Both the position numbers and the translations under genes were made by a program. Positions 1 through 64,000 of a stretch of DNA of 64,000 nt are shown piece by piece. Within the stretch, counting starts at the first letter, position 1; every line of letters starts with the position of its first letter. Below the pieces are notes generated by a model. That model searched no databases. It saw only the letters and a list, made by a program, of their open reading frames with translations, and had not been told where the DNA came from. The stretch lies in assembly GCA_964016885.1 (NCBI GenBank), contig OZ024740.1, positions 272,366,001 through 272,430,000 on the forward strand, read 5' to 3'. The DNA comes from Eledone cirrhosa (Eukaryota).

Positions 1-202
1 ATGTTATTTTTTAAATTGTATTGTATATCTTGTGTCAACTATACAATCAATGGAAAACACATGCAGTAGTAACACGACTAAACCCGACTACTCCTTAGGG
101 ACTGAACGGACTGCTGTTTATTCGGTTAATTTATATCCGTTTCCGGCATGGATTTCATTCTCCTTTTATTGGCCATTTTGATCTTGACACTAGTTTTTGT
201 TT

Positions 203-837
<635 letters not shown>

Positions 838-1504
838 TATGTAAGTATGTATGTATGTATACGTACATACATATATGTATACAGACGTACAGTAGTATGT
901 ATATATATATACATACATGCACACATATATATATGCACGTATCGGTTTACCGTACATTTATTATAATGCTCGGTTTGTTTGTTAGTAAACAAACAAACAC
1001 CCCCAATTACGCCGTACAGTGTTTAGGCAACCACGTCACCTTTTTGTTCAACACTGACACAGGAACGCTGTACTAGTTTCAAGCTTATTAGCTATCGTCA
1101 GCACCGTATACCTTCCTGCCAGATGGTTGAACGTCTGAAAGTATATACTTTCCTTATGCATATTAACGGCTGAGCAGCCTAATTTGCATATCGAGTGAAT
1201 TCAGTCGGCCGGGCACACCGAAAACGATAAATGGGATAGAATGAAACGAAATTTCAATTCTCACTCTTAGTACGGCACTTACTTACATGTAAGTATGTAT
1301 GTATGTATACAAACAAACCGAGCATTATAATAAATGTTCGGTAAACCGATACGTGCATGTATATATGTGTGCATCTATGTATATATATACATACTACTGT
1401 ACGTCTGTATACATATATGTATGTACGTACACATACATACTTACTTACATTTAAGTAAGTGCCGTACTAAGAGTGAGAAATGAAATTTCGTTTCATACTA
1501 TTCC

Positions 1505-1506
<2 letters not shown>
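838..1506 (-). mobile_element. Non-coding HHR-bearing pLTR/retrozyme-like unit, family B, with inverted segments
   Basis: About 840-990 is inverted at about 1307-1445 and about 1230-1295 at about 1440-1505; (TA)n on both sides; homologous copy in opposite orientation at 39615-39940. Confidence 0.7.
1065..1107 (-). ncRNA. Type I hammerhead ribozyme (family B)
   Basis: Minus strand: acggtg CTGACGA t-agc-taataa-gct-t GAAA ctag TA cagcgt; palindromic minimal stem III (ACTAGT), GUA triplet, one stem I mismatch. Confidence 0.7.
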
Positions 1507-1568
<62 letters not shown>

Positions 1569-1640
1569 TATATATATTTATATATATGTACTTTTATATA
1601 TATATATATAGTTATGTAATAAACAACATAAGGCAATTAT

Positions 1641-1698
1641 TCCATTTACCAGTGGTTTCTTAAAAGCAAAAAATTTTGCTTTCAATCATCAGAATGAA
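1641..1698 (-). ncRNA. Type I hammerhead ribozyme (family A)
   Basis: Minus strand: ttcatt CTGATGA ttgaaagcaaaa-tt-ttttgcttttaa GAAA cc-act-gg TA aatgga; all three stems pair; GUA triplet; tail runs into (TA)n. Confidence 0.85.
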
Positions 1699-1930
1699 AA
1701 AATCCTGGTGTATTTATTGACATTGGATTCTAAAAACAAAAATGCATTCTATATGAAAGTGAGGCTGGAGAAGGAAGAAGGAAAGGAAAAATAAAATAAA
1801 AACACACATGCAAACACACACACACTCTCACACATAAATATACATATACAAATACATAAACACATACATACGCATACACAAATACATACACACACACACA
1901 CATATACATATATACACACACATATACATG

Positions 1931-2078
<148 letters not shown>

Positions 2079-2335
2079 TACATATATATATATGCACAAG
2101 TTCTATTTAAATTGTTGGGATACAACAAGTAAATATTTTTATAACTGATATAAAGCACTCGACAAGTATTTGGAGTAGATATACGATATTAACAAATGGA
2201 AACTATATTTATATATTGTATTTTATATATTGTATTTTGTCTGATGAAGGCATACCATAATTTAACTTGGTATCCTTGAAATATGTATAATGAAATAAAT
2301 ATTGTTTTATAAATATAGTTTCCATTTGTTAATAT

Positions 2336-2383
<48 letters not shown>

Positions 2384-2462
2384 CACATACATACACATAC
2401 ATACTACTAACATACACATATATACCTACACACACATACATACATACACATACGGTATATAC

Positions 2463-2506
<44 letters not shown>

Positions 2507-2739
2507 TGTATATATCTATATCCATTTATCTATCTATAGATACTATCTATCTATCTTTATGCCAATTTATATAACTATATGATGAATTCTTAATTGTAGG
2601 AAAGAGAAGCAGCCATAGATGAGACACTTGTAGCAAATTATACATATGCAAATATGTTTATAGTATATACTTAAATTAATTATCTGTAAAGGTATGTGTG
2701 GAAGATTACTCACAAACACACACACTCTCCCTCTCTGCC

Positions 2740-2939
2740 CACTCCGTCTCTCTCTCTATAGAATAATATATGAATAAATAAACAAACATATAAATAAATA
2801 AGTGAGTGAGAGAAAGAGAGATAGATAGATTGAGAGATAGAAAGAGAGAGTGAGGGATAGCGAGAGATAGATATATTGAGAGATAGAGAGAGTGAGGGAC
2901 AGCGAGACATAGAGAGAGAGAGAGGGACAGCAAAAGAGG

Positions 2940-2971
<32 letters not shown>

Positions 2972-2985
2972 GACAGCAAGAGAGG

Positions 2986-3016
<31 letters not shown>

Positions 3017-3260
3017 AGGGACAGCAAGAGAGGGATAGTGAGAGAGAGAGAGAGAGGGACAGCAAGAGAGGGATAGTGAGATAGATAGATTGAGAGATAG
3101 AGAGAGTGAGGGACAGCGAGACATAGAAAGAGAGAGAGAGAGAGTGGGGGACAGCGAGCGAGACAGAGAGAGAGAGAGAATGAGGGTCTGCGAGAGAGAG
3201 AAAGAGAGAGAGAAGACGAGGGAGAGAGAGAGAGAGCGAGAGAGAGACAGTGAGAGAGAG
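2740..3260. repeat. (GA)n-rich array with recurring gagggacagc(a/g)agag / gggatagt units
   Basis: Direct reading. Confidence 0.85.
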
Positions 3261-3580
3261 ATGCATAACCTTGGCTATGATAGCTAAGATGTACGAAAGA
3301 ACAAACATGGTCACACGAACTTACATACGTTTCTCTATCGCGCGCATAAACATAAAGCATTTAAACACATATAAAATGAATTATGAAATAGATATAAACA
3401 TTATAACTCATTTAGAAATAAAATATGTAACCACTATATGTAACATATACATAACATGTTGATATCTAACATAACTATATCTCGTACTTGTTTCTTTTAT
3501 AGCTGTTCATCTACTCTCAACATACACCCATTCATCTACCCACTCATTGATTCATTCATGTAACTCTCCCTTTCTTTTTT

Positions 3581-3632
<52 letters not shown>

Positions 3633-3787
3633 TCCTTCTTCCTTTCTTTTTCTTCTAACACTCTTCCATATCTTTAACTCTGCTGTTCATTTTTCTCTTT
3701 ATTACACAACCATCTCTCTGCACACACACACACACACTCACACACACACACACACACACACTCTCACACACACACACACACACCCAC

Positions 3788-3875
<88 letters not shown>

Positions 3876-4200
3876 ATGTGTATGTGTGTGTATGTGTATG
3901 TGTGTGTATATGTATGTGTGTGTGTGTGTATGTGTGTGTATGTGTATGTGTGTGTGTGCGTATGTGTATGTATGTGTATGTGTGTGTGTGTGTGTGCGCA
4001 TATATATATATATATGTATATGCACCCCCCCCCCCCCCCACACATACACACAGATGTATATATTTATGTTTAAAAATGTAGGTTAATTACAAAGCATTAG
4101 AAAATTTGAAATTTGAAATATAGTCATCCCAAATAGAGATAGAGATGTTTGCATTGTATCCCTTACATCATTAGAAATTTACTTTTCGATGTTTCTATAG

Positions 4201-4590
4201 ATTGCTGCAACGGAACAGAAATATTGGATTTCGTTTGGATTATAGATATTTCCTACATCAAGAAACAGAACTATAATCACTAACAGCAGTGGTTTTATGT
4301 AGTCAACAATTCTGTTAAGGCCAGTCACGGCTATACCTAAGGACATAGGGTTATTAATATCCAACTACAACGAAACATTTATAAACACCAGAAAATCTGC
4401 CCAATCCGAACGCGATTGGAGCAACATGACCAGGAATTCTTGGAATGAAAAACGCTTGCCAAAAAAAATAATATTTCGAACGGACGTAAAATCGACAGAT
4501 TATGCAGTATATAGGATTGATCGCGAACACGCTGGCTTTACGAAGCACACCCGTTCACATACGCCCAGAAACAATTGCAAAGTGACATAA
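4201..4590 (+). pseudogene. Possible decayed VWA-domain-like exon
   Basis: Polypyrimidine/AG acceptor ends at 4200; reads CCNGTEILDFVWIIDIS, then after stops and a frame change RLPKKIIFRTDVKSTD, resembling VWA DxVFxxDxS and PKxxxxxTDGxSxD motifs; similarity judged by eye only. Confidence 0.3.
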
Positions 4591-4924
4591 CTTTCGAAAT
4601 ATATTTGCTTTTGAAAGACAGGAGAAAGAAACGTCACTGTAAAATAGAATATTGTTGCAAACACAAAGGAATGTAAAGTACGTAATAGCCGCTGTTAACT
4701 ATGTGTAATGTAAAAACTCAACATCTAAACTTTACTTGACTAATCTCACGAAACAAAAGACATTTTCATCATATTATTATGCTAAGTAATTTAAACCCCA
4801 AACATTTAAGCATATCTCTATATCAACGTAATTCGAACTGAAAACAGGCTGAAGTGACAATTTGATTGAAAGGATGACATAAAATTCGACGCGTAAAATC
4901 AAATAGGATTATTATCTACTAACA

Positions 4925-5310
4925 GGGCGGTGAATTGGCAGTATCGGTAGAGGGTTGGACATGCTTTCCAGCATAGTTACGTCCCTTTACGATCTGAGTT
5001 CAAATCACGCCGAGGTTAACTTTGCCTTTCATTCTTACGGGGTCGATAAAATAAAGTACTAGTAATGTACTGGGTAATTGCTGGCCTTGTGCCAAAAGTA
5101 GAAACAATTATTATCTACTAACAGGGCGGTGAATTGGCAGTATCGGTAGAGGGTCGGACATGCTTTCCAGCATAGTTACGTCCCTTTACGATCTGAGTTC
5201 AAATCGCGCCGAGGTTAACTTTGCGTTTCATCCTTACGGGGTCGATAAAATAAAGTACTAGTAATGTACTGGGGTAATTGCTGGCCTTGTGCCTAAAGTA
5301 GAAACAATTA
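4925..5310 (+). mobile_element. Two tandem copies of tRNA-derived SINE (family S1)
   Basis: A-box-like tggcagtatcgg, B-box-like gagttcaaatc, body gcctttcatccttacggggtcgataaaataaagtac, end gtagaaacaatta; copies 4925-5110 and 5124-5310. Confidence 0.9.
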
Positions 5311-5666
5311 TTATCTACTAATATAATCACTTTCCGAAAAAAAAGAGGAAAAGAAGCCATGTTCATACATGCACAATTTAAGATAAGCGGTATCTAGGTA
5401 CTTTATTGTGAAGTCATGCAAAGGTTGAATTCCGTTATGAAGTGTAACAAAATGACCCCATCTCAAAGGAAATATTTTTCTCGGTTGAAAACTACAATCC
5501 TTTTGATTAATTCGCGTGATCTGAGGCAAAGAAATAGTGAGTTTTGGACGCCATCTTCGATAAAGGAAAGCTTCTCATTACATTACATCACGGCGTCTGA
5601 TTTATCGTGTCAACATGAAACTGAAAGTAACGGCATACGGTGGCATCCAAATAAATAAATGACTAA

Positions 5667-5753
<87 letters not shown>

Positions 5754-5792
5754 TAAATAAATATATATCTATATAAATATATATATATATAT

Positions 5793-5921
<129 letters not shown>

Positions 5922-5964
5922 AATATATATCTATATAAATATATATATATATTTATATATAAAT

Positions 5965-6141
<177 letters not shown>

Positions 6142-6234
6142 GAGAGAGAGAGAGAAATAAATAAATATATATCTATATAAATATATATATATAAATATAT
6201 ATATATAAATATATATATAAATATTTATATATAA

Positions 6235-6298
<64 letters not shown>

Positions 6299-6299
6299 T

Positions 6300-6339
<40 letters not shown>

Positions 6340-6740
6340 TACATACACATATATATATAAGACTATAATAAAACATTGCAAACATTATCAAACTTCACTA
6401 GAATAACCACCACCACCACCAGCACCACCAGCACCACCACCAGCACCACCAGTACCAACAACACCAGCAAAACCAACACCAGTAACATTATTACAATTAC
6501 AACTACCTTTACCATCAACAACTTCAACATCAACTAGAACGACAACTATAACAAACAGAAACGACAGCGCTAACAAAAACTACAACAGTAAAAACAATGT
6601 AAAATAGAACAATAAAATAAAGTAATCAGAAACAAATACATTTTAACATGTAAGTAGATATCTGATTTCCTGTTCCTTCTGTAAAGATAATAATGTAGTA
6701 CAATGGGTAAATGTACTAATAGTAAACACACACAGACACA

Positions 6741-6788
<48 letters not shown>

Positions 6789-6790
6789 CA

Positions 6791-6898
<108 letters not shown>

Positions 6899-6975
6899 CA
6901 CTTGCATACATTCATGCACACACACTGTATATATATATATAAATACATATATATATACATATATATATATGTATT

Positions 6976-7078
<103 letters not shown>

Positions 7079-7248
7079 TTACATATATTTACATATATTT
7101 ACATATAAATATATATGTATACATATAGATATATGTGTATATGTATATATGTATATATGTATATATATATATATATATATTTACATATAAATATATATGT
7201 ATATATATATACACACACAGACACTAACACACACACACACACACACAC

Positions 7249-7283
<35 letters not shown>

Positions 7284-7679
7284 TGCCTCTCTCACCCTTC
7301 CTTTCTCTTGCACAGACTCATACGCTATGCTTCTTTCTTTCATACCTACATACGCACACCGTCTCTTTCCAATTCTGTCTGCTTGCTTGTCTGTCTGCCT
7401 CTCCTCCCCTCTTTCACACACATAGATGCTATTTTACTTACATATACACCCCTTCTCACATTTTTGAGTTCTCTGCTTCTGTGTCTCTCACATATATATA
7501 TACATTCTCACCCTCTCCTAAACATTCTCTGTCCTGTCACTCTGCCTCTCACATACGACATATTCGCTACATCACTTTCGTTTTCACATTATCTGTTTGG
7601 GAGTTTAGCAGCTTTTCGTTTACGTGTTTTTTGCAGTGTAAATTGACCTATAATATTGGTTGCCAGAATAACAGAAAAA

Positions 7680-7861
7680 TAATTGTTTCTACTTTAGGCA
7701 CAAGGCCAGCAATTACTCAGTGCATTACTGGTACTTTATTTTATCGACCCCGTAAGGATGAAAGGCAAAGTCAACCTCGGCGGGATTTGAACTCAGATCG
7801 TAAAGGGACGTAACTATGCTGGAAAGCATGGTGTCTGACCCTCTACCGATACTGCCAATCC
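7680..7861 (-). mobile_element. SINE S1
   Basis: Reverse complement of S1; flanking direct repeat cagaaaaataat (TSD-like). Confidence 0.9.
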
Positions 7862-7989
7862 AGAAAAATAATGATCGATCCCCTGTCGCTACACGACGAT
7901 GAACATTCTGTTATTCGGTCAAATTGTTAAACCATTGCATGCGTAGCTGAGCACATTTGTAATCGTAAGTTAACTCTTGGACCGACTCA

Positions 7990-8142
7990 CGAGAGTCGGT
8001 TGAAAAATTCATGGGCTGGCCAAGATACCTTCATGGACTGTCTAATCCCTGGGAAGAAACGATGCCGTTATTAATAAGATATCACAACAGCATTTGTATC
8101 ACTTCTTCATAGTCAGCGTATGAACGTTTCAGCCTTCCCTCG
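7990..8142. mobile_element. Degraded Tc1/mariner-type MITE
   Basis: Imperfect TIRs cgagagtcggttgaaaaattcat / atgaacgtttcagccttccctcg followed by TA; related to 40624-40818. Confidence 0.55.
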
Positions 8143-8420
8143 TACAATGACACAATATATGAGAAGTTTGGATCTTTGAATTACAGATACACGTCTTCTA
8201 GCGAGGTTCCATACAGTTTCCAGCTATCCAATTATACTCTTAAGACTTAAGTAAATAGGATATTAAGACAAAAGATGCTTCATGAATCTATGATTTCGTG
8301 TTTGTAAAAATATTTCTGTAGTAGGAGGTCCTTTGGTGAAGATTTGGGGCACTTAACTGAATTATCATTTGATATGATACTAAACTGAATTGAAATGATA
8401 TTAAGTTGTGTTGATATAAA

Positions 8421-9277
8421 ATATTATAATTGAATATAAAAGAAAAACGAACACAGATATATACATATATGTGTTCAAATCGCAAGGGACCAGATTCGCT
8501 AAGGTGAAAAGAATACTAACTATAGACAATAGGGTTTGCCTGTCTCAATTTAAGAAAACATCAAGAAAATAAATACAAACCGGAATTGTGGTAACTACCA
8601 ATCACCCAGACAGCTCTTGGTGCTGTTTCGAAATATTAATTGTGAATAGATTGTGAATAGAAATACCAATTCTTGCTCATCAGTGGATGATGAATTAGTA
8701 TCCTAGACACTTCTAAGTATATTAAGACACTGAATAGTGTGCTATATATAATAACGCACATGGTATCTTAGCGTGTCTCACAAACTTACACCACTAAAAA
8801 TAGTAGCCAGGTTTATTCGACATTTGAAATAGCTCAACAAATTAACGGAGCCGAATATATCAAAGGTATATATTGAGTTAGGAACTCAAAATAGTCTCTT
8901 ACAACAAAATAGCTCTAGGAAAGAGATATTTCTGAGCCGTATATTATAATAGAATATAAAAGAAAAAAGAACACAGATATATAGATATATGTGTTCAAAT
9001 CGTAAGGGACCAGATTCGCTAAGGTGAAAAGAATACTAACTATAGACAATAGGGTTTGCCTGTCTCAATTTAAGAAAACAACAAGAAAATAAATACAAAC
9101 CGGAATTGTGGTAACTACCAATCACCCAGACAGCTCTTGGTGCTGTTTCGGAATATTAATTGTGAATAGAAATACCAATGCGATTTGAACACATATATGT
9201 ATATATCTGTGTTCGTTTTTCTTTTATATTCAATTATAATATACGGCTCGGAAATATCTCTTTCTTAGAGCTATTTT
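8421..9277 (-). mobile_element. Non-coding HHR unit, family C: about 520-bp monomer, partial second monomer and inverted end
   Basis: Sequence at 8421 recurs at 8941; about 9180-9277 is an inverted copy of the monomer junction; homolog at 60633-61405. Confidence 0.8.
8601..8691 (-). ncRNA. Type I hammerhead ribozyme (family C) with long stem II region
   Basis: Minus strand: atcatcca CTGATGA g...c GAAA cagc-accaaga-gctg TC tgggtgat; GUC triplet. Confidence 0.8.
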
Positions 9278-9317
9278 ATTGTTGATATGAAGTAGTAATT
9301 CTTGTTTTGTAAACTGA

Positions 9318-9470
9318 TAATTGTTTCTACTTTAGGCACAAGGCCAGCAATTACCCAGTGCATTACTGGTACTTTATTTTATCGACCCCGTAAGGATGAA
9401 AGGCAAAGTCAACCTCTGATAATGATGGCCAACGTTTTTAGACACTTGGCTGTGATTTCAGAGAGATTTG
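9318..9470 (-). mobile_element. SINE S1 3' half joined to a non-SINE head of about 55 bp
   Basis: The same chimera occurs on + at about 20150-20300. Confidence 0.75.
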
Positions 9471-9574
9471 GTTTCTATTTCTAGAAGTCCAAACGGCTGC
9501 ATAAATTGCCCCCCCCCCCCCCCCCCCACGCAAACACACATACACACACACGCACACACACACGCGCACACACA

Positions 9575-9718
<144 letters not shown>

Positions 9719-9844
9719 ACGCACTCACACATATACTCACAGCAGGATCGCCCGATGAACGTCAATCGGTTTCAACGATCAGTGTGCCAGTTGTTCGATG
9801 TAGATGAAATTAACCGGTAAGTGGCTAAGAATTCCACAGACAGG

Positions 9845-9975
9845 TGTGGTGTGGATGGATGGATAGATGGATGATCCCATAACACCCGAGGGAGTAGCAG
9901 GGGCACCGTATTGACATACGGCGTTTTTAGGGCATTTTATAACCTGTCGGTGCCTATCCTTATCCAGGTACAGAC
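9845..9975 (-). mobile_element. Short structured repeat with (CCAT)n-type tail, probable RTE-type 3' end
   Basis: Homologous to 42793-42930 and 43270-43412. Confidence 0.45.
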
Positions 9976-10435
9976 AGGTGTACCCTTAACATAATCTTCA
10001 GGGAGATTCAGGGCGACCCAGTATCTGACAGAGCTGGCCTTTTGAATTATAGGTACAGTCTATCCGACGGGTTTTCGGCGACTCAATTTCACTCTTGAGA
10101 CATGGGTCAACTCGAAGCCATAGTAACTGACACAAGCACAAGGTGCTATGCAGTCGGATCAAGCCTGGAACCTAATGAGTGCGAAACTAAATTCCTAACC
10201 ATCAATCCATCCATGGTACAATATCGCCAGAAACATCAAGATAGGCTTATCGGTATTTTCTGCCGACATTGGCTGCTTTCCAACTGCCTTTGTAAAATAT
10301 TGGACATACTCTCATGCAAATTTGCATTTAATTTCATATTAATCTCATTTAAAACATTTCATGTACATGTGCATGTATGTATGTATGTATGTATGTATGT
10401 ATGTATGTATGTATGTATGTATGTATGTATGTATG

Positions 10436-10466
<31 letters not shown>

Positions 10467-10620
10467 GTATGTATGTATGTATCTATGTATATATGTATGT
10501 ATGTACGTATGTATGAATATATGTAGGTATGTATATATGTATTTATATTTAACTGTATTTTTTATTCTTGTGTTTGTTTTGTTTCATGTATTAACTATAT
10601 ATATATATATATATATATAG

Positions 10621-10945
10621 ACCTGTGCGAAATTCCTTCCTTGCTCACATTTCAACCAGGTTTGATGGTCTTTATTCTCTCGTTCACGATTTCACCGAAT
10701 TTACATTCATAGAAATCTGGGACTTGTCTCTTTCTTCATTACTTTCTGTTGCTTAAACCATTTTGTTTGTTTACCCTCGCGTCCCCTTTATTTACGTGTC
10801 CCAACGACTTTTTTTTAGCCGTTGCTCGCACCAACCGGAGGTATATGGTCTTTAAAGCGATGAAATGCCTATGATGGTTGGAAGATCACTGATGAAGGAC
10901 AAACTTTTTCATATGTAACCCATTTGCAACGCCGCAGCTCCATTA
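10621..10945 (+). mobile_element. Diverged copy of family D pLTR-like unit
   Basis: Aligns by eye with 22320-22612; (TA)n on both sides; contains ctgatgaagg. Confidence 0.7.
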
Positions 10946-10947
10946 TT

Positions 10948-10978
<31 letters not shown>

Positions 10979-10979
<1 letters not shown>

Positions 10980-11171
10980 CGTTATTCCGGGTTGAATCGG
11001 ACGTAACCACAGTAAGTAAGGTACTCAATACATTGCAGAGTATACAAGTTTTAATATAGATGAGATTCTACAGGACTAGAACTGTTTCATTCTTTAGAAA
11101 TCATCAGGAATCTCTGAGGGATTCCTGATGATTTCTAAAGAATGAAACAGTTCTAGTCCTGTAGAATCTCA

Positions 11172-11178
<7 letters not shown>
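10979..11178. mobile_element. Family E fold-back unit in (TA)n carrying an HHR on each arm
   Basis: About 11055-11112 and 11120-11177 are inverted repeats; homolog at 58236-58564. Confidence 0.8.
11120..11168 (+). ncRNA. Type I hammerhead ribozyme (family E); mirror copy on - at 11064-11112
   Basis: gattc CTGATGA t-ttct-aa-agaa-t GAAA cag-ttctagtc-ctg TA gaatc. Confidence 0.75.
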
Positions 11179-11217
<39 letters not shown>

Positions 11218-11386
11218 TATACGTATATGTATATATATATATATGTATATACATATACATATATGTATATACGTATATGTATAAAAACGATGACGATCAG
11301 AAAACTTTTGTAACCAACTAATGTTATGATACTTTTCATTTATTTTTATTCATTTATTTTCCCAGCAACAGAGAAAGAATGAAGAA

Positions 11387-11578
11387 TATCATCATCATCA
11401 TCATCATCATTATCATCATCATCACCATCACCATCGTCATCGTCATCATCATCATGATCATCATCATCACCATCATCGATATCATCATCGTCATCGTCAT
11501 CATCGTCATCATCGTCATCATCATCATCATCACCATCATCATCATCATGATCACCATCATCACCATCATCATCATCGT

Positions 11579-11624
<46 letters not shown>

Positions 11625-11652
11625 GATATCACCATCACCATCATCATCATCA
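11387..11652. repeat. (CAT)n trinucleotide array
   Basis: Direct reading. Confidence 0.95.
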
Positions 11653-11782
11653 ACAATAACACAACAATAACATCAGCCACAATGGATGTTATGGTAATGA
11701 GAGGTAGAGGAGATTAATAGGAATAGAGCATTCGAAGTATTGATAGGTAGATAGTTAAATAGTTAAATATATATATGTATGT

Positions 11783-11883
<101 letters not shown>

Positions 11884-11944
11884 CATATGTATATATATAT
11901 ATATATACATATGTCATGTATATATATATATATATACTATGTCA

Positions 11945-13379
<1,435 letters not shown>

Positions 13380-13754
13380 GGGGTAACAAATAATAGTTAA
13401 ATGCAGTCCACTTAGGTAAAGTCCAGTTATGGTATTCCAGGTAGTGGATGATATTAACGCTTGGCTTGGTTTGACTCAACAAGGCGTTTTCATAGTGATG
13501 CTGCCGGTATGCCCTAATTCCTATGTTGTAAACACTTGGAGTAATAATAAATCAGGAAAGAAGGTTGACATGGTTTTCTATACAAAAAAGGTTTTTAATC
13601 TCATAGCTGACAATTGTTTCTCTGAACTGGTAGGTCTAGAGATCGCTATTCGCTTATTTTCGCGTTACTCGATCGCTGCATTTAACTGTTATTTGTTACC
13701 CCGTATATTTAGCTCCCACCTGGTCGAGCAACACCATTAACGCACGGCAACAAC

Positions 13755-16122
13755 ATGGAGAAGCACCGTATAGGTATGTCACTGAAAAACATACCTATAC
13801 CTACAAAAAAGGACTATACACTGGGCATGATACGACGGACTAATGATTTCATCCGCAGGGTCCGATGGAAAGCTTACCATTTCGATAAGGGACCAAATAC
13901 CAACGGAAAGGAATTTTCTAAGGAGAATTACGGGTTTAAATCCTGCAAAAACCCGCTAAACAACCCCTCACTCGATGCCTTCGAGCTGGACCTTATGAAC
14001 ATGATAAGTGAAACTAAATTTAAAAAAGGAACAAATCACAACAAATTGCAAAATGACTTAAATACACTACTAAAAAAACTAAAAGACACTAACGGTATCA
14101 TAGTAAAAGCAGACAAAACATCAAACGTCTACTCTATGGACATTAACACACACAATAACTTTATCCAGCGTGAACTACATAAAAAATATAAAAAAACAAA
14201 TGAATCTACACTCACCAACATTAACGTGGAGGGCCTCAGATAGGACCGAACCGCTAACCCTGTGCAACCCAACATTTAACCTGAAGGATCACAAAAATAA
14301 CTTTGAAACTAATCCCACCATTAGATTAATATGCCCATCCAAGTCAGACATAGGTAAAATTAGCAAGAACATTCGAGATAGGGTAATCGCACAAATAAAG
14401 GGTAAACTAAAAATCAATTTATGGGGCAACACTAACGAGGCAATTAAATGGTTCAATAAAATACAAAATAGGGAGACGTGTAACTTCATACAATTTGATA
14501 TAGACGACTATTATGCATCCATATCCCCAGCTACCCTAGATAAGGCGCTTATATTTGCCCAAAATAACTCTGATCTTACCCATGATGAAATTGAAATAAT
14601 AATAGCGGCTAGGAGGACTATCATAAAATTTGAAAATAGCTACTGGGTAAGAAAGGATAGAATAAATAGCTTCGATATAACAATGGGATCAAATGATTCT
14701 GCGCAAATCACAGATATCGTGGGGCTATTCATAGCACACAACCTACATAAGGAATTCAGTAACCTCCAAGGAGGAATTTATAGGGACGACACGTTACTTA
14801 TAGCTAGGAACCTAAACAACCAGAGCATGGAAAGACTAAGAAAAAATATTAGAATATTCTTCAAAAAACTAGGCCTAAGTATTACCTACGAACTAAACCA
14901 TAAGAAGGTAAATTTTCTAGATGTGACTCTAAATCTAAATACTGGATTAATAGAACCTTTCCACAAAAATAATGAAAATCTTGCCTACATTAGTTACAAC
15001 TCAAATCACCCAAATCCATAATTAGATCCATAGCACGTAGTATATCCTTCCGAATATCCCGCTTATCCTCAAACCTAGAAATCTTTAACGAGCATGCTGA
15101 CTATTTTAATGCAGCATTACGTAGGGCCGGTCATAAAGATAAACTGCAGTATATAGTGAATAAGGACAACGTAAACAATCCTAGTAATTACTACTCCAAC
15201 CGCTCACATAATAATAGAAATAACTTGACTAGACATAGGGTTAGACACGTAACACCTGGAGTAAACGGCCAAAACACTAATAACGTAAACCCAAGAAACA
15301 ATAGAAGAAACAGACAAAGAAAATACCTATGGTTCAACCCAATATTCAACTCCTCTATAAAAACTAGACTGCCCTCTACATTCTTTAAACTAATAGATAA
15401 ACACTTCCCTATCTCACATAGATATCACAAAATACTCAATAGATCTACTATAAAACTCTCATTCTCAACAGCAGCTAACATAGAATCACACATACGCAAG
15501 ATCAACCACAGAAATATCTCTAGTAAATCAACTGCACCTATACATAACGTAGCACCGAATTATAAGCACAAACACATCACAACATCACAACCACAAAACC
15601 ATACAAACGCACAGCAGCAAAACCCCATTGGGCATATATCACAACCCACTTATAACAGAGTACTAAACAGGAATGTAAAAGCTGCACAAAATAGCGCCTA
15701 AAACTGTAACTGTCACCTACCAGATAGGTGCCCATTGGCGAACAGATGTCTCGATTCGAGCCTAGTGTACATGTGCACTGTCATCTCGGGTAACTCCACC
15801 TGGAATTACATAGGATCCACCGCGGGTTCTTTTAAAAAAAGATGGTATGTGCACAGACACTCAATGAAAAACCGTGCACTTATGGGTTCCACAACCCTCG
15901 CCAAAAAAATATGGGAACTGAAGGACAGCAACACTAACTACAGTATCAACTGGTCGAAGTTGTCGGCTGCTAAAACCTATAGTACAGGGATTTCCCACTG
16001 CGGGCTATGTGATCTTGTGCTATTGTATATCCTCAAAAATGTAAAAAGACTACTTGTTAGAAAGATCTATCTTCTGCAGACATAGAATTGCCACTAAATT
16101 CATAAGATTCAAACCTCCGTGA
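13755..16122 (+). pseudogene. PLE reverse transcriptase / GIY-YIG endonuclease ORF (disrupted)
   Basis: SLKNIPIP, FIRRVRWKA, IIVKADK, RT motifs FDIDDYYASI, MGSNDS, IYRDD, VNFLDVTLNL, SNHP, WFNP..LIDKHFP, CNC-x5-CP, VY-x11-YIGST, CGLC; frameshifts near 14235, 15013 and 16055; in-frame TAA at 15699. Confidence 0.92.
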
Positions 16123-16435
16123 ATCGAACCAACACAACATAGCTTTAAATTAGGATACCTACTACCCACAGAAATATATTCATTAAGTATACTATATCCT
16201 TCACAAGTCTATACCACACAATTGTCTGTAAGTACCTCATCTACCCACAAACTTATTCCTTCTCAGCTGCTGCCATCATTTGATCCTAAATCCTATTTTT
16301 TCTCAAATCACTACTACAATGTAATTTTACCTTCCTTTTGCCATAATTACAATTAGCACGCTTATCTCTTTGCATGTATGTATATTTTTGTACGAGTGTA
16401 TATTGATGTGTATGTATGTGTCTATGTACACATGC

Positions 16436-16532
<97 letters not shown>

Positions 16533-16932
16533 TGTGTGTGTATGTGTGTGTGTTAATATATGTGTATATTACTTCGTTAACCTCTGTATTAACTCAACAA
16601 CTATTTAGCTTTGACAGTGTTGTCCCACTCATGTATACTATTGAAGATGAAGAGAAAGACTGTAAACATTAGCTTATCTTTATAATTTAAAATTGATATA
16701 CACTTCGATACTCTGTACATGCCAAACGCTTTCTTTTGCCTCATGACAGTTAGTTTTACACGCCGTAACGTTAGATACATTATACCCCCCACCTAAGTAA
16801 TGTCAGGGTCTCCTTAAATAATTTATTAATAGCATTGTTGTAATTGTTGTTATTGTTCTAATTGAATGCCATTACTACTTCATATAGTAGCCTGTATATT
16901 CTTTTCTTGCCTGTGTATTTTCTTCATTCTCG

Positions 16933-17045
16933 CATGCTCCGAAGATCTGACTGGTTATAATTTTGTATTGGCGATCGAGTAACGCGAAAATAAGCGAATA
17001 GCGATCTCTAGACCTACCAGTTCAGAGAAACAATTGTCAGCTATG
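16933..17045 (+). ncRNA. Variant type I hammerhead in PLE pLTR (CCGAAGA core, about 60-nt stem II insert)
   Basis: catgct CCGAAGA tctgactgg...ccagttcaga GAAA caattg TC agctatg; palindromic stem III; same core in the second copy at 33942-34054. Confidence 0.7.
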
Positions 17046-17115
17046 AGATTAAAAACCTTTTTTGTATAGCAAACCATGTCAACCTTCTTTCCTGATTTAT
17101 ATATATATATATATA

Positions 17116-17218
17116 ACGAAGGAGTTGTGGTAAGGAACCAGATGGACCATAACGCACCAGAGTACTCAATACGTAGTAGTAGGTTTGTGCTCTGCCGTCG
17201 GGGTCATACATTTTCCTA
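17116..17218. mobile_element. Family F fragment (inverted tail plus short sense end) in (TA)n
   Basis: Matches 23079-23241, 32095-32238 and 33407-33535. Confidence 0.7.
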
Positions 17219-17267
17219 TATATATATATATATATATATATACAGACACACACACACACACACACTC

Positions 17268-17318
<51 letters not shown>

Positions 17319-17519
17319 TAGATAGAGAGAGAGAGAGAGAGAGATAGAGAGAGAGATAGAGAGAGGGAGGCAGAAAGAGAAAGAAATGTGCCATTATCGT
17401 CTCCAGTCTTTTCATTACAAATATTATTTCCAATATTATTTTATTATTATCACCAGTACAAATAACCTTCATCATGATCAATATCGTAATCATCATCACC
17501 TCTCAACCACAACGATGAC

Positions 17520-18032
17520 ACAACTACAACTACCACCACCACCACCACCACAGCTACCACTACCACCACCACCACCACCACCACCACCACAGCTACCACC
17601 ACCACCACCACCACCACAACCATTAAAACAACCTCCACCACCACCACCACAACTAGCATCACCACTAGATTCGCCACCACCACCACCACCACCACCACCA
17701 CTACCACCATCACTAGCACAACTACCACCACCACCACCACCACCACCACCACCACTAGCACCACCACAACTAGCATCGCCAACACCACCACCACCACCAC
17801 CACTACCACCACCACTAGCACCGCTACCACCACCACCACCGACACAATCATCATCATTGTCCCCCTCCTGCTACTGCTCCTCCTCCTCATTCTCTTCTTC
17901 TTCTTCTTCTTCTTCTTCTTCTTCTTCTTCTTCTTCTTCTTCTTCTTCTTCTCCTTCTTCTTCCCTCCTCCTCCTCCTTCTTCCTCTTCCCTCTCCTTCA
18001 CCCTCGTCTTCTTTCTCTTCCTACTCGTCATC

Positions 18033-18070
<38 letters not shown>

Positions 18071-18500
18071 AACAATTATCATCCTCGCCTTCCTGACCAT
18101 CATCATCATCATTATCATCAGAGCCATCAATACAGTCTACATTCCTCAACGTCCCCCAACCACCCTCAACCTCAACCTCATCATCTTCATCATCATCATC
18201 ATCATCATCATTATTATTATCATTGTTATTATTGTTGTTGTTGTTGTTGTTGTTATTATTATTATTAATATTATTATTATTATTATCATCATTATTACTG
18301 TTGTTGTTGTTGTGGTTGTTGTTGTTATTGTTGTGGTTATTGTTGTTGTTATTATCATTATTACTGTTGTTGTTGTTGTTGTGGTTGTTGTTATTGTTGT
18401 GGTTATTGTTGTTGTTATTATTATCATTATTACTGTTGTTGTTGTTGTGGTTGTTGTTGTTATTGTTGTGGTTATTGCTGTTGTTATTGTGGTGGTTATA
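17520..18500. repeat. Compound trinucleotide arrays (CCA)n, (TCT)n, (CAT)n, (TTG/TTA)n
   Basis: Direct reading; source of the poly-P/S/N ORFs. Confidence 0.9.
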
Positions 18501-19478
18501 TTTTTGTGGAGATCTTTCTATCAACTACGAATGATTTGTGGTATGTCATGAAACATTAATAACTGATACCAGCTTCCACTTCCGCTTTTTTTAAAACCCA
18601 GCCCCAGCCCACACCACCCCGTCCCTGTCCCTCCCCACTTATACACACCGCCATTACATTACCAATTGCGCATCACAATAATATCAGCATAGAGTTTCGC
18701 ATTAATTCATGCAACTAAAATGGTGGTAGGTCTGTCTGCTCACCTCTTCGTTGAGGTAATGGTGAATGAGTGAGAGTGAGAGAGAGTGAGATATATAGGT
18801 AGAGTGAGAGAGAGGGAGAAAGAAAGAGAGAGAGAGAGAGAGAGAGTGAGAGAGAGAGAGAAAGAAAGAGAGAGAGAGTGAGATATATAGGTAGAGTGAG
18901 TGTGTGTGAGATATATATATATATATAGGTAGAGAGAGAGAGAGAGAGAAAGAAAGAGAGAGAGAGAGTGAGAGAGAGAGAAAGAAAGAGAGAGAGAGTG
19001 AGATATATAGGTAGAGAGAGTGTGTGTGAGATATATATATATATATAGGTAGAGAGAGAGAGAGAGAGGGAGAGGGAAAGGGAGAGAAGGCGAAAGAAGC
19101 AGAGAGACAAAGAAACAGAGAGAGAAGGAGAGAGAGAGAGAGAAGGAGAGAGAGAGAGAGAGAAGGAGGAAGAGATTTATATACACAGATGTAGAAAGAG
19201 AGAGGGAGAAAGAAGGAGAAAGAGGCAGAGAGGGAGAGAGAGAGAGGGGAGAAAGAGAGACAAAGAAACATATATATATATATATAAAGAGAGAGAGAGC
19301 AGGAGGGAGAGAGATACACAGATGTAGAAAGAGAGAGTGAGAGAGAGGGAAAGAAGGAGAGAGAGAGAGAGAGAGAAGGAGAGAGAGTCAGTCAGACAGA
19401 CATAAAGATTGACATGACTGTGTGTGTGTGTGAGTGAGTGTGTGTGTGTGTGCGGAATATGTTAAAAATAAAAAGTAA

Positions 19479-19852
19479 TAATTGTTTCTACTTTTGGCAC
19501 AAAGCCAGTAATTATCTCAGTACATTACTGGTACTTTATTTTATCGATCCCGTAAGGATGAAAGGCAAAGTTAACTTCGGCGGGATTTGAACTCAGACCG
19601 TAAAGAGACGTAACTATGCTAGAAAGCATGGCGTCCGACCTTCTACCGATACTGCCAATTCGCCGCCCTAAAATAATTGTTTCTACTTTTGGCACAAGGC
19701 CAGCAATTACCTAGTGCATTACTGGTACTTTATTTTATCGACCCCGTAAGGATGTAAGGCAAAGTTAACCTTGGCAGAATTTGAACTCAAATCGTAAAGG
19801 GACGTAACTATGCTGCAAAGCATGGCGTCCGACCCTCTACCGATACTGCCAA
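19479..19852 (-). mobile_element. Two tandem SINE S1 copies
   Basis: Reverse complements of S1 at about 19479-19668 and 19674-19852. Confidence 0.9.
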
Positions 19853-20028
19853 AAGTAATAATATTACATCAACAACAATAAAAACAACGCAAAAAACATC
19901 AACAATATTCACCAGTCTGAGTCTACATTGCTTTACTTTGGTATTAGAGCATTGCTGAGTGGTTAAGTAACTTGGTAATCATTAGGTGTTGGGTTCGATA
20001 CCATCGTGTTTCATCCTGGGTAAATGTC

Positions 20029-20300
20029 AGGTGGATTGGCAGTATCGGTAGAGGGTCGGACGCCATGCTTTGACGCATAGAGTTACGGCCTTTGCCATTC
20101 TGAGTTCAAATACCACCGAGGTTAACTTTGCCTTTCAAAATCTCTCTGAAATCTCTCTGAAATCACAGCCAAGTGTCTAAAAACGTTGGCCATCATTATC
20201 AGAGGTTGACTTTGCCTTTCATCCTTACGGGGTCGATAAAATAAAGTACCAGTAATGTATTGGGTAATTGCTGGCCTTGTACCAAAAGTAGAAACAATTA
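20029..20300 (+). mobile_element. SINE S1 5' part followed by a chimeric S1 3' part
   Basis: S1 head 20029-20137, non-SINE insert, S1 body and tail 20202-20300. Confidence 0.8.
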
Positions 20301-20700
20301 ACTATAGTTGCAGTTAAACTCATGCAATGTGAGTGAAATTGGGTAGATGGAACCTGTTTGGAAGGATCGTCGGATGGACTATTTAAAGGACGAAGGAATG
20401 TGGCGAGAGGAGAGGTGTTGCGTTGAAAAGAACCCGTTCAACCTATGCAAGCGTGGAAAAACACACGTAAAATAGATGATGATGATGATGATGATGAAGA
20501 TTATCGTCATCATCGTTTTCATCATTATCAACTCCACCAATAACATAGTTATCCTCCTCCTCCTCCTCCTCCTCCTCCTCCTCCTCATCATCATCATCAT
20601 CATCGTTCTCTTCATCGTCGTTGTTGTTATCATCTTCAACATCATCCTCCGCATCATCATCATCGTTCTCTTGATTGTCTTTGCTGTTATCATTTTCAGC

Positions 20701-20738
<38 letters not shown>

Positions 20739-21228
20739 TCTCCTCATCACCAATGTCAATATATTTGACAACATCATCTACAACAATGATAAAACGATAG
20801 TAAGGAGAAGAAAATGAGGAAGATGGTGAAAAAGGATGGAAATATAAGCACAGCCATTACAACAACAAAAACAAGAGGTACCAGAAAGATTTTAAAAAAA
20901 AAAAAAGCCAAAGGTAAAAAAAGAGTAAGATGAATGAACATTAATAATAATAACTACAACAATAGCAAAAGAAGAAAAATACAAAATGGCGGTTATAATT
21001 GTGTTTCTTTTCTGTTTGGCATTGATTCAATACAATTGGAACCTGTATATTTTGTAATTTTTAGGTAGTTTTTCCCCACCTAAATTATAGCGGTGTGTGA
21101 ATGATGCTGGAGGTATAGGTTATTTGTTTGAATGTATATATGTTTGTGTTTGTTTCAGTGTGTGTATATATGTGTGTGTGTATGTGTGTGTGTGTGAGAG
21201 AGAGAGAGAGGGGGAGAGAGAGAAAGAG

Positions 21229-21268
<40 letters not shown>

Positions 21269-21401
21269 TGTATGTGTGTGTCTGTGACTGTGTTTGTTTG
21301 TTTGCTTGTTCGTTTGTGTGTGTGTGTGTCTGTATGTGTGTGTGTAATTGCATACCAAACCGTAAAGATTTGATTTTACGCTAAACAATGTTTGCTTCAT
21401 G

Positions 21402-21457
<56 letters not shown>

Positions 21458-21460
<3 letters not shown>

Positions 21461-22613
21461 AAAAATGGAGTGCTGCGTGGTTGCACATGGGTTACATATG
21501 AATAAAATTAGTCCTTCATCAGTGATCTTCCAACCTTCATGGTATTTCATCGCTTTAAAAATCATATACCTCTGGTTGGTGCGAGCAATAACTAAATAAA
21601 GTTATTGGGACAAGTAAAATAGGGAGAAACGAGCGAGACATGTAAACAAACAAAGATGGTATTGCAACGGAACGATAGGAAGAGACAAGAACATGATATC
21701 TGTAAGCTTAAGCTTGGTGAAATCATGGACGAGAGATACAGACCATCCGACCTGGGTGAGATGTGAGCGAGAAAAGGATTTCACACAGGTCAAACGGGAG
21801 GAAGTGAGAGAGGGGGAGAAGAAGAGAGTGAGTGAGTGGAAGTGTGAGGAAGAGGCCAGCTGAGAGAGAGTGTGACTGGCAGAGGGGGTAAAAAGAAGGT
21901 GAGAGATACAGAGAGAGGGGAAGCAGTAAGAAAGAAACAGACAATCGCAGCTGAGGAAAAAATATAAATATAAGAAAAATGGAGTGCTGCGTAGTTGCAC
22001 ATGGGTTACATATGAATAAAATGAGTCCTTCATCAGTGATCTTCCAACCTTCATTGGTATTTCTGATGAAGAGGCCAGCCGAGAGAGAGCGACCGGCAGA
22101 GGGGGTAAAAATAAAGTGAGAGATACAGTGAAAGGGGAAGCAGTAAGAAAGAAACAGACAGGTCGCAGCGGAGGAAAAAATATAAATATATGAAAAATGG
22201 CGTGCTGCGTGGTTGCACATGGGTTACATATGAATAAAATTAGTCCTTCATCACTGAAGGTTGGACGATCACTGACTCACTCACTCTCCGCTTCTCCCCT
22301 CTCTCACTTCCTCCCGTTTCACCTGTGTGAAATCCTTTTCTCGCTCACATCTCACCCAAGTCGGATGATCTGTATCTCTCGTCCATGATTTCACCAAGCT
22401 TAAGCTTACAGATATCATGTACTTGTCTCTTCCTATCTTTCCGTTGCAATACCATCTTTGTTTGTTTACATGTCTCGCTCGTTTCACCCTATTTTACTTG
22501 TGCCAATAACTTTATTTAGTTATTGCTAGTACCAACCAGATGTATATGATTTTTAAAGCGATGGAATACCAATGAAGGTTGGAAGATCCCTGATGAAGGA
22601 CTAATTTTATTCA
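21458..22613 (-). mobile_element. Family D pLTR-like unit: about 514-bp monomer, partial repeats and a long inverted segment
   Basis: aaaaatgg(a/c)gtgctgcgt recurs at about 21460, 21975 and 22193; about 22275-22613 inverts about 21497-21835; (TA)n on both sides; CTGATGA present but no complete HHR fold found. Confidence 0.75.
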
Positions 22614-22646
22614 TATATATATATATATATTCAATATACATATTCA

Positions 22647-22796
<150 letters not shown>

Positions 22797-22824
22797 AGGT
22801 ATATGTATATTGAATATTGAGTAT

Positions 22825-22893
22825 CTGAGGTTTTAGCCGAAATCGTCTGAAACCTTTGGTAAATGGAATAATTGCCTTATGCTGTTTATTACA

Positions 22894-22898
<5 letters not shown>
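22825..22898 (+). mobile_element. Family A 3' end with the 3' half of an HHR
   Basis: GAAA cc-ttt-gg TA aatggaataattgccttatg...acataact(ata)n, the same tail as 1611-1660 (-). Confidence 0.65.
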
Positions 22899-22951
<53 letters not shown>

Positions 22952-22954
<3 letters not shown>

Positions 22955-23007
22955 CAGAAATAGCCGTCGAAACGGCTTGAGCTCTGCCGTCGGGGTTACA
23001 CATTTTC

Positions 23008-23079
<72 letters not shown>

Positions 23080-23237
23080 CGAAGGAAGTGTGGTAAGGAA
23101 CCAGGTGGATCATAACGCACCAGAGTACTCAATACTTAGGGTAGTAGAGTGGGTAATAGAAAAAGTTCAAGACCCCGACGGCAGAGCTGAACCTACTTCG
23201 ACGGCTTGAGCTCTGCCGTCGGGGTCTTGAACTTTTT

Positions 23238-23241
<4 letters not shown>
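22952..23241 (+). mobile_element. Two family F fragments separated by (TA)n
   Basis: gtc GAAA cggc-ttgagctct-gccg TC ggggt (3' half HHR) at about 22966; fold-back at about 23158-23240. Confidence 0.7.
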
Positions 23242-23312
<71 letters not shown>

Positions 23313-23575
23313 GTTATAAGATGTTGAACGATGATGCAATTATTTCAAGCATTCAAAGAGATGGAATACCATAGAAGCAACATCGAATTCCTTCGTCCCT
23401 TTGTCGAAAGCTTGTAGTGCCGTATAAACGTTACATAATAATCGTATTACTTAAGAGGCTCCTTTATGAAATAGCGTTGATGGTTTCGTGATAGCAGCAT
23501 TACGTAATCATTAACGCCACAGAAATACGTATTACAGTGGATTATGAATAAAATGGTTTATGAATAACTACAAGT

Positions 23576-23640
<65 letters not shown>

Positions 23641-23761
23641 TGGATGCAAACTCTGCTAAGAGTACTGCAATCGCTTGTGAGATTACAGAGTTTGGTGCAA
23701 TTTTAGGCTACGGCCAGCCACACGAACCTGTAACATATCCTGAACAACCTATGCCTGTGCG

Positions 23762-24002
23762 TTGAAGGTTTTTTTAAGTGGGGAAAGGCCTTGCACTCGG
23801 CCAACCCATTCTCTGAGCATCAAAAACACTACCCGAAAAGGAGAACAGGTCAACATCATCGGATGCTTACGAAGGGGCAGGTTTTTTTTTCAGAGTTTCC
23901 CTCTCCTAGAAAGGTGTGTTATAACAACTGGGGGCCTTTCACTCCCAGGTGAAAAAAAAGTGCTATTTGGATGTCCGTTAACTCTGTTTTGAGTTCCTCC
24001 GC

Positions 24003-24005
<3 letters not shown>
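23762..24005 (-). mobile_element. Diverged relative of the RTE-like derivative
   Basis: gaacaggtcaacatcat and cagagtttccctctcctagaa resemble 31690-31765. Confidence 0.45.
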
Positions 24006-24082
<77 letters not shown>

Positions 24083-24488
24083 TATATATTCTTCGGAGGC
24101 TCGATAAAATAAAATATGTACTGGTATCGATTTAATCGACTGTTCCTTCAAACAAATTTTCTGCCTGTGCCTTCGCTTTACATCCATATTATATAGAGAG
24201 ATCGATTATTATTTTATAGATTTACGCTGGGATGATTTCATTTCAAAATATTCCAATGTTTCGTAAGTGAACCAAATATTTTAGATTTAGGCTTAAAAAT
24301 CTTCTAATTGACGACAATAAATAGCCAGGGTCCTCTTAGCGTAATGATTAACGTACTCATCCGGCTTCCGAGAGATGCTGGGTTAGTTTTCTCGCAGGAA
24401 GCTCTGCTTAGTTTTTTTCCATCTCCAGAATTATTGTATTCAGTTTTCTCAACTATTATCTATTGTGATCGTCTGTTGTTATAGATGT

Positions 24489-24700
24489 GAAGACGCGTAG
24501 CTTTGTGGTTAGAGAATTGGATTCGTAATTGTGAGGTTGCGAGTTCAATTCCCAGACCAGGCGATGCGTTATGTCCTTGAACAAGACACTTTATTTCACG
24601 TGGCTCTTTTAGCGACCAGTAGATAGCGACCGGTCGATAGTATCAGCCATGGAAAGACCAATGGAAAAATTCTTTTCTTGATCTGATTGGACGAGTTCCA
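24489..24700 (+). mobile_element. tRNA-derived SINE family S2
   Basis: tagctttgtggttag A-box, gagttcaattccc B-box, gtccttgaacaagacactttatttcacg body; homolog at 56065-56281 (-). Confidence 0.75.
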
Positions 24701-24824
24701 CTCTATTTGGTAAGCGAATGAAGTCGGTCAAACGTCGTCGTCGTTGTTATAATCAGCTAGTTTGGGACGAATATATTTCAAATTTATTATTAATGTATTT
24801 ATTTTGGTTTTCATTGATACTGTT

Positions 24825-24978
24825 AGAGCGGAGGACACCATGCTTTGTGGCATAGAGTTACGGTCCTTTACGTTCTGAGTTCAAATTTTGCCTTTCATTC
24901 TTACGGCGTTCGATAAAATAAAGCACTAGTAATCCCCTCTCCCCAAAATGCTGGCCTTGTGCCTAGAGTAGAAATCAT
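24825..24978 (+). mobile_element. Degraded SINE S1
   Basis: Body and tail match S1 with deletions. Confidence 0.75.
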
Positions 24979-25838
24979 TATTTTTACATTTCATCAATTT
25001 TACTTTTCACGTTTATCTTTTATTAGTTCAGATTTCCCCTATTATAATAAACATGGGAAGTAACTTGTAAAAAGAAGTGTTAGAGTGTCGAACGAAAGGC
25101 CTTAGGAATTTATTCCGGCTCCCTGACCTCCCGTGTTAAAATGTCGCCTGACAACTTAGCCTTTCATCATACAAGGGTCGATAAATAAAGTACCAGCCAG
25201 GGACAGTATGATAGCAGAATCGTTAGAAAGACATAAGTGATGTCTTTTAGGCTCTTTGACTTCTGAGTCAAATTACATTGTGGGATTGACATAATTTGTC
25301 GCCGGGTTTAACTCCAGCACTTGATCCTTGGGTGCTTTTTAGCGAAGCCACTGCTGCAAGCATTTTGATCAGGTCTTGGTTTTGAAGACGCTGTTCACAT
25401 TTCCTTCCTTGCAGGTCACGAAAAGGGCACGTGTTCTCCCTTCCTTCCAACTAAGTGATAAAATATATTAACCACTTCTACGGATTAGATACGGAAGTGA
25501 AATGAACTAACTTCAACCGGAAACGAAAATACATCACAGACTCGACTCATATGACTTGACTCGAGGAGATCATACTGCTTGCCCACCAGTGTTCATCATA
25601 TTATCGAGTAGTCAGACATAGTAGGTGATAAATGCCTATATTTATAATCCTCAAATACATTAGAAACTTTCAACGCCAAATATTAATCTATGTAGATAAT
25701 TAGCTTCGTTTTGTTTTAAGTGAAACTATGATATATTTAAATGACACACATACTGAAAGTTTAGAGAGCACGAACGCTGTAAGAGAGACATTGACACAGG
25801 AACACAAACACATGCAGAAATACACCAAACACACACAA

Positions 25839-25936
<98 letters not shown>

Positions 25937-25945
25937 ATGTATAAT

Positions 25946-26040
<95 letters not shown>

Positions 26041-26047
26041 ATGTATA

Positions 26048-26093
<46 letters not shown>

Positions 26094-26098
26094 TATAT

Positions 26099-26167
<69 letters not shown>

Positions 26168-26296
26168 TATATTTACATATATACCTATAAATACATGTAC
26201 ACATTAACACAGATACATAAGAATACACAGAAATATGAACTGAAATAAGTATACATATGAACTTAAGAATGCACACGCAATCACATACATTGACAA

Positions 26297-26361
<65 letters not shown>

Positions 26362-26607
26362 TATATACACATATATACAAACAAAGATATCTATACATGC
26401 ACATACATATATATATCTAATCATGTACTCATAGATACGGTCATATATATATATATATATATATACGCACAAATATGTATATGTGTGTGTGAATGTATGT
26501 GCGTATATTTATGTGTAAACGTATGTTTGTAAATATAGATGGTACACAAATGTGTAGACATCCTAATCGCTACTAACTAGTTATACACACACACACACAC
26601 ACACCCA

Positions 26608-26680
<73 letters not shown>

Positions 26681-27984
26681 GTCATATATGTCATATATAT
26701 ATATATATATATACACATACATATATGTATATATATATACACATATGTATATGTATGTGTGTGTATGTGTGCGTGTTAGCAACTTAGATATACATACATG
26801 CACAGACACATATGTATATACGCATTTTATGTAGGCTCGTATGATTATAGAATGTAAATGATATATGGAGCTACGTCTTTACTGAATTTTTCCGCAATAA
26901 ATCAAACGATTGGAGTATTTACTTGGCGCCATTTTTAATCCGCTGTCTTCAGTTGAAAGTAACAAATATCTCTTTAATACTGTGATGGGAAAACGAAGTC
27001 GGAAGGAAACAATAAAGCCGGTTGGAGATCTTTCAATTTTGACTTATTTCTAATCTCATGAATAGATAGATAGCTTCGTTGACAAATAGTCCATGTAAAA
27101 CAAGATTAGTCATTAGGCAGTTCAGCATTGAGCTGAACTTTTCTGCTTGCTGTGTGTTAAGTTCAATAAGCTTTGCATTACTGGTTGTGGTAGTATTGTT
27201 GTTGTTATTGTCGTTGATATAGTTGTTGTTGCTGGTTTTGTCAGGTTTACTGTTAAACATGTGTGGATCAACGTTGTTCGAAAACCTATGAATTTGTTAC
27301 ACCCAGTTTTTTACTTCTCCAAATAGCTGAATTAAACATTAGAGATAAGGTTTTTAGCGTTCTCTCTAATTTTTGATAGTCTATAAACATAAAACTTGTA
27401 TAATGTGTAAACGAAAGTACAAGAATTTTCAGCGCAATCGTTTGGAGAGTATCATCATTTTCCTGTTTTTGAATTTTGAAGATGCAATTTAACGAACCAT
27501 GCGCCTGTTTTTAACAAGCCAAACGTTTTTGCTTAGGTAAATTTCATTTGTGCATTCATTATATAACATGCGCTAAACCACATGATGACTACAAACGACT
27601 AGAATATTTGCAAAATGTCTTGCTAGATGTGTTATAATATCTTTTTCATTGGTTTAATGTTCTCAGCTGATACCATTTGCGGTCGATTTAATAATTCCTC
27701 CGTCAGATACCGATAAAATAACTTTAAAAACCCAATAAAAATAACTGATATTTATTTTATCCGAAATTTTATCTTTTCTTAAAGGGTTTAGATCCATTGA
27801 AATATAATATTATTCTACTTAAAGACATATAAGAAGGACGTTTCACTAAATACAGAAGGACATTTCACTAAATTCCTTTTTAGTGTGTTTATTTGAAGAT
27901 CGTCTTTTTAATCTTATTTTTATACGATAACGACCATCTTTAATATGCACCCGCCTCTTGAAAAGTGTAGTAGTTGAAATGAAA

Positions 27985-28140
27985 TACGAGGGTCGGATAA
28001 AACATTGGATGAAACGTTTATAGGCTGACCAGCAGACTCTCATAGAATGACCAAATGAGATTTATTTTTCAACATAGTACTTATAAAAAAAACAAACAAT
28101 GCAGTTATTAATAAGAAGAGTTAAAATTAATGCATGCAAG
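27985..28140. mobile_element. Mariner-type MITE fragment
   Basis: tacgagggtcgg TIR-like start; internal sequence is the reverse complement of part of 40624-40818. Confidence 0.5.
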
Positions 28141-28378
28141 ATTTTATAGCACTAGCATCAATCCTTCATAATCAGCCTATAGATTTTTCTGCCAATTCTC
28201 GTAACTTCGACCAAAGTCAAAATTGCGTAACAAACGCGACTCTACTTTATTAATTGTTAAATTTTATTAATGTTCAATAAGCGTGACATACATAATTCCT
28301 GTCTTAAGTTAATAGTGGTAAACTTCCTATAAAATTTGTATTAATCTTTGTCCAAAGATATGGATAATATTGCAAAAT

Positions 28379-29266
28379 AATGGTTTCCTATTTAGGCACA
28401 AGACTAACAATTTTTGCGGATGAGAAAATCGATAAAATCGACCCTAGTGCGTTACTGGCACTTTATTTTATTAAATCAATAGGGATGAAAGACAAAGCTA
28501 ACCTCGGTGGGATTTGAACTTAGAAAGTAAAAGGACATAACTACATGCTGCAAAGTATTATGTCCGACGCTCTACCGACACTGCCAGTCAACTGCCCTAT
28601 TACAAAATAATAATGGTTTCTACTATAGGCACAAGGCCAGCAATGTTGGGGGAAAGGAAAGTCGATCAAATCGACACCAGTACGTTACTGGTGCTTTATT
28701 TTATCGAACCCCGTACGGATGAAAGGCAAAGTTAACCTCGGTGGGATTTGAACTCAGATCATAAAGGGCCGTAACTCTTTGCTGCAAAGCATGGCGTCCG
28801 ACCCTCTACCGAGACTGCCAATCCACCGCCCTTCTCTTAATGGTTTCTTATATAGGCCCAAGGCCAACAATTTTTGGGGAGAGGAAAATCGATTAAATTC
28901 CCCCAGTGCATGACTGGTACTTTATTTTATCGACCCCGTAAGGATGAAAATCAAAGTTAACCTCGGTGCGATTTGAACTCAGATCATAAAGGGCCGTAAC
29001 TCTATGCTGAAAAGCATGGTGTCCGACACCCTACCGATACTACCAATCCACCGCTCTATTACAAAATAGTAATAAAAAATAATTATTTCTACTTTTGACA
29101 CAAGGCCAGCGATTATTCAGTGTATTACTGGTACTTTATTTTATCGACCCCGTAAGGATGAAAGGCAAAGTTAACCTCGGCGGGATTTGAACTTAGACTG
29201 TAAAGGGACGTAACTCTATGCTGCAAAGCATGGTGTCCAACTCTCTACCGATACTGCCAATCTACC
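28379..29266 (-). mobile_element. Cluster of four head-to-tail SINE S1 copies
   Basis: About 28379-28598, 28612-28831 and 28839-29056 (long-tail subtype), 29081-29266 (short-tail subtype). Confidence 0.88.
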
Positions 29267-29554
29267 AAAAATAATAAAGTTAAGATAAATTCATAATGAC
29301 CAATTCTATATCTCAACAGTAGATAAGAACAGGCGCTCTGGAAAATACATACACACGAATTTGATGGTAATCTTTCTAGGTTGTCTCCGTTGATAAGAGC
29401 GGGGGAGGAGGCTGAACAATTAATAAGCCGGTGGTGGTAGTGGTGGGATTATTCGAGACCCCATAGTACGTTGTGTTGGTTGACTTGTTCTCGGTAAATT
29501 GTGCGAAAATAAAGTTTGTCACAACAACACAATATATTATAGGAAACACCGAGG

Positions 29555-29769
29555 GTGGTGGATTGGCAGTATCGGTAGAGAGTCGGGCACCATGCTTTGC
29601 AGCATAGAGTTACGGTCCTTTACGGTCTGAATTCAAATCCAGCCGAGGTTAACTTAGCCTTTCATCTTTACGGGGTCGATGGAATAAGGCACCAGTAATG
29701 TACTGGGGTCGATTTAATCGATTTTCCCCTACCCCCAAATTGCTGGCCTTGTCCCTATATAAGAAACCA
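29555..29769 (+). mobile_element. SINE S1 long-tail subtype
   Basis: Contains the ggggtcgatttaatcga insert and ends tataagaaacc. Confidence 0.88.
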
Positions 29770-30560
29770 TCATAGGAATCACAATATATTAGTTTGTCTG
29801 AAGAAGATGTAGAGTGTCCATCGCCTTCTTATGCCGACCCATTGCATAGTATGTTTGAGACAGACAGCTGTGGGGAAAAAGAGAGTTTTAAGAGAATAAT
29901 TTTAAGTTTAAACTTTTGAAGGTTGGTAAAGGTAAAGGTGAAAGATGGGGGTGAATGGTATTAACACGTAAAACGTTGGTGTAGTCAAAGACAGACACTC
30001 AACAGTATGCAGAAAGAATGAGAAATTAACATAGTGATCTACATAGAATCTAAGAAAATTCTAAAATTAAGGAAATTTAGACAAAAAAAAAAAAAGAAAT
30101 ATATACAAAAGCTTGATTCAACAAATAAAAGAAAAAGTAAAATGCGAAAGAAAGAAATATGAACGGAAAAAAAACAACACAAAAAACAAAACAAAAAATA
30201 AAACAGGATAAAGTGTTGAAAATTTAACAAAGCCTATGAATAAAATGGAAGAATAAAGTTTATTGAAAAGTTTTCAGAATCATTAATTGCTGACATTTCA
30301 AGATAATATAGAACATTCTCGAAACATCTTTTACATCTGTTGAAATTATGCGTAAAATCCAGCTACATCACACACAAGCGATTTTTTTTTCTTGAGTCGA
30401 GTGGTTTTAGATAAGGTAGCAAAACTTACCGTTCACAACCAGATGTTGCTTTTGTTTGCTCACCCTTGATTAACATATGCGCCTGCATTTGTGCATGCAT
30501 TAGTATGAGGATATACTCTATTATATATACATACTATACATATATATATATAGATATACT

Positions 30561-30624
<64 letters not shown>

Positions 30625-30693
30625 AAAAATACATTAACATACATATATATATATACATAAACACACCTATATATATATACACACACACATACA

Positions 30694-30740
<47 letters not shown>

Positions 30741-30866
30741 CTGTATCTATACTCTGTATATATGTATGTATATATATGTACATATACACATACACATATA
30801 TGATACACACACACACTCATACACACATATATATATACATATCTGTATCTATACTCTTTATATATG

Positions 30867-31009
<143 letters not shown>

Positions 31010-31388
31010 GCATGTATATATATATATATATACATACATATATATGTGTGCGCGTGTGTGTGTGTCGAGGTACGTGTGCAAGTGTGAGCGTGCGTGCGTG
31101 AACCTGTGTGCATATGTGTAAGTGACTATATGTGTGTATCCGTGTTTGCGTTAATCAGAAATGTGTGGCTCATCAGATCGAAGCAAGTAAACAATATCTT
31201 CCTTTATCTTTCGATTGCTAATTCTATTAGCCATCCACAACTCCTGGCACACAGAGCACCGTGATATAAAATATTTTGGTTGTGGACGCAACACGTCTCT
31301 CGATCAAGAAATCGAAATCATGATCCTGAATCCAACATCTTAACCCATAGGCTACGTGTGTTCAAACACACACACATATATATATATA

Positions 31389-31943
31389 CATGGTGGCTGC
31401 CAACTCGTTTTCGAGTACGGCCACTATTTTATATCCATGTAGGAGAACCCCTACCGATGCGCTGAACGAGTGTGACTTTTTAGTCCAGCCAGCAACTTGA
31501 AAGCTCTGGTACAAACACTACACTTGTGACAAATTATTGACACATAGTGCTGGGCCCAAGGTATCATGTGACGACAAGTGCAGAAAGATCTCCAGATATA
31601 AAGCAATGCCTGTGCCGTGAAGCTTTTATAGTGAGCAAAGGCACTGCACAAAGCCAGTCCCACTCTCTTAACCAAGATGATATTTACCAAAAAGAAGAAC
31701 AAGTCAACATCATTGGAAACCATCAGGGATGCAGGTGTTATATCAGAGTTTTCCTTCTCCTAGAATTCTGCCTTGACAAAGGCTAAGGGGTCATCTCTCC
31801 CGGTGATTTTGGATGGCCGACTCTTAAGAGCTCCTTTGCCCTTTGACAGGTTTTGTTTTTAGTCCTGCAGGATGTCCAAAGTCACCCTCCTCACCAAGAA
31901 ACCTTGGTGGGGTTGCCAGTTTAGTCGCCAACGACCCGACCAT
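31389..31943 (-). mobile_element. Non-autonomous RTE-like LINE derivative (about 550 bp)
   Basis: Colinear with 11995-12180 plus 12884-13289; encodes only the terminal C2H2-like peptide; microsatellite flanks. Confidence 0.7.
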
Positions 31944-31958
31944 ACATACATACATACA

Positions 31959-32060
<102 letters not shown>

Positions 32061-32094
32061 TATATATATTTATATATATATATATATATTTTTC

Positions 32095-32803
<709 letters not shown>

Positions 32804-32878
32804 ATCGGTTTCAACACACGTTTTCAGATAAAGAATTTTGCTAAACAAATTAAGAAACGAAATATATAAATATATATA

Positions 32879-33004
<126 letters not shown>

Positions 33005-33313
33005 TATATAATAAAATAACGACACAAACTCAACGCAAGAAAAGTTGTTCAACCAGCAAAATGCCTTCAATGACGATGTCCGGTAAAATTTACCTCGAGG
33101 ATAGAAATCAGCGCCTAGAAGTGTTTTGGCCCGCAGAAGAGGGGAGCAAAGGAAGAAAATGAACTAGACAAGATCACTCAAATATCATCTAACCTCTTCA
33201 GCTCAGCTCACATACCGGATGTACTTTCACACGGTTTAACTTGAGAATATTTTTGGTATATAATTTGAATTATATACCAAAAATATGCACATAACAACTA
33301 CAAGTACGGCACT

Positions 33314-33687
<374 letters not shown>

Positions 33688-33887
33688 TATATATATATTT
33701 ATATATAAATATAAATTCAGCGAGAATCGTATTTCGGCTGGTAGAAAAAGCGAAACGAAACACAAAATCGTATAAATATTGGCAAGCGCTCCAATAGTTA
33801 AGAAAACTAGAGCTAAACAATGTTAAAACGCCATACAAACTCAAAAAGTGGTCAAAAAACAAATGAAGCTAAACAGGTCAATATATA

Positions 33888-35215
33888 TAAATCAGGAAAG
33901 AAGGTTGACATGGTTTGCTATACAAAAAAGGTTTTTAATCTCATAGCTGACAATTGTTTCTCTGAACTGGTAGGTCTAGAGATCGCTATTCGCTTATTTT
34001 CACGTTACTCGATCGCCAATACAAAATTATAACCAGTCAGATCTTCGGAGCATGCGAGAATGAAGAAAATACACAAGCAAGAAAAGAATATACAGGCTAC
34101 TATATGAAGTAGTAATGGCATTCAATTAGAACAATAACAACAATTACAACAATGCTATTAATAAATTATTTGAGGAGACCCTGACATTACTTAGGTGGGG
34201 GGTATAATGTATCTAACGTTACGGCGTGTAAAACTAGCTGTCATGAGGCAAAAGTAAGAGTTTGGCATGTACAGAGTATCGAAGGGTGTATCAATTTTAA
34301 ATTATGAAGATAAGCTAATGTTTACAGTCTTTCTCTTCATCTTCAATAGTATACATGAGTGGGACAACACTGTCAAAGCTAAATAGTTGTTGAGTTAATA
34401 CAGAGGTTAACGAAGTAATATACGCATATATTTATACACACACACATACACACACACACATACACACACACACACATATATATATACACATGCATGTGTA
34501 CATAGACACATTCATACACATCAATATACACTCGTACAAAAATATACATACATGCAAAGAGATAAGCGTGCTAATTGTAATTATGGCAAAAGGAAGGTAA
34601 AGTTACATTGTAGTAGTGATTTGAGAAAAACAAGGATTTAGGATCAAATGATGGCAGCAGCTGAGAAGGAATAAGTTTGTGGGTAGATGAGGTACTTACA
34701 GACATTTGTGTGGTATAGACTTGTGAAGGATATAGTATACTTAATGAATATATTTCTGTGGGTAGTAGGTATCCTAATTTAAAGCTATGTTGTGTTGGTT
34801 CGATTCACGGAGGTTTGAATCTTATGAATTTAGTGGCAATTCTATGTCTGCAGAAGATAGATCTTTCTAACTTATTGTTAAGTAGCCTTTTTACATTTTT
34901 GAGGATATACATTAGCTCAAGATCACATAGCCCGCAGTGGGACATCCCACGATCTCTAGACCTACCAGTTCGGAGAAACAATTGTCAGCTATGAGATTAA
35001 AAACCTTTTTTGTATAGCAAACCATGTCAACCTTCTTTCCTGATTTATTATTACTCCAAGTGTTTACAACATAGGAATTACGGCATACCGGCAGCATCAC
35101 TATGAAAACGCCTTGTTGAGTCAAACCAAGCCAAGCGTTAATATCATCCACTACCTGGAATACCATAACTGGACTTTACCTAAGTGGACTGCATTTAACT
35201 ATTATTTGTTACCCC

Positions 35216-35217
<2 letters not shown>
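33888..35217 (-). mobile_element. 5'-truncated second copy of the PLE with inverted pLTR segment
   Basis: 33888-34941 is the reverse complement of about 15994-17098; 34950-35217 is the reverse complement of about 13378-13644; (TA)n on the right flank and a short TA run on the left. Confidence 0.92.
33942..34054 (-). ncRNA. Variant hammerhead (CCGAAGA core) in the second PLE copy
   Basis: Same fold as 16933-17045. Confidence 0.7.
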
Positions 35218-35278
<61 letters not shown>

Positions 35279-35461
35279 AGTATATACATATATATACATA
35301 TATATACATATATATACATATATATACATATATACATATATATATACATATATATATATATATGTGTGTGTGTGTATATATAGAAATACACATATTTGTA
35401 TATATATATTTATATATATATGTATATATATATGTGTGTGTGTGTGTATATATATATACAT

Positions 35462-35517
<56 letters not shown>

Positions 35518-35621
35518 GCACATATTTATATATATATGTATATATATATATATGTGTGTGTATATACACACACACACATATATTTATACATATATAAATA
35601 TATAATATGTGTATTTGTATT

Positions 35622-35661
<40 letters not shown>

Positions 35662-36202
35662 TACATACACACACTCGGACACACGCACGCATACTTACAC
35701 ACACACGCACGCACACACACACACACACACACAGACACACACACACACACACATATATAAATTTTAAAAACAATTACACAAAACCAACACCAACACCATA
35801 TATGGAAATAAGCAATATAACAACAACAACAACAACAACAACCACAACAACAAGAAAACCATAATATATTCCTTCCCTCTTTTACAGCAAAACCTCTAAC
35901 TTCTCTCCCCCATCTGAAAAGTTTGAAAAAAAGGTCCAAATACAATAAGGAAAAGAAAGTGTCACCTCTTTTCTCTATATCTTTCTCTTGTTCTCGCCAT
36001 CCATAATCTTCCAGTAAACAACATAAAAGAAAAATAGAACGAATGTTCTCTGCAAAATCCAAAACTCCAGCGCAAAATTTTCAATGGTTAATGAAGAGGT
36101 GTACTGATGTTATAGTTATCGTGGTCGTTGTTGTTGTCATTGTTGTTATTGTCATTGTTGTTGTTGTTGTTATTTCTGTTCTCCTTGTTATCTGTAAATA
36201 TG

Positions 36203-36246
<44 letters not shown>

Positions 36247-36486
36247 AATTTTTCAGCACTTTTCTTTATTTCTGCTGTAGTATATATTTTCTTCTTGTCC
36301 TCTGCATTCTCAGTTTTACTCGTTCCCAATTCTTCTTCTTCTTCTTCTTCTTCTTCTTCTTCTTCTTCTTCTTCTTCTTCTTCTTCTTGTCGCATGCATC
36401 TCTTCCCATATCGTAAAACGAGGGATGTAGTGTTATGAAGGGTTCATGAAGACGGTTTCAAAATACAAAAAAACACCCCTCCCCCC

Positions 36487-36524
<38 letters not shown>

Positions 36525-36936
36525 CAAAAAAAAAACAAAAAAACAAAAACAAACAAAAACAAAAAGAGAGAGAGACAACAAAATATCACAACAAGACAAC
36601 CGTCACCCATTACCCCAGCTTCCCCACCCATGTATACCAACGTGTGAATTTAATATGTAATCAATATGAACGATAGCAACGATAGCAAAGCGTAAATAAT
36701 TTACCATTATTTTTAGAGAGAATGCTGGATTTGTCTTGTCGTGCTGCCATGCAATATGATGATAGACCTTTGTTTTTTGGTAAGGAGGGGGGAGGGGGAA
36801 GAGGGGTGATGAGGTAGGAACAGAGGGTAGCTGGAGGAGTAGGAAGAGGCGGCGGTGGTCGAAGCAAAAAGCAAAAGCGCACGTCTGTGGGTGTGCATCA
36901 TCTGCGATGTGTGTGTATATATATGCATGTTTGTAT

Positions 36937-37610
<674 letters not shown>

Positions 37611-37759
37611 AATGGATATATAAGTGAGTGTTATGGTGTTAAGAGGAAAAGATAGAGATAGTGAAGGATAGTATTAATATATGAAAGAAGCGACTGATAG
37701 ATAGATAGATAGATAGAGAGATAGAGAGGGGGGAAACTAGAGAGAAAGAGAATGTGATA

Positions 37760-37801
<42 letters not shown>

Positions 37802-37838
37802 TAGATAGAGAGATAGAGATAGAGATAGATAGATATAT

Positions 37839-37869
<31 letters not shown>

Positions 37870-38185
37870 AAGAGGCATAGAGTAGCATTCAAGATATAGA
37901 TAAGATAGCCAAACAAAAAAAAAAAAAAAAATGTACGAAAAGACAAAAGAAGAACAACAAAAACCAGAGATATGTCTAATGGGAAATGAACGTATGGATT
38001 GATAGATTTTGAGATATATTAATGGACCTGTGTGTATACGTATGTTACATATACACATATACACATACCCATATATATATATATAAGCCTGGAAGAACAC
38101 AGTCACGCAAATAAATACTCACACAAACATATTACACACACATATACACTCACACTCGCTCACCATACATGTATATTTGTAAATG

Positions 38186-38255
<70 letters not shown>

Positions 38256-38358
38256 TATATATATATACATATATATATAAATGTATATATATATATATAT
38301 AAATATATGTATATGTATATATATATGTATATGTATATGTATATATATATATATGTAC

Positions 38359-38412
<54 letters not shown>

Positions 38413-38520
38413 GCATATATATATATACATATATATATAAATGTATATATATATATATATATATAAATATATGTATATGTATATATATATATGTATATGT
38501 ATATGTATATATATATGTAC

Positions 38521-38573
<53 letters not shown>

Positions 38574-38628
38574 TACATACATATAAATATATTTATACAT
38601 ATATATATATATACATATACATATAAAT

Positions 38629-38685
<57 letters not shown>

Positions 38686-38736
38686 TATATGTCGATAGAC
38701 ACACACACACAATCATACACATATATATATGCATAC

Positions 38737-38772
<36 letters not shown>

Positions 38773-38775
38773 ATA

Positions 38776-38814
<39 letters not shown>

Positions 38815-39161
38815 ATATGCACGTACATTGTAGATTGCGTGGGTAAATAGATTGCTGAAGATAGAATGATATAGAGGGGTAGATATGTTACTATAATATA
38901 CAAGTTAATGTATAAATGGTAGCACGAACAACAAATCTAACACGAATAAGAGATGGATAATTATATGATTAAGTATATGTATGCTTATATGTCCACCCCC
39001 TCTCTCTCTCTATATATATATATTTATGCACATATACATTTGCATATATATCTATATCTATATATGCAAGTATATATATGTATATATATGTACATGTATA
39101 TATACACTCATACTTGTGTATTATGATACACACACACACATATATATATATATTCACACAG

Positions 39162-39196
<35 letters not shown>

Positions 39197-39614
39197 ATTA
39201 ATGATGTGTTCTTAATATCTAAAAACAACAAAACTATACCGAAGAATGAACTAAACATGATACGGTGCCAAATATTTTTGTTTTTAATTTAAGATAAGAT
39301 TTGACTGTATCTAGGAAACTTCGCTAGAGAAGATGGAATAGAGTTTTGTTTCATAAAACGCCTTGACGAAGTTTCGAAATAAAGGCCAACGCCTCTTTCG
39401 TAAATATTCTCAAGGAATATCATAGTTCACCTAAATGAAGTGCTTTTGCCTCAGTGTTCTATCTATAGCCCCGACAAACTTTTATGTGAAGCAAATAAGG
39501 GCGAATTATGAATATATCGATAAAGAGAATTTTATCTTGTTAGGACTTTGCAATATTTCTTCACCTAGTTTGTGACACGTCAGCCAGAATAATGAATATT
39601 ATACAATGAATGTG

Positions 39615-39940
39615 ATATGCAAATTGGGCTACTCAGCCGTTAATATGCATAAGGTAAGTATATACGTTCAACAATCTGGCAGGAAGGTATACGTTGCTGA
39701 CGATAGCTAATAAGCTTGAAACTAGTACAGCGTTCCTTTGTCAGTGTTGAACAAACGAGCAACGATGGTTGCTGGACACTACGGCTTAATACGGGATGGT
39801 TGTTTACAAACACACCGAGCATTATAATAAATGTTCGGTGAATCCATACGTACATATATATATGTGTGCATGTATGTATATATATATACATACTACTGTA
39901 CGTCTGTATACATATATGTATGTACGTGTACATACTTATA
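39615..39940 (+). mobile_element. Family B unit, second copy
   Basis: Reverse complement of about 850-1192. Confidence 0.8.
39691..39733 (+). ncRNA. Type I hammerhead ribozyme (family B)
   Basis: acgttg CTGACGA t-agc-taataa-gct-t GAAA ctag TA cagcgt; stem I fully paired including one G-U. Confidence 0.75.
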
Positions 39941-40400
39941 TTAAACTATATATGTTTTCATTAAATTCTAAAATATTTGTGAATTTAGACTTGCTTCTTA
40001 AAACGCAACTTAAAAGTTTTTAACATAAATCTTTTGTCTCAAATCAAATCTAACTACAGGTAAGACAAAATCCAAAATATAAAATTATCTAATCTCATTA
40101 AATCGTTGAAACTGCAAGGGGTTGAGATCTGACGAGCGTATTTTAACGTTTGTGATCTATTCTCATTCATTCATTCTATTTCTTCCCTCCTATCTTCTCT
40201 TCTTCGAGTCAACTTACATCCAGCCGCTAATTTCTGTCCTTCGAGGTAATATTTTACCCAACACCACTTCGACGGTATTTTGCTGTTTTAACAGCTTCCA
40301 TCCGCCGAGATTTGCATTTTTCTACGAAAATTATTTTAATTTTGTTTAAATCTCAGTATATAAAATGAGCTATTAGCCAATATTATATTATATAATTTAT

Positions 40401-40590
40401 GGCGGTGGATTGGCAGTATCAGTAGAGAGTCGGACGCCATGCTTTCCAGCATAGTTACGTCCCTTTACGATCTGAGTTCAAATCCCGCCGAGGTTAACTT
40501 TGCCTTTCATCCTTACAGGGTCGATAAAATAAAGTACCAGTAATGTACTGGTGATAATTGCTGGCCTTGTGCCAAATGTAGAAACAATTA
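40401..40590 (+). mobile_element. SINE S1
   Basis: Full consensus match; TSD-like tattatataattta on both sides. Confidence 0.92.
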
Positions 40591-40623
40591 TATTATATAA
40601 TTTACTAAATTCTTATTATTATT

Positions 40624-40818
40624 CGAGGGTGGGCTGAAAAATTAATAGGCTGACTATAAAGGAATGATGCAAGATCTGTGAAATCTTGAATGTATTAATT
40701 TCAACTCTTCTTATTAATAACTGCATTTTTTCTTTCCAGAGAAGTTGAAAAATAAACCTCATTGGGTCATTCCTTTAAAGTATCATGGTCGTCTTATGAA
40801 CCTTTCGGCTGACCCTCG
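40624..40818. mobile_element. Tc1/mariner-type MITE
   Basis: TIRs cgagggtgggctgaaa / tttcggctgaccctcg followed by TA. Confidence 0.65.
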
Positions 40819-42140
40819 TATTTATGGTATAAGTGTTTTACTTTCTTTCACTTCTCTTCTTTTGTGAATTGGTGCATCTCTGTTGATATATTATGGACCA
40901 CTTACATGGTAATAAACAATAGTGAATGGCTTTTGAGTTGTGAAGATGACTGATTGAGTCCAGCTTCAGAAAAGTCTGAAAGAGAATTATTAAAAACAGT
41001 TTTATTCCACTCTCTATCTGAAAATCATCACTGTTACTTCAGCTATTATCCTACATTTCGAAATTGAAATATACGATTCTTAGTTCTTTACGTGTTATGC
41101 TTGAAGCATTGATTTCATTTCTTGCAATTCAAATTCAAAGAGACTATTACTAGATCTAAAGCTTATAGGATTTTATATACATAAATCATGTAGAATGTTA
41201 TAGAAATGAAACAAATAGTGAAAACTCACGTCGTAAAAACACGGAATGCTTTTCTACATCATTTATTTATCAACATTCTACATCCTTTTAATACAATTAA
41301 AAAAAAAATTCAAGTCTCTTTTGTGGTTATGAAAACGGAAAAGGAACAGAATGGCAAGGGCTATAGGGTCACAGAACAATGGGGAGGGAGAAGAGGGAGG
41401 GTGATTAGTTCTAGGCCTAGGGCGCAGCGATATTGGGTCAGCGCCCCGCGGACAAGACCTCAAAAGCATTCACGCGGAATATTTTTAAATATGAAGAAGT
41501 ATGAATCTTACATTTGTCATAAAAACTGATAAAATGGGACGGCTATCTTACACCTTTAGTAATCCATCCATTTTCATAAATCTGTAATAGTAGGCCACAA
41601 AACTTTAAAAATCACCAGGCCATGCTAGAGCTGCTTGTTAGCTTTAAAAGAGCTTCGTTATTTTTGATCTACAGCCCAACCCTTCATTTTCTCTCCACTT
41701 TCACCCAGTTAGGTTTTATTGTACACAAGTTATGCTTTGATTTCATCGCTTGCTGAAATCCTTTCTTATATTTACGGCAATTACGTCCAATTTTCTCAAA
41801 GATGGTTCAAAAAAGCCTTGCAACAACTTTGTTTAATATTTTCATTAGCAAATTGTATTTCTTGAACTTTATGAGCAGTTGTGTAGAGATTTCTACTCTC
41901 TGACTCTATTATGTTGAAGTAAGAACAATCTAAATATGTTAAACTTGAATAAAAATATAGATTGCTTGTTTCCACCAATTAAACAATATTATACTGTCAG
42001 TTAAAATTTTATGAAGGTGTCTTACCTCGATGATCACTGGCTTAAAACCAGTCAAATTTGGTATACAACTGATCACTAGTGTGTTTAAGTACATGGTCAA
42101 ACACTGTAAATTAATTTTCCTACTGACTTGCATTATGGAC

Positions 42141-42296
42141 GACATGCTTTTCAGCATAGAGTTATCTCCCTTTACGGTCTGATTTCAAATCCCGCCGAAG
42201 TTAACTTTGCCTTTCATCCTTACGGGGTCGATAAAATAACGTACCAGTAATGCACTGGAATAATTGCTGGCCTTGTGCTAAAAGTAGAAACAATTA
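42141..42296 (+). mobile_element. 5'-truncated SINE S1
   Basis: Body and tail match. Confidence 0.85.
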
Positions 42297-42576
42297 TTAT
42301 ATATGAACTATATACTATTGATATAAGTATGTACTTACTAATAACTTTGAGAAGCAGGTTTGTAGGTGAAATGTTTGGAGTTCATTTTATGGGGCACTGC
42401 AGCACTTAAACCATCCTTTTGCAGAAACCCAAACCCTGGCTTTATGCTTATAAATTGCAAGTATATTTTCTGGAATATTCTTTGGAATAAAATGCGATTT
42501 ATAAGCTGTTAAATACGTCATTCTACTCTGTGTTCAGTATAACAAGTAAACACGCACGCATATATGTTTGTATGAA

Positions 42577-42738
42577 GGCGGTGAATTGGCAGAGTCGTTA
42601 GAAACGTTGGATAGAATGCTTTGTGGTATTCGGTCCGGCTTTCTGCTTTCTTTGAGTTCAAATCCCGCCGGGGTCAACTTTGCCTTTGATTCTTTCGAGG
42701 TTTAAAAAAAAGTACCAGTCTAGTAATGGGGTCGATTC
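42577..42738 (+). mobile_element. Older, diverged S1-related SINE
   Basis: ggcggtgaattggcagagtcg, gagttcaaatcccgccggggtcaactttgccttt. Confidence 0.75.
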
Positions 42739-42792
42739 TTCCTCTGCATTTCTTTCTCACTTCCTCTCTGTCATTTTCTAAACTTCTCTGGA

Positions 42793-42930
42793 AGAAATCT
42801 GCTGTACTCAGGCCTGGAGAAGGATGGGCTCCGCCAGGCTTAAGATGCCCTATAAATTCTGTATGCTGCTACAGCGTCCCTATAGCTCCACCAGGAGTTA
42901 CGAGTCCACACCATACCATACCATACCATA
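42793..42930 (+). mobile_element. Short structured repeat with (CCATA)n tail, probable RTE-type 3' end
   Basis: Ends ctatagctccaccaggagttacg followed by (ccata)n; homologs at 9845-9975 and 43270-43412 on -. Confidence 0.5.
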
Positions 42931-43051
42931 TGTTTGTATAGCTGCATCCCTGTCTAGGACTGTTTATGCTTTTATGTTTACCGGTGATGCGTTGCTTTAT
43001 ATTAAAATTGTAACCTAGTGAATCGATACACAGAGTACGATAAAATAGATA

Positions 43052-43232
43052 GTTGTTTCTACTTTTGGCACAATGCCAGCAATTATCCAGTACATTACTG
43101 GTACTTTATTTTATCGACCCCGTAAGGATGAAAGGCAAAGTTAACCTCGACGGGATTTGAACTCAGACCGTAAAGGGACGTAACTATGCTGGAAAGCATG
43201 GCGTCCGACCCTCTACCGATACTGTCAATTCA
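43052..43232 (-). mobile_element. SINE S1
   Basis: Reverse complement of the consensus. Confidence 0.9.
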
Positions 43233-43269
43233 CATAGTGGAAGGAAATAAGTATTGGGATCAATGGCAA

Positions 43270-43412
43270 TACAACCATGATTGGTATCATATGGTCCCGT
43301 AACTCTTAATGGAGTCGTAGAGGCACCGTATTGATATACGGTGCTTCTAGGGCATTTTAAGCCTGGAAGAGTTCATCTCTCCCCAGACCTAGGTACAACA
43401 GATTTCGTCCAG
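43270..43412 (-). mobile_element. Same structured repeat as 42793-42930
   Basis: Shared taactc..gag, tagggcat.ttaagcctgg and acagatttc blocks. Confidence 0.5.
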
Positions 43413-45417
43413 GGAAGGATAGAGAATGAGAGAGAGAGAGGAAATAAGAAAGAGATATAGAGCCGTAACAAACACCACAAATCATTCCATCTGACGTTTC
43501 AACGACTCTGCCAATTTACCGCCTTAAACATGACAATCCTGTCTATAATTTTAAAACACTGTGATTTTAACTGGCAATATGTTTTCTTCTTGCATGACAG
43601 AAGAATAAGATCTATGGAAGATTTAAGTGCTATTTCAATGGGTGAAAGCATAGCTGTGTGGTTAAAACGTTTACTTCCCAGATATGTGGTTTCAAGTTCG
43701 ATCCTAAAGAGCAGTTACTGTGTTCGAGTACTTTGTATTATAGAATCTGGTTGGCCACTACACTGTGATTTTAATAGTGGATAGGTTTACTTAGTTTTAT
43801 TATTTTGAAGAAGAGAGAAAACAAAATACAGGTAAACGGTAGGAAAAAAACATTATCTTGGTAATTGAAAGGTTCAATGCCTTGAAGTTCCTAGTGGCGT
43901 CACTCCAATAAAGAGCATCTCCGGACTGACGTAGCATTTAGAAAATAGAGATAATATATAGTATTTATGACAGTGGGGGTGAGTTGTATCAGTGTATGTT
44001 TTTTTTATTTGTGTTTTTTGGTAGTTTATTGAGAATATAATCACACACTCTGACATAATTCTTTTACATACACAGTCACATATACAAATCTCACTCATCA
44101 TTACTTCAGTGCAAATCGTAAAAAAAAACTGCTTTCTAAAAAAACAACAACAAAAACAAACAAATAAATAAAAAATAAAAGACCAATATCTCCCCTATAA
44201 ATTAGCACACACTCACACAATCCGGCTGCATTATTCTAAAATACTGGGTATTATCTCCATTGTCATAATGCTATGTTAGCTGGAAAATCTCTCTTCGTAG
44301 TATAAAACAACTCGTCGGTACGAGATATTGGTCTTCCAATTGCCATATGTGCGCACACATCCGTATTCACACAAACACAAGCGCTCTCATACATACATTT
44401 ATTTATATGTATATGTACGTAAGTGCTTGCATATATCGTAACTGGATACACATGAACATCTCAAAGTTTGTAATAATTCGTCTGATCGAGACATTTATCC
44501 GCTACCAGTGTTCTACAATTAATTAAGAAGTAGTCGGGGTTATGATCAATGTCTGTGAAATCAGTAAACGGAAAGAATTAATCTGCAATATACCCGTATG
44601 AAGAAAATAATGTATATTTACCTGGATATATATATATCTTAAGCCGATGAATATCGCCAAAAAGCCAGTGCTTTTCAGATGAAATCCTTTCCGAGAATTG
44701 CACCAAGTAACAGATACTCCTTTCTTACACTCATCTTCAGAAATGTTTATTGTTTACCAAGTTATTATTTATAACAGATAAAACAGAATAGCTCGAGCGA
44801 CCTCACACAGCCTCCTTCATATACACGAGTAGTTAATAGAAGTTACAGAAAGTAATAAGCTAATGGGTAAACATTATATATTATATGTACAGAATCAATG
44901 CGTCTTGAAAGAACCAGTAAGCTGCCAGTCGTTAATCGATTACAATTGTCACTATGAATTAGTTGTTAATAACACAGCATTAGAATCCTGTTTGTGAATA
45001 GACGTCATTCAATCTTGGTGTTCATATTCTTCCTTCCTTGATCACGTTTCACTTTATTCTGTCCTTAGAACATCTCAAGGTCTTTCTCGGCGTGGTTTTA
45101 CCATCTGAGAATTTTGAGAAGAATATCAATTGGCGAGGGAGGTCATGCGACTATCATGTAAGCATATGACTACTGTGTGTGATTTGGCTGGGATTAGCGG
45201 AGAATAGACTTGATGGAAATCTAGCTTTTTCCAGGACAATAGTAATTTTTCTTTTTACTTTATCACATCACACCGGGATATCTTCCTGTCTGCGAAAATC
45301 ATTTAATTATTGTTGCTAAACTCACGCCAGCTCCTTCTAAAGATGTATGTATGTATGTATGTATGTATGTATGTATGTATGTATGTATGTATGTATGTAT
45401 GTATGTATGTATGTATG

Positions 45418-45619
45418 AAGATCTCTCTTCACGTTTCGTCACATGGTACCATGGGCCCAGCACTATGTGTCAATAATTGTCACAGGTGTAGTGTTTGTAC
45501 CAGAGTTTTCAAGTCGCTGGTTGGACTAAAAAGCCACACTCGTTCAGCGTATCGGTAGGAGTTCTCCTACATGGATATAAAGTAGTGGCCGTACTCGAAA
45601 ACGAGTTGGCAGCCACCAT
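45418..45619 (+). mobile_element. 3' end of the RTE-like derivative inserted in (TATG)n
   Basis: Matches 13090-13289; CHRCSVCTRVFKSLVGLKSHTRSAYR*. Confidence 0.75.
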
Positions 45620-46587
45620 GTATGTATGTATGTATGTATGTATGTATGTATGTATGTATGTATGTATGTATGTATGTATGTATGTATGTATGTATGTATG
45701 TATAGTAACAGCAATTTAAAAGCATATAAAAACAAAGTTTTCTTGGTCTGTTCTGATGATTGACCTCTTTTCCTTCCCATTTCAGACTATATTACTCATT
45801 AAATCTTTTTCTAGAGACAATAGAATGTAACTGGATAGAAATTTGGCTACCATTTCTAGCAGGCTGAACGTTTACGTAGAAGAGCTCCCGTCGGCGTCGG
45901 CCATCAATACGATTGGATAACATCGCTGTTTACTATAGGCTATCATCATCAAGTATCGCAAGTATATAAATCATAAATTTAACTAATGCCATACTGATAT
46001 GTCATTCCTCATGTATGTCAAGGTTTCTTACATTGAGATGAAGCCATTAGGAGATCAAAGTAGGAAAGAAATAGGAAATTGCGGTGCCCAAACCTTTCCT
46101 GAGGATGCATGGGACGAGATGAATGACATTTTCAGATGTAAAATCAGTTTATGAGTTAGTTTCCACCGTAGCTTATCTGCACTTCAAGACAGTGAGTTGG
46201 CAAGTCGATAGAACACCGAATAGAGTGCTTTGCAGCATCCTGAGTTCAAATCTCACCGAGGTCAATTTTGCTTTTCATGCATTCGAGAGCGATACTGAAG
46301 GCTTGTTCCTTTGATACCTCTATCTCTGGAAGAAATCGACAGCCTTTAAAACCCGAAACATGCTGGGCTCCGCCATATTTAAATACCCAAGACACTACAT
46401 ATATCACGACGGTTCCGCCAATACAGCATCAAGAATTATGGGTCCATGCATACCATGGATTATCTGCATTTTATTGAGATAGCTTCAATTTTTGTTTTGT
46501 GTCAGAAATATTTATAAATATAGTTTAGTGATTTGTACCAGATAAGCTTCATAACATTCATGTCCAATGTCTCACGTGTTGTAAGTA

Positions 46588-46640
<53 letters not shown>

Positions 46641-46675
46641 AATATATAATATATATATACGCGTAATATACATAC

Positions 46676-46727
<52 letters not shown>

Positions 46728-46771
46728 TATGTAATATATAATATATATATACGCGTAATATACATACATAC

Positions 46772-46832
<61 letters not shown>

Positions 46833-47175
46833 TATATATATCGGTGTATTTATGTTGTTTGAATATCTGAAGGGGAAACACAATCAAAGCCATGAATCTA
46901 TTTCATAAATGGATAAAGGCAGACGACAGATAAAGAAAGAAAGTAAGAAAGAAAGAGAGAGAGAAAGAGAAAAAGAAAGCAAACGTAAGGTAGAGAAGGG
47001 TGGGGAGGAGGTGCAGTTACATGAAGAGAACAGTCTATTGAATGTAATAAATTTCAAATATATTGGAATATTCTGCAGAAATTGTAAGAAATGTAATAAA
47101 GTTTCTTCTGATAAAAATTGCTTTCCTTTGAATTTCATGGAAAAGCTTGAATATGTGAGCATGTGTGTGTGTATA

Positions 47176-47555
47176 TGAGAGTGTTAGTGTGTTGTGTGTG
47201 TGTTTGCATGTGTATGTATAAATGAGTGTTAGTGTGTTGTGTGTGTGTTTGTATGTGTATGTATAAATGAGTGTTAGTGTGTTGTGTGTGTGTTTGCATG
47301 TGCATGTATAAATGAGTGTTAGTGTGTTGTGTGTGTGTTTGCATGTGTATGTATAAATGAGTGTTAGTGTGTTGTGTGTGTGTTTGCATGTGTATGTATA
47401 AATGAGTGTTAGTGTGTTGTGTGTGTGTTTGCATGTGTATGTATAAATGAGTGTTAGTGTGTTGTGTGTGTGTTTGTATGTGTATGTATAAATGAGTGTT
47501 AGTGTGTTGTGTGTGTGTTTGTATGTGTATGTATAAATGAGTGTTAGTGTGTTGT
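47176..47555. repeat. 45-bp minisatellite, about 8 copies
   Basis: Unit tgagtgttagtgtgttgtgtgtgtgtttgcatgtgtatgtataaa. Confidence 0.92.
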
Positions 47556-47689
47556 ATATGTGTTTGTATGTGTTAAATCTGTGTTTATGTGTGTATGAGT
47601 GTTTATGAGTGAACGTATATATGTATTTGTGCGTGTATATATATGGATATACATATGTATGTATATACGTGATGTGTACATGTATGTAT

Positions 47690-48048
47690 GTAAGTATGTA
47701 TGTATGTCAAACTCAGTGCCTATGTATGTACATATGTATGTATGCATGCATGCATGAATGTATGTATGTGTGTATGTATGTATGTATGAATGTATGTATA
47801 TGTGTGTATGTATGCATGAATGTATATATGTGTGTATGTATGTATGTATGTATGTATGTATATATATGTATGTAAGTATGTATGTGTGTATGTATGTATG
47901 AATGTATGTATATGTGTGTATGTATGCATGAATGTATGTATGTGTGTATGTATGTATGTATGAATGTATGTATATGTGTGTATGTATGCATGAATGTATA
48001 TATGTGTGTATGTATGCATGAATGTATATATGTGTGTATGTATGTATG

Positions 48049-48080
<32 letters not shown>

Positions 48081-48186
48081 TGTATGTATGTATGTATGTA
48101 TGTATGTATGTATGTGTGTGTATGTATGCATGAATGTATATATGTGTGTATGTATGTATGTATGTATATATATGTATGTAAGTATG

Positions 48187-48217
<31 letters not shown>

Positions 48218-48335
48218 GTATGTATGTATGTATGTATATATATGTATGTATGCATGAATGTATGTATGTATGTATGTATGTATGTATGTATGTATGTATG
48301 TATGTATGTATGTATGTATGTATGTATGTATATGT
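47690..48335. repeat. Degenerate (TATG)n array
   Basis: Direct reading. Confidence 0.92.
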
Positions 48336-49080
48336 GTTTGTGTATTAGTGTATGTATATGAGGACGGCTTTTACACAGAAATTAATCATGCATCAATAGG
48401 GCCAGAAAAATGAAACAAGACGGAAAACCATTCGTCACTTCGTTGGAAAAAAAATAATTACTTTCTTACAAAATAACAACGACGTCAATAAAGACATGTT
48501 GCATTCTGTTTTCTAGCAGAGAGAGAGAAAAAGCAAGCGTAGGAGAGAGAGAGAGAGAGACAGAGAGAAAGAGAGAAAGAGAGATAGATAGAGAGAGATA
48601 TGGAGATGGTGTGACTTTCATACCTTTTCCAACCGAAGTGAGAATGAATATTAACGCTGTAGAGTTCTCAAGAAATTTACTGATGTTTTTGCTCAGACAC
48701 AACTCCTGTCGACTTAATCTTTGTTGTTCAACTCCAATTCATTTCTGATTGATCAAAGGCGTTTGAGCCATGGCTATAACATATTTAAGTATACATATGT
48801 CTACTTTCTGAAATTCATCCTTTCCTCCACTTATTATTGTTATTGTAATGAGCAAAGATGTTTTAGTCGTAAATTTTTCGTCTTTTTGTAAATGGATTCT
48901 TCCTATGTTGTTGTTTATTCCAAGCTCATTTGTGTTTGAGCAAAGCCGTAATTAAAGAGATTTTAGTCATCTCTACACCGTCTTTCTCAATATCTTGAAC
49001 GAAATTGTGAATCCGCATTTCTCTTGTCTATTTTTTTTACACGTAAGGTCAAATTTAAATGAGCAGAGCTAAGTCTAAGG

Positions 49081-49398
49081 CAGCGTTTCTCAATCTTTTT
49101 ACTCTCGTGGAACTCTTGAAATAGTTTTCATAGCTCAGGGAATCCCTGTATAAAAATTATTATATACCATTATTATTTTATTTTTTATCGTAATTCACAT
49201 GGTAAACAATATATATTTTTCGTATAACTGGTTTAGGCAACCACCTTTTTTGTCAAATTTGTTGGCAAGGAATATATATATATATGCTGCTCCTTTATGA
49301 AATCAAAGTTTAGCTTATTTATCACTGTTTCTTGCGGAAACCCTAGCGACCTCTTGCCGAACCCTAGGGTTTCGGAGTACACCGGTTGAGAAACGCTG
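49081..49398. mobile_element. hAT-type non-autonomous DNA transposon (MITE)
   Basis: TIRs cagcgtttctcaa / ttgagaaacgctg with a perfect 8-bp TSD gtctaagg (49073-49080, 49399-49406). Confidence 0.9.
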
Positions 49399-49818
49399 GT
49401 CTAAGGTGTCCAAAATCTGACCATCACATCCATTTAGTGATATCTAGAATCACTCGCTTGTTTTATGTTGTTAGTCATATTGTGTCGTCGTCTCTGTTCT
49501 TTAGTTAGCCGTTGATCGTTCTCGATCAAAAGTGTTCCTGTAATGACTCTATATATATAAGAGATTTGGATGTGTCTAGCGGAAGGGGTTGTTAATCTCT
49601 TATATATAGAGTCGCACATCACAACACAACCTGAGATTAGTTTGACAATCACCACCGACGAATGCAAGAAAGTTCTCCGGGAAAGTTAACTAGGTATCTT
49701 TAAAAAATCTCCCCACTGAAGTTAACAAAGAACTCACTAGATCTACAAAACCAAATTGTAAAATTATAATATTATAAAATTAAATAGAACTACAAGTGAA
49801 GTTTTCCTTTTCCTTTTT

Positions 49819-49899
<81 letters not shown>

Positions 49900-49955
49900 C
49901 ACATATATATGTGTCTCTAGCTCTCTAGACATACATACATACATACATACATACA

Positions 49956-49986
<31 letters not shown>

Positions 49987-50161
49987 GTACTTATGCGAAA
50001 ATAAAGCGCATATTTAAATATTTTATGTAAATTTAATGTAGACATAATTACCGCTTTTGAATTAGAAACATTCGAAGTGTGAAGTTCAAATACATTTAAA
50101 CATTTTCCCGTACACATAAATCTTCAAGTATACAGGGTACAAACACATACAATCGTACATA

Positions 50162-50466
50162 TAAGGGTGGGCTGAAACGTTCGTAGGCTGATTATGAAGG
50201 AGTGATGAATCTTGCATGCATTAATTTCAACTTTTCTTATTAATAACTGCATTGTTTCTTTCCAGGGACTATGTTGAAAAATAAACTTCATTTTGTCATT
50301 CTGTGTTAGTATCTTGGTCAGCCTATGAAGGAGTGAAATCTTGCATGCATTAATTTCAACTCTTCTTAATAATAACTGCAGTGTTTCTTCTTTCCTATGT
50401 TGAAAAATAAGCTTCATTTGGTCATTCCATGAGAATATCTTGGTCAATTTATGAACCTTTCAGCCT
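50162..50466. mobile_element. Mariner-type MITE with internal duplication
   Basis: agggtgggctgaaa start; block of about 130 bp duplicated; related to 40624-40818. Confidence 0.6.
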
Positions 50467-50685
50467 CTGAACATCTCAGTCGACACTCTTATATTTTTAG
50501 TCGTATATTAGTAAAAATATACAATAAACGTATGTTCACACACGACTCATAATCCTACACATTGATACATTCATGCACGTGACTACTGAAGATTAATATG
50601 CTAATATATAGGCAGTAGGACTACATAAATATACACACATACACACATAGGTATGCATTCACGCACGCGTAATCAATTCATCCCA

Positions 50686-50716
<31 letters not shown>

Positions 50717-51220
50717 GGCGGTGTTTCTGTGCGTAATAGCCATGGCGAAAGAGGTTGTATGGTGGACGCGTCTGAAAGGACTGAGGTCAGACACCTTTCT
50801 CTCTGGCCAACAACTGGTCCGTTTCTTCCGATATCATTTCGGAAGAAGGATCAGGATGGAGAGAGAGGTGCTGCACCCCAGCCGTTTCTATGAAAGATGG
50901 GTGAAAGTGGCGAGAATGGCCCGTGTGAATGGGCCTTCACTCTACATCAGACTATAGGTGAAGAAGATGAAAGACCAAGGGAGCACCCCTTCTCTGTGCT
51001 CCTGAGGAGAAGGGTTGCACACTTTTTTCGGGGGTGTGTGCGACCCCCCAAGGCGCCTCCTCTCTATTGAGGATTTTGTTAAAAATTTTATTTTTTGTTA
51101 TATCTTATTTTATTTTTATATTTTGTTATTGCCTCCTCCTTATTGAGGACGCCTTTTTGTGTAAACTCCCCCCATTGTACTTGTCCCACTTTTGATGCCC
51201 TAGTGGCAAATAAAAGAAAC
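50717..51220 (+). mobile_element. 5'-truncated Tx1/L1-like LINE 3' end in (CTAT)n
   Basis: ORF C-terminus ...FFRYHFGRRIRMEREVLHPSRFYERWVKVARMARVNGPSLYIRL*, 3' UTR with AATAAA, (CTAT)n on both sides. Confidence 0.75.
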
Positions 51221-51221
51221 A

Positions 51222-51304
<83 letters not shown>

Positions 51305-51361
51305 GTATCAATCTATCTATATACTTACCTACCTACCTACCTATCTATCTACTTACCTACC

Positions 51362-52335
51362 TGACCAGTCTAAGGCGTTTGATAGGGTCGAGCATCGATA
51401 CTTGGAAGCCGTTCTCAAGGCGGCCGGTTTCGGAGCCGTCTTCAGAGGCTGGATCACAGCCATGCATACCAACATCTGCTCGACAGTCAAGGTGAACGGC
51501 TACCTATCGGAGCCGTTCCGAATCACGCGTTCCATCCGACAGGGATGCCCTCTCTCCTCCATTTTATACATGTTGACTCTTGAGCCACTACTGCGGAAGT
51601 TGGAGCTTTTGCAGGGCATCCCGTTGGAACCGGGACTGCGATAAGCGGCGTCGGTTTATGCCGACGACATGACAGTAATGGTGTCGAAAATCTCGGAAAT
51701 CGGGACGATCGGCAACTTACTGCAGGAATACGAAAGGCTTACAGGAACAAACTCAACCCGGACAAATCTGTCGGTTTGCAACTCGCAACGTGGAGAGAGG
51801 CAAACCGATGCCGCCCGACAACAACTCCTTCCCTTCTTTAGGTACCACTTTAGAAGGAGAATCAGAGTGGCGAGAGAGGTACTGCACCCCAATAAATTTA
51901 CTGAAAGGTGGGTGAATGTGGCAAAAATGGCCCGAGTGATTGGACCTTCTTTGTATATAAACTTGTCTGTTGAAGAAGAGAGCAAAAGGAAGAAAGGCGC
52001 ACTTGCACAACATGCTGCTGGAGTTGAGGGTTGTTCTATCTACGGGGTATAAAGCAACCCATTTGTAACGCCTCCCCACTATTGGGGATTTCGATTGTTA
52101 TATTTTCATGTTAAAACTCCTTTACACGACTGTATGTAAAATCCCTGCTATATGTCTTTGTATTGTCCCCTTTTCTTGTGCGCTCTTGTGGCAAATAAAG
52201 AAATCTATCTATTGGGGATTTCGATTGTTGAATTTGTTTGTTTCAATATTTTTACACGACTGTATGTAAAATTCCCGGCATATGTTCTTGTATTGTCCCC
52301 TTTTCTTGTGCGCCCTTGTGGCAAATAAAGAAATA
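51362..52335 (+). mobile_element. Tx1/L1-like LINE fragment (RT core, internal deletion, C-terminus, duplicated 3' UTR)
   Basis: DQSKAFDRVEH, SIRQGCPLS, stop at 51642, in-frame YADD; jumps near 51805 to a C-terminus homologous to 50800-50957; UTR repeated at about 52079 and 52209. Confidence 0.85.
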
Positions 52336-52441
52336 TATCTATCTATCTACCTATCTGTTAGTATGTCTGCCTACCTACTTGTCTACCTGTCAAACTGTCT
52401 ATCCATATAATGATATGCATGGGTGCCTGAATATATATATA

Positions 52442-52521
<80 letters not shown>

Positions 52522-54069
52522 CACATGTGTAGCGTATTTACCCATGTATCCATACACAAAAAGTTACACATGCATTCGCATATGTATATGTATGCATATA
52601 TGTATATATTTATGTGTGCGTATATGTGCTCTGCATGTATGCATGCATGCATGCATGTATGTATGTATGTATGTATATATGTATATATGTATGTATGTAT
52701 GTTTATGTTTGTATGTATGTATATGTGTGTATGTACGTATCTGTAAGTATGAGTACATACTGCTACACACACACACACACACACACATACATACACACAC
52801 ACATACACACACCACACACACCACACACACAAACACACACGCAGTGTTAGTCGCTACTAGCAGCCGCTAGTGTACATGATGTTGTGACTGATTAACTTAC
52901 GCGTTGTTAAATTTCTGAAAAGTCACTGAATATTCGAGATATGCTGTGAATTGGTTGTAGAAGCCGCAAGGTGGGTCTGGCTTCTTCTCCTTTACACATC
53001 ATTCAAAAACTTGCAACACCAACCTGATACCTGATACCCTCTGTAATTGGCAGGAGATATCCCATGAGACTTATTAGAAAATATACATCTATGTAGATCT
53101 ATGTACTTTTATGTAGATTTATGTAGGTCTATATAGACTAGCTATGAGTTTAGTACAATACAATTTCTTTCATGGCGACTGTTAATAATGATATAAAATA
53201 AAATAAAATAAAATAAAATAAAATAAAATAAAATAAAATAAAATAAAATAAAATAAAATAAAATAAAATAGTATAGAATAAAATGAAATGTGTGAGAAAA
53301 TTCCAGTTTTCGAAAACTTTACATTCCCTCCTCCTGGAGACATACATGGTATGTGAAAAACTTATAGAAAAATAGGAGAAGACAACGAAGTTCGCCGAAA
53401 TATTTTGTGGACATGTGTATTTTTTGCGTATGTGATTGTATGTGTCTGTGCATGTGTGTGTGTGATTGTGTGTGTGAATGTTTGTGGTGGTGGATTGAGG
53501 TAGTGATTTTAACGTCGTAAATCACATCTGAACTTTTAGAACCTCACAGTTCCTTAATAACCACATTACCTCGGTGCAGTTGTCATGTAATACTGGACGA
53601 TCAAATCACTGCAGATTTTACGAGTCTATCCCACTTAGTGAGTAAGACGTTACTGGTATTATTTAGCTAATGATAAGGTGGTGAATTAACAGAGTCATAA
53701 GAACATTAATATGCATGTCTCGGCATTTGTTCAAATCTCTTTGAGATCAACTTTGTCTTCCATTTTTCAGGATCGATAAATACAGTCCCAATTCAAGGAC
53801 GATAGATCGATGGAATCATTAACATGTCGGAAGGGAAGCTTTGCAGTATTGGTTCCGTCTCGGTGCGTTCTATATTGAAATCCCACCTCCTGGTACCGGA
53901 AAAGAGGTGACATTTCCACCAGGAGATACCATCGCTGGATAATGTGCGTATTCCATGGCAGGATGGCCTCTCGTGGGAAGTAATTGGCTTATAAAAGCGA
54001 TCAGGAACATTCACAAATACTAACTGAAATATGTTATGATTTATCACACATTGCTGTAAGAAGAAAGAA

Positions 54070-54275
54070 CGGTTTCTGATATAGGCACAAAGCCTACAAT
54101 TTTAGGGGAGGGGAAAGTCGATTGAAGCGATCCCAGTGTATTACTGGTACTTAATTTTATCGACCCCGCAAGGATGAAAAGCAAAGTTAACCTCGGCGGG
54201 ATTTGAACTCAGAACATAAATGGCCACAACTCTCTGCTGCAAAGAATGGTGTCTGACTCTCTACCGATTCTGCAA
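54070..54275 (-). mobile_element. SINE S1 long-tail subtype
   Basis: Reverse-complement match. Confidence 0.85.
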
Positions 54276-54584
54276 ATAACAATCTAACTGTGTGCAAGAG
54301 AAATGCTTCGTGTGTCTGAATCTAATGCTCCCTCTTTGATTTTTTAAAGACAGTTTGAAAAAGTTTCAGAAAAATGTTATTTAAAAAGACGCTTTTGCTG
54401 TTGTTGTTAGATATTTAGTCTTGTGTAGACTATGGTAGAAAAGATATTGATCAAAGGTATTCCAGCCGTGATCGTCTCGTCTTTTGTATATCAGAGACTA
54501 CATTGTCCAGTAGTCTGTAAGAAGTAATTGGAGGGATATGTGTCTGCTTATTCTAGCTTTGTGAGCGACCTTATAGAGCTTATA

Positions 54585-54693
54585 GGAGGGTCATGTTGCC
54601 AATAAGAAACACACGCACCAGTTGCTTTCTCTCCAATTTATTATAAATTAAATTTATAAATTTAAGAATTTATAAATTTCCGATTGGTTGGTT
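54585..54693. mobile_element. Family G fragment
   Basis: Matches 32371-32463. Confidence 0.75.
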
Positions 54694-54786
54694 ATTAGTA
54701 ATACATACCGTTTTCAAAGACATCCCTGTATAGATAAGAAATGCATAATCTGTAAACTAAGCCCCCATATTATCAGTAAAACTAGA

Positions 54787-54880
<94 letters not shown>

Positions 54881-54896
54881 TATTTTATATATATAT

Positions 54897-54927
<31 letters not shown>

Positions 54928-55170
54928 ATAATAATATATTTAGAAACACACAGATACATGCGGACACACACATATACATGAATGCATCCGCACCCAACCG
55001 TGAGTTAAGGGTGCCAACTTCACCGATGTTGCTCAATGAATGACTGGGACAGACCAATCCGGTTGAACCAGACTAAACCAGTATCAGAGTTAAAAATACA
55101 TTATGAAGAGAGAAGAAACATTTAGATATAATTAGTAATAAAATGTATCATACCTAAATTGCTCCTAGAT

Positions 55171-55260
55171 TCCTCGACTACGTAGTTTCGTGGCATAAAC
55201 AAAAACAATACATCATAAAGATATAGAGTCCTTGCGAGGTCTGCCGACTTATCAAGAGGA
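55171..55260 (-). ncRNA. Type I hammerhead, U3-A8 variant core (family H)
   Basis: Reverse complement of 55702-55791. Confidence 0.8.
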
Positions 55261-55701
55261 TACCTCATTTACTAGTCTCAAGAACGCGTCTACACGACGT
55301 GAGAAAGAATCCCAAAAAGCGGAGGGGGAGATAGTCACGCGATATAACGGTCGAGAAACAGAGCTAAGCCTCTTATAACCCCGAAGAAAATACCACGGAG
55401 GCGGAGGGGGTATTTATATCGAAGCCGTAGAAGAGGTGGTGAAGGGGGCGAGAAGTATGAGTAATGGAAGCTTTCCAGCAGTCCCCACACTTCAAAGATT
55501 GCTCGACCAGAGGGAGTTATTAACAATATATTTAGAAACACACTGATACATGCGGACACACACATATACATGAATGCATCTGCACCCAACCGTGAGTTAA
55601 GGGTGCCAACTTCACCGATGTTGCTCAATGAATGACTGGGACAGACCAATCCGGTGAACCAGACTGAACCAGTATCAGAGTTAAAAATACATTATGAGGT
55701 A

Positions 55702-55791
55702 TCCTCTTGATAAGTCGGCAGACCTCGCAAGGACTCTATATCTTTATGATGTATTGTTTTTGTTTATGCCACGAAACTACGTAGTCGAGGA
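55702..55791 (+). ncRNA. Type I hammerhead, U3-A8 variant core (family H)
   Basis: tcctc TTGATAA gt(c)ggca...tgccac GAAA ctacgtag TC gagga; palindromic stem III; GUC triplet. Confidence 0.8.
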
Positions 55792-55865
55792 ATCTAGGAG
55801 CAGTTTAGGTATGATACATTTTATTACTAATTATATCTAAATGTTTCTTCTCTCTTCATAATATA

Positions 55866-55955
<90 letters not shown>

Positions 55956-56064
55956 TTTATATATATATATATATAAACAAATAGTAATATATATTTATAT
56001 ATATATACATACATATATATACACATATGTATATATGAAAATTTATATATATATATAGTCAGTC

Positions 56065-56279
56065 GATCGACTTTTGTCAAATCAATCGGACCGAGGAAAC
56101 AATGTTTCCGTTGGTCTTTCCAATTGCTAATACTATCTATCGGTCACAACTCCAGGTAGAAGGAGCAACGTGAAATAAAGTGTCTTGCCCAAGGACATAA
56201 CGCATCGTCCGGTCCGGGAATCGAACTCACAACCTCACGATTGCGAATCCAATTCTCTAACCACTCAGCCACGCGCCTT

Positions 56280-56281
<2 letters not shown>
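56065..56281 (-). mobile_element. SINE family S2
   Basis: Minus strand gaaggcgcgtggctgagtggttagag...gagttcgattcccgg; homolog of 24489-24700. Confidence 0.8.
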
Positions 56282-56332
<51 letters not shown>

Positions 56333-56337
56333 GTATC

Positions 56338-56375
<38 letters not shown>

Positions 56376-57161
56376 AGTATATATATATTGATATAAAGTT
56401 AAACCACAAAGTAAGTTGATTATATGAAACTATTATTATTCTCAGATGTCACAAGACGAGATAGATTATATATATTTACTTATTCGTTGGTTTGTTATAT
56501 TTTCTTTACATTATCACTGAAGCTAGTGTCGGAAAAACTAGATTTAGCTGATATTATTACGACTTTAATCCTAACCTTATGTCTTATAGTTGTTTACGTC
56601 AAAAGCAATCCTTGTCCCGTTTTAAATCAGGCGAAATATAGAGTGATGACAAAGATTTTAATGAGACTATAATGGGTGACAGAGAATTTTTTGAAATAAC
56701 AAACAATAAAAAGAACTAATGAACAAATAAACAAGCAAATGAAAGACAAATTAGACTCGAAAGCAAAAATAAAGAAAAAAAAATGTAAAATGAAAAATGG
56801 ATGAGAAATTTATGAGAGTTTCTTGAATAAATTGGTTTTATTTAGAACAATTTATTTATAGGATAATGATACATTAAATATCATTGCAACACAATTGAGT
56901 TTCATTTTCAACATAAACCTTTTTATATAATTTCTTTTTCCTCTTGTCTTCTTTTGCCGCTCTCGTATAAAATCTTCAGTTTCATTTTTTTTTATATATC
57001 TTTCTATTAGTACAGTTAGTGAAAGAAGAAAATTGAGTAAATACACACAATGAAAGAAAACAGAAAAGAAAGTAAACCTAATGAATGCTTAAATGATTAC
57101 AAGTATGAAAGCTTTTACTTTAATGATGGGACAATGAACAAGCACCCACTCCAAACATTTC

Positions 57162-57209
<48 letters not shown>

Positions 57210-57266
57210 CGTGAAACTAATAAGACTTTGATTTTGCGTCTCTGTGTTTGTGTTGTCACTTCTTTA

Positions 57267-57349
<83 letters not shown>

Positions 57350-57505
57350 TGTGTAAAACATATACTGGTATATGACTTATCAGCTGCAAGCCATTATCTT
57401 GTAACAGACCACTATATGTAGAATTAAGTGAGATCATTCATTTTATATCAATAAGTAACGGTTACTTGCAATACAAACACTCACATGCATATATATGTGT
57501 GTATG

Positions 57506-57553
<48 letters not shown>

Positions 57554-57561
57554 AAAGGAAT

Positions 57562-57604
<43 letters not shown>

Positions 57605-57649
57605 TACAAGGAATCTTTATATATATATATATATATATCAAAAGTATAT

Positions 57650-64000: not shown

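Follow-up and report, generated by a model that had tools for sequence, protein, structure and literature searches.

A Family of Protein-Free Hammerhead-Bearing Repeats in Eledone cirrhosa, Likely Mobilized as Non-Autonomous Penelope-Like Elements

Introduction

Penelope-like elements (PLEs) typically form partial tandems with an adjacent inverted 5'-truncated copy and a tail of 30–40 bp, and target (TA)n (PMC8557442). In vitro, both strands of AT-rich DNA are nicked by a PLE protein, for which hammerhead cleavage is dispensable; two internal start sites on the RNA bound the tail, and uncleaved RNA is preferred (PMC11167929).

The non-LTR retrozymes were defined in PMC7229834, where circles were described for three animals (coral, mussel, and axolotl) and proposed to serve as templates; the circular-template life cycle of animal retrozymes has the status of a proposal in that paper. 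A 2026 preprint makes the case for animal retrozymes being non-autonomous derivatives of PLEs, gives units of 51–972 bp, takes two complete hammerheads as the criterion of an active retrozyme, reports cleavage in one out of nine predicted Xenopus retrozymes tested, and leaves the retrozyme mechanism open (bioRxiv 10.64898/2026.07.22.740005). The hammerhead core is defined in PMC3088659, where pseudoknots of the stem I–stem II region are predicted for ~40% of hammerheads. The comparisons made here refer to parts of the cited publications.

Here, we describe a repeat, denoted family C, found at two loci of the window, that is, the whole analyzed stretch of 64,000 nucleotides of Eledone cirrhosa DNA. 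Family C is a new family within a known class, the non-autonomous PLEs (animal retrozyme type). With a probability of about 75%, in our estimate, it is a protein-free unit of ~500 nt that contains one hammerhead motif of type I, forms insertions of a partial tandem with an inverted arm and a tail, and is likely mobilized in trans by a PLE reverse transcriptase/GIY-YIG protein, probably from a multi-unit transcript.

Results

Organization of the Two Loci

The sense part spans 759 nt at locus 1, that is, 1.46 units of 520 nt, and 639 nt, or 1.29 units of 496 nt, at locus 2 (Table 1). According to BLAST and pairwise alignment, segment 8941–9170 is 97.4% identical to 8421–8650 (period 520), and segment 61124–61272 is 95.3% identical to 60628–60776 (period ~496), while pairwise alignment of the locus 1 and locus 2 units shows them to be colinear and 85% identical. 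The unit has a GC content of 33% and no ORF, the longest stop-free stretch being 60 codons when both strands and the junction are included; an ORF combining RT and GIY-YIG was sought inside the unit and is absent. A preliminary description of this DNA had claimed a head-to-tail ORF-less monomer of about 500 bp at two loci, and this is confirmed. Its size is not at the large end for such elements, as had been supposed, the published ranges being 150 to >1000 nt (PMC7229834) and 51–972 bp (bioRxiv 10.64898/2026.07.22.740005).

Table 1. Features of family C in the window.
Feature	Position	Strand	Details
Locus 1, left flanking duplication, 9 bp	8409..8417	.	TGTTGATAT; repeated at 9280–9288; likely target-site duplication
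Locus 1, complete unit, 520 nt	8421..8940	-	Insert 3' end at 8421, on an AT-rich palindrome
Locus 1, type I hammerhead	8601..8691	-	Predicted cut after GUC, between 8609 and 8608
Locus 1, complementary 8-nt arms	8663..8701	-	8694–8701 upstream of stem I, 8663–8670 in loop II; may form a pseudoknot or an inhibitory hairpin
Locus 1, tail segment, 86 nt	8855..8940	-	Represents the beginning of the following unit; also found in inverted arms, with a fixed end at 8855
Locus 1, upstream partial unit, 5'-truncated	8941..9179	-	Carries only the 3' half of the hammerhead (9121–9179)
Locus 1, inverted arm	9179..9279	+	9179–9242 mirrors 8421–8484; 9243–9279 is a short tail
Locus 1, right flanking duplication, 9 bp	9280..9288	.	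TGTTGATAT; second copy of 8409–8417
Diverged (75%) tail-plus-3'-end piece	57633..57790	+	Next to (TA)n; same tail start position
Locus 2, complete unit, ~496 nt	60634..61124	-	3' end abuts a (TA)n run of ~65 nt
Locus 2, type I hammerhead	60809..60886	-	Cut predicted between positions 60817 and 60816
Locus 2, upstream partial unit	61125..61272	-	Stops 40 nt before the cleavage site
Locus 2, inverted arm with full 86-nt tail	61272..61407	+	Short TA run at the end

Both loci have a fixed 3' end and a 5'-truncated upstream copy, and at both an inverted 5'-truncated copy is adjacent. The tandem had been described as extending to 9277 at locus 1, which includes too much: 9179–9279 is an inverted copy of the 3' end with a tail, and the same applies to 61272–61407 at locus 2. 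The upstream partial unit of locus 1 differs from 8421–8669 by six mismatches and one 11-nt indel, and that of locus 2 differs from the 3' copy at seven out of 145 positions. An 11-nt local duplication (8639–8649) is seen in loop II of locus 1; neither the upstream copy nor locus 2 has it.

The tail is one-sided, as in PLEs, though longer than the published 30–40 bp; it measures 37 nt at locus 1 and 86 nt at locus 2, and its full-length end, fixed at the position of 8855/8856 in the locus 1 unit, recurs at 61407 in locus 2 and at 57633 in the diverged piece. The insert at 57633 may be chimeric, or else a member of a family that shares the ends of family C; a different hammerhead-like motif is located at 57803, directly after the diverged piece. 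As for the flanks, the 9-bp duplication around locus 1 is likely a target-site duplication, judging by a background in which at least 9 nt were common to four out of ~20,000 random 15-mer pairs from the nearby flanks; at locus 2, no flanking duplication is readable.

A MITE or another DNA transposon with terminal inverted repeats would also leave a 9-bp duplication, and the inverted repeat of locus 1 is perfect over 64 nt. However, this repeat is not terminal on the right, where it is followed by a tail of 37 or 86 nt, the arm length and the inversion point differ between copies, and an internal partial tandem and a hammerhead motif are present. Contradicted by the variable arms and the one-sided tail, this reading was rejected as scarcely credible.

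A repeat search of the window itself was dominated by (TA)n.

Family C in Public DNA Data

We compared four out of twelve listed public DNA runs (X1, X5, X6, and X10) with one family C unit and its left flank. Aligned to the unit were 3,640 contigs from X1, 3,127 reads from X10, 13 contigs from X5, and none from X6, and family C is a high-copy family. One X1 contig spans the left junction (8230–8448) with no differences; this junction is therefore present in the X1 organism, whose independence from the window is uncertain. The tandem joint from 8940 to 8421 was found in six contigs and in 30 reads from nine starts. Nine out of the 15 joints listed involve a strand change, all at different places. 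Loose ends at 8855/8856 abut (TA)n in 30 contigs of X1 and in 267 + 177 reads of X10. The target features comprise (TA)n at locus 2 and at the tail ends in X1 and X10, and the 9-bp duplication at locus 1. Taken together, the inverted arm, the tail, the flanking duplication, and the (TA)n target give better support to mobilization by a PLE enzyme than the preliminary description, which had already proposed it, could offer, and we regard such mobilization as likely.

The copies also bear on the possibility that the loci are merely what remains of an autonomous PLE, as pLTR stumps or as single internal deletions, rather than members of a propagating non-coding family. The layout and the position of the hammerhead are those of pLTRs, and the summed depth in X1, which is not a copy number, is ~80,000–200,000 over the terminal segments and ~2,100–22,000 over the interior, so that many copies or relatives share only the ends. 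Still, the ORF-less unit is colinear at two loci with 85% identity, and diverged contigs span 8708–8880, the interval where the ORF of an autonomous parent would be expected; X1 contigs 7 and 8, with 11–13 other letters, lead from the tail in the direction of the hammerhead and contain no large insert. Moreover, none of the loose ends listed branches into unrelated sequence inside the unit. We therefore consider this explanation highly unlikely, while an ultimate origin of family C from a deleted PLE is compatible with a non-coding family mobilized in trans.

Two further patterns in these data were set aside. Pile-ups of X10 read ends at 8428, 8550, 8693, 8840, and 8843 were rejected as element ends or cleavage signals, as they coincide with AATT sites in a RAD library, and X10 depth was likewise rejected as a copy profile. 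The listed read end at 8828 is an exception, the reference having no AATT site there. We do not claim that inversion points cluster around the cleavage site: among the joints listed, five out of six usable ones (four from the runs, two from the window) fall within ~60 nt of it, and their unit of origin is uncertain.

Hammerhead Motif

A motif scan of both strands identified a type I hammerhead at each locus; it lies on the minus strand, and its core, CUGAUGA..GAAA..GUC, is complete. The motif comprises C3 U4 G5 A6 N7 G8 A9, G12 A13 A14 A15, and U16 H17 of the type I core, together with three stems, stem I being open, and the predicted cut is ~190 nt upstream of the insert 3' end. At locus 1, stem I has 8 bp, stem II 1 bp, loop II 45 nt, and stem III 4 bp; stem II has 2 bp in most family C copies, and at locus 2 it has 2 bp with a loop II of 32 nt.

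Each of the two loci, both of which were checked, contains a single complete hammerhead. At locus 1, the second copy breaks off within loop II, at 9179, and CUGAUGA is missing from it; at locus 2, the second copy stops before the ribozyme. Hence, the earlier statement of one hammerhead per monomer holds as one complete motif per locus but does not extend to the partial second copies. With one complete hammerhead each, neither locus is able to release a unit circle or unit-length RNA alone, so that the suggestion that these loci are processed to circles is not supported.

The loci differ by one pair in stem III (CAGC/GCUG vs. CAAC/GUUG, a G–C to A–U change) and by one pair in stem I (U.G vs. 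C–G). Both differences are as described previously, including the observation that stem I varies only between G–U and G–C; the double compensatory change in stem III, however, amounts to a single base pair. In a covariation analysis of three rows, this was one compensatory pair among 23, and 159 out of 500 shuffles scored equally, so that the change is not significant by itself. A third variant of stem III with another compensatory pair is seen in the loose-end consensus of seven contigs at 8613. The stem I C–G pair (8687) accounts for 11,768 out of 12,266 of the depth in X1 and for 19 out of 22 X10 reads; for the second pair of stem II (8631), the values are 2,118 out of 2,134 and five out of five, respectively. 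As the majority alleles restore both pairs, locus 1, carrying two minority alleles, represents a weakened copy.

In local Rfam scans, no hammerhead match was obtained for locus 1, and for locus 2 the only one was RAGATH-1-hammerhead (E 8.2, 16.2 bits against a gathering threshold of 56.3), probably because of the loop II length of 32–45 nt; the identification as a ribozyme is based on the core motif together with the stems. An Rfam scan of the whole window was swamped by microsatellite matches to miRNA models. The hammerhead pattern had no matches in the metagenome contigs.

In the unconstrained fold of locus 2, stems I and III are both present. At locus 1, the lowest-energy fold (−29.0 kcal/mol, against −15.3 kcal/mol when the hammerhead is constrained) hides the core by means of the pairing of two complementary 8-nt arms. 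These are paired at eight out of eight positions at both loci, with one U–A to U.G change; the shuffle p-value is 0.003–0.004 per locus, calculated post hoc and for loci that are not independent. As a lead only, the predicted pairing could correspond to a pseudoknot or to an inhibitory hairpin.

Allele Sharing at Locus 1

The inverted arm of locus 1 is identical to the 3' copy at all 64 positions and to the internal copy at 60 out of 64. At three of the four differing sites, the letter shared by the arm and the 3' copy differs from both locus 2 copies, and at 8483 the shared letter is the minority one, T being found in 124,387 out of 133,763 of the depth in X1 and in 843 out of 1,050 reads in X10. 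Since the same derived letters are present in the arm and the 3' copy, post-insertion mutation of identical repeats does not explain the pattern. In its tail part, the arm has three mismatches to the internal copy among 37 positions, and for the tail differences at 8918 and 8933 both letters are common standing alleles in the runs. The same test at locus 2 is uninformative, the arm differing at one out of 43 positions from both copies.

As the arm shares alleles with the 3' copy and not with the internal one, a non-identical multimeric template is favored over one monomer circle, and in the simplest reading of these sequences the locus 1 template likely consisted of non-identical repeats plus the tail. 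Alternatively, the pattern may have arisen by gene conversion between the arms, or by a jump from one RNA template to another. Further, the sense part of locus 1 crosses two cleavage sites and extends 51 nt beyond the second; thus, its template was uncleaved, circular, or jumped, and not a cleaved linear monomer.

The latter observation suits the classical non-LTR retrozyme cycle as well, in which arrays elsewhere, with at least two hammerheads, would release units that form circles, and the PLE enzyme would roll round one circle, producing 1.3–1.5-mers. This cycle agrees with the type I hammerhead, the low GC content, the tandem unit, and the lack of an ORF, and circles have been documented for the coral, mussel, and axolotl retrozymes (PMC7229834). 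The circular fold of the unit is more stable than shuffles (z-scores −3.6 and −3.0, 40 shuffles each), yet such a z-score is not specific to circles. On the other hand, one circle would yield identical repeats, whereas the locus 1 repeats differ at alleles common to the inverted arm; two complete hammerheads are found at neither locus; and partial tandems also occur in PLEs without canonical hammerheads (PMC8557442). We therefore hold the cycle to be rather improbable for family C. Nor is a circular template needed for the 1.3–1.5-mers, as had been proposed, partial tandems being standard in PLEs (PMC8557442) and the locus 1 alleles arguing for non-identical repeats. Of the initial alternative between a circular and a multimeric RNA, the multimeric half is thus better supported, by the allele sharing at locus 1.

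Neighboring Elements

A broken Hydra-type PLE occupies 13379–17097 (+); it encodes an RT together with a GIY-YIG-like region at the C terminus and has the RWK, DKT, and CxCx5C motifs, which PMC8557442 gives for the Hydra clade. Its RT matches Pfam RVT_1 with an E-value of 1.8e-4, below the curated cut-off, in one out of four scanned pieces. An inverted head and a 171-nt tail in (TA)n give it the same layout as family C, but there is no sequence similarity between the two. An internally deleted copy of this PLE, 96–99% identical, is located at 33887–35216 (−). No canonical hammerhead core was found in this PLE.

Two other repeats of the window are arranged in tandem with inverted pieces. The first, a non-coding family (21458–22612; related piece at 10620–10947), has a period of ~514 nt and contains CTGATGA at 21522, 22036, and 22590 with no downstream GAAA. 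The second (54929–55875), bounded by (TA)n runs, consists of 1.3 copies of a 592-nt unit and an inverted piece of 99% identity; a hammerhead core was sought there but not found, and the inverted piece comes from the interior, a geometry unlike that of family C.

Hammerhead motifs are also seen in other repeats. A second hammerhead family with a short stem II is present at 11062–11170 and 58253–58303, its copies 11062–11114 (−) and 11118–11170 (+) forming a head-to-head palindrome. Hammerhead-like motifs of a further family are found at 57791–57900 (+), 1640–1699 (−), 2233–2297 (+), and 22848–22896, and more CTGAAGA or CTGACGA cores, at 32532 (−), 32611 (+), 1101 (−), and 39697 (+), lie in repeated segments (32371–32789 with 54585–54681; 861–1439 with 39614–39938).

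Both family C loci are flanked by a many-copy repeat of ~190 nt (7678–7862, 9317–9416, 59420–59605, 60105–60295, and many more), which is in tandem at 4908–5321, 28376–29277, and 63136–63990 and which may resemble an octopus SINE; together with the microsatellite load, the abundance of short repeats would suit an octopus genome. A fragment of a LINE-type reverse transcriptase frame was recognized by eye from the translation at 51204–52052.

Discussion

Like the animal non-LTR retrozymes, family C has a size within the published ranges, a proposed mobilization by PLEs, and a tandem unit that is non-coding, low in GC, and provided with one type I hammerhead (PMC7229834; bioRxiv 10.64898/2026.07.22.740005). 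In contrast to them, its loci contain fewer than two units and one complete hammerhead each, and so fall outside the active class as the preprint delimits it. The inverted arm and the tail are features of PLEs that do not appear in the parts of the retrozyme descriptions compared here (PMC7229834; bioRxiv 10.64898/2026.07.22.740005). Also, family C has a loop II of 32–45 nt and is known here from DNA alone, whereas the retrozyme circles are known from RNA.

The closest likeness in layout is to published PLE insertions, namely, Pen2a_Av (PMC3846280), those in Fig. 2 of PMC8557442, and Poseidon PAc (PMC11167929), which have in common with family C a fixed 3' end, an upstream 5'-truncated copy, an adjacent inverted copy, a one-sided tail, a 9-bp duplication or (TA)n target, and a hammerhead near the 3' end. 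Family C differs from them in having no RT/GIY-YIG ORF and in its 86-nt tail, two to three times the published 30–40 bp. Chlamys elements such as MRC1 are likewise non-autonomous PLE derivatives with pLTRs and head-to-tail copies; however, they are green-algal, most have no hammerheads, and their similarity to the 3' end of an autonomous element has been shown, while none was found for family C (PMC8557442). With the pseudoknotted hammerheads (PMC3088659), family C shares a short stem II (1–2 bp) and possible pairing between stem I and the stem II region; unlike there, the pairing in family C is a post hoc prediction from two related copies, for which an inhibitory hairpin would serve equally well.

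An autonomous partner sharing the family C ends was sought in several ways. There was no match to the PLE of the window at E<1. In the PMC8557442 supplement, the consensus ends of octopus Naiad and Hydra-1_Obim, compared by eye over short Naiad contexts and the first part of Hydra-1_Obim, bear no likeness to family C. Relatives of the window's RT were found at one locus (L001), which does not resemble family C.

The layout of the copies suggests the following course of events. A source locus with more than two units would be transcribed on the hammerhead strand. By analogy with the in vitro data (PMC11167929), the PLE protein would nick AT-rich or (TA)n DNA, and reverse transcription would start from two internal sites ~86 nt apart, presumably corresponding to the observed end positions, namely, the junction between units (8421/8941) and the end of the tail (8855). 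One cDNA would give rise to the sense part of 1.3–1.5 units, with variable truncation, and the other to the short inverted arm, the two being joined at variable positions, as in the observed layout. At locus 1, where the alleles of the arm are those of the 3' copy and not of the internal copy, the template would likely have comprised non-identical repeats. The hammerhead is predicted to cut the transcript at its site ~190 nt upstream of the 3' end, although at locus 1 two minority alleles weaken it.

A more specific version of this scheme is tentative and, in our view, somewhat doubtful: the PLE enzyme may prime twice, 86 nt apart, on non-identical multi-unit RNA, circles being a by-product or absent, and the long-loop hammerhead may be held on or off by the 8-bp pairing with the upstream flank.

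Among the papers retrieved on octopus Penelope elements, no title or abstract beginning describes such a family, which may already be present in Repbase or Dfam. As a family, family C is ordinary, since hammerhead-bearing non-autonomous PLE derivatives are known across animals, and several of them lie within the same window. Its high copy number, readable partial tandems, inverted arms, and long tail make it useful test material: allele sharing among the 3' copy, the internal copy, and the inverted arm, followed over many copies, would test the circular-template model from genome sequence alone.

Follow-up and report, generated by a model that had tools for sequence, protein, structure and literature searches.

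Metazoan non-LTR retrozymes, the closest described systems, consist of non-coding tandem monomers with a type I hammerhead and a GC content below 45%, and the available text of two sources (PMC7229834; 10.64898/2026.07.22.740005, the latter with a vertebrate focus) treats them as derivatives of Penelope-like elements (PLEs), on which they are proposed to depend. The hallmarks of PLEs are partial tandems, inverted 5' copies and a one-end tail, according to the available sections of PMC8557442, and Craig et al. note that the tail is often found at one end only, which foreshadows the end rule reported below. Hydra-clade PLEs, including Hydra-1_Obim, combine these features with (TA)n targets and a hammerhead near the terminus, and the supplement of PMC8557442 includes a Hydra family from an octopus. 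For the Poseidon PLE, the available portion of PMC11167929 describes two internal start sites, extension on both strands and a predicted dimer.

Here we describe family H, represented in the window (the whole 64-kb stretch of DNA analysed) by one of about 3,400 non-coding 593-base tandem repeats with a predicted self-cutting RNA. H is probably a non-autonomous derivative of Hydra-clade PLEs, i.e. a non-LTR retrozyme, likely copied into (TA)n by the RT-endonuclease of a young PLE family, W. The observed basis of this reading comprises tandems, random 5' truncation, inverted arms, two fixed ends, the rule pairing these ends (the ab rule), TA targets, a motif shared with W together with its spacing, and hammerhead conservation. 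No published description of family H or of the ab rule was found, subscription papers, Repbase and bioRxiv supplements lying outside the scope of the search.

Like the metazoan retrozymes in the available text of PMC7229834 and 10.64898/2026.07.22.740005, H is a non-coding tandem with a type I hammerhead and a GC content (43.3%) below 45%. Its 593-nt monomer, however, falls outside the 150-450 nt given for the 2020 retrozymes (PMC7229834, available text) and within the 51-972 nt of the 2026 preprint (10.64898/2026.07.22.740005, available text), and, unlike the canonical retrozyme hammerhead, that of H has U3-A8, a 5-bp stem I and a 46-nt stem II insert. The words 'inverted', 'microsatellite' and 'target site' occur 0 times in the accessible text of PMC7229834, whereas H has inverted arms, fixed ends and microsatellite targets. 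With the Hydra-clade PLEs of PMC8557442 (available sections) H shares the (TA)n targets, partial tandems, inverted 5' copy, one-end tail and hammerhead near the terminus, but it is without an ORF and its tail measures about 170 nt against 30-40 nt.

The insertion in the window

The insertion comprises 1.3 sense monomers and a 169-nt inverted arm, arranged head-to-head inside (TA)n (Table 1; 30 best-match loci were mapped), with inverted repeats at 55091-55268 / 55694-55871 and a direct repeat period of 592. The original prediction had proposed a monomer of about 592 bp in a unit of 1.3 monomers plus an inverted arm. The period holds in the window, with intact monomers elsewhere in the genome ranging from 591 to 597 nt, and both parts of the unit are there, but the hammerhead it cited (cut after 55786) sits in the inverted arm, the sense strand being minus. 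The sense strand, the Penelope-like origin, the partner element and the two-site end rule had been missed, while the wider claim is supported, namely that the hammerhead is under selection and belongs to a tandem unit that is non-coding, resembles a retrozyme and carries an inverted arm within (TA)n.

Table 1 Features of the family H insertion and of a family W copy in the window
Feature	Position	Strand	Remark
Main arm, 1.3 monomers, sense	54934..55697	-	3' end = site b, runs into (TA)n; locus L001
Inverted arm	55694..55862	+	outer end = site a, runs into (TA)n; 4-nt overlap with main arm
Type I hammerhead motif, inverted arm	55702..55791	+	core 55707-55713, U3-A8; predicted cut after 55786
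Type I hammerhead motif, main arm	55171..55260	-	core 55255-55249; predicted cut after 55176
Internal site a copy	55100..55117	-	pyrimidine run, then AT-rich; ~76 nt 3' of predicted cut
Internal site b copy	55526..55543	-	166 nt 3' of site a, tandem register
12-base motif also in Hydra PLE 5' UTR	55499..55510	-	candidate signal for protein binding; 15 nt 3' of site b
TATA-like and GC-box-like stretch, upstream of hammerhead	55400..55418	-	read by eye; possible promoter
(TA)n target tract, left side	54791..54933	.	sequence
(TA)n target tract, right side	55863..55951	.	sequence
Frameshifted Hydra-clade PLE copy, family W	13378..17100	+	inverted 5' arm ends at W site b; 3' end at W site a

As originally predicted, no convincing ORF is present: the longest of the ATG frames that span the hammerhead has about 48 codons and is stopped early in an old-subfamily copy. 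An ORF for RT and GIY-YIG is absent from the H monomer, and the 55 unbiased regions (see below) map as monomer only. With a single hammerhead on each strand, the window copy is unable on its own to free a 590-nt monomer through two cuts in one strand, and as a source of monomers it is probably a dead end.

Other repeats were observed in the window. A short two-part fragment of another PLE at 54585-54790 adjoins H, and a second retrozyme-like family lies at 60630-61420 on the minus strand. This family has an inverted arm, a canonical CUGAUGA hammerhead whose core lies at 60878, and a 3' end that resembles site b of H. A relaxed scan of the window gave CUGAUGA hammerhead-like motifs at 2241 (+) and 1692 (-), and copies of a SINE-like repeat of about 200 bp, some of them tandem, are found at 4908-5321, 19477-19852, 28376-29073 and 54060-54280. 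Judged by the resemblance of its SINE, the genome is probably that of an octopod.

Conservation of the hammerhead and of the 3-8 pair

The hammerhead is organised as originally claimed: stem I is formed by TCCTC (55702-55706) and GAGGA (55787-55791), the core reads TTGATAA (55707-55713), stem II pairs GTCGGCA with TGCCAC, leaving one C bulged, and holds an insert of 46 nt, stem III is palindromic, and the GUC triplet has C17 at 55786. All elements of the type I pattern (a core C3/U3-U4-G5-A6-N7-G8/A8-A9, G12-A13-A14, an NUH triplet and three helices) are present. A 21-mer core query with positions 3 and 8 left free gave 6,056 matches in the 3.0-Gb genome against 0 for the reversed 21-mer used as control, placing the motif beyond chance; the figure of about 3,400 insertions follows from the first 100 matches, which fall in 56 clusters.

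Unpaired 3/8 combinations, which the original prediction took as counting against a selected ribozyme, number 19 among the 6,056 matches when A8 copies with A or G at position 3 are not counted, a frequency in line with decay after insertion. C occupies position 3 in six of the 19, each with A8, and non-A occupies position 8 in 13, each with U3. C3-G8 was found in none of the 6,056, so the double change of C3U and G8A, put forward earlier as evidence of selection, is not visible within the family. U3-A8 is present in 102 of 103 complete hammerheads of the unbiased set, in all 49 of an old subfamily and in 11 of the 12 parsed motifs of an older sister family. Between the old and young subfamilies, fixed differences number 0 in the 44 columns of helices and core, compared with 97 in the 549 other columns (p = 2.8e-4); the corresponding contrast in columns polymorphic among young copies only, 0 of 44 against 32 of 549, is weak. 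The sister family carries compensatory pairs, two in stem I and one in stem II, which were read from core anchors because the MAFFT hammerhead alignment misregisters the H stem II, and its stem III palindromes differ from those of H. No other family with the H stem III was recovered, 30 of 31 matches being mutated H and the remaining one having no similarity to H.

The constrained fold reached -43.2 kcal/mol against an MFE of -44.3, and the stem III dimer -14.3, while folding stability relative to chance was not significant (z = -1.40). A circular fold of the monomer was 64% paired, a value computed without a shuffle control and not counted as evidence. An Rfam scan of the whole window gave 0 matches at the gathering threshold, hammerhead models included, which may be due to the long stem II insert. 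With no Rfam match and a non-significant fold stability, the case for the hammerhead rests on conservation and covariation, on which the motif is judged to be real and under selection, with self-cleavage predicted. In two dimers (G000:C19:18237720/18238311 and C5:39920686/39921283) both monomers share an unpaired core (U3-G8, U3-U8), indicating that a defective core was copied at least once.

U3-A8 hammerhead variants retain activity. The U3-A8 core by itself is not new, being known from PLE hammerheads; about 1,300 U3-A8 motifs have already been published in the hammerheads of Schistosoma PLEs (PMC4209133, available text), and it goes unmentioned in the accessible text of PMC3884650. Like the minimal hammerheads of the Schistosoma PLE Cercyon (PMC4209133, available text), that of H combines U3-A8, a short stem I, a long stem II and a predicted dimer fold, and differs from them by the 10-nt palindrome of stem III and by belonging to a uniform non-coding tandem family.

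Two fixed ends and the template

The unbiased set comprises 55 of the 56 clusters from the first 100 core matches. Left out of the counts in this work were loci L009-L011 (duplicates of L008), the second copy in L043, and L086 and L097 (repeats of other loci). All 55 regions are monomer tandems inside TA tracts, with main arms of up to 4.9 monomers, at least two hammerheads in 24 of 55 (not in the window copy) and an inverted arm in 28 of 55. The 3' ends of the main arms fall at site a in 27, at site b in 26 and elsewhere in two. Among two-armed copies, 27 use both sites, one for each arm, a further copy pairs site a with another end, and none has the same site twice (p = 1.5e-8), a likely footprint of how the driving element initiates copying. 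The same arrangement prevails among best-match loci (ab in 12, aa in one, other in three) and in the old subfamily (ab in 16, other in four, bb in one), the single bb case being two adjacent insertions, a young copy beside an old one. PLE-type partial tandems, 5' truncation, an inverted 5' copy and a one-end tail are thus all found in H. The arm junctions mostly overlap by 0-7 nt, a few being near-perfect palindromes, and the lengths of the two arms are uncorrelated, which ruled out that both arms halt at a common 5' point and leaves one RNA shared by both arms no more than a possibility. An origin of the two arms from different RNA subfamilies was likewise ruled out, their divergence (0.63%) being that between tandem copies.

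The nearest parallel is the Anolis Poseidon element PAc, which in the available text of PMC11167929 also has two internal start sites 3' of the hammerhead, extension of both strands and AT-rich targets. The H sites, however, lie five times further apart and have TA-like microhomology with the target, whereas PAc starts without homology, and a rule of one site per strand is not stated for PAc in the text available.

Copies truncated exactly at the predicted cut were counted with genome-wide patterns and classified by hand, rows other than true starts being point mutants. They accounted for 18 of 46 match rows, or 15 events. The corresponding rows at nearby positions were 9 of 9 (520), 7 of 7 (523), 3 of 15 (524), 15 of 36 (526), 3 of 14 (527) and 5 of 8 (528). 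This excess of 15 events over 3-14 at five neighbouring positions (p = 0.006, 2-3-fold, with letter filters unequal between positions) is a modest hint that transcripts may be cleaved there. A separate count of 0 among 83 5' ends near the cut was set aside as evidence, since those loci had been selected for sequence upstream of the cut. More than 99% of the cDNAs that reach the predicted cut read through it, and with nearly all other cDNAs passing the site, the templates must have been uncut or religated.

Monomers differ by 0.6% within an insertion and by 3.05% between insertions, with 48 patterns among 56 insertions (L104 was left out of the pattern analysis). In 18 of 52 insertions, all copies share private letters, 25 in total, and recurrent within-insertion differences occur at chance level (14 non-CpG sites against 11.9 expected), an outlier column, 253, stemming wholly from the query-selected best-match set. 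Such internal uniformity over many lineages favours one monomer copied repeatedly, and we lean towards an RNA circle, or re-copying of the same molecule, as the template of H. An uncut linear read-through multimer, used with the same partner and the same priming while cutting is rare or serves another step and no circle forms, is for this sub-step a serious if somewhat less probable alternative. It accords with the read-through of the cut in nearly all H copies, with Poseidon insertion in vitro that is not blocked by hammerhead mutants (PMC11167929, available text) and with Xenopus retrozyme dimers that stayed uncut in vitro in 8 of 9 cases (10.64898/2026.07.22.740005, available text). A heterogeneous array of about 19 units could also yield multimeric transcripts, but 14 columns vary among its units, with a pattern that repeats, while recurrence within insertions is at chance; many lineages, moreover, each yield internally uniform multimers, and the small 5'-end excess at the predicted cut likewise speaks against a linear template. 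The array itself (G000:C2:334192000-334204500; L116, L165 and L166), with about 19 H monomers in a higher-order pattern of 4-5 units, is a nascent satellite.

A candidate Hydra-clade partner and a proposed model for copying

Among the best 150 candidates of a protein search, family W has many near-intact copies. Its intact ORF of 794 aa shows the Hydra-clade marks RWK, DKT, CxCX5C and a C-terminal endonuclease, which were read from the ORF against section 11 of PMC8557442 (as available), and its targets are (TA)n. The identity of the W copy in the window as a Naiad was dropped because its endonuclease is C-terminal, and Pfam gave nothing above threshold on the broken Hydra pieces in the window. 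A second, shorter two-armed W insertion was observed at 33880-35065, its site a end at about 33890. W follows the same end rule as H, with ab in 12 of 12 two-ended copies at 18 loci (13 of 13 calls, of which L158 is spurious), as do both two-ended copies of the family Hydra 3. Sites a and b are 171 nt apart in W and 166 nt in H, and a 12-mer common to both lies 17 nt (W) and 15 nt (H) after site b. Five further Hydra families (W2, 2, 3, 4 and 5; best 150 candidates scored per protein search) each have a version of the 12-mer, and in all six, with 61-84% protein identity to W, the motif, partly read by eye, stands about 34 nt before the ATG. The H-W similarity amounts to one 22-nt stretch with no extended alignment, whose score of 29 only equals the best of 60 shuffles, so the link rests on position and clade-wide conservation.

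All six Hydra families also have a hammerhead-like motif, in which stem II holds a long insert and stem III is palindromic or nearly so. They have 70-90 nt between the core halves, whereas five novel Hydra entries in supplement S2 of PMC8557442 (available part) have short loops and C3-G8. U3-A8 occurs in 16 of 18 motifs of Hydra 2 and 11 of 11 of Hydra 3, and C3-G8 in W (34 of 34, with C at position 4), W2, Hydra 4 and Hydra 5, the W2 call relying on one motif and two of four Hydra 4 parses being mis-anchored. With U3-A8 in two families and C3-G8 in four, the 3-8 pair covaries, likely through one change rather than several because Hydra 2 and 3 group together (support 88/91). The compensatory change of the original prediction therefore exists between Hydra PLE families, but probably with a single origin, and is absent inside H. 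The C at position 4 was seen in the W motifs at L149 3580-3670 and at 13606-13620 and 17027-17041 of the window, and in most copies of this young family a U-U pair closes stem II of the predicted hammerhead.

We consider W the probable current driver of H. Median within-insertion divergence is similar in H (0.445%, 30 loci) and W (0.46%, 14 loci, a sample biased young because the loci were chosen for intact ORFs). Site a and the motif are 181 nt apart in H and 188 nt in W, against 151 in Hydra 2, 146 in Hydra 3 and 144-152 in the sister family, the anchors varying by a few bases between families. That another TA-targeting PLE drives H, be it Hydra 2, Hydra 3, a Hydra family yet to be found or one of Neptune or Naiad type, is unlikely. 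The H core is indeed like those of Hydra 2 and 3, with which it shares U3-A8, and unlike that of W, but the a-b spacing of these families is 138 and 131 nt against 166 in H, and their within-insertion divergence of 2.4-2.6% makes both older than young H. The protein searches scored the best 150 candidates each, and among these no autonomous element with the pLTR or terminus of H was found. A PLE fragment lies beside H in the window, and at L179 an H arm is fused directly to a 5'-truncated piece of another PLE, by what may be a template switch or a nested insertion; the L179 piece, however, has no copy of the shared motif within the 1.7 kb analysed, and cephalopod Naiads are described as long inactive (PMC8557442, available text). 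The L179 piece consists of a C-terminal GIY-YIG part and a minimal hammerhead and is related to the window fragment at 54585-54790. By its motifs, we take it to be Neptune-like.

Spread as a satellite by DNA-level tandem amplification, with arms formed by fold-back or rearrangement and a chance or relic hammerhead, would suit the one long array, the few near-perfect palindromic junctions and the non-significant folding z-score but is highly improbable. The copies number in the thousands, are dispersed and 5'-truncated, and have their 3' ends at two fixed sites within (TA)n, and the hammerhead is conserved and covaries; this reading is already largely refuted by the fixed ends and an ab rule common to a coding PLE.

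Under the preferred reading, copying by W, the W protein, probably as a dimer, would bind H RNA near the shared 12-base motif and nick both strands of a TA tract, site a serving to prime one target strand and site b its complement. From there, synthesis of each cDNA would proceed in the upstream direction past the hammerhead, over as many as several monomers, and the two truncated cDNAs would be joined by 0-7 nt of microhomology; where one cDNA is lost, a copy with one arm would result. Multimeric transcripts are likely cut into monomers by the hammerhead acting as a dimer via its palindromic stem III, and these monomers would likely be circularised and copied round more than once. It is further speculated, tentatively, that the Hydra-clade protein acts as an asymmetric dimer on a hammerhead-made circle, with one subunit priming at site a, the other at b, and a distance to the short conserved motif that is particular to each family, and that H arose from a U3-A8 retrozyme of the Hydra 2/3 lineage and switched to W by lengthening its spacer to 181 nt; the descent is suggested by the sister-family distance of 144-152 nt, which resembles the 146-151 nt of Hydra 2 and 3.

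What is of value in the finding is chiefly the end rule and the naming of a partner, and less so U3-A8. The ab rule, which rests on thousands of young, short copies and holds in the coding partner too, is a clean statistic that any model of how the tandem, inverted and tailed structure of PLEs originates must explain. The work also names a specific retrozyme-PLE pair with a candidate recognition motif, and shows that positions 3 and 8 covary in nature between related PLE families whose hammerheads are missed by Rfam. If the proposed mechanism is true, H would be a minimal 593-nt substrate defining what a PLE protein needs for cargo insertion into both strands of a TA tract.
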